Shown: positions 1 through 64,000 of the stretch, in pieces
Position numbering within the stretch: position 1 is the first letter of the stretch
Layout: every line of letters begins with the position of its first letter
Source: Heterodontus francisci
Taxonomy: Eukaryota
DNA: 64,000 nucleotides
NCBI RefSeq assembly: GCF_036365525.1
Contig: NC_090404.1
Coordinates: 11,250,550-11,314,549, forward strand
Reading direction: 5' to 3'
Notes under the pieces: model-generated
What the model saw: only the letters and a program-made list of their open reading frames with translations
What the model was told of the DNA's origin: nothing
Database searches by the model: none
Made by a program: the position numbers and the translations under genes

Positions 1-392
1 AGGGTGCCTGATCTGGCAGCTCCTGTTTATAGAAAGCTGGATCGGAGTGGTTCTGAATTTATATGCCGAGCAGAAACAAAGGTTTTTAAACTAATAAACT
101 GAAGACTGGAAGAAGGAAATGTGTTCAGATATGGGTAAAGAATGGATACAGACGATAATGAGGAGCAAGGAGACAGCGAAAGAGCGCAGAAAAACAAAAA
201 TGGTGTTAAGGCATCACAGATTGAAAATAAAGTTAATTTTTCGTGTAAATGCGCGTTGTAATCTCAAACTTATATAACTATACAAGTGGACATCGGTTGC
301 TCTTGCTGATTGTTGTGTTTTATTGCAATCTTAAGAAGGTCCCTGTGACTCACAGAGGAGGCTGAATTATTGCTTCTGTTTATCGGTGTGAG

Positions 393-407
393 GGCGCCCT
401 CTGGTGA
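393..407 (-). promoter_or_regulatory. CTCF-motif match about 25 bp beyond the V RSS nonamer
   Basis: Minus strand TCACCAGAGGGCGCC matches the CTCF core consensus CCASYAGRKGGCRS. Confidence 0.55.
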
Positions 408-431
408 GCTCTAACTGGAGTTCTCAGTGTG

Positions 432-978
432 CGTTTTTGTCCGAGATCCGCCATTTCTCTGCACCAATGTCAAGCTCATGGCACAGAAATACATGGCGGT
501 GTCAGAGATCAGTGTGTTGTGGATCGTTAGATAGGTAATCTTGACAATTTTGCTAAAAGGAGAAGAGAATCGGTCAGTGAAGTCGGGTTCCGTAGAGATA
601 AAACACGTACTGTTTAGGCTGCCCGGAGTGCTGACTGTACCAAAACATAGAAGGGGTAGAAATGCTTGTTTTCCAGGTACAGGTTAGTGTGATATTACTT
701 TCCTCTTCATCCATCATTTCGGGAACCGGCTGTTCCATTGTGTCTTAGTGGCTCCATTCAAAAATACAAAAAACAGTAACAGTCACAATGAGCATCAACA
801 TCATATGGATCAATATAACCGTCAACACCACTATCATTGGCACGTCACCTATAGAAACAGCTCCACTATGGCAGACAAGGTTGGGGTGGGGGGAGGGAGG
901 GGAATGGATTTTACTGGGAAGGAAATACTTACTGAGAAGTGCTATAATAATGAAAAGTGGTGTGAGACGGTTCCATAT
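432..978 (-). pseudogene. TCR alpha/delta-type V segment pseudogene (leader 978-933, V exon ~760-472, degenerate 23-RSS 471-432)
   Basis: Minus strand reads MEQPVPEMMDEEESNITLTCTWKTSISTPSMFWYSQHSGQPKQYVFYLY, frameshift, then EPDFTDRFSSPFSKIVKITYLTIHNTLISDTAMYFCAMSL. Nonamer ACAAAAACG at 440-432; heptamer decayed. The 46-nt hydrophobic leader (ATA in place of ATG, WNRLTPLFIIIALL) ends at a phase-1 GTAAGT donor. Confidence 0.88.
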
Positions 979-2132
979 GATGCTTCCTGAGTCTGTAACT
1001 CTGCAATCGAGGAAATCCTCAGTTGGTGGAGAAATACAGCTCCCGGCCACACTACACTGCCGATCTAACTAATACCAAACAAGGAACAGCGGCAGCAATC
1101 TCTCCAATAAGACAGAGCAGGCAAGGAAGGTCAGCGAGGGAACAGCAAGCTGAAGCTGTGGACGGGGATGGTGCAAACTGCAGTTTGAGCTACCTCAGGA
1201 TTCTGTGTAACTGCTGAAATTGCGCGGTGATGCTCACATGAACTCGGTTTTGATGGAATGGAAAGGGCGATGGTTGGATGCCAGAATTCTGCTGTCAGGC
1301 TGCACCTGCTCACTGTTCAAGTGACTGGGAACAAATAATTTGCGAGAGAAATGAAGAAAATAGAAGTGTTGGATCATACAGCACGGAATGACGCCATTCG
1401 GCCCATTGAACCTGCGCCGGCTCTTTGAAAGTGCTAACACCTTCGTCTTACTCTCAATGCTCTTTCGACACAGCCTTGCATTTTTCCCGTTCATTTACAT
1501 ATACAGTTCTCTTTTGAAAATTACTATTGAATCTGCTTCCTTCACCTTTCCAGGCAGCGCATTCCAAATCCTGACAATCAAAGTGTGAAAAATAAATCTC
1601 CTCTCCCGTGTCTTTTTTTGTCAATTCCCTTAAATCTGAGTCAGTGGAATATCAAACTTCCTGCCCTTGGAAACAGTTATGTGAGATCTACTCCATCAAA
1701 ACTCCATATATTTATCAACCAAACAATTAAATCTCCATTAATCTTCTTTCATGTAGGGAGAATAATTGCAGCTTCCCGAACCTCTCCACAAGTCCCACAT
1801 CCCTGTACTATCCTAGTACATCTTCTCTGCACCCTCTGCAAGGTCTTCACATCCTTTCTACATAGAATTGGACTCAATACACTCACTGCCACGTACTCAG
1901 TTATTCAGAAAGTTTTGCCACAACTGTCTTCTTAAACAACACCAAAACTAATGACAGGGTCTGTTTACCTCCAATTTACATTTCTAGAATACAACATCTG
2001 ATATTCGTGTTTTTATATGTGACGATCAGAAATGTTCATACTGGGGACAGCTGGGGAGATGGGAGGTTGCACACACCCAAATTCAGACCGATCCTGTTTA
2101 ACCTCCTGTTATTTGTTCCTCTACCTTCACAG

Positions 2133-2285
2133 TTGGACTATGTGTCGATCCAGCAACTCAGTCTCCGGTGATATTAACCTTGCCAGAAGGGAGTCTGGTG
2201 CAGCTTGATTGCAGATATACAGATCCTGATATTGACTACATGCAATTGTAACTGAGGGAGGTCCCAAAGGGTTTAATATGGCAGA
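2133..2285 (+). pseudogene. Truncated TCR V exon fragment (FR1-CDR1 only)
   Basis: Polypyrimidine tract and CACAG acceptor (AG 2131-2132), then GLCVDPATQSPVILTLPEGSLVQLDCRYTDPDIDYMQL*LREVPKGLI. The WY motif is mutated to TTG TAA; no 3' half or RSS is seen. Confidence 0.7.
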
Positions 2286-3429
2286 TTTGTGCACAGAAAC
2301 ATCAGCAACAAAGAAACGTGGTTCAATTCCTGTTCATGTATTTTTGTTGATCTTGGTTGAAGGGAGGAATGTTGAGCAGGACACAGTGTGGGAAAATGGG
2401 AGCTTTAATGTCCACCTAAACAGACATTGGGTGGGGGAGAGATTATTGGTTCCTGCTGTCCCCAGAAATATAATTCCTTTTCAGCACTGTACAGATTGGA
2501 AACCTGGTTAATATGCTCAGGATCTGAAGTTGAGGTGGAATCCAGAAACTCCTGATTCTGAAAGAGGAGTCAAATCACTTTATTTAAGCTGCTGCTAAAT
2601 TGCTTAATGCATTCAGGTGACATTTTAAATCAACAGTTTTATCACGACATTGGTTAATACCGTTGCTGTTAAACTTACATAGACTGATATCACAAATAGC
2701 AACGTCAAAAGTGCAATGAAGAAACGTTTGATTCATGTAATTGAAATTCATAGAGACAAGGAATATGGTTTCGCAGAAGGAGGCCATTTAGCCCTTCGCG
2801 TTGGCTCTTTCAAAGAGCCATCCAATTTGTTCCACTCTCCTGGTCTTTCTCCAAACCCCTGAAAATCTTCCCCTTATAGTATATATCCAATTCTCTTTTC
2901 AAATTTATTATTGCATCTGTCTCCACCGCCTTTTCAGGTAATTTATTTCAACTCATAACAATTCACTGCATAAACAATCTCCTCCCCAGTCCCACCCCCA
3001 CTCCTTCACCAGTTATCTTTAATCTGTCCTCTGGTCTCCCGGTCACTTTCCCGGAGTATTTGACCATGGCCGGTTCACAGGGTTTATTTGAGTGTGTTGC
3101 TGGCTCAGAGACAGTTTATACACAATGTACAGATTTCACAAGGTAGTGACCATAATATTTAAAACAAGCCCCAAGCCCAGAGTTCCCGCGATATCCATTG
3201 TCCTTCCGAGTGTCTCTTCATTCTCTGTCACTGCAGCTGGAAACTGAATATTACAGACCTGGAAATCAATCATTACTGAATTCAAATATCATTTCAAATG
3301 CAAACCACAGAAGAGGAGGGTGCAGGAAGCATTTGTTTAAATGACAGGGAGAGTTTATTCTTTGTGTATATTGTGTATATCTGCCTGGATATTGACAATG
3401 TCACTGGACTGTCTCATATTGTAACCTGA

Positions 3430-3665
3430 CCCTCAGTTGCTGGTCTGAGGGAAGCTGCCGTGTCTGAGGCTCCATCCTTCAGATCAGACGTTTAACCGAG
3501 GCCCCGCCAGCCCGTTCAGGGAGATGTTAAAGAATCCCCGGCACTATTGGAATAAGAGCGGGGAGGAGGGATTCTCCCAGTGTCCTGGGACCACATTCCA
3601 CCCTCAACAAACACCACTCAATAAAAACACATGGAGCGACCTCCCAGCTCATTACTGTGGGGGAA
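3430..3665 (+). mobile_element. Deu-domain SINE (SacSINE1/AmnSINE-like) fragment upstream of NAR-TCR V; paralogous copies at ~19945-20185 (-) and ~53910-54120 (+)
   Basis: Contains CTTCAGATCAGACGTTTAACCGAGGCCCCG...GATGTTAAAGAATCCCCGGCACTATT...GTGTCCTGG...CCCTCAAC, resembling the Deu central domain as I recall it (not aligned). Confidence 0.6.
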
Positions 3666-3880
3666 AGGAGGGCGGCAGCCTCTACTGACAGAGCAATTCC
3701 CCCAGCCCCACCCCCTGTACATCAGACTAATGTGGGACGGGATTTCACATCGGGCTCACAGACCCAATGAAGCGACAGAAAACTGCAAGTTCCATCTTTA
3801 AATCTATCACTTATTCACATAACACACAACCAGAGACCCGGGAACGTGCGGCCCATCAATCATCTCCGGGACACTGCCCT

Positions 3881-3981
3881 CTGCAAATCAACTCGACCCG
3901 CTGAAGTATTTCAGTCCAGCTCTGAGGTCCAGTCTTCCAGAGCAGTCCAGGGCTGCATTCTCCAGCTCCCCGTCATATAAA
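3881..3981 (+). promoter_or_regulatory. NAR-TCR V promoter: octamer-like CTGCAAAT (3881-3888) and TATA box TATAAA (3976-3981)
   Basis: TATAAA lies 30 bp before the leader ATG; both motifs are retained in all three clusters. Confidence 0.6.
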
Positions 3982-4005
3982 CCATCAGCTCCAGGCAGCA
4001 AAACG

Positions 4006-4456
4006 ATGGGAATCCTCCTTGTTTTCACCCTGTGTGTCTGTTTACCCAGTGAGTACCGATCAAGCAAACTGACATTGTGTGGATTTAATATAAAGCTGCC
4101 CGAGTCCATCCGAATTACAGACACTGTCTCGGGTTTGAGCCTCGTTGTGTGGTTCGGTTCTGATGGCCCATTAAACTCTGTTTAATTTCCAGTCTCTTTC
4201 AGTCAGTCAGTGACACAGACCCCGGCAGCGGTGACCAGGAAGGAGTGTCAGTCTCTCACCATCACCTGTGTTTACAGTGGTGGTTATTGGGATTATAATT
4301 TTCTAAATGGACATTTCTTCAGACAGCGAATCTCGGGCAGAGGGCGATGTGTTGTGTCGGTGAATAAGGGAGAAACGTCATTTTCCCTGCGAATTCGGGT
4401 TGCGAGAGTTGAAGACACCGCCACCTATTACTGTAAAGCTGAGTACAGATACAGCA
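4006..4456 (+). CDS. NAR-TCR V segment, cluster 1 (leader exon 4006-4048, V exon 4193-4456)
   Basis: Leader MGILLVFTLCVCLP with GTGAGT donor; TTCCAG acceptor; V = SFSQSVTQTPAAVTRKECQSLTITCVYSGGYWDYNFLNGHFFRQRISGRGRCVVSVNKGETSFSLRIRVARVEDTATYYCKAEYRYS. VNAR hallmarks: no CDR2, RISxxGR, YYCKA, non-canonical FR1 Cys. Confidence 0.92.
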
Positions 4457-4494
4457 CACAGTGATGGGCCTCGGCTTCCCGCGGTACAAAAACT
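4457..4494 (+). other. V RSS (CACAGTG - 22 nt - ACAAAAACT)
   Basis: Heptamer 4457-4463, spacer 4464-4485, nonamer 4486-4494. Confidence 0.95.
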
Positions 4495-4810
4495 CTTTCT
4501 GCAGATTACCACAGAAACAAATGGAAAAGTATAGTTAATCCGTTAAACCTCACATTTCCGCCTCGCACCGTCTCTCCCACAGTCTAGTTTATAATGAGAT
4601 AGAATTATTTCCATTAACATCTTGACTTTTATAAATGTCGAGTATGCGCGAGTGTCTTTCCCAGGATCGGTGTCAGTGAATGGAGATTGGGAATGACTGA
4701 TTCCAGTTCCAAATCACTAACACCAGATGAGATCCTGATCTAACAGCTGGAACCGGGAACCACAGTTCCCGCCGTTAAACTATTGTCCCCACATCTCTCC
4801 AAGTACCGGG

Positions 4811-4880
4811 GGATTTGATGCTGTCTTGAAGCACAGTGTTTACTGGAATGGCCACAGTGGGTGAGACCTGAACAAATACC
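4811..4880 (+). other. NAR-TCR D segment, cluster 1 (coding 4839-4852, TTTACTGGAATGGC) flanked by 12/12 RSSs
   Basis: GGATTTGAT-12-CACAGTG on the 5' side; CACAGTG-12-ACAAATACC on the 3' side. Confidence 0.9.
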
Positions 4881-5199
4881 ACTGTACAATTAAAATAGAA
4901 ACTCACCGGGCTGGGGTCCCGAATTGTAGGGCTGATGTTATCATCGCTGTAATATAGTTTAATTTTTCAGTAATTTCCTCCTTTTTGTTATCTCTGACAT
5001 TTTTCTCTGTTTATATGAAGCGCCATTTCCGGCCTGTGTTCCTGGGCCATGTTACCAAGAGCTTAGAATCTCATAAAGAATAGTTTGAACCGACAGAGAC
5101 TGTGAAACATGGAATATTGTCCATTCGTCTAAAATCCCTGGAATAAGTGGGCAGCGTCGACTATCTGGTGATGTGTGACCGGCAGATTGAGGTGTCGGT

Positions 5200-5287
5200 T
5201 GTTCTTGTACCGTGGTGACTGAGAGCGATGTCACTGTGCAGATTAGATACGTGGATGGATCCGGGATGGTAGTGACTGTCACAGCGG
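5200..5287 (+). other. NAR-TCR J segment, cluster 1 (23-RSS 5200-5238, coding 5239-5287)
   Basis: TGTTCTTGT-23-CACTGTG, then QIRYVDGSGMVVTVTA and a phase-1 GTAAGT donor. DGxG is a NAR-type J motif. Confidence 0.92.
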
Positions 5288-5959
5288 GTAAGTGATTGCA
5301 ATTATAGACTGTCCTGGTGAATGTTCACCCTCAGTTCATTATTGCAGTCAATAACACCTCAATCCGTTGAAAATAAAGCAGAGCAGTTTCCTAATGGAGC
5401 TTTTCCATGGCAGTTTGCGATTTAGGGCAGACTATGAACTGGGAGGATGGTCCAGGTTTGAGTCTGGAGACATGAGGTGAGACCCCACGGAACAGACAGT
5501 CTGCGGGGTGCTCACCCCATCTGGACCATCATTAGTTTAACGTGGACTTCGGAGGATCCCCAAGACATCCCAAACTCTTTCTCATTGTGATCCACAGTTG
5601 GTTTAAATACGCGCAGATTGCCGAGACTCCGGCCTCCTCTCCCGCTGTTCACTGTGACTGAGGAAGCTCTGTCTGTCCCTGTGAACACGGGAGAGGGTGA
5701 CAGAGCTCTCCCGTGGGCACGAAATGCCATTCCGGGCCGGGCAGTGTGAATGAGGTACCAGGAGAGTGAGCCAAACACTAAAGCGATCCCTTCTATACCT
5801 GCAGCGGCCTGTCTGATGCCGACAGTTAAATAGGGGACACAATATATTCCCAATGCTAATTTAGCAAGTCTGAAATGATAATTCAAGGCTGCGGTGCAGA
5901 GTAGCGATTTGGGTAAAATCCAGCCGTTTGGGTCAGGAAGGGCCAGGTGCTTTAATAAC

Positions 5960-7478
5960 GGTAATAAGGCTGAGTGACTAAGGCCACAACAGGGAAAAAT
6001 AGTAAAAAAAAATGAAAAGCGTTATAACTGAATTCACTCATCATTCGTAAGAAGACAGATGAATTAACAGCGCAATTGGGGATTTATGTATTTGATCTTG
6101 AAGCCATTGCTGAGACAAGCTTACAGGGTGAGTAAAGTTAGGAACTAAATATGCAAGGGTACTTGACTTTTGGAAAAACTAGGCAAAATGAAAAAGGAAA
6201 CGGGGTAGGCTGGAGAATAAAGGATGAGATAAAGGCAACCGTGAGAAAGGATCTTAGACCAAAAAGTCAGGATCTAAAATTAGTATAGAGCTTCGAAATA
6301 AGAATGTTCAGAAACACTGGTGAATTAAAAACAATCATATTGTTAGCCGGAGTCTAAATCAGCAAGTTAGAGGAGCATGTAACAGGACGAATGCAATAAT
6401 CATGGGGGACTGTAATCTCTATCTAGTGAGCAAATCAAATTGACAAAAGTAGATTGGAGGACGAGATTCAGGAATACATTCGAGACACCTATCTAGAACA
6501 ATATGTCGAGGAAACTAACTACAGAATTGACTATCTAATATTTTGCAACGAGACTATATTAATTCATATCTGTAACGTATTCTCTGGGAAAGAGTGATCC
6601 TAATATGATAGATGTTATATTCAATTTAAGAGTAATATGGTTAAGCCCGAAACTAGGGTCTTAAAGTTGAAAAAGGTCATTTAGGGATGGATACGAAGCA
6701 TGCAGCCTGCGCTAGACTGGGGGTTTTGATTAAAATAAGCAATGGCAAACATTTAAATAAATAATTCATGATTCTCAACAAACATACAATCACAATCAAT
6801 GGTAAAGGGGGGAAATAGAATATGAGAGTAAATTAGCAAGAAAAATGAAAACAGATTGCAAGAACTTTTACACGTATGTTAAAACGAAGGGAACAGTTAA
6901 AGTAAATGTGGACTCTTAGAAGCAGAAACAAGAGAAATTATAATTGGGAAGAAGGAAATGGCCGGCACCTTAAACAGATATTTAGTGCCTACCTTTGCAG
7001 TAGAGGACATAAAGAACATAATGGAAACTGTGGAGAATCAAGTGTCTAATTAGTGAGAAGAAGTTAAAGTAATTCATTTTAATCAAGAAAATATACAGGA
7101 AAAAATAATGGTATTAACATCTCACAAATCCCCTAAAATCGATTGCCTAGCCTAGGGTTTTAAAAGAGGTATCTGCAGAGATAGTGGAATTCTTGGTTTG
7201 ATCTCAGAATTCTCTAGATTCTGGAACAATACCCGTTGATCGAGAAAGGAGAGACAGAGAAAACAGGGAACTATAGGCCAGCTAGCATCAGTAATATATA
7301 CAAAATGCAAACATATATTATAGGGGACGTAGTGGTAGGGAAATAGGAAATTCATCATATAATTAGACAGAATCAACATGGCTTTATGAAACAGAAATCG
7401 TATATGTCGAATCTATTCGCGTTTTTGAGGTTTCACTAAAGGGCAGTATGGATGCAGTATATTTGGATTTTCAGAAGG
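5960..7478 (+). mobile_element. Old, heavily decayed CR1-type LINE fragment
   Basis: Remnant motifs (ATAATCATGGGGGAC, GGGAACTATAGGCCAG, CAACATGGCTTTATG, GTATATTTGGATTTTCAGAAGGC) resemble the better-preserved CR1 copies in the window. Confidence 0.65.
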
Positions 7479-7479
7479 C

Positions 7480-7856
7480 CGGGTTGTCCGTCCAGTTTCA
7501 TTCCTTTTTATTGACTTCGTAGCGGTTAGATATAACTGAGTAGCTTGCTACGCCATTCCAGACGGCATGTAAGAGTCAAACACATTTCTGTGGGTCTGGA
7601 ATCACACGGAGGCCAGACCAGGTAAGAGCAGCAGATTTCCTTCCCTAAAAAACGCTAACAAACCAGTTAGGTTTTGGCAACAATCGACAATGGTTTCACG
7701 ACAATCATTACAGTAGCTTTTTAATTGCAGATTTGCTAATTGAACTCAAATTACACACTTTGCTTGGGTGGGATTTGAGCCTCTGCCCTCAGAGCAAGAC
7801 CCTGGGTCTCTGGGTCATTGATCCAGGAGAAATACCACTACGCCACTGCCTCCCGG
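7480..7856 (-). mobile_element. tRNA-derived 5' head of the LINE family also seen at 11170-14400
   Basis: Minus strand starts GGGAGGCAGTGGCGTAGTGG (A box) ... GGCTCAAATCCCACC (B box); homologous to 13670-14020. Confidence 0.7.
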
Positions 7857-7859
7857 CAC

Positions 7860-9500
7860 GTTGAAGCCCCCACTCTACCATTACCATCAAGCCAAGAGAC
7901 CAACCCTGGTTCAATGAAGAGTGCAGAAGGGCATGCCTGCAGCAGCACCAGGCATACCTCAAAATGAGGTGTCAACCTGGTGAAGCTACAGCACAGAACT
8001 ATCTGCGTGCCAAACTGTGCAAGCAGCATGGATAGACAAAGCGAAGCCCCCATAACACATGAATAGGATGGGAATAGAGGGATACGGTTCCCGGAAGTGC
8101 AGAAGGTTTTAGTTTAGGCAGGCATCAAGATCGGCGTAGGCTTGGAGGGCCGAATGGCCTGTTCCTGTGCTGTACTGTTCTTTCTTCTTTGTTCTTTGAA
8201 TGGCCGGTTCCTGTGCTGTACTGTTCTTTGTTCTTGTTCTTTGTAACCAGCGTATCAGATCTAAGCTCTGCAATCCTGAAACATGCAGCCGTGAATGGTG
8301 GTGGACAATTAATCAACTAACTGGAGGAGGTGGCTCCACAAATATCCCCATCCTCAATGATGGGGGAGCCCAGCACATCAGTGCGAAAGATAAGGCTAAA
8401 GCATTTGCAACAATCTTCAGCCAGAAGTGCCGAGTTGATGATCTAACCTGCAATGTGGAAAATTGCCCAGGAATGTCCTGTACACAAAAAACAGGACATG
8501 TCCAACCCAGCCAATTACCACCCTATCAGTATACTCTCAATCATCAGTAAAGTGATGGAAGGTGTCATCAACAGTGCCATCAAGCAGCACTTGCTTAGCA
8601 ATAACCTGCCAGGGCCACTCAGCTCCTGACCTTATTACAGCCTCAGTTCAAACATGGACAAAGGAGCTGAACCCAAGAGGTGAGGTGATAGTGGCAGCCC
8701 TTGACATCAAGGCAGCATTTGACCGAGTATGGCATCAATGAACCCCAGCAAAACTGAAGTAAATGGGAATCGGGGGAAACCCCTCCGCTGGCTAGAGTCA
8801 TACCTAGCACAAAGGAAGATGGTTGTGGTTGTTGGAGGTCAATCATCTCAGCTCCAGGACATCACTGCAGGAGTTCCTCACGGTAGTGCCCTAGGCCCAA
8901 CCATCTTCAGCTGCTTCATCAATGACCTTCCTTCAATCATAAGGTCAGAAGTGGGCATGTTCGCTGATGATTGCACAATGTTCAGCACCATTCGCGACTC
9001 TTCAGATACTGAAGCAGACCATGTAGAAATGCAGCAAGACCTGGACAATATCCAGGCTTGGGCTGATAAGTGGGAAGTAACATTCGCGCCACACAAGTGC
9101 CAGACAATGACCATCGCCAACAAAAAAGAATCTAACCATCTCCCCTTGACATTCAACGGCATTGCCATCCCTGAATCCCTCACAATCAACATCCATTGAC
9201 CAGAAACTGAACTGGAGTAGCAATATAAATACCGTGGCTACAAGAGCAAGTCAGAGACTAGGAATCCTGCAGCGAGTAACTCACCTCCTGACTCCCCAAA
9301 GCCTGTCCACCATCGACAAGGCACAAGTCAGGAGTGTGATGGAATACTCTCCACTTGCCTGGATGGGTGCAGCTCCAACAACACTCAAGAAACTAGGCAC
9401 CATCCAGAACAAAGCAGCCCACTTGACTGGAACCCCATCTGCAAATATTCACTCTCTCCACCACCTATGCAGAGTGGCAACATTGTGTACCTTGCAATAA
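7860..9500 (+). mobile_element. CR1-group (L2/Crack-like) LINE RT fragment, with a nested CR1 3' end at ~8058-8243
   Basis: ORFs 8729-9199 and 9162-9500 contain GVPHGSALGPTIFSCFIND, MFADDC and QQDLDNIQAWADKW; frameshifted and internally deleted. Confidence 0.9.
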
Positions 9501-9771
9501 ACACCAACATTCCATTTATTAGTCTAAGCCCTCTTTCTAATTCTGTGACGCAGAGCGGTTTTGTTGGAATAGGGTTTGGCAACTAAGACTTTCAGAGTGT
9601 CGTCATTGGTTGTACATTAGGCTGAGCAACACCGCTGTCGCTGACACATTTATTGAAGGCAGGTTTCAGTGGGAAAGCAGCAATTGCGACATTAGCAAAA
9701 GGCTACAGTGGAAAGGTTCGGTTTCAGTGCGGGAGAAGTAGAATGGCACGTAGAAGATCAGAGACTAAAGA

Positions 9772-9844
9772 AACGCAACGTGGGGCTCGAACCCACGACG
9801 CCGAGATTAACAGTCGCATGCTCTGCTGCTTGAACTAGCCGGGC
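9772..9844 (-). pseudogene. tRNA-Lys(CTT)-derived pseudogene (anticodon now GTT)
   Basis: GCCCGGCTAGTTCAAGCAGCAGAGCATGCGACTGTTAATCTCGGCGTCGTGGGTTCGAGCCCCACGTTGCGTT closely follows vertebrate tRNA-Lys-CTT; acceptor and anticodon stems are mispaired. Confidence 0.8.
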
Positions 9845-10394
9845 ACGCCAAATGGCTGCTCTACATCTTATACAACAGCAAGGCAATTCTTGGTTTCCAC
9901 CTGGTGTCTCAGTCTGCTCCGGATTCCAAGGTGACTGGCAGAAGCCCGACGCTGCCATGCATTCCACTCAATCGTCAATAACATCATTCACATCTTCCAC
10001 TTCTTAGCTGCACGTCCTTCCAAACATTGCCACCCATTTTACTTAGGATTTCTTCCGGCATTTACCAACATTGTGCCCTCATCCTGAAATGAGATTCTCT
10101 TCAGTAACAAGGAAAGTCTCAGCACACTGAGCTTCTTCTCTCGTGAAACAGAAGGCTGAGAGATGACCTGATAGAATTTGGAAAGCTTTGTCCTTGGTTC
10201 ATCAGGGAATCGAGGTGAAATTTATTCACTCAGCTTCAGTTTACAACTGCTGAATCTGCATCAAACACATCATGAGATATTTATCGATTACACATTGAGA
10301 TGTCATTCTAAAGATCAGATTTTGGCATCTGCTGAATCAGCGTTTTATCCGCCCCCCTCTCACTCTCTCTCTCTCTCTGTCTCTTTGTCATTAG

Positions 10395-10500
10395 ATTACA
10401 GCAGTGACTACGCTTCAAATGTACTTCATTGGCTGCAAAACGCTTTGCGATGTCTTGACATCGTGAAAGGTCTTGCTTAAATGTAAAGCTTCCTTTCTGT
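10395..10500 (+). mobile_element. Deu-SINE/L2-type 3' tail fragment
   Basis: CAGTGACTACGCTTCAAATGTACTTCATTGGCTGCAAAACGCTTTG...GTGAAAGG; partly duplicated at ~10800. Confidence 0.55.
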
Positions 10501-10859
10501 CTGTCAATCTTAATGAAGAACGATATGGAATTGTGAAATATATCTGCTCCTTTCAGTGTCTGCTCCACTTTCTGTCTATCTGTCATTCCCTATTTCTCTG
10601 TATGTGTCCCTCTCCGTCTATATGCCTGCCTCTTTTTCCCTCTCCCCGATCGTCCTCCGCTTTGAAGCATACGGGCACGAAGTCACTTGTGTGCATTCAC
10701 CTCCTTGGGGAATTAAGCCACACGGAGACACATAGAGTGACACATTGAAAGACACAGTCACATACACTGAGAGTGAGGGAACGCTAAGAGAGACAGACTG
10801 CAGTGACTACGCTTCAAATGTATTTCATGAAACTCACCTTCCCAGCTGCCACCTCGCTC

Positions 10860-11165
10860 GCACGACTGGAGGAAGTTACAATGAGAGGAAGGGGCGAAGA
10901 CATGGAGCTATTTAAAAGCAATAGCGAAAATTTTAATATCAACTCGTTGCTTAACCGGCAGGCAATATGGGCCAGTGAGCAGAGAAGTGATGGATGATCG
11001 GAACTTGGTGCAAGTTAGGACAGAGGTAACAGAGGTTTGGATGACCTCACGTTTACAAGTGATAGAATGTGGTTGGCCGGCCAGGTGTGCATTAGAATGG
11101 TCAAACCTAGAGGTAAAGAAGGCCTGAATGAGGATTGTTACAATAGATAAGCTGAGACACGGGTG
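10860..11165 (-). mobile_element. L2-clade LINE C-terminal fragment
   Basis: ORF 10908-11183 LIQAFFTSRFDHSNAHLAG...ITSLLTGPYCLPVKQRVDIKI resembles the L2 motif LIHAFVTSRLDYSN...LHWLPVKQRIDFKI. Confidence 0.75.
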
Positions 11166-11169
11166 TTGT

Positions 11170-14100
11170 TTTTTTTTATTCATTCGTGGGACGTGGGCGT
11201 TGCTGGCTGGGCTAGCATTTATTGCCCATCCCTACTTGCCTTTGTGAAGGTGGTGGTGAGCTGCCATCTTGAACTGCAGCAGTCCTTGCAGTGTAGGTAC
11301 ACCAACAGTGTTGTTAGGAATGGAGTTCCAGGATATTAACCCAGCGACAGTGAAGCAATGGCCATATAGTTCGAAGTCAGGATGGTTTGTGGATTGGACA
11401 GTAACTTGCAGGTGTTGGGGTTCCTATACATCTGCTGCCCTTGTCCTTCTAGGTGGTAGAGGTCATAGGTTTGGAAGGTGCTTTCGAAGGATCCTTGGTG
11501 AGTTTCTGCAATGCATCTTATAGATGGCGCACACTACTGCCACTGCGCATCGGTGGCAGAGCGACTGAATGTTGAAGGTTGTAAATGGGGTGCCAATCAA
11601 GCAAGCTGCTTTGTCCTGGATGGTGTCGAGCTTCTTGAGTATCTGAGGAGTTGCGAATGGTGCTGAAGATTAGGCAATTATCAGCGAACTGCTTCCGACC
11701 TTATGATGAGGGAAGATCATTAATGAAGCAGCTGAAGCTAGTTGGGCCTAGGACACTACCCTGAGGAACTCCCACAGTGATGTCCTGGGACTGAGATGAT
11801 TGACCTCCAACAACCACAGCATTTTCTTTTGCGCTATGTACGACTCCAACCAACCGAGAGTTTTCCCTGGATTCAATTGACTCCAGTTTTGCTAGGGCTC
11901 CTTGATGCCATTCTTGGTCAAATACAGCCTTGATATGCAGGGCAATCACTCTCATCTCACCTCTGGAAATTCAGCACTTTTGTCCATGTCTGGACCAAGG
12001 CTGTAATGAGGTCTGGAGCTGAGTGGCCCTGGTGGACCACAAACTGAGCATTAGTGAGCAGGTTATTGCTGAGCAGGTGGCGCTTGATAGCACTGTCGAC
12101 GACACCTTCCATAACTTTGCTGATGATCGGGAAAAGACTGATACGCCAGTAATTGGCAAGGTTGGATTTGTCCTGCGTTTTGTGCACAGGACATACCTGG
12201 GCAATTTTCCACATTGGCGGGTAGATGCCGGTGTTGTAGCTGTACTTGAACAGCTTGGCTAGAGGCGTGGCTAGTTCTGGAGCACAAGTCTTCAGTACTA
12301 TAGCCGGAATATTGTCAGGGCCCATAGCCTTTTCAGTATCCAGTGCCTTCAGCCGTTTCTTGATATCACGTGGAGTGAATCGGATTGGCTGAAGACTGGC
12401 ATCTGTGATGCTGAGGAGCTCAGGAGGATGCCGAGATGGATCATCCACTTGGCATTTCTGGCTGAAGATGGATGCTAATGCTTCAGCCTTGTGTTTTAAA
12501 TTGATGTGCTGGGCTCTGCCATCGTTGAGGATGAGGATATTTGTGGAGTTTCCTCTAAATGTCGGTTGTTTAATTGTCCACCACCATTCTCGACTGGATG
12601 TGGCAGAACTGCAAAACTTAGATCTGATCCGTTGGTGGAGGGATCACATATCTCTGTCTATCACATGCTGCTTCTGCTGTTTGGCATTCAGATAGTCCTG
12701 TGTTGTAGCTTCACCAGGTTGACACCTCATTGTGAGGTATGCCTGGTGCTGCTCCTGGAATGCCCTTCTGCACTCTTCAATGAACCAGGGTTGATCCCCC
12801 GCTTGATAGTAATGGTAGAGTCGGGGATATGCCGAGCCATGAGGTTACAGATTGTAGTTGAATACAATTCTGCTGCTGCTGATGGCCCACAGCACCTCAT
12901 GGATGCCCAGTTTTTCATTTCTAGATCTGTTCGAAATCTATCCCATTCAGCTCGGTGGTAGTGCCACACAACACGATGGAGGGTATCCTCAATGTGAAGA
13001 CGGGAATTTGTCTCCACATGGACCATGCGGTGGTCACTCCTACCAATACTGTCATGGACAGATGCATCTGTGACAAGCAGATAAGTGAGGACAAGGTCAG
13101 GTCAGTTTTTCCCTCTTGTTGGTTTCCTCCCTCACCAGCTACCACAGACCCAGTCTAGCAGCTATGTCCTTTAGGACTCGGCCACCTCGGCCAGTGGTGC
13201 TACCGAGCCAGTCCATGTGATGGGCATTGAAGTCCCCCACCGAGAGTACATTTTTTGTCCTTGCTATCCTCAATGCATCTTCCAATTGGTGTTCAACGTG
13301 GATACGTACTGATTCATCAGCCGAGGGGTGAGGGGAGGTAGGTAGTAATCCGCAGGAGGTTTCCTTGCCCATGTTTGATCTGATGAAATGAGACTTCATG
13401 GGGTCCGGAGTCGATGTTGAGGACTCCCAGTGCAACTCCCGCCTGACTGTATACCACTGTGCCGCCACCTCTGGATGACAGACCCAAGGATGGTGATGGA
13501 GGTGACTGGGACATTGTCTGCAAGGTATGATTCCGTAAGTATGGCTATGCCAGGCTGTTGCTTGACTGGTCTGTGGGACAGCTCTCCAATTTTGGCACAA
13601 GTCCCCAAATGTTAGTAAGGAGGACTTTGCAGGGTCCACACGGCTGGGTTTGCCATTGTCTTTTCCTGATGGTCCGTCGGGTTTCGTTCCTTTTCTTAGA
13701 CTTTTTAGCAGGTTGAGACGACTGAGAGGCTTGCTAGGCCATTTCAGAGGGTATTTAAGAGTCAACCACTTTGCTGTTGGTCTGGAGTCATATGTGGGCT
13801 AGACCAGGTAAGAACGGCACTTGAGTGAACCAGATGGGTTTTTTACAACAATCGACAATGGTTTCATGGTCACCACTAGCCTAGCTTTTTAATTCCAGAT
13901 TTATTAATTAAAAATTCAAGATTTATTAATTGAATTCAAATTCCCCATCTGCCGTGGTGAGATTCGAATCCTTGTCCCGAGAGCATTAGCCTGGAGCTCT
14001 GGGTTACTAGTCTGGTGACATGGGGCGGCACAGTGGCGCAGTGGTTAGCATTGTGGTTAGCAGCCTCACAGCTCCAGCGACCCGGGTTCAATTCTGGGTA

Positions 14101-14400
14101 CTGCCTGTGTGGAGTTTGCAAGTTCTCCCTGTGTCTGCATGGGTTTCCTCCGGGTGCTCCGGTTTCCTCCCACATGCCAAAAGACTTGCAGGTTGGTAGG
14201 TAAATTGACCATTATAAATTGCCCCTAGTATAGGTAGGTGATAGGGAAATATAGGGACAGGTGGGGATGTGGTAGGAATATGGGATTAGTGTAGGATTAG
14301 TATAAATGGGTGGTTGATGGTCGGCACAGCCTCGGTGGGCTGAAGGGCCTGTTTCAGTGCTGTATCTCTAAACATAAACACTACTAAGTCACCATCCCCC
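11170..14400 (-). mobile_element. Near full-length, decayed APE-RT LINE with a tRNA-like 5' head (interrupted by an HE1 SINE)
   Basis: Endonuclease motifs (ILTESYL, VGDFNAHH), RT motifs ([19 protein letters not shown]) and 3' tail GGGATGGGCAATAAATGC...CCCACGAATGAAT(A)n. Confidence 0.88.
14021..14380 (+). mobile_element. HE1-type V-SINE
   Basis: tRNA head GGGGCGGCACAGTGGCGCAGTGGTTAGC...GGGTTCAATTC, V-domain GGGTTTCCTCCGGGTGCTCCGGTTTCCTCCCAC, CR1-like tail GAAGGGCCTGTTTCAGTGCTGTATCTCTAAA. Confidence 0.88.
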
Positions 14401-14727
14401 ACCCCCTCCACACCTTGCTCCGCCCAACCTTATTGAAGTAAAACGGATGGTTTAAAAGGAAACGATAATTAGTTTCCATTAAAATAGCCACTAGATCTTA
14501 ATTTGGAAATGACAAAGTTTGGCACAGGAGAGAGCAAACACTTTCGTTGAAAAGGCTGCTGAAGTGCAGATGCGTTGCCTGTTCTCTCAGTGTGCATTGC
14601 AATGCTTAATCACTTTGCTTCATGTGGTAAAATTCTAAAATAGTTGAAAACATATTAATGAAGAATGCATGTACTTCCTGTCTCCGTGCTCTGTGTCACT
14701 GTGTGTCTGTAATCCCCACCGTGTTCA

Positions 14728-14766
14728 GGTTTTTGTTCAGCTCTCTCCGTGCTCTGTATCACTGTG
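14728..14766 (-). other. Consensus 23-RSS of the supporting V
   Basis: CACAGTG (14766-14760) - 23 nt - ACAAAAACC (14736-14728). Confidence 0.97.
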
Positions 14767-15072
14767 CTGTGCGCCGACTCAGTGCACAGTAATAAACAGC
14801 GGAGTCGCTCAGTTGTAGTTTGGCGCTGTTTAACCGGCTGATTTTCTCGGCAGGATCGAGAGAAGCAGCAATTCGTCCCCCGGCTGCATCTTCTTTATTC
14901 TGCTCTCCTGAAGTGTATCTCTGAAGCAGGTATTTCGGAGCCTGCCCTGGGGACTGATGGTACCAGTGTACTGTGTACTGACAGAACCCTGAATATTCGC
15001 AGCTTAAAGTAACCGTGTCACCGGCAGCAGAGGTCTGTTGAGGTGGATTCTGGGACACCATTGAACTGGAAT
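14767..15072 (-). CDS. TRDV: Leaderless supporting TCR-delta V segment of the NAR-TCR cassette
   Basis: CTGCAG acceptor in phase with J2; DSSSMVSQNPPQQTSAAGDTVTLSCEYSGFCQYTVHWYHQSPGQAPKYLLQRYTSGEQNKEDAAGGRIAASLDPAEKISRLNSAKLQLSDSAVYYCALSRRT. Has an extra CDR1 Cys; no leader exon found between it and J2. Confidence 0.92.
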
Positions 15073-16119
15073 CTGCAGGATGAAAACTAAATATTTTTAA
15101 TTGTTTAGCCGCTGTTTACGTGGAGAAACTTGTCAATCGCAGGAATAGTTATTGCTTTCGTGGAAATTGGCTTAATTTGAAGCACGTTCGAAATGTATTG
15201 ATTGTTATCGGAATCTGAATCAGTGATAAGATGATGTGATATTTCATTTTACACAGCGAGTTATTACGATGTGAAGTGCACTGTCAGAATGGGTGGTGGC
15301 AGCAGATTCAATAGTAACTTTCAAACTGGAATTGGATAAATACTGGAACAGGAAATTTCTCGGGCCCTGGGAAAAACAGGGTGAGTGAGAACAATTGGAC
15401 AGCACCTTCCAAGAGCCAATACCTACATCATGGGCCGAATGGCCGCCTTCCGTGCTGTATCATTCCATTTCTATTAAATTTCCGTTCCTTTTTCCTTTGG
15501 TGAAAGGCAAAGCGGGAAAACATTGCAATATCAGAAAAATAACTGTGATATCACTGTGCACTGCAAGACAGCAATGAAATTCATCAGTACCAACTGAGCG
15601 AAACTGACAGGAACATGGCTTGTCAGAGGTCAATCTTTTACTGCAGTTGAAACACTTCACCGGAGCTGCTCTTTACCTTTCGGTCTCTTTGTCTCTTTTC
15701 TTCCATCAGTGGTGCCTATTTTCTCCATTTCTCTTTAATTTGAAATAGTGACAGTTAGTTCCATTTTATTTCTACATCTACTTTGTGCTGTTTGCGGTTT
15801 TTGCCATCATGGAAACTTGTCCCAAAGTCTCTCAGTTGTCGTTTGGGTTCACTCTGTGCAGTTTCCGCAGTGGTTTTACTGTTACTCACTGGACTCTACC
15901 GGCTCACTGCCAATTTCAATTCCTTCAGCCCACTGGTTGATTCTCTCCCGTGTTCTCCGGGAGGAGTTTACTGAATTTTAATTTATCCTGAAGCTGCGGA
16001 ACAGGAAACGCTATTTGGCCCAACTGGTCTATGCCTGCGTTTGCACTTCACTCGAGTCTTCAGACCAGCCCCGATTCACCCACCCCACCCCACTTCGCCC
16101 CAGACTCTAATTCTTCCAC

Positions 16120-17650
16120 AAAAGCACAAGAATTCGGAGCAGGAGTGGGCCATTTGGCCTCTCGAGCCTGTCCCGCCATTCGATGCGTTCATGACTGATC
16201 TGATTGTGGCCTGAACTCCACTTTCCTGTCTGCCCCCCATTACCCTTGACCCCTTAGTAGATCAAACATTTGTCCAACGCAACCTTGAATATATTCAATG
16301 ACCCAGCCTCCACTGCTCTCTGGGATAGATAATTCCCCAGGTTAACGACCCTCTGAGAGAGAAAAATATCTCCTCATCTCACTCTTAAATGGGAGGTCAC
16401 TATTTTTTTAAACTGTGTTCCCTAGTTCTAGGCTCTCCCACAATGGGAATCTTCCTCTCAGCATCCACCCTGTCAAGTTTCCTCAGGATCTTATGTGTTT
16501 GAATAAGATCACCTTTCAATCTTCTAAATTCCAGTGGGTATAGACCCAACCTGCTCAACCTTTCCTCATAAGATAACATCAGGAATCAGTCAAGTGAACC
16601 TCTCTGAGCTGCTTCTACTGCAATTATATCCTTTCTAAGTAAGAAAACCAAAACTGTACACAGTACTCTAGATGCGGCCTAACTAAGGCTCTGTACGCTG
16701 TTGCAACACTTCGCCACTTATAATGGATTACCACCCTGAAACCAGTGTCTCTCTATTCCGTTCTCCCTCCTGTATTTTTCAAGCCTCCCGATAAATGCAT
16801 CAAACCACTCCATGTGGCAGCGAGTTCCACATTCTGCCGCTGGGTATCTTTAGAAATGTATTCTTCTGAATGAATTTATTCTGTTCTGTTCTGTTTGTTC
16901 TGTTAGTTATACTCTATACCAATTGCTCCTTGTTCTGAATTCACCCACATCCACCCATGGAACCCATGCATAATTTAAAAGACTTCGATGAAGTTTCGAT
17001 TTGGTTCTCTGTTTTCCAGAGAAAAGAGGCCCAGTCTATTCAAAATATCCACATAAGTGTGGATTGCCGCTGATGTCTTTTCTCAGGAGTGCAAGAAGAC
17101 AAGGCTGATAAAGTGAGAAGTGGGCGCTGGAGGAGGCCATTCCTGCTCTGCCATTCAATAAGATCATGGCTGATCTACATCAACATCAACTTCCTGCACT
17201 CTCTCCGTATCCCTTGATTCCTTTAATATCCAAAAATCGAACGAGCACTGCCTAGAATATACTCAACCACTGAGCATCCACAGCTCCCTGAGGTATAGAA
17301 TTCACAACAACTATTTGACTGAAGAAATTTCTCCTCATCTCAGTTCTAAATGGCCTGCACCTTATTCTGAGATTGCAACCCCTGGTTCTAGACTTATCAG
17401 CCTGAGGAAACAGCGCCCCAGCATCTACCCTGTTAAGGCCCTTGATAATTTTACTTGCTTTAATATGTCACCACTCATTGTACTAAACTTCAGAGAATAT
17501 AGTCATAATCTGATCAAACTGTCCGCCTAGGACCATCCTTTACCCTCAGGAATCAGTCTAGTGGGCCTTTGTTGCACTTCTTCCAACGCAAGTCGATCCT
17601 TGCTTAAGTGAGGAGATCAAAACAGTGCACAACATTCCACGCTGGAGACC
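16120..17650 (-). mobile_element. Several decayed CR1 3'-end fragments in the J2-to-supporting-V intron
   Basis: Reverse-strand CR1 3' motifs (GGAGCAGGAGTGGGCCATT..., CAAAACTGTACACAGTACTC) at ~16120-16720 and ~17100-17650. Confidence 0.65.
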
Positions 17651-18679
17651 ATCGCAGTCCTTCCCTCTATGAACTTCACCTCCAACCTGATGTCGGATTG
17701 GCTGGAGATCGTCCAATACTTGATTTCTTGTTGATTCCAAACGGACTTCCCTCCAGTTCACTCGGGTGCTCCTGTTGCCCTTTATGAAAAGATTAATACC
17801 TCACCCTCACTCGCTCACTTTCCAGTGCAGTTTCAATGAACAGTTACCAGGGAGACAGATAAATTACTGCAATCCGATCTCTCAAACATCGACATTCAAT
17901 ATGGAGAAGTCTCCACAGTTCGAAACTTTCACATTTCAGTCCGGGGACGGAAAAGGGGGGAAATGATTGCTTATATGGAGGCAACTGGAATAAATGTCAA
18001 GTAAAATACAACCATTTTTAGTCACTAATTGCCGATAACTAAAATGTTATCTGGACCTCCAACAGGACCTCCGTCTCGAAAGCTGGCGTCCTGTGCTGCC
18101 ATTTTACTGCTGCTGCAGGTGTCGAACGGGCCGCTGCAGATATCACACCGGCCCCTGTAGTGTTCACACTCGGGGAACCTCATTCACAATACCCGGCTCG
18201 GACTGCAATCTCCTGCCCAGAAGAAAGCTCTGTGACCCCGCTCCTGTGCTCACAGGGACATTCACAGTTAACACCGGGAGTGGAGGTCGGTTTATCAACA
18301 ATCTGCACCAGTTGAAAGCAATTAGTAGTGAGAGGGAGGGACGGTGGAGATGGAGAGAGAGAGAGAGAGAGAGAGTCGGGGATGGTGATGGGATCCCCCG
18401 AGCACCCTGTTAAACCACTGATGGTCCAGGTTGGCTCCGCTCCCACTCCCTCCTCAATCTGCCTGGTCCATCACTTCTGGCCTCTCCTTTCTCTGAATTC
18501 ACACTCGGATGCGACGCGTGGTTTATAATTTGCTCCCGACTCTGAAATTCCTATCGAAAAGCTCCATTAGAAACCCGCTCTGTTTTAGTTTGAAGCGGAT
18601 TAAGGTGATACTGATCATAATAATAAAGTGGACATTAACCAGGACAGTCTGTAACATGACGGCGTTTGGAGTCACTTAC

Positions 18680-18767
18680 CGGCTGTGACCGTCACCACCG
18701 TCTCTGATCCATCCACAGAACCATACACCACAGTGCCACCGCACTCAGTCAGCCCAGTACAAGAAAC
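18680..18767 (-). other. NAR-TCR J segment, cluster 2 (23-RSS 18767-18729, coding 18728-18680)
   Basis: Nonamer GTTTCTTGT - 23 - CACTGTG, then VYGSVDGSETVVTVTA and a phase-1 GTAAGT donor. Confidence 0.92.
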
Positions 18768-19090
18768 GACGGGCACCTCAATCTGCCGGCTGCACATCAC
18801 CAGGTAGTCGGCGCTCCCCAATTATTCCAGGGGGTTTCGACCAATAAACAATATTCCATGTTTAACGGTCCCTGACGGTTCAAACTGTTCTTTTTGAGAC
18901 TCTGAGCTCTTAGTAAAATGGTCCAGGAACAAGGGCCGGCGATGGGCGCCTCACATAAACAGAGAAAATACAAAGAAAGATAAATGAAAGGAGGAAATTA
19001 CAACAAAATCAAACCATATTGCAGTTATAAGAACATCAAACCTACAATTCAGGATCCGTCCCAGTGGAATTTAAATTTTAATTGGACAGA

Positions 19091-19118
19091 GGTATTTGTT
19101 CAGATCTCATTCACCGTG
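19091..19118 (-). other. 12-RSS at the 3' end of the fused V-D of cluster 2
   Basis: CACGGTG (19118-19112) - 12 nt - ACAAATACC (19099-19091), homologous to the 3' D RSS of cluster 1. Confidence 0.93.
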
Positions 19119-19607
19119 GCTTTTCCCCAAGTTAATCTGTACTCAGCTTTACAGTAATAGGTGGCGGTGTCTTCAACTCTCACATCCCGAATTTCCAGCG
19201 AAAATGTCTTTTCCGCCTTATTCAAGGACACAACCAATCGCCCTCCGCTGGAGATCCGCTCCTGCTTTGTCCCGGTCTGGGATTGTCTGAAAAAATATCC
19301 ATTTTGAAAGTAATAACCCCTATAATGACCATAGTAAACACAGGTGATGGTGAGAGACTGACACTCCTTCCTGGTCACCGCTGCCGGGGTCTGTGTCACT
19401 GACTGACTGAAAGAGCCTAGAAATTAAACAGAGAGAGTTTAATGGGCCATCAGAGCCGAACCACACAACGAGGCTAAAACCCGAGACAGTGGCTGTAATT
19501 CGGATGGACTCGGGCAGCTTTATATTAAATCCACACAATGTCGGTTTGTTTGATCGGTACTCACGGGGTAAACAGACACACAGGGTGAAAACAAGGAGGA
19601 TTCCCAT
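19119..19607 (-). CDS. NAR-TCR V segment, cluster 2, pre-joined in frame to its D (leader 19607-19565, VD exon 19416-19119)
   Basis: Leader MGILLVFTLCVCLP; exon SFSQSVTQTPAAVTRKECQSLTITCVYYGHYRGYYFQNGYFFRQSQTGTKQERISSGGRLVVSLNKAEKTFSLEIRDVRVEDTATYYCKAEYR-LTWGK, followed directly by a D-type 12-RSS. Confidence 0.92.
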
Positions 19608-21209
19608 CGTTCTGCTGTCCGGAGCTGATGGTTTATATGACGGGGAGTTGGAGACTGCAGCCCTGGACTGCTCTGGGAGACTGGACCTCAGAGCTGGACT
19701 GAAATACTTCAGGAGGTCGGGTTGATTTGCAGAAGACAGTGTCCCGGAGATCATTGATGGGCCGCACGTTCCCGGGTCTCTGGCTGTGTGTTGTGTGAAT
19801 AAGCGACAGGTTTAAAGAGGGAATCTGCAGTTTTCTGTCGCTTCGTTGAGTCTGTGAGCCCGATGTGAAATCCCCTCCCACATTAGTCTGATACAGGGGG
19901 TGGGGCTGGGGGAGATGTCCTGTCAGTAGAGGCTGCCGCCCTCCTTTCCCCCACAGTAATGAGCTGGGAGGTCGCTCCATGTGTTTTTATTGGGTGGTGT
20001 TTGTTGAGGGTGGAATGTGGGCCCAGGACACTGGGAGAATTCTCCCTCCCCGGTCTTATTCCAATAGTGCCGGGGATTCTTTAACATCTCCCTGAACGGG
20101 CTGGCGGGACCTCGAATATACATCAGATCTGAAGGACGGAGCCTCAGACCCGGCATCTTCCCTCAGTCCAGCAACTGAGGGTCAGGTTACAATATGAGAC
20201 AGTCCAGTGACATTGTCAATATCCAGGCAGAAATACACAATATACACAAAGAATAAACTCTCCCTGTCATTTAAACACATGCTTCCTACACCTTTTCCTT
20301 CTGTAGTTTGTATTTAAAATGATGTTTTAATTCAGTCATGATTGATTTCTGGGGGTGTAATATTCAGAATTTCCAGTTACAGGGACAGAAAACGAATGGA
20401 CACCCGGAAGGACAATGGACATTGGAGGAACACTGAGCTTGGGACTTGTTTTAGAGATCACCGTCACTACCTTGTGAAATCTGTTAATTGCGTAAAACTA
20501 TCTTGGAGCCAGCACCACACTGTGATCGAATAAACTCTGTGAATAGGCCGCGGTCAGAGACTCCGAGAAACAGAAAGGAGATGGGGAAAGGGCTGCTCAA
20601 TATTTCAGGCAGACACGGAAAGTGCAGCAAAGAACAAAAGGGGTCTTCAGGACCAATGTACATCACACAGACATGGCCGACCTTACGTCAAGCAAACGAG
20701 AGCCACAGCTGCAATTGTAACTGTGTCCATCTAAGTCAGACGATCGCCCTCAGATTGAACTCTTGCCCTGAGAGATCCATTCCTGGTCGCATCACAGCCA
20801 TTCACACTTCTTCAGCTGAAGCCGTTGCATGGCTTGTTAACCTTAACATCGAGCGATAACTGCTTCCCCAGCCATGCAAATATATATATATATATATATA
20901 TGTTCAAACATGACCTGTGGTTTCATCGACCGCAGAGCACCACCAGATAGTCTGCCGACGCGCCCTAATGTCCACCGATTCCTTACTCTCATTAACTTTA
21001 AACGTGTATTCCAAAGCATAAAATCTCGTCGCTTAAAGACGTTTTGCTTCAGTCTGCTGCAACAACAAGTTGTATTTATGTAGCACCTTCAACGTAATCA
21101 TTGTTGCCCTCATCAGGTAACGACGGTGACCGTATTGAAACATGAATCGTGCAGATGCCAATGTTGCTGAGCACATAAAGCACTGGCTGCACTATTGTTC
21201 TCCATATTG

Positions 21210-21557
21210 GATTAGATTAGATTAGATTAGAGATACAGCACTGAAACAGGCCCTTCGGCCCACCGAGTCTGTGCCGACCATCAACCACCCATTTATACTA
21301 ATCCTACACTAATCCCATATTCCTACCAAACATCCCCACCTGTCCCTATATTTCCCGAACACCTACCTATACTAGTGACAATTTATAATGGCCAATTTAC
21401 CTATCAACCTGCAAGTCTTTTGGCTTGTGGGAGGAAACCGGAGCACCCGGAGGAAACCCACGCAGACACAGGGAGAACTTGAAAACTCCACACAGGCAGT
21501 ACCCAGAATCGAACCCGGGTCCCTGCAGCTGTGAGGCTGCAGTGCTAACCACTGCGC
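21210..21557 (-). mobile_element. HE1-type V-SINE
   Basis: Reverse complement of the 14021-14380 element with a (TCTAA)n tail. Confidence 0.88.
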
Positions 21558-21814
21558 ATATTAACAATGCTCAGATTACTGCACAGGCCAAGTTTATGAG
21601 ATCACAAATCCCTAAAAATAATCTGAAGGAGAAATAATTATTGAGTTTATTTCAATCCATACTTCAGGGAGGATGTCAAGGCACAGATTTAAGATGAAGA
21701 AGGTGGAGGTGGAGGAGGGGACGTTTCATATTCAGCGAGTTGTTATGAGTTGGAATGAATTACCTGAAGGGCGGTGGAAGCAGATTCCATAGTAATTTTC
21801 AAAAGGGAACTTGA

Positions 21815-23303
21815 TTTTTTTAAATTCATTCATGGGATGTGGGCGTCGCTAGCCAGGCCAGCATTTATTGTCCATCCCTAATTGCCCTTGAGATGGTGGT
21901 GGTGAGCTGCCTTCTTGAACCACTGCAGTCCGTGTGGGGTAGGTACACCTACAGTGCTGTTAGGAAGGGAGTTCCAGGATTTTGACCCAGCGACAGTGAA
22001 GGAACGGCGATATAGTTCCAAGTCAGGATGGTGTGTGACTTGAAGGGGAACATGGTGTTCCCATGCATTTGCTGCCCTTGTCCTCCTAGTTGGTAGAGGT
22101 CGCGGGTTTGGAAGGTGCTGTCTAAGGAGCCTTGGTGCATTGCTGCAGTACATCTTGTAGATGGTACACACTGCTGCCACTGTGCGTCGGTGGTGGAGGG
22201 AGTGAATGTTTGTTGATGGGGAGCCAATCAAGCGGGCTGCTTTGTACTGGATGGTGTCAAGCTTCTTGAATGTTGTTGGAGCTGTAACCATCCAGGCAAG
22301 TGGAGAGTATTCCATCACACTCCTGACTTGTGCCTTGTAGATTGCGGACAGGCTTTGGGGAGTCAGGAGATGAGTTACTCGCCGCAGGATTACTAGCCTC
22401 TGACCTGCTCTTGTAGCCACGGTATTTATATGGCTACTCCAGTACAGTTTCTGGTCGATGGTAGCCCCTCGGATGTTGATAGTGGGGGATTCAGCGATGG
22501 TAATGCCATTGAATGTCAAGGGGAGATGGGTAGATTCTCTCTTGTTGGAGATGGTCATTGCCTGGCACTCGTGTGGCGTGAATGTTACTTGCCACTTATC
22601 AGCCCAAGCCTGAATATTGTCCAGGTCTTGCTGCATTTCTACATGGTCTGCTTCAGTATCTGAGGAGTCGCGAATGGTGCTGAACATTGTGCAATCATCA
22701 GTGAACATCCCCACTTCTGACCTTATGATTGAAGGAAGGTCATTGATGAAGCAGCTGAAGATGATTGGGCCTCGGACACTACCCTGAGGAGCTCCTGCAG
22801 TGATGTCCTGGAGCTGAGATGATTGATCTACAACAACCACAACCATCCTCCTTTGCACTAGGTATGACTCGAGCCAGCGGAGGGTTTACCCCCTGATTCC
22901 CATTGACTCCAGTTTTGCTAGGGCTCCTTGATGCCATACTCAGTCAAATGCTGCCTTGATGTCAAGGGCAGTTACTCTCACCTCACCTCTTGAGTTCAGC
23001 TCTTTTGTCCAGGTTTGAACCAAAGCTGTAATGAGGTCAGGAGCTGACCCAAACTGAGAAGGTTATTGGTAAACAAGTGCCTATTGATGGCACTGTTGAT
23101 GACACCTTCCATCACTTTACTGATGATTGAGAGTAGACTAATGGGGTGGTAATTGGCCAGGCTGGACTTGTCCTGCTTTTTATGTCCAGGACATACCTGG
23201 GCAATTTTCCACATTGCAGGGTAGATGCCAGTGTTGCAGCTGTACTGGAACAGCTTGGCTAGGGGCGCAGCAAGTTCTGGAGCACAGGTCTTCAGTACTA
23301 TTG
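21815..23303 (-). mobile_element. 5'-truncated CR1-group LINE (same family as 11170-14400), nested in an older CR1 3' fragment
   Basis: 326-aa ORF 21878-22858 with RT and C-terminal motifs; same 3' tail. Confidence 0.9.
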
Positions 23304-23924
23304 ATAATTACTTGAGAAAGAAAGATTTTCAAAGCTTTGGAGGACTGGAGATTGGAACTGGTTGGATAGCTCTTTCAAAGAGCTGCCAGGATGGGCCGAA
23401 TGGCCTCCTTCTGTGCTGTCAAATTCCACGATTCAATGAATTTCAATTGCATCCATCAACAGTTTTGTAATTGCTTTATTGAAGATGCTTTTGATGACAT
23501 TAGTATATTACAGGTTAACAGTAACGACGTTATATAATGTCATGGTAAAACTGTAGATATAAAATGTCACCTGAACACATTAAGCATTTTAGTAACAGCT
23601 TGGGCAAAGTGACTTGACTCTAATTTCGGAATCAATAGATTGCAGATTTCACCTCAGCTTCAGAACCTGAGTATATTAAACAGGCTACCAAGCGGTGCGC
23701 TGCTGAAAGGGCACTATCTTTCCAGGGACAATCTGAAACAATAAGCCCAAATGACCCCACACCATGTCCTGGTCAACATTCCTCCCTTTAACCGAGAACA
23801 CCAAAAACATGTTGATGGGAATTGACAGATAAGCTCTATTGTTGATGTTTATGTGCGCAAATTGGCCACATTCATCTCTAATTAGATACACTTTAATAAG
23901 TTGGGAGATCCCGGACAGGGTGAC

Positions 23925-26110
23925 AGAGTCATAGAGTTATACAGCACAGAAACAGGCCCTTCGGACCACCGTGTCCATGCCGGCCGTCAAGCACCTATCT
24001 ATGCTAATCCCATTTTCCAACACTTGCTCCGTAACCTTGTATGTTATGGCGTTTCAAGTGCTCATCTAAATACTTCTTAAATGTTGTAAGGGTTCCTGCC
24101 TCTACCAACCCTTCAGGCAGTGCGTTCCAGATTCCAACCACCCTCTGGGTGAATTTTTTTCCCCTCAAATCCCCTATAAACCTCCTTCCCCTTATCTTAA
24201 ATCTATGCCCCCTGGTTATTGACACCTCCACTAAGGGTAAAAGGTGCTCTCTATCTATCCTACTATGCCCCTCATAATTTTGTATACCTCAATCAGGTCC
24301 CCCCCGCTCCCCCCACTCCCTCAGCCTTCTCCGCTCTAAGGAAATCAACCCTAGCCTATCCAATCTCTCTTCATAGCGGAAATGCTCCAGCCCAGGCAAC
24401 ATCCTGATGAATCTCCTCTGCACCCTCTTCAGTGAATCACATCCTTCCTATAGTGTGGTGACCAGAACTGTACACAGTACTCCAACTGTGGCCAAACTAG
24501 CATTTGATACAGCTCCATCATAACCTCCCTGCTCTTATATTCTACGCCTCGGCTAATAAAGGCAAGTATCCCGTCGTCCTTCCTAACCACTTTGTCTACA
24601 TGTGCTGCTGCCTTCAGTGATCTATGGACAAGTACACCAAGGTCCGTCTGACTCTCTGTACTTCCTACGGTCCCACCATCCATTGCATATTCACTTGCCC
24701 TGTTAGTCCTCCCAAAATGCATCACCTCACACTTCTCAGGATTAAATTCCATTTGTCACTGCTCTGCCAATCTTACCAGCCATTCTATATCGTCCTGTAA
24801 TCTAAGACTTTCCTATTCACTGTTTACGACACCACCAATTTTCGTGTCATCTGCGAACTGACTGATCATACTTCCTATATTCAGGTCTAAATCATTAATG
24901 TATACTACAAACAGCAGAGGTCCCAGCACCAATCCCTGCTGTACACCACTGGTCACAGGCTTCCACTCACAAAAACAACCCTCGACCATCACCCTCTGCC
25001 TCCTGCCACTAAGCCAATTTTGGGTCCAATTTGGCATATTGCCCTGGATCCCATGGGCTCTTACCTTCTTAACCAATCTCCCATGTGGGATCTTATCAAA
25101 AGCCTTTCTGAAGTCCATGTAGACGACATCAACTGCTTTCCCCTCATCTACACATTTAGTCACGACCTCGAAAAATTCAGTCAAGTTTGTAAGGCATGAT
25201 CTCCCCCTGACAAAGCTATGCTGACTATCCCTGATTAATCGCTGCCTCTCCAAGTGGAGAATAATCCTGTCTTTCAGAAAATTTTTCCAATAGTTTCCAT
25301 ATCACTGATGTTAGACTCAGCGGCCTGTAGTTACCTGGTTTATCCCTGCTACCCTTCTTGAATAATGATACCACATTCACTGTCCTCCAGTCTTCTGATA
25401 CCTCTCCTGTGGCCAGAGAGGATTTGAATATTTGTGTCAGAGCCCCTGTTATCTCCTCCCTTGCCTCACATAACAGCCTGGAGTACATCTCATCTGGGCC
25501 TGGGGATTTATCCACTTTTAAGCCCGCTAAAACAGGTAATACTTCCTCCCTTTCAATGTTAATATGTTCAAGTCTATCACAGTCCCCTTCCCTGATCTCT
25601 ACACCTACATCGTCCTTCTCCATAGTGAACACAGATGAAAAGTAATCATTTAAAACCTCACCTCTGTCCTCCAGCTCCACACACAGATTGCCACTTTGGT
25701 CCCTAATGGGCCCTACTCTTTCCCTGGTTATCCTCTTGCCCTTAATATACTTATAAAATGCCTTGGGATTTTCCTTTATCTTGCCCTCCAGTGTTTTTTC
25801 ATGCCCCCTCTTCGCTCTCCTAATTATTTTTTTAATTACCCCCCACACTACACTTTCTATTTTCCTCCAGTGCCTCCGCTGTTTTCAGACCTCTGAATCT
25901 ACCGTAAGCCTCCTTTGTTTTCCTTATCCAATCCTCTATATCCCTTGACATCCAGGTTCCGTGAACTTGTTGGTCCTACTCTTCACCTTTACGGGAACAT
26001 TTTGGCTCTGAACTCTCACTATTTCCTTTTTGAATGATTCCCACTGGTCTGATGTAAACTTTCCTACAATTAGCTGCTCCCAGTCCACTTTGGCCAGATC
26101 CTGCTTATCA
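23925..26110 (-). mobile_element. CR1-clade LINE, 5'-truncated and frameshifted
   Basis: ORFs 25225-25848, 24813-25253, 24429-24752 and 24004-24231: KSPGPD, DVVYMDFRKAFD, QFADDTK, QLEYCVQFWSP. Confidence 0.92.
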
Positions 26111-26359
26111 TATTGAGCTGCTACATCCGTGCAAGTGGTATCACTGTACTCAGTCTCACCTTTATCTGTCTCGCTCTGTTTGTGTCTCTCTGTATCACTC
26201 ATTGTACTAAGTCTTACCCTTATCTATCTCCCTCTGTTTGTATCTCTCTGTACCACCTTTATTTCTCTCCCTCTGTTGGCGTCTCTCTGTATCACTGTAC
26301 TCAGTCTCGCCTTTATCTATGTTCCTCATTTGGCAGCTCTCTCAAAGTATACATACAGG

Positions 26360-26880
26360 CACAGGGCTGATCGATGGAGGAGGGAGTCACTCCGCTGCAG
26401 AGCTCAATTGATCAAATCTTTAATCATTGAGACCAGACAGGAATAGGGCTGATCCATTGAGGGGAGTTTCACTCACCTCCACAGGCAAAAACCTCATAAT
26501 TCTAACCATTGAGACCAGACAGGCACTGAGCCGATCCAGCCTGATTCATCTGCACTGGGACATTGATCAAAAGTTTAAAGATTGAGAGCTGACCTGCACT
26601 GAACTGATGCAGCTAGTGGGCCGTACTCACCCACCTGTACAGGTACATTGCTCATAATGTTAACCATTGAATAGGGAGAGATACTGAGCTGATATACCTC
26701 GAGGAGCCTCGCTCATCTGCATAGCCACATTGTTAAGATTTTTAACCATTAAATACAGGCACAATCTGGGTTGATGCACAGTGGGGGCCTCATTCACCTG
26801 CACTGGTGATTTTAAACATTAAGTACCGACAAGGATAGGGCTGATTGTCTGTGTGGGCCTCATTAACTTACACTGGTACA
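26360..26880. repeat. Highly diverged tandem repeat, ~70-80-bp unit, about 7 copies
   Basis: Recurrent GGGCTGAT...CTCACCTGCAC...TTTAACCATTGA motifs. Confidence 0.55.
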
Positions 26881-27619
26881 TTTCTTAGATCTTCCTTTCA
26901 TTGTACTATTTCGTCATATTAAGCCATTGTTTATTTTCTGCTCCATGTCTAGAGTTTGGGCACCTTTATTTACCACCATCTTTCTTCCTTTTCCTTTTGC
27001 TGCTCTCTCCCCATCTCTCCAATACCCTTCGCAATCTTCAGACACCCCCTTTTCCTTAAACAGGTGGGAAAGTCTGGTTGAGAAAAAACAGACAGGCAAC
27101 AGAAAAACAAAGAGCAGGGTAAAATAAAATAATTATACATATGAAATAGCACAATTCAAGTGAAGATCAAATCAATGTCACGTGCAGGTGCGTGTTGTCT
27201 CCCACAGTGTATCAGTCAGTGACTGTTTATGCTCAACGGTTAAAAGATGATCCCCACATAGCCTTAGACCTTAGACCTTGAGACCTTAGACTCAAGTTCC
27301 AGCGGCAGAGGGCTCACAGAGGCTCAGGAAGGAACCGTTCAGGATACTGGCACAGAGCAGAAACCACCGCCTGCCCCATCACCTCCATCACCACCCCGGA
27401 TATTGACAAACCCTCTTGCACTCTTCCATACCTGTCTGTGACTCAGAAAGCTGTTACTTTAGGTGAGGGGCTCTGGACTGGGAATAGCGGGGCTTTAAGT
27501 GAGAAGCTCTGCTATATTTGGGGAACTCAGAGTCACTGATCTGCAGTCAGGATGATAAAAGTCTCTGTACTTTCAAACTCTCTGTCTCACTGCATAGGTA
27601 TTGGAAAATATAGGACAGT

Positions 27620-28250
27620 GGATTACAAAGAGAGGCATGTTTCGGTGAATTAATAACTGAGATAGGACCTAATATGTTATAAAGCGAATGGGTCCAATGT
27701 AGTATAAAGAGACGCATGGCCTGGTATAGTGATAACTAAGACAGTCCTTGGTGTAACATAATGAGAGGCATGTTCTAGTGCATTAATAACTGAGACGGGA
27801 CCTACTGTAATATAAACAGACATGATCTAGTGCATTAATAACTGAGAGACAGCCTAGTGTAATATAAACAGAGACATGGTCTAGTGCAACAATAACTCAG
27901 ATAGGGCCTAGTAAAATATATACAAAGAGATGGTAGAATGCAGGAAAAAAAGTGACAGGGTCCAACGTAATATAAAGAGAGACAGGAGCTAGTGTACTAT
28001 TAACAGATACATGGTCTAGTGTAATATAAATTGAGATATAGTATAGTATATTATAAACAGAGACATGGCCTAGTGCACTAATTCGTGAAACAGGGCCTAG
28101 TTTAATATCAACAAGGACGTATACTAGTGCACTTTAACTGGGACACTGTCTCGTGTAATACAAACAGGTGGATATTCTAGTTCAGCAATAATTGACCACG
28201 GCCTAGCGTAGAATAAACAGAGATAATGCTTGATGCATTAATAACTGAAA
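27620..28250. repeat. Diverged tandem repeat (~27-bp subunits in a ~55-bp dimer)
   Basis: Alternating CTAGTGTAATATAAACAGAGACATGG and CTAGTGCATTAATAACTGAGACAGG units. Confidence 0.65.
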
Positions 28251-28684
28251 CCCGACATAAGGGTGAAATATAACTTGGTAAAATATACTTTTTCTGGTGC
28301 GAATAGATTTCTCACTTCTCACCAGATCATCATAAATCGGATTGTGAAAGTATCGACAGAATGGGATAGCATTTGTAGAAATGATCGGAATCTGTATTTT
28401 CTTTGTACTTACCTAGGGACCATCGAAGGAGACAGAAACAGGCTGGAGAATCCGCTCCACTCAGGACAAGTGAATTCGCCAATTTAATGCGAGTGGCTTC
28501 TAGGAGCACAATAAATTTTGAAACCACGGAGTTTCCGGCAGACTAGTCCCAGATCTACCTGTGGGTGAAGCTATCTCCAGGAACCTGAGTTCAGCATGTA
28601 ATGGGCAACTCAATGTGTAAGCTGTATAACACTGGCAGAGATCAGCGTTTCCAGACAGATGCTTCAGGGTGATTACTGCGGGTT

Positions 28685-28700
28685 TGCTGCCATCTGGTGG
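28685..28700 (-). promoter_or_regulatory. CTCF-motif match (paralogue at 56013-56028)
   Basis: Minus strand CCACCAGATGGCAGCA. Confidence 0.5.
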
Positions 28701-28892
28701 GGAACAAAATAAAAATTCCTCCTCAGCAATTTTTCCTTCAATTGGGGAACGTTTGTTTAGGAGTTCATTTTGTAAGACGAACAGAAGAAGGTTGCACCAA
28801 AACGGTTGAGATAATTAGATAGTTGTATTTAGTACGGGGAAAAGCACAGTTTATAAGTCAGATTGCTAAGAATCTTAGCAGGTAAGTCAATA

Positions 28893-30681
28893 AAACCCTA
28901 AGGCTTTCTATAGGTATATCAGGAATAAAAGAATGACTAGAGTTAGATTAGGGCCAATCAAGGATAGTAGTGGGAAGTTGTGTGTGGAATCAGAGGAGGT
29001 AGGGGAAGTGTTAAATGAATATTTTGCGTCAGTATTTACAGTAGAGAAAGAAAATGTTGTCGAGGAGAATACTGAGATTCAGGCTACTAAGCTAGATGGG
29101 ATTGAGGTTCACAAGGAGGAGGTGTTAGCAATTTTGGAAAGTGCGAAAATAGATAAGTCCCCTGGGCCAGATGGGATTTATCCTAGGATTCTCTGGGAAG
29201 CTAGGGAGGAGATTGCAGAGCCTTTGTCCTTGATCTTTATGTCATCATTGTCGACAGGAATAGTGTCGGAAGACTGGAGGATAGCAAATGTTGTCCCCTT
29301 GTTCAAGAAGGGGAGTAGAGACAGCCCTGGTAATTATAGACCTGTGAGCCTTACTTCGGTTGTGGGTAAAATGTTGGAAAAGTTTATAAGAGACAGGATT
29401 TATAATCATCTTGAAAAGAATAAGTTCATTAGAGATAGTCAGCACGGTTTTGTGACGGGTAGGTCGTGCCTCACAAACCTTATTGAGTTTTTCGAGAAGA
29501 TGACCAAACAGGTGGATGAGGGTAAAGCAGTGGATGTGGTGTATATGGATTTCAGTAAGGCGTTTGATGGTAGGCTATTGCAGAAAATACGGAAGTATGG
29601 GGTTGAAGGTGATTTAGAGCTTTGGATCAGAAATTGGCTAGCTGAAAGAAGACAGAGGGTGGTGGTTGATGGCAAATTGTTCATCCTGGAGTTTAGTTAC
29701 TAGTGGTGTACCGCAAGGATCTGTTTTGGGGCCACTGCTGTTTGTCATTTTTATAAATGACCTGGAAGAGGGTGTAGAAAGGTGGGTTAGTAAATTTGCG
29801 GATGACACGAAGGTCGGTGGAGTTGTGGATAGTGCCGAAGGATGTTGTAGCGTACAGAGGGACATAGATAGGCTGCAGAGCTGGGCTGAGAGATGACAAA
29901 TGGAGTTTAATGCGGAAAAGTGCGAGGTGATTCACTTTGGAAGGAGTAACAGGAATGCAGAGTACTGGGCTAATGGGAAGATTCTTGGTAGTGTAGATGA
30001 ACAGAGAGATCTTGGTGTCCAGGTGCATAAATCCCTGAAGGTTGCTACCCAGGTTAATAGGGCTGTTAAGAAGGCATATGGTGTGTTAGCTTTTATTAGT
30101 AGGGGGGTCGAGTTTCGGAGGCACGAGGTCATGCTGCAGCTGTACAAAACTCTGGTGAGACCGCACCTGGAGTATTGCGTGCAGTTCTGGTCATCGCATT
30201 ATAGGAAGGATGTGGAAGCTATGGAAAGGGTGCAGAGGAGATTTACTAGGATGTTGCCTGGTATGGAGGGAAGGTCTTACGAGGAAAGGCTGAGGGACTT
30301 GAGGTTGTTTTCGTTGGAGAGAAGGAGGAGGAGAGGTGACTTAATAGAGACATATAAGATAATCAGAGGGTTAGATAGGGTGGATAGTGAGAGTCTTTTT
30401 CCTCGGATGGTGATGGCAAACACGAGGGGACATAGCTTTAAGTTGAGGGGTGATAGATATAGAAAAGATGTCAGAGGTAGTTTCTTTACTCAGAGAGTAG
30501 TAGGGGCGTGGAACGCCCTGCCTGCAACAGTAGTAGACTCGCCAACTTTAAGGGCATTTAAGTGGTCATTGGATAGACATATGGATGAAAATGGAATAGT
30601 GTAGGTCAGATGGTTTCACAGGTCGGCGCAACATCGAGGGCCGAAGGGCCTGCACTGCGCTGTAATGTTCTAAAAAAAAAA
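28893..30681 (+). mobile_element. Relatively young 5'-truncated CR1 (HER1-like) LINE
   Basis: ORFs 28933-29703, 29666-29896 and 29900-30604 form a near-continuous RT and C-terminus; A-tail at ~30672; the empty paralogous site is visible at ~56215-56240. Confidence 0.93.
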
Positions 30682-31199
30682 GATACATTAAACGTGACAT
30701 TACTCAATCCCGTTGGGAATAGCGTTCGTGTATTGTTCCTAAAACGTCTCAAGCTCGTATCATTCACTTGTTTGAGCTTTTATGTGCTGCATATTGTGCA
30801 TTCTTCATCAAACCTTGCGAATGTGAAAACTTGTTAATGTGTTCAGGTTATTTTTAATAATATTAAACACGGTACTTTATTTACACCATTCTCTTTCCTG
30901 AGTATGTGTGCCGTGTTCTGGTCTTTGTTCAATGTCCTATTCACGGTTTGCAACTCACTATCGCAGCCTCTCTGAAACTTTTTCTATTAGTATTTTGTAT
31001 TCAGTCGGTCTTCTGACCATCTGGCCCGGTGCCCAGCCACGTCACACTTGTCCTTACAGATTATTAGTCCATTAATCATTGTTTATCAGCTTCTAATTCT
31101 GTCCTGAAAACGACATCTTAGAACCCTATTATGTTGTGGATTCTTAGCGTTAATATGTGTAAGTGTCTTTAACATTGAAAAATGACTAAAATGTTAAAC

Positions 31200-33270
31200 T
31201 TAAATTAGTGTAACAATATGGGCATGAAAGCTGAGCTATCTGAAGTGAACTGGGTTGCTAGGCTAGGAGATAGATCAATAGAGAAGCAGTGGCAGACATT
31301 CAAGGGGATATTTCAGAATATCAGGATAAGTATATTCCTACTAGAAAGAAAAATTCTAAGGGGAGGATCCACTATCCGTGGTTAACTAAAGAAGTGAAGG
31401 AAAGCATCAAACTTAAGAAAACGGCTGATAATTGTGCAAAGATGAGTGGCAGGTCAGATAATTGGTCAGAATATAAAGAACGGCAGAGAATGACTAAAAG
31501 GTTAATCAGGAGAACGAATTAGAATAGGAGAGGAAGCTAGCTAGGAATGTAAAAATGGATAGCCAAGAGTTTCTACAGGTATTTAAAAAGGAAAACAATA
31601 ATATGAGCGTTAGCCCTCTAGAGAGTGATAATGAGGAGTTAATAGTAGATAATAAGGAAATGGCGGATGAAATGAACAAATAGTTTGCTTCTGTCTTCAC
31701 TATAGCTGATACAAAAAAAATTCAATAATAGCTGTAAATCAGGAGGTGGAAGGATGAGAGGAACTTGGTGAAATTACAATCACCAGGGAAGGAGTACTGA
31801 GCAAACTGATGGAGCTGCGGGCAGACAAGTTCCCGGGTCCTGATGGGCTTCATCCTCAGGGCTTCAAAGAGGTGGATAATGAGGTAGTAAATGCGTTGGT
31901 GTTAATTTTTCATAATTGGCTACATTCTGGAAAATAGCAAATATAGCCCCTCTATTCATGAAGGCGGGTGGGGGGGGGGGGTGCAAAAAACACATAACTA
32001 TAGGCCAGTTCACATAACGTCTGTTGTGGGGAAGGTGTCAGAGTCCAGCATTAAGGAGGCTATAGCGGGGCACTTAGAAAAACTCAAGGTAATCGGGAAT
32101 AGTCAGCATGTGAGAGGGAGATCATGTTTACCCAATTTATCGAAGTTCTTTGAAGGAGTAACATGTGCCATGGATAAAGGGAAGCCTGTTGACGTACTGT
32201 ACTTGGATTTCCAGAGACATTTGACAAGGTGCCACATCAAAGGTCATTACGCAAAGTAGGAGCTCATGGTGTCGGGGGTAACATATTAGCACGGATAGAA
32301 GATTGGCTGGCAGGACAGAGAGTCTGCATAAATGGGTCTTTTACCAATTGGAAGGACGTGATGGGTGGAGTCCCACAAGGGTCTGTGCTGGGGCCTCAAC
32401 TTTTTAAAATTTATATCAATGACTTAGATGAGGGAAGCGATGGTATGGTAGCTAAATTTGCAGATGACACAAAGATAGGTAGGAAAGTATGTAGTAAAGA
32501 GGACATAAGGAGGTTGCAGACCGACTTAGATCGGTTGAGTGAGTGGGCAAAAATCTGCCAGATGGAGTATAATGTGGGAAAATGTGAAGCTGTTCACTTT
32601 GGCAGGAAGAATAAAAAAGCAGAGTATTACTTAAATTAAGAACTCAGGATCTAGGTGTTCTCGTGCATGAGTCACAAAAATTAGTATGCAGATACAGCAA
32701 GTAATAAAGAAGGCTAATGGAATGCTATCCTTTATTAAGAGAGGATGGTATGCTTCAGTTATACAGGGTATTAGTGAGATCACATGTCGAATACTGTGTG
32801 CAGTTTTGGCTCCTTATTTAAGGAAGGATGTGAATGCACTGGAGATGGTTCAGAGAAAGTTTACTAGATTGATACCTGGAATGAGCAGGTTGTTTTATGA
32901 GGAAGGGTTGGACAGACTGGGCTTGTTTTCACTGGAGTTTAGAAGAGTGAGGGGAGACTTGATTGAAGTATATAAGATCTTGAATGGTCTAGATAAGGTG
33001 GGTGTGGAAAGGATGTTTCCTCTTGTGGGTGAGTCCAGAACTAGGGGGCATTGTTTTAAAATTAGAGGTAGTCCTTCCAGGACAGAGATGAGGAGAAATG
33101 CTTTCTCTCAGAGGGTTGTGCGACTTTGGAATTCTCAGCCTCAGAAGGTGGTGGAGACAGATTCATTGAATAATTTTAAGGCAGGTGTAGGTAGACATTT
33201 GTTAGGCAAGGAATCAAAGATCACTGGGGTCAATGGGACGGTGGAATTCGAGACAAAAACAGATCACCCA
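31200..33270 (+). mobile_element. Decayed CR1 LINE
   Basis: ORFs 31289-31522, 31981-32259, 32229-32639 and 32686-33366 with [10 protein letters not shown] and KFADDTK. Confidence 0.88.
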
Positions 33271-33274
33271 CGAT

Positions 33275-35838
33275 TTTTGTTTATTATTCATTCATGGGAT
33301 GTGTGTGTCACTGGCTATGCCAGCATTTATTGCCCATCCCTAATTGCCCTTGAGAAGGTGTGGTGAGCTGCCTTCTTGAACCTCTGCAGTTCATTTGGGG
33401 TAGGTACACCCACAGTGCTTTTAGGAAGGGAGTTCCAGGATTTTGACCCAGCGACAGTGAAGGAATGACAATATAGCTCCAAGTCAGGATGATGTATGAC
33501 TTGGACGGGAACTTGCAGGTGGCGATGTTCCCATGCATTTACTGCTCTTGTCCTTCGAGGTGGTAGAGGTCGCGGGTTTGGAAGGTGCTGTCGAAGGAGC
33601 CTTGGTGCATTGCTGCAGTGCATCGTGTAGATGGTACATACTGCTGCCATTGTGCGTCAGTGGTGGAGGGAGTGAATGTTTGTGGATGGGGTACCAATCA
33701 AGCGGGCTGCTTTGCCTCAGATGCTGTCGAGCTTCTTGAGTGTTGTTGAAGCTGCACTCATCCAGGCAAGTGGAGGGTATTCCATCACACTCCTGACTTG
33801 AGCCTTGTAGATAGTGGACAGGCTTTGGGGAGTCAGGAGGTGAGTTACTCGCTGCAGGATTCCTAGCCTCTGACCTGCTCTTGTAGCCACGGTATTTATA
33901 TGACTACTCCAGTTCAGTTTTTGGTCAATGGGAGCCCCTAGGATGTTGATAGTGAGGGATTCAGCGATGGCAAAACCATTGAATGTCAAGGAGAGATGGC
34001 TAGATTCTCTCTTGTTTATTTATTTATTTGGAGATACAACACTGAAACAGGCCCTTCGGCCCACCGAGTCTGTGCCGACCAACAACCACCCATTTATACG
34101 AATCCTACATTAATCCCATATTCCCTACCACATCCCCATCATTCTCCTACCATGTACCGACACTCGGAGCAATTTATAGTGGCCAATTTACCTATCAACC
34201 TGCAAGTCTTTGGCTGTGGGGGGAAATAGGAGCACCAGAAACCCACGTGGTCACAGGGAGAATTTGGAAACTCCACACAGGCAGTACCCAGAACTGAACC
34301 CGGGTTGCTGGAGCTGTGAGGCTGCAGTGCTAACCACTGCGCCACTGTGCCTCCCTGATTGGCACTTATGTGGCACAAATGTTACTTGCCACTTATCAGT
34401 CCAAGCCTGGATATTGTCCAGGTCTTGCTGCATTTCTACATGGACTGCTTCAGTATCTGAGGAGTCACGAATGGTGCAGAACATTGTGCAATCGTCAGCG
34501 AACATCCCCAATTCTGACCTTACGATTGAAGGAAGGTCATTGATGAAGCAGCTGAAGATGGTTGGGCCTAGGACACTACCCTGAGAAACTCCTGCAGTGA
34601 TGTCCTGGAGCTGAGATGATTGACCTCCAACAACCACAGCCATCTTCCTTTGTGCTAGGTATGACTCCAACTGGCAGAGAGTTTTCCCCCTGATTCCCAT
34701 TGACTCCAGTTGTGCTAGGGCTCCTTGATGCCATACTCGGACAAATGCTGCCATTATGTCAAGGGCAGTCATTCTCACCTCACCTCTTGAGTTCAGCTCT
34801 TTTGTCCAGGCTGTAATGAGGTCAGGAGCTCTGTGGCCCTGGCGGAACCCTGACTGAGCATCATTGAGTAGGTTACTTCTAAGCAACTGTTGCTTGATGG
34901 CACTGTTGATGACACCTTCCATCACTTTACTGATGATTGAGGGCAGACTGATGGGGCGGTAATTGGCCAGGTTGAACCTGTCCTGCTTCTTTTGTACAGG
35001 ACATACCTGGGCAATGTTCCACATTTCCGCGTAGATGCCAGTGTCGTAGCTATACTGGAACAGCTTGGCTAGGGGTGCATCAAGTTCTGGAGCACAGGTA
35101 TTGAGTACTATTGCCGGAATATTGTCAGGACCCAGAGCCTTTGCAGTATTCAGATCCTTCAGTCGTTTCTTGACATCATGTGGAGTGAATTGTATTGGCT
35201 AAAGTGTGGCATCTGTAATGCTGAGGACTTCAGGAGGGAGCCGAGATGGATCAACAACTCGCCACTTCTGGCTGAAGATTGTTGCAAATGCTTCTGCCTT
35301 ATCTTTTGCGCTGATATGCTGGGCTCCCCCATCATTGAGGATGGGGATATTTGTGGAGCCACCTCCTCCAGTTAGTTGTTTAATTGTCCACCACCATTCA
35401 CAGCTGGGTGTGGCAGAACTGCAGAGCTTAGATCTGATCCGTTGTTTATGGGATCGCTTTGCTCTGTCTATTGCATGCTGCTTATGCAGGTTGGCATGCA
35501 AGTAGTCCTGTGTTGTAGCTTCACCAGGTTGACACCTCATTTTGAAGTATGCCTGGTGCTGCTCCTGGCATGCCCTACTGCGCTCTACATTGAAGCTGGG
35601 CTGGTCTCCTGGCTTGATGGTAATGGTAGAGTGGGGAATATGCCGGTCCATGAGGTTAAAGATTGTGGTTGAGTACAATTCTGCTGCTGCTGATGGCCCA
35701 CAGCGCCTCTTGGATGCCCAGATTTGCATTGCTAGATCTGTTCAAAATCTATCCCATCTAGCACGGTGATAGTGCCACACAACACGATGGACGGTGTCCT
35801 CTATGTGATGACGGGACTTTGTCACCACAAGGACAGTG
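33275..35838 (-). mobile_element. CR1-group LINE (family of 11170-14400), 5'-truncated, with a nested HE1 SINE
   Basis: ORFs 35199-35729, 34251-35024, 33717-33989 and 33327-33650; same 3' tail. Confidence 0.9.
34015..34356 (-). mobile_element. HE1-type V-SINE nested in a LINE
   Basis: Homologous to 14021-14380; (TAAA)n tail. Confidence 0.85.
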
Positions 35839-35840
35839 AC

Positions 35841-35935
35841 CCGAAGAAGGGTCACTGACCCGAAACGTTAACTCTGCTTCTCTTTTCACAGATGCTGCCA
35901 GAGCTGCTGAGTGATTCCAGCATTTCTTGTTTTTA
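35841..35935 (+). mobile_element. Penelope-like terminal fragment with a hammerhead-like motif
   Basis: CCGAAGAAGGGTCACTGACCCGAAACGTTAACT...CACAGATGCTGCCAGA, matching the end of the GIY-YIG element at 57845-58590. Confidence 0.7.
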
Positions 35936-36940
35936 AATCGATTCAACTTGTCTGACTGCTGCACTGTATCAGAAAACCGGTTCTGAGCGAAATCCGCCTT
36001 AAATTCAGCACCGCCGCTCGTGTGCCTCCGGACTCCAAACTCGGGCTGTCTGCCTGGGTATTGGTGGTACCAGAATAAGTAATAACCATCGCCGGGACAG
36101 GTGCAGGTAAAAGTGACATCTTCTCCCTCTGTCTGTGTGAGCGAGGATTCCCGCTGAGTAACAGAATCTCCGTCGGTCAGATCTGGAACAGACGGTTAAA
36201 GCAAGCGGAAAGCACTGATTAAAACTGCAACTGAACCGAACTGATGGTGAAAATTCGCAGACAGTGTTTCATAAAGTTAAATAGAATTTACAGCACAGGA
36301 AAGGCCATTTGGCCCAACTGGTCCATGCCAGAGTTCACTGTCCCCACGAGCATCCTCCACCCTCTTCATCTCACTCTACCAGCATATCCTTCCATCCCTT
36401 TCTCCCCCATCTGTTTATCCAGCTTACACTTAAATGTATCCATACTTTTCACCTCAACCACTCCTGGTGGTAGCCAGATCCACATTCTCACCACTCTCTG
36501 GAAATGAAGTTTCTCCTGAATTCCCTTTTGCATCTTTTTGTGACCCTTATATTTATGGCCCATAGACTTGGAATTCCCCACATGTAGAAACATACTCACT
36601 ACGTCTACCCTGTCGAACTCCTTCACATTTTAAAGGTATCTATCAGGTTACCCACCTCAGTTTTCTCTTTATTAGAGAAGCGAGCCGCAGCAATGGTTTC
36701 TGCTAAATTTTCTCTCAATTCTGGCATCATTCTTGCAAATCGTTCTTGTACTTTCCCCTTGTTGTAATATGGAACCAATAACTGCTCACAATTGTGGCCT
36801 AATCAAGTTAAGTATAAGTTTACTATGAACGCGCGCTTGTCTGAAAATTTATTCCTCCGGAACTTAATCCCTTTCAAAATTTTAAATTTCTTACCGATAA
36901 TGAATGTCACCCAGAGCACAGCGAGAACGGAAAGCCGCAT
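35936..36940 (-). pseudogene. TCR alpha/delta V segment truncated in FR3 by retroelements (leader 36940-36895, V exon 36182-~35936)
   Basis: Leader MRLSVLAVLWVTFII with GTAAGA donor; TTCCAG acceptor; DLTDGDSVTQRESSLTQTEGEDVTFTCTCPGDGYYLFWYHQYPGRQPEFGVRRHTSGGAEFKADFAQNRFSDTVQQSDKLNR, then repeat sequence. No YYC or RSS found. Confidence 0.9.
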
Positions 36941-37024
36941 TGCTGCTGCTCCGGAATTCGAGAGATGGTTTTGTGTCTCAGGAACCTGCAGAACATCGAA
37001 CAGGAAAAAATACTGAGACTGGTA

Positions 37025-37098
37025 TGATGTCATTTCCCTCAGGACGTCAAATAGAAAAAACTGAGATGATTGGCTCTGACTGGACTGATGTCACTTCC
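37025..37098 (-). promoter_or_regulatory. TCR V promoter: CRE-like decamer AGTGACATCA (37095-37086) overlapping an ETS GGAAGT, plus a second TGACATCA (37032-37025)
   Basis: Matches the conserved TCR V promoter decamer AGTGAYRTCA, 85-155 bp upstream of the leader ATG. Confidence 0.65.
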
Positions 37099-37189
37099 TT
37101 AACTGCAAGTATGTGTTTTTCTTTGAGACAACTGAAAGATTAACATGGCATTCTGCTTATGAGAGAGAAAATCCAATAACAATAATCAT

Positions 37190-40100
37190 CTGGATCTCTA
37201 ATTGATCTGAGAGACAGTTCAATCTTTAATTGATCTGAACCACAATTTGATCTCTAATTGACCTGAGAGATAGTTTGATCTCTAATTGATCTGAGAGACA
37301 GTTTGATCTCTACTTGATCTGAGAGATGGTTTGATCTCTAATTGATCTGAGAGACAGTTTGATCTCTACTTGATCTGAGAGATGGTTTGATCTCTAATTG
37401 ATCTGAGAGACAGTTTGATCTCTACTTGATCTGAGAGATGGCTTGATCTCTAATTGATCTGAGAGACAGTTTGATCTCTAATTGACCTGACAGGCAGCTT
37501 GATCTCTAATTGATCTGAGACAAAGTTTGATCTCTAATTGACCTGAGAGGTAGTTTGATCTCTAATTGAACGGAGAGACAGTTTGATCTCTAATTGACCT
37601 GAGAGACAGTTTGATCTCCAATTGATCTGAGAGACAGTTTGATCTCTAATTGACCTGAGAGGTAGTTTGATCTCTAATTGAACGGAGAGACAGTTTGATC
37701 TCTAATTGACCTGAGAGACAGTTTGATCTCCAATTGATCTGAGAGACAGTTTGATCTCTAATTGACCTGAGAGACGGTTTGATCTCCAATTGAACTGAGA
37801 GATAGTTTGATTTCGAATTGATCTGAGAGACAGTTTGATCTCTAATTAACCTGTGAGACAGTTTCATCTCTAATTAATCTGAGAGATAGTTTGATCACTA
37901 ATTGATCTGAGAGATGGTTTGATCGCAAATTGACCTGAGAGACAGTTTGATCTCTAATTGATCTGAGAAAAAAGTACGATCTCGAATTGATCTGAGAGAC
38001 AGTTTGATCTCTAATTAACCTGAGCGACAGTTCGATCTCTAATTACTCTGAGAGACAGTCTAATCTCTGATTGTTCTGAGAGATAGTTTGATCACTAATT
38101 GATCTGAGACACAGTTTGATCTCTAATTGATCTGAGAGACAGTTTGATCTCTAATTGACCTGAGAGACAGTTTGATCTCCAATTGAACTGAGAGATAGTT
38201 TGATTTCGAATTGATCTGAGACACAGTTTGATCTCTAATTGATATGAGAGACAGTTTGATCTCTAATTGATCTGAGACACAGTTTGATCTCTAATTGATC
38301 TGAGAGATAGTTTGATCTCTAATTGATCTGAGAGACAGTTTGATCTCGAATGGATCTGAGAGACAGTTTGATCTCTAATTAACCTGAGAGACAGTTTAAG
38401 CTCCAATTGATCTGAGAGACAGTTTGATCTCTAATTGATCTGAGAAAAAAGTACGATCTCGAATTGATCTGAGAGACAGTTTGATCTCTAAGTAACCTGA
38501 GAGACAGTTTAAGCTCCAATTGAACAGAGTGACAGTTTGATCTCTAATTGTCGTGAGAGACAGTTTGATCCCTGATTGATGTGAGAGAATGTTTCATCTC
38601 TAATTGTCCTCAGAGACAGTTTGATCTCTAATTGAACTGAGAGGCAGTTTGATCTCTAATTGATCTGAGAGATGATTTGATCGCGAATTGACCTGTGAGA
38701 CAGTTGGATCTCTGATTGATCTGAGAGACAGTTTGATCTCTAATTGACCTGAGAGATACTTTGATCCCGAATTGACCTGATAGACACTTTGATCGCTAAT
38801 TGAACTGAGAGGCAGTTGGATGTCTAATTGATCTGAGGGACAGTTTGATCTCTAATTGATCTGAGAGATAGTTTGATCGCTAATTGACCTGAGAGACAGT
38901 TTGATCTCTAATTGATCTGAGAGACAGTTTGATCTCTAATTGATCTGAGAGACAGTTTGATCTCTAATTGATCTGAGACACAGTTTGATCTCTAATTAAC
39001 CTGAGAGACAGTTTGATCTCTAATTGATCTGAGACACAGTTTGATCTCGAATTGATCTGAGAGACAGTTTGATCTCTAATTGACCTGAGAGATACTTTGA
39101 TCCCGAATTGACCTGATAGACACTTTGATCGCTAATTGAACTGAGAGGCAGTCTGATGTCTAATTGATCTGAGAGACAGTTTGATCTCTAATTGATCTGA
39201 GAGACAGTTTGATCTCTAATTGATCTGAGACACAGTTTGATCTCTAATTAACCTGAGAGACAGTTTGATCTCTAATTGATCTGAGACACAGTTTGATCTC
39301 TAATTAACCTGAGAGACAGTTTGATCTCTAATTGATCTGAGACACAGTTTGATCTCTAATTGATCTGAGAGACAGTTTGATCTCTAATTGACCTGAGAGA
39401 TAGTTTGATCCCGAATTGACCTGATAGACACTTTGATCTCTAATTGATCTGAGAGACAGTTTGATCTCTAATTGATCTGAGACACAGTTTGATCTCTAAT
39501 TAACCTGAGAGACAGTTTGATCTCTAATTGATCTGAGACACAGTTTGATCTCTAATTGATCTGAGAGACAGTTTGATCTCTAATTGACCTGAGTGATACT
39601 TTGATCCCGAATTGACCTGATAGACACTTTGATTGCTACTTGAACTGAGAGGCAGTTTGATGTCTAATTGACCTGAGAGATACTTTGATCCCGAATTGAC
39701 CTCATAGACACTTTGATCGCTAATTGAACTGAGAGGCAGTTTGAGGTCTAATTGATCTGAGGGACAGTTTGATCTTAATTGAACTGAGAGACAGTTTGAT
39801 CTCAAATTGATCTGAGAGATAGTTTGATCGCTAATTGACCTGAGGGACAGTTTGAGCTCTAATTGATCTGAGAGACAGTTTGATCTCTAATTGATCTGAG
39901 AGACAGTTTGATCTCTAATTGATCTGAGACACAGTTTGATCTCTAATTGATCTGAGAGACAGTTTGATCTCTAATTGATCTGAGACACAGTTTGATCTCT
40001 AATTGATCTGAGAGACACTTTGATCTCTAATTGATCTGAGACACAGTTTGATCTCTAATTGATCTGAGAGACAGTTTGATCTCGAACGGATCTGAGAGAC

Positions 40101-43100
40101 AGTTTGATCTCTAATTAACCTGAGAGACAGTTTAAGCTCCAATTGATCTGAGAGACAGTTTGAGCTCTAATTGATCTGAGAAGAAAGTACGATCTCGAAT
40201 TGATATGAGAGACAGTTTGATCTCTAATTGATCTGAGAGACAGTTTGATCTCCAATTGATCTGAGAGACAGTTTGATCTCTAATTGAACAGAGTGACAGT
40301 TTGATCTCTAATTGTCCTCAGAGACAGTTTGATCTCTAATTGATCTGCGAGATGATTTGATCGCGTATTGACCTGTGAGACAGTTTGATCTCTAATTGAT
40401 CTGAGAGACAGTTTGATCTCGAATGGATCTGAGAGACAGTTTGATCTCTAATTAACCTGAGAGACATTTTAAGCTCCAATTGATCTGAGAGACAGTTTGA
40501 TCTCTAAATGATCTGAGAGACAGTTTGATCTCTAATTGAACGGAGAGACAGCTTGATCTCTAATTGATCTGAGAGACAGTTTGATCTCGAACGGATCTGA
40601 GAGACAGTTTGATCTCTAATTAACCTGAGAGACAGTTTAAGCTCCAATTGATCTGAGAGACAGTTTGATCTCTAATTGATCTGAGAAGAAAGTACGATCT
40701 CGAATTGATATGAGAGACAGTTTGATCTCTAATTGATCTGAGACACAGTTTGATCTCTAATTGATCTGAGAGACAGTTTGATCTCTAATTAACCTGAGAG
40801 ACAGTTTAAGCTCCAATTGATCTGAGAGACAGTTTGATCTCTAATTGAACAGAGTGACAGTTTGTCTCTAATTGTCCTCAGAGACAGTTTGATCTCTAAT
40901 TGATCTGAGAGGCAGTTTGATCTCTAATTGATCTGAGAGATGATTTGATCGCGTATTGACCTGTGAGACAGTTTGATCTCTGATTGATCTGAGAGACAGT
41001 TTGATCTCGAATGGATCTGAGAGACACTTTGATCTCTAAATGATCTGAGAGACAGTTTGATCTCTAATTGATCTGAGAGACATTTTGATCTCTAATTGAT
41101 CTGAGAGACAGTTTGATCTCTAATTGACCTGAGAGATAGTTTGATCTCTAATTGACCTGAGAGATACTTTGATCCCGAATTGACCTGATAGACACTTTGA
41201 TCTCTAATTGAACTGAGAGGCAGTTTGATGTCTAATTGACCTGAGAGATAGTTTGATCCCGAATTGACCTGATAGACACTTTGATCTCTAATTGAACTGA
41301 GAGGCAGTTTGATGTCTAATTGACCTGAGAGATAGTTTGATCCCGAATTGACCTGATAGACTCTTTGATCTCTAATTGAACTGAGAGGCAGTTTGATGTC
41401 TAATTGACCTGAGAGATAGTTTGATCCCGAATTGACCTGATAGACACTTTGATCGCTAATTGAACTGAGAGGCAGTTTGAGGTCTAATTGATCTGAGGGA
41501 CAGTTTGATCTCAAATTGATCTGAGAGATAGTTTGATCTCTAATTGACGGGAGAGACAGTTTGATCTCTAATTGATCTGAGAGACAGTTTGATCTCTAAT
41601 TGATCTGAGACACAGTTTGATCTCTAATTGATCTGAGAGACAGTTTGATCTCTAATTGATCTGAGACACAGTTTGATCTCTAATTGATCTGAGAGACAGT
41701 TTGATCTCTAATTGATCTGAGAGATAGTTTGATCTCTAATTGATCTGAGAGACAGTTTGATCTCTAATTGATCTGAGAGACAGTTTGATCTCTAATTGAC
41801 CTGAGTGATACTTTGATCCCGAATTGACCTGATAGACACTTTGATTGCTAATTGAACTGAGAGGCAGTTTGATGTCTAATTGACCTGAGAGATACTTTGA
41901 TCCCGAATTGACCTCATAGACACTTTGATCGCTAATTGAACTGAGAGGCAGTTTGAGGTCTAATTGATCTGAGGGACAGTTTGATCTTAATTGAACTGAG
42001 AGACAGTTTGATCTCAAATTGATCTGAGAGATAGTTTGATCGCTAATTGACCTGAGGGACAGTTTGAGCTCTAATTGATCTGAGAGACAGTTTGATCTCT
42101 AATTGATCTGAGAGACAGTTTGATCTCTAATTGATCTGAGACACAGTTTGATCTCTAATTGATCTGAGAGACAGTTTGATCTCTAATTGATCTGAGACAC
42201 AGTTTGATCTCTAATTGATCTGAGAGACACTTTGATCTCTAATTGATCTGAGACACAGTTTGATCTCTAATTGATCTGAGAGACAGTTTGATCTCGAACG
42301 GATCTGAGAGACAGTTTGATCTCTAATTAACCTGAGAGACAGTTTAAGCTCCAATTGATCTGAGAGACAGTTTGAGCTCTAATTGATCTGAGAAGAAAGT
42401 ACGATCTCGAATTGATATGAGAGACAGTTTGATCTCTAATTGATCTGAGAGACAGTTTGATCTCCAATTGATCTGAGAGACAGTTTGATCTCTAATTGAA
42501 CAGAGTGACAGTTTGATCTCTAATTGTCCTCAGAGACAGTTTGATCTCTAATTGATCTGCGAGATGATTTGATCGCGTATTGACCTGTGAGACAGTTTGA
42601 TCTCTAATTGATCTGAGAGACAGTTTGATCTCGAATGGATCTGAGAGACAGTTTGATCTCTAATTAACCTGAGAGACATTTTAAGCTCCAATTGATCTGA
42701 GAGACAGTTTGATCTCTAAATGATCTGAGAGACAGTTTGATCTCTAATTGAACGGAGAGACAGCTTGATCTCTAATTGATCTGAGAGACAGTTTGATCTC
42801 GAACGGATCTGAGAGACAGTTTGATCTCTAATTAACCTGAGAGACAGTTTAAGCTCCAATTGATCTGAGAGACAGTTTGATCTCTAATTGAACAGAGTGA
42901 CAGTTTGATCTCTAATTGTCCTCAGAGACAGTTTGATCTCTAATTGATCTGAGAGGCAGTTTGATCTCTAATTGATCTGAGAGATGATTTGATCGCGTAT
43001 TGACCTGTGAGACAGTTTGATCTCTGATTGATCTGAGAGACAGTTTGATCTCGAATGGATCTGAGAGACAGTTTGATCTCTAAATGATCTGAGAGACAGT

Positions 43101-46100
43101 TTGATCTCTAATTGATCTGAGAGACATTTTGATCTCTAATTGATCTGAGAGACAGTTTGATCTCTAATTGACCTGAGAGATAGTTTGATCTCTAATTGAC
43201 CTGAGAGATACTTTGATCCCGAATTGACCTGATAGACACTTTGATCTCTAATTGAACTGAGAGGCAGTTTGATGTCTAATTGACCTGAGAGATAGTTTGA
43301 TCCCGAATTGACGTGATAGACACTTTGATCTCTAATTGAACTGAGAGGCAGTTTGATGTCTAATTGACCTGAGAGATAGTTTGATCCCGAATTGACCTGA
43401 TAGACTCTTTGATCTCTAATTGAACTGAGAGGCAGTTTGATGTCTAATTGACCTGAGAGATAGTTTGATCCCGAATTGACCTGATAGACACTTTGATCGC
43501 TAATTGAACTGAGAGGCAGTTTGAGGTCTAATTGATCTGAGGGACAGTTTGATCTCAAATTGATCTGAGAGATAGTTTGATCTCTAATTGACGTGAGAGA
43601 CAGTTTGATCTCTAATTGATCTGAGAGACAGTTTGATCTCTAATTGATCTGAGACACAGTTTGATCTCTAATTGATCTGAGAGACAGTTTGATCTCTAAT
43701 TGATCTGAGACACAGTTTGATCTCTAATTGATCTGAGAGACAGTTTGATCTCTAATTGATCTGAGAGATAGTTTGATCTCTAATTGATCTGAGAGACAGT
43801 TAGATCTCTAATTGATCTGAGAGACAGTTTGATCTCTAAATGATCTGAGAGACAGTTTGATCTCTAATTGAACGGAGAGGCAGCTTGATCTCTAATTGAT
43901 CTGAGACACAGTTTGATCTCTAATTGATCTGAGAGACAGTTTGATCTCTAATTGACCTGAGAGATAGTTTGATCTCTAATTGACCTGAGAGACAGTTTGA
44001 TCTCTAATTGATCTGAGACACAGTTTGATCTCTAATTAACCTGAGAGACAGTTTGATCTCTAATTGATCTGAGACACAGTTTGATCTCTAATTGATCTGA
44101 GAGACAGTTTGATCTCTAATTGACCTGAGAGATAGTTTGATCCCGAATTGACCTGATAGACACTTTGATCGCTAATTGAACTGAGAGGCAGTCTGATGTC
44201 GAATTGATCTGAGAGACAGTTTGATCTCTAATTGATCTGAGAGACCCTTTGATCTCTAATTGATCTGAGACACAGTTTGATCTCTAATTAACCTGAGAGA
44301 CAGTTTGATCTCTAATTGATCTGAGACACAGTTTGATCTCTAATTGATCTGAGAGACAGTTTGATCTCTAATTGACCTGAGTGATACTTTGATCCCGAAT
44401 TGACCTGACAGACACTTTGATTGCTAATTGAACTGAGAGGCAGTTTGATGTCTAATTGACCTGAGAGATACTTTGATCCGGAATTGACCTCATAGAAACT
44501 TTGATCGCTAATTGAACTGAGAGGCAGTTTGAGGTCTAATTGATCTGAGGGACAGTTTGATCTCTAATTGAACTGAGAGACAGTTTGATCTCAAATTGAT
44601 CTGAGAGATAGTTTGATCGCTAATTGACCTGAGGGACAGTTTGAGCTCTAATTGATCTGAGAGACAGTTTGATCTCTAATTGATCTGAGAGACAGTTTGA
44701 TCTCTAATTGATCTGAGACACAGTTTGATCTCTAATTGATCTGAGAGACAGTTTGATCTCTAATTGATCTGAGACACAGTTTGATCTCTAATTGATCTGA
44801 GAGACAGTTTGATCTCGAACGGATCTGAGAGACAGTTTGATCTCTAATTAACCTGAGAGACAGTTTAAGCTCCAATTGATCTGAGAGACAGTTTGAGCTC
44901 TAATTGATCTGAGAAGAAAGTACGATCTCGAATTGATATGAGAGACAGTTTGATCTCTAATTGATCTGAGAGACAGTTTGATCTCCAATTGATCTGAGAG
45001 ACAGTTTGATCTCTAATTGAACAGAGTGACAGTTTGATCTCTAATTGATCTGCGAGATGATTTGATCGCGTATTGACCTGTGAGACAGTTTGATCTCTAA
45101 TTGATCTGAGAGACAGTTTGATCTCGAATGGATCTGAGAGACAGTTTGATCTCTAATTAACCTGAGAGACATTTTAAGCTCCAATTGATCTGAGAGACAG
45201 TTTGATCTCTAAATGATCTGAGAGACAGTTTGATCTCTAATTGAACGGAGAGACAGCTTGATCTCTAATTGATCTGAGAGACAGTTTGATCTCGAACGGA
45301 TCTGAGAGACAGTTTGATCTCTAATTAACCTGAGAGACAGTTTAAGCTCCAATTGATCTGAGAGACAGTTTGATCTCTAATTGAACAGAGTGACAGTTTG
45401 ATCTCTAATTGTCCTCAGAGACAGTTTGATCTCTAATTGATCTGAGAGGCAGTTTGATCTCTAATTGATCTGAGAGATGATTTGATCGCGTATTGACCTG
45501 TGAGACAGTTTGATCTCTGATTGATCTGAGAGACAGTTTGATCTCGAATGGATCTGAGAGACAGTTTGATCTCTAATTGATCTGAGAGACAGTTTGATCT
45601 CTAATTGATCTGAGACACAGTTTGATCTCTAATTGATCTGAGAGACAGTTTGATCTCTAATTGATCTGAGACACAGTTTGATCTCTAATTGATCTGAGAG
45701 ACAGTTTGATCTCTAATTGATCTGAGACACAGTTTGATCTCTAATTGATCTGAGACACAGTTTGATCTCTAATTGATCTGAGAGACAGTTTGATCTCTAA
45801 TTGATCTGAGAGACATTTTGATCTCTAATTGATCTGAGAGATAGTTTGATCTCTAATTGACCGGAGACACAGTTTGATCTCTAATTGACCTGAGAGATAC
45901 TTTGATCCCGAATTGACCTGATAGACACTTTGATCTCTAATTGAACTGAGAGGCAGTTTGATGTCTAATTGATCTGAGAGATAGTTTGATCCCGAATTGA
46001 CCTGATAGACACTTTGATCGCTAATTGAACTGAGAGGCAGTTTGAGGTCTAATTGATCTGAGGGACAGTTTGATCTCTAATTGAACTGAGAGACAGTTTG

Positions 46101-49100
46101 ATCTCAAATTGATCTGAGAGATAGTTTGATCTCTAATTGATCTGAGAGACAGTTTGATCTCTAATTGATCTGAGAGACAGTTTGATCTCTAATTGATCTG
46201 AGACACAGTTTGATCTCTAATTGATCTGAGAGACAGTTTGATCTCTAATTGATCTGAGACACAGTTTGATCTCTAATTGATCTGAGAGACAGTTTGATCT
46301 CTAATTGATCTGAGACACAGTTTGATCTCTAATTGATCTGAGACACAGTTTGATCTCTAATTGATCTGAGAGACAGTTTGATCTCTAATTGATCTGAGAG
46401 ACATTTTGATCTCTAATTGATCTGAGAGATAGTTTGATCTCTAATTGACCGGAGACACAGTTTGATCTCTAATTGACCTGAGAGGTACTTTGATCCCGAA
46501 TTGACCTGATAGACACTTTGATCTCTAATTGAACTGAGAGGCAGTTTGATGTCTAATTGATCTGAGAGATAGTTTGATCCCGAATTGACCTGATAGACAC
46601 TTTGATCGCTAATTGAACTGAGAGGCAGTTTGAGGTCTAATTGATCTGAGGGACAGTTTGATCTCTAATTGAACTGAGAGACAGTTTGATCTCAAATTGA
46701 TCTGAGAGATAGTTTGATCTCTAATTGATCTGAGAGACAGTTTGATCTCTAATTGATCTGAGAGACAGTTTGATCTCTAATTGATCTGAGACACAGTTTG
46801 ATCTCTAATTGATCTGAGAGACAGTTTGATCTCTAATTGATCTGAGACACCGTTTGATCTCTAATTGATCTGAGAGACAGTTTGATCTCTAATTGATCTG
46901 AGACACAGTTTGATCTCTAATTGATCTGAGACACAGTTTGATCTCTAATTGATCTGAGAGACAGTTTGATCTCGAACGGATCTGAGAGACTGTTTGATCT
47001 CTAATTAACCTGAGAGACAGTTTAAGCTCCAATTGATCTGAGAGACAGTTTGATCTCTAATTGATCTGAGAAGAAAGTACGATCTCGAATTGATATGAGA
47101 GACAGTTTGATCGCTAATTGATCTGAGACACAGTTTGATCTCTAATTGATCTGAGAGACAGTTTGATCTCTAATTAACCTGAGAGACAGTTTAAGCTCCA
47201 ATTGATCTGAGAGACAGTTTGATCTCTAATTGAACAGAGTGACAGTTTGTCTCTAATTGTCCTCAGAGACAGTTTGATCTCTAATTGATCTGAGAGGCAG
47301 TTTGATCTCTAATTGATCTGAGAGATGATTTGATCGCGTATTGACCTGTGAGACAGTTTGATCTCTGATTGATCTGAGAGACAGTTTGATCTCGAATGGA
47401 TCTGAGAGACATTTTAAGCTCCAATTGATCTGAGAGACAGTATGATCTCGAATCAAACTGAGAGACAGTTTGATCTCTAATTGCTCTGAGAGACGCTTTG
47501 ATCTCTGATTGATGTGAGAGAATGTTTCATCTCTAATTGTCCTGAGAGACAGTTTGATCTCTAATTGACCTGAGAGATAGTTTGATCTCTAATTGACCGG
47601 AGACACAGTTTGATCTCTAATTGACCTGAGAGACAGTTTGGTCTCCAATTGATCTGAGAGACAGTTTGATCTCTAATTGATCTGAGAGTCAGTTTGATCT
47701 CTAATTGATCTGAGAGATAGTTTGATCTCTCATTGACCTGAGACACAGTTTGATTTCTAATTGATCTGAGAGACAGTTTGATCTCTAATTGATCTGAGAC
47801 ACAGTTTGATCTCTAATTGATCTGAGAGACAGTTTGATCTCTAATTGATCTGAGACACAGTTTGATCTCTAATTGATCTGAGAGACAGTTTGATCTCTAA
47901 TTGATCTGAGACACAGTTTGATCTCTAATTGATCTGAGACACAGTTTGATCTCTAATTGATCTGAGAGACAGTTTGATCTCTAATTGATCTGAGAGACAT
48001 TTTGATCTCTAATTGATCTGAGAGATAGTTTGATCTCTAATTGACCGGAGACACAGTTTGATCTCTAATTGACCTGAGAGATACTTTGATCCCGAATTGA
48101 CCTGATAGACACTTTGATCTCTAATTGAACTGAGAGGCAGTTTGATGTCTAATTGATCTGAGAGATAGTTTGATCCCGAATTGACCTGATAGACACTTTG
48201 ATCGCTAATTGAACTGAGAGGCAGTTTGAGGTCTAATTGATCTGAGGGACAGTTTGATCTCTAATTGAACTGAGAGACAGTTTGATCTCAAATTGATCTG
48301 AGAGATAGTTTGATCTCTAATTGATCTGAGAGACAGTTTGATCTCTAATTGATCTGAGAGACAGTTTGATCTCTAATTGATCTGAGACACAGTTTGATCT
48401 CTAATTGATCTGAGAGACAGTTTGATCTCTAATTGATCTGAGACACAGTTTGATCTCTAATTGATCTGAGAGACAGTTTGATCTCTAATTGATCTGAGAC
48501 ACAGTTTGATCTCTAATTGATCTGAGACACAGTTTGATCTCTAATTGATCTGAGAGACAGTTTGATCTCGAACGGATCTGAGAGACTGTTTGATCTCTAA
48601 TTAACCTGAGAGACAGTTTAAGCTCCAATTGATCTGAGAGACAGTTTGATCTCTAATTGATCTGAGAAGAAAGTACGATCTCGAATTGATATGAGAGACA
48701 GTTTGATCTCTAATTGATCTGAGACACAGTTTGATCTCTAATTGATCTGAGAGACAGTTTGATCTCTAATTAACCTGAGAGACAGTTTAAGCTCCAATTG
48801 ATCTGAGAGACAGTTTGATCTCTAATTGAACAGAGTGACAGTTTGTCTCTAATTGTCCTCAGAGACAGTTTGATCTCTAATTGATCTGAGAGGCAGTTTG
48901 ATCTCTAATTGATCTGAGAGATGATTTGATCGCGTATTGACCTGTGAGACAGTTTGATCTCTGATTGATCTGAGAGACAGTTTGATCTCGAATGGATCTG
49001 AGAGACAGTTTGATCTCTAATTAACCTGAGAGACATTTTAAGCTCCAATTGATCTGAGAGACAGTATGATCTCTAATCAAACTGAGAGACAGTTTGATCT

Positions 49101-51702
49101 CTAATTGCTCTGAGAGACGCTTTGATCTCTGATTGATGTGAGAGAATGTTTCATCTCTAATTGTCCTGAGAGACAGTTTGATCTCTAATTGACCTGAGAG
49201 ATAGTTTGATCTCTAATTGACCGGAGACACAGTTTGATCTCTAATTGACCTGAGAGACAGTTTGGTCTCCAATTGATCTGAGAGACAGTTTGATCTCTAA
49301 TTGATCTGAGAGTCAGTTTGATCTCTAATTGATCTGAGAGATAGTTTGATCTCTCATTGACCTGAGACACAGTTTGATTTCTAATTGATCTGAGAGACAG
49401 TTTGATCTCTAAATGATCTGAGAGACAATTTGATCTCTAATTGACCGGAGACACAGTTTGATGTCTCATTGACCTGAGACACAGTTTGATTTCAAATTGA
49501 CCTGAGAGGCAGTTTGATCTCGAATTCATCTGAGCGACAGCTCGATCTCTAATTAACCTGAGAGACGGTTTGATCTCTAATTGATCCGAGAAACAGTTTG
49601 ATCTCTAATTGATCTGAGTGACAGTTTGATCTCTGATTGATGTGAGAAAATGTTTCATCTCTAATTGACCTGAGAGACAGCTGATCTCTGATAGATCTGA
49701 GAGATGGTTTGATCTCTAATTGATCTGAGAGACAGTTTGATCTCTAATTGATCTGAGAGACAGTTTGATCTATAAATGATCTGAGAGACACTTTGATCTC
49801 GAATTGATCTATGAGACAGTTTGAGCTCTAATTGATCTGAGAGTCAGATTGATCTCTAATTGACCTGAGAGACAGTTTAATCTCTAATTGATGTGAGAGA
49901 TGATTTGATCGCTAATTGACCTGAGAGGATGTTTGATCTCGAATTGATCTGAGTGACAGTTTGATCTCCAATTAATCTGAGAGATAGTTTGATTTCGAAT
50001 TGATCTGAGACACCGTTTGATCTCTAATTGACCTGAGAGACAGTTTGATCTCTAATTGATCTGAGAGACAATTTGACCTCGAAATGATCTGAGAGACAGT
50101 TTGATCTCTAATTGACCTAAGAGGCCGCTTGATCTCTAATTGATCTGAGACACAGTTTAATCTCTAATTGATCTGAGAGACAGTTTGATCTCTAATTAAC
50201 CTGAGAGACATTTTAAGCTCCAATTGATCTGAGAGACAGTATGATCTCTAATCAAACTGAGAGACAGTTTGATCTCTAATTGCTCTGAGAGACACTTTGA
50301 TCTCTAATTAACCTGAGAGACATTTTAAGCTCCAATTGATCTGAGAGACAGTATGATCTCTAATCAAACTGAGAGACAGTTTGATCTCTAATTGCTCTGA
50401 GAGACACTTTGATCTCTAATTAACCTGAGAGACATTTTAAGCTCCAATTGATCTGAGAGACAGTTTGATCTCTAATTAACCTGAGAGACATTTTAAGCTC
50501 CAATTGATCTGAGAGACAGTATGATCTCTAATCAAACTGAGAGACAGTTTGATCTCTAATTGCTCTGAGAGACACTTTGATCTCTGATTGATGTGAGAGA
50601 ATGTTTCATCTCTAATTGTCCTGAGAGACAGTTTGATCTCTAATTGATCTGAGAGATAGTTTGATCTCTAATTGATCTGAGAGACAATTTGACCTCTAAA
50701 TGATCTGAGAGACAGTTTGATCTCTGATTGACCTGAGAGGCAGCTTGATCTCTAATTGATTTGAGACACAGTTTAATTTCTAATTGATCTGAGAGACAGT
50801 TTGATCTCTAATCAAACTGAGAGACAGTTTGATCTCTAATTGCTCTGAGAGACACTTTGATCTCTGATTGATGTGAGAGAATGTTTCATCTCTAATTGTC
50901 CTGAGAGATAGTTTGGTCTCTAATTGATCTGAGAGACAGTTTGATCTCGAATTGTTCTGAGAGACAGTTTGATCTCTAATTAACCTGAGAGACAGTTTGA
51001 TCTCTAATTCATCTGAGAGACAGTTTGATCTCTAATTCATCTGAGAAACAGCTTGATCTCTTATTGATCTGAGAGAAAGTTTGATCTCTAATTGACTGGA
51101 GACACAGTTTTATCTCTAATTGACATGAGAGACAGATTGATCTCTAATTGATCTGAGAGTCGGTTTGATCTCTAATTGACCTGAGAGACAGTTTCATCTC
51201 TAATTGATCTGAGAGACAGTTTGATCTCTCATTTATCTGAGAGACAGTTTCATCTCTAATTGACCTGACAGACATATTGATCTCTAATTGACCTGAGAGA
51301 CAGTTGGATCTCGAACTGATCTAAGAGACAGTTTGATCTTTAATTAACCTGAGAGACAGTTTGATCTCTAATTAATCTGAGAGACAGTTTGATCTCTAAT
51401 TAATCTGAGAGACAGTTTGATCTCTAATGACCTGAGAGACAGTTTGATCTCTAATTGATCTGAGAGATGATTTGATCGCTAGTTGACCTGAGAAACAGTT
51501 TGATCTCGAATTGATCTGAGAGACTGTTTGATCTCTAATTGATCTGAGAGATAGTTTGATCTCGAAATGATCTGAGAGACAGTTTGATCTCCAATTAACC
51601 TGAGAGTCAGTTTGATCTCCAATTGATCTGAGAGACAGTTTCGTCTCTAATTAACCTGAGAGACAGTTTGATCTCTAATTACACTGAGAGACAGTCTAAT
51701 CT
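37190..51702. repeat. Satellite array, 28-bp monomer GATCTCTAATTGATCTGAGAGACAGTTT, roughly 500 copies, with higher-order duplication
   Basis: Continuous 28-bp periodicity with diverged edges. Near-identical spurious ORFs recur at offsets of 2212, 2044 and 1624 bp. Confidence 0.97.
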
Positions 51703-52079
51703 GCCTGTTCAGCTCGCTGCCTCTCTCACTCCCCCTTTCTCTCTCAAACACTCTCTGTATCTCCCCTCCCTCCCTCAGTAACATGTGAAGCGGCTTCATC
51801 CATCCTACAAGGAGGGGGTTATTCAGACTGTCCTGAATGTGTTGTTTCCTTTGTGAAATACAGTTCCACAGACTCCATTCATTCGGTAAGAAAAGGATTT
51901 TCCTGGATTCGAACACTCAGCGCCAGGTCTGACCCTTTAGAGGGTCACTATTACAAAGGAACAGCATACTCCTGAATTCTCCCCATAAGCAGGATGGGCA
52001 CTTGCTGATCTTTAAATAACTGACATGTCCAGATTTGAACTGCTGGCAAAGGGAGCAGCGGATCAACAAGTTACATCCT

Positions 52080-52182
52080 TAAATAAAAACTAGAAATGCT
52101 GGAACCACTCAGCAGGTCTGGCAGCATCTGTGGAAAGAGAAGCAGAGTTAATGTTTCGGGTCAGTGACCCTTCATTGGAAGT
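52080..52182 (-). mobile_element. Penelope-like terminal fragment with probable target-site duplication (AAGTTACATCCTT / AAGTTACCTCCTT)
   Basis: Reverse complement of the 35841 and 58488 motif, flanked by near-identical 13-mers. Confidence 0.65.
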
Positions 52183-54464
52183 TACCTCCTTTCATCGGGT
52201 GAGCAATATCCAGTTCCAGCCAACAGAAGAGCAGCAAACAGACGTGACTGAGGCTTTAACTGGACGTCGCTGAGTTGAAGATGCCGACGGTTCAATGTCT
52301 TCGCTCAGTTTGTGTTCTTCTGGTGTGAACTGTGTGCCATTTTCTTATTGACATTTCAATTACAAGTATGTATTACTCGGTACCAGCGAATCTACTGCCC
52401 ATCATTCTGGCGCTGCTAACATGTAGTCTGTAGTCTGGGAAACGCTCTGTTGGAGCAGGACAACAGATCCTCGCCCCACTGTACTGCCGATGTAATAGCA
52501 AACAGGGAACCGCGGCAGCAATCTCTAAACCAGGGCAGGCAAGGAAGGTCAGAGAGAGAGAGAGGGGGAAAACTGAAGCTATTGATGGGTTTGAACCAGT
52601 TTGAGCTACCTCAAGATTCTGTGCGACCCCAGAAATTGCACAGTGACGCTCACATGAACTCAGTGTTGATTGAGTGGAAAGGGAGTTGGTTGGATGCCAG
52701 AATTCTGTTGCCAGGCAGCTCCTGCTCACTGTTCAAGTGACTGCGAACAAATAACTTGCGAGGGAAATGAAAAGACTGGAAGTATAGGAATATACAGCAT
52801 CGAATGATGCCATTCGGCCCATCATACTGCACAGGCTCTTTGAAAGATCCTTAGTTTTACTCTCCATGCTCTTTCCACAACTGGACAGCCCTGCATTTTT
52901 CTCCATTTGATAACATATACACTTTCTCCTTTGAAAATTACAACTGACTCTCCTTCCTCCACCCTTTCAGGCAGTGCATTCCAAATCATGAAAATCGCAC
53001 TGTCAAAAATAAACCTCCTCTCCTCTGTCGTTTTGTCAATTCCTGTAAATCTGGAACCGTTGGATATCAAATGTCGTGCCATTGGAAACAGTTACACACG
53101 ATCTACTCTATCAAAACCCCATATTTTAAACTCACAATTAAATCTTCCTTAATCTTTGATATCAGGAGAACAATTTCAGCTTCCCGAACATCTCATCCCT
53201 GGTACAAGTCTATTAAATCTCCTCTGCACCTTGGCAAGTTCATGAAAACCTCAAAAAAGCAGGGATTGAAATAACATCTATCATTCATTATTTCCCTTTA
53301 AGGTTGGTTACAAGGATTCGTGGATTCTTAAAATTGGCTTTGCAATAATGTGAGTATGATTCATATTCTTAAAAATAATAGTCCTTGATCTGATAGTTTA
53401 AACTCGCTGGACATTAGGACCCTGCGGCAGCCCACTCGGTGGTGCTGAAAGGTCGATTAAACCATTAGCCATGTTTGCGTGTGCGGCTCTGCTCCCAAGG
53501 TCCCCCTTTGCACTGAGCAGACCTTTCCCAGCTCCCTGCCAGTTTTCCTTTGACAGGTTTTATTTGATCAGAGTGTGTTGCTAGCTCAGAGACAGTTTAT
53601 ACACATTGAACTGATTTCACAAGGCAGTAACTGTGATATTTATGTAAGTCCCAAGCACAGAGTTCCCCCAATGTCCATTGTCCTTCGACTGTCTCTTCAT
53701 TCTCTGTCACTGCAACTGGAAACTCTGAATATTACAGACCTGGAAAACAATTATTACTGAATTCAAACATCATTTTAACTACAAACCACAGAAGGAAAGG
53801 GTACAGGAAGCATGTGTTTAAATGACAGGGAGAGTTTATTCTTTATGTATATTCTGTATATCTGCCTGGACATTGACAATGTCACTGGACTGTCTCATAT
53901 TGTAACCTGACCCTCAGTTGCTGGACTGAGGGAAGCTGCCGGGTCTGAGGCTCCGTCCTTCAGATCAGATGTTTAACCAATGCCCCGCCAGCCCATTCAG
54001 GGAGATGTTAAAGAATCCCCGACACGATTCTCCCGGTGTCCTGGGCCCATATTCCACCCTCAACAAACACCACCCAATAAAAACACATGGAGCGACCTCC
54101 CAGCTCATTACTGTGGGGGAAAGGAGGGCGGTAGCTTCTACTGACAGAACAACTCCCCCGGCCCCACCCCCTGTACATCAGACTAATGTGGGAGGGGATT
54201 TCAAATCGGGCTCACAGACCCAATGAAACAACAGAAAACTGCAGGTTCCCTCTTTAAACCTGTCGCTTATTCACAACACGCACACAGCCAGAGAACCAGG
54301 AACCGTGCGGCCCATCAATGATCTCCGGGACACTGCCCTCTGCAAATCATCTCGACCCCCTGAAGTATCTCAGTCCAGCTCTGAGGTCCAGTCTCCCAGA
54401 GCGGTCCAGGGCTGCAGTCTCCAACTCCCCGCCATATAAACCATCAGCTCCAGGCAGCAGAACG

Positions 54465-54937
54465 ATGGATCTTCCTTGTTTTCACCTCGTGAGTACCGAT
54501 CAAACAAACCGACATTGTGTGGATTTAATATCAACTGCCCGAGTCCATCCGAATTACAGACACTGTCTGGGGTTGTAGCCTCGTTGTGTGGTTCGGCTCT
54601 GATGGTCCATTAAACTCTCTCTGTTTAATTTCCAGACTCTTTCAGTCAGTCAGTGACACAGATCCCGGCAGCGGTGACCAGGAAGGAGTGTCAGTCTCTC
54701 ACCATCACCTGTGTTTACAATGGTGGTTATTGGGATTATACTTTCCTAAATGGACATTTCTTCAGACAAACCCAGACCAGGACACAGCGGGAGCGGATCT
54801 CCAGCGGAGGCCGATTTGATGTGATTTGAATAAGGCAGAAAATACATTGTGGCTGGAAATTCACCTATTACTGAAAAGCTAAATACAGGTACAAGAACAC
54901 ACAGTGATGGGCGTCGGCTTCCCGTGGTACAAGATCT
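54465..54937 (+). pseudogene. NAR-TCR V pseudogene, cluster 3 (leader 54465-54488, V exon 54636-54899, RSS 54900-54937)
   Basis: Leader shortened to 24 nt (phase lost). V reads SFSQSVTQIPAAVTRKECQSLTITCVYNGGYWDYTFLNGHFFRQTQTRTQRERISSGGRFDV, then a frameshift, an FR3 deletion and second Cys changed to TGA. RSS CACAGTG-22-ACAAGATCT. Confidence 0.92.
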
Positions 54938-55254
54938 CCCACTGCAGATTATCACAGAAACAAATGAAAAAGCGGAGTTAATCTGCCGTTAAACCCCATA
55001 GTTCCACCTCGCACCGTCTCCCCCACTGTCTAGTTTATAATGAAACTGGATTATTGCCATTAACATCTTGAGTCTTCTAAATGCCGAGTGTGTGCGGATG
55101 GTGATGTCATTCCCGGGATTGGTGTCAGTAAATGGGAATAACTGATCCCAGTTACAAATCCCTAACACCAGATGGGAACCTGATCTAACAGCTGGAACCG
55201 GGAGGCACATTCCCCACCATTAAACTAATGTCCCCACATCTCACCAAGTACCGG

Positions 55255-55325
55255 GGGATTTGTGTTGACTTGAAACATTTTGTTTAGTTGGGGAGGCCAC
55301 AGTGGGAGAGAACAGAGCAAAGATC
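55255..55325 (+). pseudogene. NAR-TCR D segment, cluster 3 (coding 55283-55297, TTTAGTTGGGGAGGC), RSSs damaged
   Basis: GGGATTTGT-12-CATTTTG (broken heptamer); CACAGTG-12-GCAAAGATC (weak nonamer). Confidence 0.82.
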
Positions 55326-55649
55326 TCAGTATATTTTTTGAAAAATTCCCCGGGCCCTGATCCTGAATTGAAGGGTTGATGTTATTCTCGCTCTAATCTG
55401 GTTTAATGTAATTATAATTTCCTCCTTTCTGTTATCTTTTTCTGTCTTTTTTCTCTCTTTATATGAAGCGCCGAGCTCCGGCCCATGTTCCTGGGCCATT
55501 TCACTAAGAGCTCAGAGTCTCACAAAGAACAGTTTGATCCCAACGAAGAATGTGAAACATGGAATATTGTTTATTGAAATAAAATCACTGGAATAATTGG
55601 ACAGCGACGACAGTCTGGTGATGTGTGACCGACAGAATGAGGTGTCGGT

Positions 55650-55741
55650 TGTTTTTGTACCGGGGTGACTGAGAGCGGTGTCACTGTGTTACGAGTCTAG
55701 AGACGTGGATGGATCAGGGACTGCGGCGACTGTCACAGCCG
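55650..55741 (+). other. NAR-TCR J segment, cluster 3 (23-RSS 55650-55688, coding 55689-55741)
   Basis: TGTTTTTGT-23-CACTGTG; YESRDVDGSGTAATVTA; GTAAGT donor. Confidence 0.9.
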
Positions 55742-55790
55742 GTAAGTGACTCCAAATCCCGATGCGTTACAGACTTTTCTAACCTTTGCC

Positions 55791-55827
55791 AGTTCTGATG
55801 AAAGGTCGCAGACCTGAAACGTTAACT
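55791..55827 (+). ncRNA. Minimal type I hammerhead ribozyme motif in a Penelope-like terminal repeat
   Basis: AGTT-CTGATGA-A-AGGTC(gca)GACCT-GAAA-C-GTT-AACT: stem I AGTT/AACT, stem II AGGTC/GACCT, loopless palindromic stem III. Confidence 0.65.
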
Positions 55828-57034
55828 TTGCTTCTCTCTCCACAGATGCTGCCAGACCTGCTCAGTAATTCCAGCATTTTTTTGCTTTTACTTCAGATTT
55901 CCAGCATCTGCAATATTTTGCTTTTAATTAACATTTCAGGTGGTGTGATCTGTATAATCCTGGCAGAGATCAATTTTTACAGACAGATGCTGCGGGATAA
56001 TTCCTGGGGTTTTGCTGCCATCTGATGGAATAAATCAGAATTTTTCTCCAGCAATTTTTCCTTCAATTGGAGAACTGTTGTTTGCGAATTTCTTCTGTGC
56101 GACATTCAGATGGATCCAACACCAAAACGGTCTGGCAATTCAATAGTTGTATTTAGCACAAAACTAAGCACATTTAATAACGCCAGACTGCTCAAAAAAA
56201 TATTACTCGCTAAAGCAATAGATACAATTTAAGTGACATGGACACGTTCCCTCTGCGAGCAGCATTAATACAGAGAGAATCCAACAGGAGGGAGATTGTT
56301 AACGATGCGTGCGAGAGGACAGAGTGTGATCCAGTGATCTTCACTCAGCCTCCACACTGAACAACTTCTCTATAATTTCAACTCCGTTTTCACTCCTCTC
56401 TCTCTCCCTCCTCTAAGCTCACTGCCCTCCGTTCCTCCCTAAATCTCTCTCCTGACATCTAAACTCTCCTGGCCATATTTCCACCCAGCCCCAGACCTTC
56501 CCCCCTGCCCTTTCTCCCTGAGTCAGGACTCGCTTTAAACCTGTTACATCTCTAAACTTTATCCAGTTCTGAAGAAAGGCCACTCACTTGAAATATTATC
56601 TCTGTTTCTCTCTCCAGATTTGCTGCCAGACCTGCTGAGGATTTCCAGCATTTTCTGTTTTCATTTCAGATTTCCAGCACCTGCAGTGAATTCAAATGCT
56701 TGCCCAATCATATCCGGGTAGCTGCCATTTGACCCGGTTCCCCAGGGAAAGAGGCTTCACTCAGGAGACCGCCACATGGCAGAGGGACCATTACAGACAG
56801 ATTCAGCTTGGACTCTCCCATACCTCGGGGACAGGTTCTGAGACACAGAAAACTGTTACCTGGAAGGTGACTCACGCTGGGCTGGGTGGAGCGTGGTTTG
56901 AGTGACAGACCTTATGCTATATCAGGACTGGTCTGAGACATTACACGCTCTTTTGCTCCTGGAATAGACAGATACAGTCAGGTTGGTGAAGGTCCCTGGT
57001 TTTAAACTCTATCTTGCTCAACAGGTATTTTAAA

Positions 57035-57260
57035 TGTGTTGTGGGACTGTGTGAGTTTGTCTGTGTCTCAGAACCGTGTACTGGGACTGTGCGGTTTCGT
57101 CTCTGAACCGTGTTGTGGAACTGTGTGAGTTTGTGTCTCTCTGAATTGTGTTGTGGAACTGTATGAGTTTGTGTGTGTCTGAACTGTATTGTGGGACTGT
57201 GTGAGTTTGTGTGTGGCTGAACCGTGTTGTGGGACTGTGTGAGTTTGTGTGGCTCTGAAC
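57035..57260. repeat. 38-bp minisatellite, about 6 units
   Basis: Unit approximately CGTGTTGTGGGACTGTGTGAGTTTGTGTGTGGCTGAAC. Confidence 0.85.
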
Positions 57261-57844
57261 ATATTTTGCCCACTCTCCCGGACCCCCTGTCAATCACCCC
57301 ACTCGCAATTTCTCGCCAGTCTTGTTACCCTCTATGAACAGGCATCCCCCTCCCCTCCCCCATCGTATCATTACCCTACTCAAGTGACTTTGAGCAATAG
57401 TGGAGACCGGGTGGTTGTGAACTTGTCGCGCGTTTCACATCTCTCCCTTGTTTTTACATCACGCGAGTAAAACCTGGGAGAGATGGAAATCAAGTTCCCG
57501 GTTCATTATCACCTGTACAACACTCATGGCACTGAGTCCAAATCTCTCCCAGTGAGAGGTACCGAGACACAGAAACCAGAGATCCAGGGAGAAGGACAGA
57601 ACTGAGTGAGAGAGAAATAAACAGAGAGGGAGGAACCAGTGACAGGAACTGAGAGCAGAGGGCAGAGATACCGAGAAATTGATAGAGAGAGGGAATGTCT
57701 GAAAGAGATGGAGTGAGAGAGAAAAGATTAAGAATTTTTAGAAATATAGAGATACCGCGATATGAAGGATGTCGAGATATAGAGATATTTCTCTCTGGAA
57801 GAAGCTTTTATCCAAGGTTTCTTCTTGCCAAACTCTCTCTCTCT

Positions 57845-58590
57845 CTCAGTAGTATACTGTATTCGCTGCTCACAGTGTGGTCTCCTCTACAATGGGGAGA
57901 CCAAGCGCAGACTGCGTGACCACTTTGCGGAACATCTCCACTCAGTTCACAAGCAGGACCCTGAGCTTCCGGATGCTTGCCATTTCAACACTGCCCCCTG
58001 CTCTCATGCTCACATCTCTGTCCTGGGATTGCTGCAGTGTTCCAGTGAACATCAACGCAAGCTCGAGGAACAGCATCTCATTTACTGATTAGGCACACTG
58101 CAGCCTGCCAGACTGAACATTGAGTTCAATAATTTCAGAGCATGACAGCGCCCCATTTTACTTTCATTTTTAGCTATTTTTCTTTCTTTCTTTTTACATT
58201 CTTTTTTACATTTTTTACAATCTTTTTTTTGCATTTATTTCATTTCATCTTAGTTTGTTCAGTTTGCTTACTCACTGTTTTTTTTCAGATTTGCACTTGC
58301 TGCTGTTCAATATTCAGTGTATTAACACCTAATCTGCACTAATGCTTTGTCTTTCAACACACCATTGCCTTTGCTCCGTGACCGTTTGGTCAGCTATGCG
58401 GCCTGGTCCAATCTGGACTTCCTTTGTTACCTCGTGCCCCACCCCCACCTCACTTGCTTATAACCTGTGACTTTTCTAATATTTGTCAGTTCCGATGAAT
58501 GGTCACTAACCCGAAACGTTAACTCTGCTTCTCTTTTCACAGATGCTGCCAGACCTGCTGAGTGGTTCCAGCATTTCTTGTTTCTATCTC
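57845..58590 (+). mobile_element. Penelope-like element 3' fragment (GIY-YIG endonuclease plus terminal repeat with hammerhead-like motif at 58488-58524)
   Basis: ORF 57825-58088 VVYCIRCSQCGLLYNGETKRRLRDHFAEH...HFN...RKLEEQHLI*LGTLQPARLNIEF is a PLE GIY-YIG domain. Confidence 0.88.
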
Positions 58591-59089
58591 TCTCTCTCTG
58601 CATCGACATGTTGCAGCTTCTATAAAATTTCCTCAGAGAAAGCAAAACGAAACTTTGGTAAAAAGAAAAGACTTTAAAAAAACACAGCGAGATGCCAGAA
58701 TTCCTTTTCTCTCTGTCATTCACTAACATGGGCAATCTTGCAACACCATTCCCCGCTACAAACAGGGAGCAGATTTAAAATGCAAGAGGGGTTATTAGAT
58801 GCTGAGATCTTTCCCATTGTCATGTTAATCCAGGTACAATGTCTGCTTTGACCAGAAACATTCCAGGGAGCTGCTTTTTGATCTGTGAAGTTATTTCTAC
58901 AAGACCATTGTTGAGAATATTTGCTGCATCTTTCAGCAAATCAACAGGAGGAGAGTGACATGACCAGGCCCCAGACTGTCCAGAAGCAGCCAAGCTCTCT
59001 TTAAAACTGACATTAAGGTGCTATGTCCTCTCCTGTTTACTGCCCCTGTACTCACTCAAGCCATGTTTGGTGTTTTGTACATCCAATGT

Positions 59090-60290
59090 TACAGTGGGTA
59101 GGAGCTGCTGATTCCTTTTAATATCACTGCCCCATGATTTATTTTTGCAGATCAGTCCGTCTGGAAGATGGGAGCAGGGCAATGCTGATACTGGAGATCC
59201 CCACATCCTGTGTCTCTACATACCCCTGCGCCTCTGTCTTTTTCCCTCTATCTCTCCTTCCTCTTTCTCTCTCTGCCATTTCTCACATTCAGAGACAAAT
59301 ATAGAGAGAGACAGAGAGAGAAATCCACAATCTGAAACTCAGTAACATGAGTTAAACTGGCTGCTGCAGATTGCATTTAACCCTCAAAATTCATTGCACT
59401 GCCTAAAACATGAGTATTAGTCAGGAATTAGAACTGACCTTGTGAAAGCAGTCCTGACCTGGTGAAATTAGACAATGAATTAATTTTTGGAACACGATCA
59501 TGGTTGCACAGTCTGAAATGCTGAACACAGCTGTACACAGCAAGATCCCACACGCAGCAATGTGATAATATTCAGATAAATGGGGGCCACTCCTTCCATC
59601 CTCTCCCGCTTATAATAATGACAAGTCACTTTTCTGTCTGACATTTTTATTATTTATTAAAATTTCAAATAGAGAAATGGAGAGTAGGCTGGGGAGAAAT
59701 AGAGAGAGACATAGAGAAATCCACAATCAAAACCTCAGTGACATGAATGGTTCATTTAACCCTCAGATTTCATTGCACTGCCTAAAAGACAAGCATTAAT
59801 CTGAAATTATAACAAACCTTTACACAGGTTCAGGACTTATTTCACATCCACCCAGTTGCTTTACAGTCAATAATTTAATTTTGAAAGTGTGGTCACTATT
59901 GCAGAAAACACTGCAGACAGTTTGTGCACAGCAAGCAGCAATGTGATTATATCCAGATGGGACATCGGCCCCATTCCTTCCCAATCCTCACACTTGCTGT
60001 AAACACATTGCCCCCCCCCCCCTCCCCCACCAATGTGTATTCCAAGTCTGGGGACATCCCCTCAGCCCCCAGAAAGGGCTAAATTCCTCATTAAACTGGG
60101 AAGAAGCTGCTGATCCCTTTGGGAGACTTTTTAAAATCACCGCACCTGGATTTATTTTGGCAAATCAGACCATGTGGAAGGATGTGACTGAGGGGCCAAT
60201 CTGCAGATGCTGGGAGCTCACACTGGAGACCCCCAGATCCATCCCCTGCCTCTCTGTATTGGTCTCTCTCCCACTGTTTCACTCATTCTC
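59090..60290. repeat. Local diverged duplications upstream of the ZNF ORF (~59100-59220 vs ~60100-60260; ~59310-59580 vs ~59705-59960)
   Basis: Shared strings such as GAGAAATCCACAATC...CATTTAACCCTCA...TTCATTGCACTGCCTAAAA. Confidence 0.6.
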
Positions 60291-60317
60291 TTCTCTCTCT
60301 CTCTGTCTCTCTCTCCT

Positions 60318-60356
<39 letters not shown>

Positions 60357-61588
60357 AGTTGTGATCCATATCAGAACCAATGACATAGATAGAAAGAGGG
60401 ATGTGATCCTCCAGCCAGAGTTTCGGGAACTAGCTAAGAAATTATCAAGCAGGACCTCAAAAGTATTAAACTCTGGATTACACCAGTGCCACGCACAAGT
60501 GAGTACAGGGATAGAAGGGTAAGACAGAGGAATGTGTGGCTGGAAAGTTGGTGCAGGAGGGAGGGCTTCAGATTCTTCGGACATTGGGACCAATGAATGT
60601 CCGCAGATCCCTGAAGGTAGCAAGACAGGTCAATGAGATCATTGTGAAAGCACATGGAATCCTTCCCTTTATTAGCCACGATATCGAATATAAGAGTAGG
60701 AAGGTTATGTTAGCCACAACTTGAGTACTGTGTGCAGTTCTGGTCACCTCATTACAGAAAGATACAAAGGAGATTTACGATGATGTTACCAGGACTGGAA
60801 AGCGACAGACCAAATGCTGGAAGCTGGGATTAGGCTAGGTGGATTGTTTTTCTGGCCGGCGCAGACACGATGGGCCAGATGGCCTCTTCCTCGAATTTTA
60901 TATTTGGATGATGTGGTGACGATTTTTCCGCTTGTCAATGAATCCAAATCTCGGGGCCATGAATACAGTTACTGATAAATCCAATAGGGAAATAAGGAGA
61001 GATTTCTTTACTCAGATAGTGGGTAGAACATGGAAGTGGTTGCGGCAAATAGTTGAGATGCTCTCAAAAGGAAACAAGGTGAATACACGAGAGTAAAGTG
61101 AATAGAAAGGTCTGTTGAAAGGCTGAAATGAGGTAGATGGAATGGGAGCAGACACGTGAGGTGCATAAACACCTGTACAGACGAATTGGACTGAATGGCC
61201 TGTTTGTGTACAGTGTATTCTATGTCATTCAATGTAATCTCCTTTTACAGGGGATTGGAAGGGGAGGATTTGCAAATGACAAAGTCAAACCAAACATCTC
61301 GTTAAGTTCTGACAGAGTTACTGGATTCATCAGGACCTGAATATCATCGTCCCTTGAATGTGGAAGGAGAAATGCTTGTCTGTTCTGTCTGTGGGAAAAA
61401 ATTTCAAACATCAGTGTATCTGGAAAAGCAGCGAGACAGACCCGAGTGAGAGTGAGAGTGTTCCAGTGCAGTGACTGTGGAAAGAGCTTTAAACAGTTAC
61501 ACAGTCTGAAAAAACATCACCCCACTCACAACGGGGAGAAACTGTACTCGGGTCTGTGTGTCCACAAGGCTTCAACTGATCGTCCAGC

Positions 61589-62542
61589 ATGGAGAGACAC
61601 AAGGACACTCGCACCATGGAGAAACCGTGGAAATGTGGAGTCTGTGAGAAGAGATTCAATTACCCATCCCTGCTGGATGCTCATCGACGTAGTCACACTG
61701 GAGAGAGGCCATTCATCTGCTCTGTGTGTGGGAGCGGGTTCAACAGTTCATCCGACCTGTTGAGACACCAGCGAATTCATACTGGGGAGAGGCCTTTCAC
61801 CTGCTCCGAGTGTGGGAAGGGATTCACTCAGTCATCTCACCTTCTCAAACACCAGCGAATTCACACCAGGGAGAGGCCATTCATCTGCTCTGTGTGTGGG
61901 AGTGGGTTCAACAATTCATCCGACCTGTTGAGACACCAGCGAATTCATACTGGGGAGAGGCCTTTCACCTGCTCCGTGTGTGGGAAGGGATTCACTTGGT
62001 CATCCTCCCTCACTGAACACCAACTTGTTCACACAGAAAGGAGACCTTTCAAGTGTTGTGACTGTGAGGAGACATATAAAAATCAAAATGAGCTGCTGCT
62101 ACACCAACGTACTCACGCTGGGCAGAGGCCATTCACCTGCTCCGTGTGTGGGAAAGGATTTAATCGGTCATACCATCTTCTGCGACACCAGCGAGTTCAC
62201 ACTAGGGAGAGGCCTTTCACCTGCTCTGTGTGTGGGAAGGGATTTGCTCAGTCATCCTCCCTCACTGAACACCAACTTGTTCACACAGAAAGGAGACCTT
62301 TTAAATGTAGTGACTGTGAGATGAGTTTTAAAAGGAAAAATGACCTACTGCTGCACCAACATACTCACACTGGGGAGAGGCCATTCACCTGCTCCGTGTG
62401 TGGGAAAGGATTTACTCGCTCATCCTGCGTTCTGAGACACCAGTGGGTTCACACTGGGGAGAAGCCTTTCACCTGCTCTGTGTGTGGGATGGGGTTTGCT
62501 AATTCAAGCAACCTACTGAGACACCAGCAAGTTCACAAGTAA
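61589..62542 (+). CDS. Tandem C2H2 zinc-finger protein, 11 fingers (exon probably begins at the acceptor at 61250; upstream fingers degenerate)
   Basis: 317-aa ORF with 11 CxxC-12-HxxxH repeats and TGERPF linkers; two broken fingers at ~61370-61580. Confidence 0.88.
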   Translation: MERHKDTRTMEKPWKCGVCEKRFNYPSLLDAHRRSHTGERPFICSVCGSGFNSSSDLLRHQRIHTGERPFTCSECGKGFTQSSHLLKHQRIHTRERPFICSVCGSGFNNSSDLLRHQRIHTGERPFTCSVCGKGFTWSSSLTEHQLVHTERRPFKCCDCEETYKNQNELLLHQRTHAGQRPFTCSVCGKGFNRSYHLLRHQRVHTRERPFTCSVCGKGFAQSSSLTEHQLVHTERRPFKCSDCEMSFKRKNDLLLHQHTHTGERPFTCSVCGKGFTRSSCVLRHQWVHTGEKPFTCSVCGMGFANSSNLLRHQQVHK

Positions 62543-62629
62543 TGGCAGGGATTAGATTCTGTTGTTGCTGTTGTGAATCATATCCAGAACTGAATCCTGA
62601 CTGGAAATCTGTTTCCAGTTTAGTTTCCA

Positions 62630-63065
62630 CAGGGCTCAACAAGCTGCCGCTTGCTTTTCCTCGTATGTATCAATAATTAGACTCAAATGATTAAAAAGTT
62701 TGCAGATGATACAAAAATTGGTCGTGTGGTTAATAATGAGGACGAAAGCTGTAGACTGCAGGAAGATATCAATGGACTGGTCAGGTAGGCAGAAAACTGG
62801 CAAATGGAATTCAACCGAGAGAATTGTCATATATTGCATTTAGGGAGGGAAATAAGGCAAGGGAAACACGGTGAATGGTGGGATCCTGCAAAATGTAGAG
62901 TAACAGAAGGACCTTGGAGTACACATCCACAGATACCTGAATGTAGCAGGACAGGTAGATAAGGTGGTCAAGAAGGCATATGGGATACTTTTGTTTTTTA
63001 GCCAAGGCCTGGAGTATAAGAGCCGGGAGATTATGCTGGAACTGTATAAAACACCAGTTAGATAC
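62630..63065 (+). mobile_element. CR1 LINE fragment
   Basis: AAGTTTGCAGATGATACAAAAATTGG (KFADDTKIG) and downstream CR1 motifs, decayed. Confidence 0.75.
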
Positions 63066-63309
63066 TTTATCATATAATTGCAGTCAGTGTTCAGTTAATC
63101 AGATCTAGGGGAGAATGTTAACTAACAAGTGATAGTGACAATAAAAGATTCTGAATTATTTAGTAAATTATAATCCAATATATATAGATAACAAGAGTTA
63201 AGTAAAACATTTAAGTTAACTCTATATAAAATAGAGTGACATTAACATGAAGGAAGCAAATGACCAGTGACTAGCAGATTAATCTTAATTTCTTTATATC
63301 TTCAGTGTA

Positions 63310-64000
63310 TTCCAGCGAATTTATTCTTTGGCCTCCTTATCTCGACAGACAATGGGTAAGCGCCTGGAGGTGGTCAGTGGTGTGTGGAGCAGCGCCTGGA
63401 TTGGCTGTAAAGGCCAATTCTAGAGTGACAGGCTCTTCCACAGATGCTGCAAAAAAATTTGTTTGTCGGGGCAATTACACAGTTAGCTCTCCCCTTGCGC
63501 CTCTGTCTTTTTTCCTGCCAACTGCGAAGTCTCTTTGACTCGCCACACTTTAGTCCCGCCTTTATGGCTGACCGCCAGCTCTGGTGAACGCTGACAACTG
63601 ACGCCCACGACTTGTGATCAATGTCACAGGATTTCATGTCGCGTTTGCAGGCGTCTTTAAAGTGGAGACAATGATGGCCGGTGGGTCTGATACCAGTGGC
63701 GAGCTCGCTGTACAATGTGTCTTTGGGGATCCTGCCATCTTCCATGCGGCTCACATCGTCAAGCCATCTCAAGCGCCACTGACTCAGTAGTGTGTACAAG
63801 CTGGGGATGTTGGCAGCCTCGAGGACTTCTGTGTTGGAGATACGGTCCTGCCACCTGATGCCAAGTATTCTCCGGAGGCAGCGAATATGGAATGAATTGA
63901 GACGTTGCTCTTGGCTGACATACGTTGTCCAGGCCTCGCTGCCATAGAGCAAGGTACTGAAGACACAGGCTTGATACACTTGGACTTTTGTGTTCTGTGT
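63310..64000 (-). mobile_element. RTE-clade LINE 3' portion (runs off the window)
   Basis: ORF 63374-63979: STLLYGSEAWT...CLRRILGIRWQDRISNTEVL...RMEDGRIPKDTLY...CSICGRACHSRIGL. Confidence 0.88.

Follow-up and report, generated by a model that had tools for sequence, protein, structure and literature searches.

Germline joining of the VD-J type is a textbook feature of the immunoglobulin (Ig) clusters of cartilaginous fish, and was first seen in horn shark IgH. The type III IgNAR cluster of the nurse shark carries germline-fused D1-D2 segments and is reported to be expressed preferentially early in life. RAG-driven joining in the germ line is thought to reshape shark antibody loci and to yield receptors that depend less on somatic recombination. 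In the Ig clusters such RAG-mediated joining, partial VD-J joining included, is established, and RAG acting in germ cells is held responsible for partial and full joins alike (PMC2193156, PMC4279169). The classical partially joined (VD-J) IgH genes are those of the IgM clusters of Heterodontus francisci, while the mechanism has been studied in the NS4 light chains of the nurse shark (Lee et al. 2000, PMC2193156; PMC4279169); expression of the joined horned shark IgH genes was not detected (PMC2193156). Outside the cartilaginous fish, the opossum VH3.1 gene is described, in papers that cite Wang and Miller 2012, as a partially germline-joined VH (PMC7615758, PMC5931798). Germline-joined V segments of T-cell receptors (TCRs) are represented by V-mu-j of marsupial TCR-mu (PMC7615758, PMC3457774) and by a pre-joined, expressed V-J gene in the TRD locus of the newt Pleurodeles waltl, reported in a 2025 paper (PMC12698447).

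The NAR-TCR cassette belongs to a doubly rearranging TCR-delta system (Criscitiello et al. 2006), whose features are taken here as they are listed in PMC1845163. For the N-terminal NAR V that source lists a separate leader, a Cys within the a-b loop and a WYRK motif that has lost its canonical Trp; D and J segments belonging to the cassette, with RSSs, follow downstream (PMC1845163). According to the same listing, the J donor is spliced to a leaderless supporting TCR-delta V that has a CDR1 Cys and its own 23-RSS, and the product is expressed as a three-domain chain spliced to TCR-delta C (PMC1845163). A split VDJ organisation of NAR-TCR is known from the nurse shark and the elephant shark (PMC1845163). 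In a search of the literature that mentions NAR-TCR, made without the primary NAR-TCR papers, we found no description of a joined NAR-TCR segment, and an earlier report is possible. Here we describe a NAR-TCR mini-cluster of H. francisci in which V and D are already fused in the genome, and for which RAG-type V(D)J recombination in the germ line is the probable origin. It would extend germline joining from the Ig clusters to the shark TCR alpha/delta locus, and there to the distal, antibody-like domain of NAR-TCR.

The window, by which we mean the whole stretch of 64,000 nucleotides that was analysed, is TCR alpha/delta DNA of Heterodontus francisci and contains three NAR-TCR V-D-J mini-clusters that are paralogues of one another. 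The plus strand carries cluster 1 at 4006-5287 (leader ATG at 4006, J end at 5287); cluster 2 is on the minus strand at 19607-18680 (leader 19607-19565, J end at 18680), and cluster 3, a pseudogene cluster, on the plus strand at about 54465-55741. By self-BLAST, the identity of cluster 2 to its paralogues is 87-88% across V and 77-79% across D-J, and upstream of it about 1 kb of DNA is 87-89% conserved with them. When heptamer and nonamer sequences of the window itself served as the pattern for a scan, six RSS-like sites came up, every one at a V, D or J border, with about 0.1 expected per spacer class from 100 shuffles.

Several other features of the region deserve mention. Compared with clusters 2 and 3, the V of cluster 1 (4193-4456, plus strand) has lost 24 nt (8 codons) in frame from its FR2/C' region, and this cluster, convergent in orientation and facing cluster 2, has no supporting V-delta downstream. 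The V of cluster 3 (54465-54899, plus strand) is a pseudogene with a short leader, a 26-nt deletion in FR3 and a stop in place of the second canonical Cys codon; the 5' D heptamer of this cluster is degenerate. Probably another V pseudogene is a leaderless TCR-type V fragment at 35923-36180 on the minus strand, 33% identical to the supporting V-delta, which a repeat insertion cuts short in FR3. The space between the clusters (8200-13800, 21900-25900 and 28900-35700) is filled by several LINE-type reverse-transcriptase fragments, on either strand. A 14.5-kb minisatellite (37193-51702), in which a 28-bp unit recurs about 518 times with 85% matches, interrupts the TCR V region midway, and an intact 317-aa open reading frame for a multi-finger C2H2 zinc-finger protein occupies 61589-62542 on the plus strand within this antigen-receptor region.

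Cluster 2 opens with a leader exon (19565-19607, minus strand, ATG at 19607) that is identical to the N-terminus of NCBI model P0012. The 148-nt leader intron (19417-19564, minus strand) is kept in the genome, and an RNA contig of the NAR-TCR V family skips 148 nt at 19415/19564. Next comes a fused V-D exon. Its V-derived part (19136-19416, minus strand; Pfam V-set, E 3.9e-08; aligned to clusters 1 and 3) is of the NAR type in translation: its a-b loop has the extra Cys (in KEC, ahead of the first canonical one), it reads FFRQ where WYRQ is expected (Phe for the canonical Trp), and a Cys codon lies at 19153-19151. The remaining 17 nt (19119-19135, minus strand) are derived from D; they read LTWGK in frame with V, and align to the D of cluster 3 at 55283-55297 and of cluster 1 at 4839-4852. 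The 3' 12-RSS of D is intact at 19091-19118 on the minus strand (heptamer 19118-19112, 12-nt spacer, nonamer 19099-19091), and the 3' RSS of D in cluster 1 has exactly the same nonamer. The translated frame stays open through ...YYCKAEYR and then LTWGK, with the first stop inside the RSS spacer. A first-pass annotation of this DNA had placed the feature at 19091-19416, which runs exactly from the start of the V exon to the end of the nonamer.

Downstream of the fused exon, the D-J part of the cluster is unrearranged, as the first-pass annotation had stated together with the open frame. The D-J spacer of 323 bp (18768-19090, minus strand) is unrearranged, 77-79% identical to the spacers of clusters 1 and 3, and tiled by exact read-derived contigs. 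It is followed by the J 23-RSS (18729-18767, minus strand; nonamer 18767-18759, 23-nt spacer, heptamer 18735-18729) and by the unrearranged NAR-J coding segment (18680-18728, minus strand), which ends in phase 1 at a GT donor (18679-18678). The remaining parts of cluster 2 thus obey the 12/23 rule, VD carrying a 12-RSS and J a 23-RSS. From NAR-J to the supporting V there is a repeat-filled intron of 3.6 kb, very high-copy between 15200 and 17500 (read depth in thousands). The supporting TCR-delta V exon (14767-15072, minus strand; Pfam V-set, E 5.4e-16) is leaderless, with an acceptor directly upstream, a CDR1 Cys and a 23-RSS at 14728-14766 on the minus strand; around this RSS (14678-14766), the heptamer and 19 nt of spacer are duplicated 63 bp downstream (26 nt, 92% identical). 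That cluster 2 alone has a supporting V-delta, another point of the annotation, is true within the window, where only 8 kb lie downstream of cluster 3. The cluster therefore has the leader and V features listed for NAR-TCR, its own D and J with RSSs, the D being fused to V, and a J donor facing a leaderless supporting V-delta that has the CDR1 Cys and 23-RSS; C-delta lies beyond the limits of the window.

The fusion itself is best seen against the two split paralogues. In self-BLAST and in a three-way alignment, cluster 2 is colinear with clusters 1 and 3 save for one gap of about 390 bp, whose limits are a point shortly ahead of the V coding end and the first base or so of D coding sequence; in self-BLAST, the step from 526 to 535 in the query corresponds to one of about 395 bp in the subjects. 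What cluster 2 lacks is present in cluster 1 at 4457-4838 (plus strand), where the RSS of V (heptamer, 22-nt spacer, nonamer) is followed by about 320 bp of spacer DNA and then by the 5' RSS of D (nonamer, spacer, heptamer), ahead of the D at 4839-4852 and its 3' 12-RSS at 4853-4880, and in cluster 3 at 54900-55282 (plus strand). These two intervals are 82% identical, and the window holds no third copy. The missing interval, and with it both RSSs, had been the core of the first-pass claim, and it held.

The edges of the gap also fall where that annotation had put them. The joint lies at 19136/19135, with one T assignable to either side. Measured against the V coding end of cluster 1, its left edge lies 6-7 nt inward, in agreement with the trimmed coding joint proposed earlier; against that of cluster 3 the distance is 9-10 nt. 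The right edge, said to match the 5' coding border of D, is 0-2 nt inside the D coding start. At the joint there is no remaining heptamer, there are no added bases and P nucleotides are absent. Cluster 2 thus resembles a germline-joined gene in that the interval and both RSSs are absent relative to split paralogues and the edges lie at coding ends, and its junction resembles a coding joint in its trimmed ends and lack of a heptamer. An origin as a processed retro-copy, or as retrotransposed cDNA, is ruled out by the 148-nt leader intron and the roughly 1 kb of homologous upstream DNA, both of which are kept, and by the unrearranged D-J.

Since the breakpoints lie at the coding borders, both RSSs are lost, the intron is kept, the parts are 12/23 compatible and a contig of single-copy depth carries the joint (see below), we regard cluster 2 as probably a germline V-D joint made by RAG-type V(D)J recombination in a NAR-TCR mini-cluster. 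The agent would be RAG, judging from the anatomy of the joint; P nucleotides, which would prove a hairpin intermediate, are absent. In the proposed sequence of events, the 22/23-RSS of V and the 5' 12-RSS of D would have recombined in the germ line, a signal-ended interval of roughly 390 bp would have been excised, and the coding ends, trimmed by 6-7 nt (V) and 0-2 nt (D), would have been ligated without added nucleotides and the product inherited. Left over would be the leader, its intron and a fused VD exon with the 3' 12-RSS of D. A thymocyte would then need one 12/23 step instead of two, to the NAR-J 23-RSS 390 bp downstream. Splicing at the J donor would then connect the VDJ exon with the leaderless supporting V-delta, 3.6 kb further downstream, for which a rearrangement of its own to a TCR-delta D/J is required. 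In the NAR CDR3, the N-terminal half would be germline-fixed, with diversity confined to the VD-J junction. Rearrangement of the cluster 2 VD to J is what the retained RSSs predict.

Whether the cassette contributes to the repertoire is a separate matter. The first-pass annotation had proposed an inherited RAG-type joint with one VD-to-J step left, which the anatomy and the contig support, and in addition a hard-wired CDR3 in use, which was pure inference. The main competitor of that second part accepts the joint as real and germline, and takes the cassette for a neutral relic or a decaying pseudogene that makes no contribution to the repertoire, much like the joined horn shark IgH clusters for which expression was not detected; to this we give somewhat under an even chance. 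Part of the case for it is the J of cluster 2 (18680-18728, minus strand), which reads DGSE rather than DGSG, with Glu at the second Gly of D-G-S-G, and which may be disabling. Clusters 1 and 3 have DGSG, and Gly occupies that position in 64 of 65 J-like motifs from 62 homologous gene models of at least 15 elasmobranch species, which leaves DGSE unique among the 65. On the other hand, non-canonical TRD J motifs are in use in a newt and in the axolotl (PMC12698447).

RNA counts on the same side. The same-sample RNA contigs that match the V exon show the leader splice, but with 6-7 mismatches to cluster 2 in 81 positions they derive from paralogues, and among the matches listed (the longest contigs, from one sample) there is no cluster-2-specific RNA contig. 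The state of clusters 1 and 3, damaged or orphaned, further suggests that this part of the locus is degenerating. Against decay stand the intactness of the rest of cluster 2, with an open V-D frame, the canonical pair of cysteines and the NAR-specific one, three remaining RSSs and the splice sites, the 87-89% conservation of its upstream DNA with the paralogues, and the narrow base of the RNA comparison, one sample and its longest contigs. Joined to J without trimming, VD would be 2 nt out of frame; only some junctions would be productive, as is usual.

A functional cassette is accordingly a doubtful proposition, although not a negligible one: cluster 2 would then encode a semi-invariant NAR-TCR delta chain, in whose antigen-binding single domain the first half of CDR3 is germline-fixed and whose assembly takes one recombination step fewer. 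Such a chain could belong to an innate-like gamma/delta receptor, perhaps favoured early in life in the way that germline-joined IgM1gj and NS4 are in nurse shark pups.

Some doubt also attaches to the agent of the deletion. Replication slippage, or end joining after a random break, might have removed the V-D interval with no involvement of RAG, and the lack of P nucleotides or any other positive hairpin hallmark and the single T common to both ends of the joint are what such an event could leave. We nevertheless hold it to be improbable. A cluster unit measures about 2.5 kb, yet one end is no more than 7 nt and the other no more than 2 nt away from a heptamer/coding border, a placement that random ends would reach with a chance of order 1e-5 (a rough estimate); both RSSs are gone whole, the heptamer is not retained and the frame is kept. 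The annotation had itself named a microhomology deletion unrelated to the RSS borders as the outcome that would count against it; at most one base is common to both ends, and the edges lie at RSS borders. A deletion between repeats is likewise disfavoured, because the V heptamer and the 5' D heptamer of cluster 1 read identically on the plus strand and recombination between identical heptamers would leave one of them, yet none remains. The tandem VDJ model and the Mustelus lead discussed below also point away from a chance deletion and towards RAG-type joining.

A joint in a reference genome could also be a somatic rearrangement captured from a lymphocyte, or a long-read assembly error, and every read-derived contig set that holds the stretch comes from one sample, probably the assembly's own. 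Contigs of this sample tile 17862-19164 with zero differences at a depth of 3.4-3.8. One of them (280 nt, in X1, on 18885-19164) crosses the joint with 0 mismatches and 0 gaps at depth 3.4, equal to that of the flanking single-copy contigs (3.0-3.8). This contig has 29 letters on the V side, just below a 31-letter rule of thumb, and ends where V becomes identical to the paralogues. It shows no branch at the joint, and an unjoined allele with the same D flank is therefore not visible, as it would force a branch; this individual would carry the joined form on both chromosomes, or else an unjoined allele escapes view at this low depth. A polyclonal T-cell rearrangement, moreover, would account for a very small share of the reads and its junctions would vary widely, and a germline D-J, the lack of N additions and an exact in-frame joint are atypical for a randomly captured read. 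A somatic or assembly artefact is on these grounds an unlikely source of the joint, and we assign it very little weight.

The joint is documented in one individual, and inheritance beyond it is what a germline event predicts; X24, a capture library and the sole run from another individual, has zero depth at the joint, and X5, a run from another species, covers only pieces of the V exon and leader, at about 90% identity. An RNA-guessed contig of the assembly sample has one difference (A to G) at 18915 in the D-J spacer, absent from the DNA contigs of that sample, and could stem from the other haplotype or from a closely related paralogue. Model P0012 ('T cell receptor alpha chain MC.7.G5-like [Heterodontus francisci]') is also derived from the public assembly of H. 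francisci; it is a model whose exon translations are identical to those of cluster 2 and which contains the VD read-through. The model reads on through the 3' heptamer and spacer of D and then jumps into J, which is an artefact of automatic annotation, and its name does not mark the joint.

It is scarcely credible that cluster 2 preserves an ancestral, never-split V-D exon into which clusters 1 and 3 gained an RSS-flanked element, an old 'relic' idea discussed for joined shark genes (PMC2193156), when Chiloscyllium, Hemiscyllium, Cetorhinus and others have split V ends whose RSS, spacer and nonamer are homologous, NAR-TCR has a split VDJ in the nurse shark and the elephant shark (PMC1845163), and V and upstream DNA of cluster 2 are 87-88% identical to those of its split paralogues. 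Translated in frame, the stretch of cluster 1 that comprises the V RSS, its spacer and nonamer matches the read-through tails of Chiloscyllium and Hemiscyllium V models, and because of this match and the split genes of nurse and elephant shark, the split V-D state is the ancestral one. Germline joining of a formerly split cluster is thus the reading we carry forward.

Other gene models offer further leads. Model P0011, an NCBI model from the same H. francisci chromosome, has one contiguous V-CDR3-J twice in tandem before a supporting V, which suggests a second, independent germline join in the NAR-TCR family. An open reading frame on an ENA contig (P0002) ends in V, about 10 nt and a read-through that fits a D 3'-type heptamer, 12-nt spacer and nonamer, and it has a junction motif in common with a Mustelus asterias model (P0034, LOC144483190) at 76% identity overall. 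These two may represent a second, older VD-joined lineage, or possibly a V with a variant heptamer and a 22-nt spacer; a homologue search with P0002 as query gave nothing new. If the cluster 2 cassette is functional, the motif common to these two would mean that VD-joined NAR-TCR genes have long been maintained in more than one shark order.

Models of about 234 aa with two V domains are many and come from at least 15 elasmobranch species. We considered these NCBI models (for example P0005, from the basking shark) as fully joined VDJ genes and rejected them: their 'CDR3' is RSS or heptamer read-through, the junctions being in-frame read-throughs of the V RSS or the J heptamer, so that the models are pseudo-spliced. 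Automatic NAR-TCR models in general (P0012, P0005, P0021, P0016 and others) render RSS read-through as coding and contain invented V-to-J introns, and for these reasons automatic shark NAR-TCR models are not usable as evidence of joined genes. Their names are misleading as well (TCR alpha MC.7.G5-like, Ig gamma-1-like, DSCAM-like).

Among known systems, the VD-J genes of horn shark IgH are a close counterpart of cluster 2: they come from the same species group and from cluster-type V-D-J units with 23/12-12/23 RSSs, and they likewise have V and D fused with trimmed ends and no N additions, the remaining RSS being compatible with J. Unlike them, cluster 2 is not an Ig gene; it lies within the TCR alpha/delta locus and feeds a leaderless supporting V-delta, and its product is predicted to form the N-terminal one of three domains in a TCR-delta chain. 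With a single D per NAR-TCR cluster there are only two junctions, and the joint in cluster 2 removes one of them. The IgNAR type III cluster offers the closest V family, a NAR-type V, and a partial join that restricts CDR3 in the same way; its join is D-D in an antibody locus, whereas that of cluster 2 is V-D in a TCR locus. Opossum VH3.1, as described in the papers that cite it, shares with cluster 2 a pre-joined V-D that keeps the 3' RSS of D, and still recombines with J, but it is a gene of a mammalian IgH translocon, neither a TCR gene nor a mini-cluster.

The comparison with other TCR genes reduces the novelty that the first-pass annotation had implied. While we found no joined NAR-TCR described in the papers mentioning NAR-TCR that we searched, as it had supposed, the VD-J joins of Ig and the joined genes of TCR-mu (PMC7615758) and newt TRD (PMC12698447) make the finding smaller than claimed. 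Marsupial TCR-mu resembles NAR-TCR in having an inherited joint in a TCR gene and, convergently, a three-domain chain, and the newt TRD gene is likewise a TCR gene with an inherited joint. The joins of both are complete (VDJ or VJ) and give an invariant domain, in contrast to the partial join of cluster 2. In marsupials the joined domain is the supporting, membrane-proximal V, probably made by retrotransposition, whereas in cluster 2 the joint lies in the distal, antigen-binding V, keeps the intron and is delimited by RSSs. The locus raises the question of T cells with a half-fixed NAR CDR3, and of when in life they would appear. After marsupial TCR-mu and newt TRD, cluster 2 would be a third, mechanistically different case of a germline-joined TCR gene.
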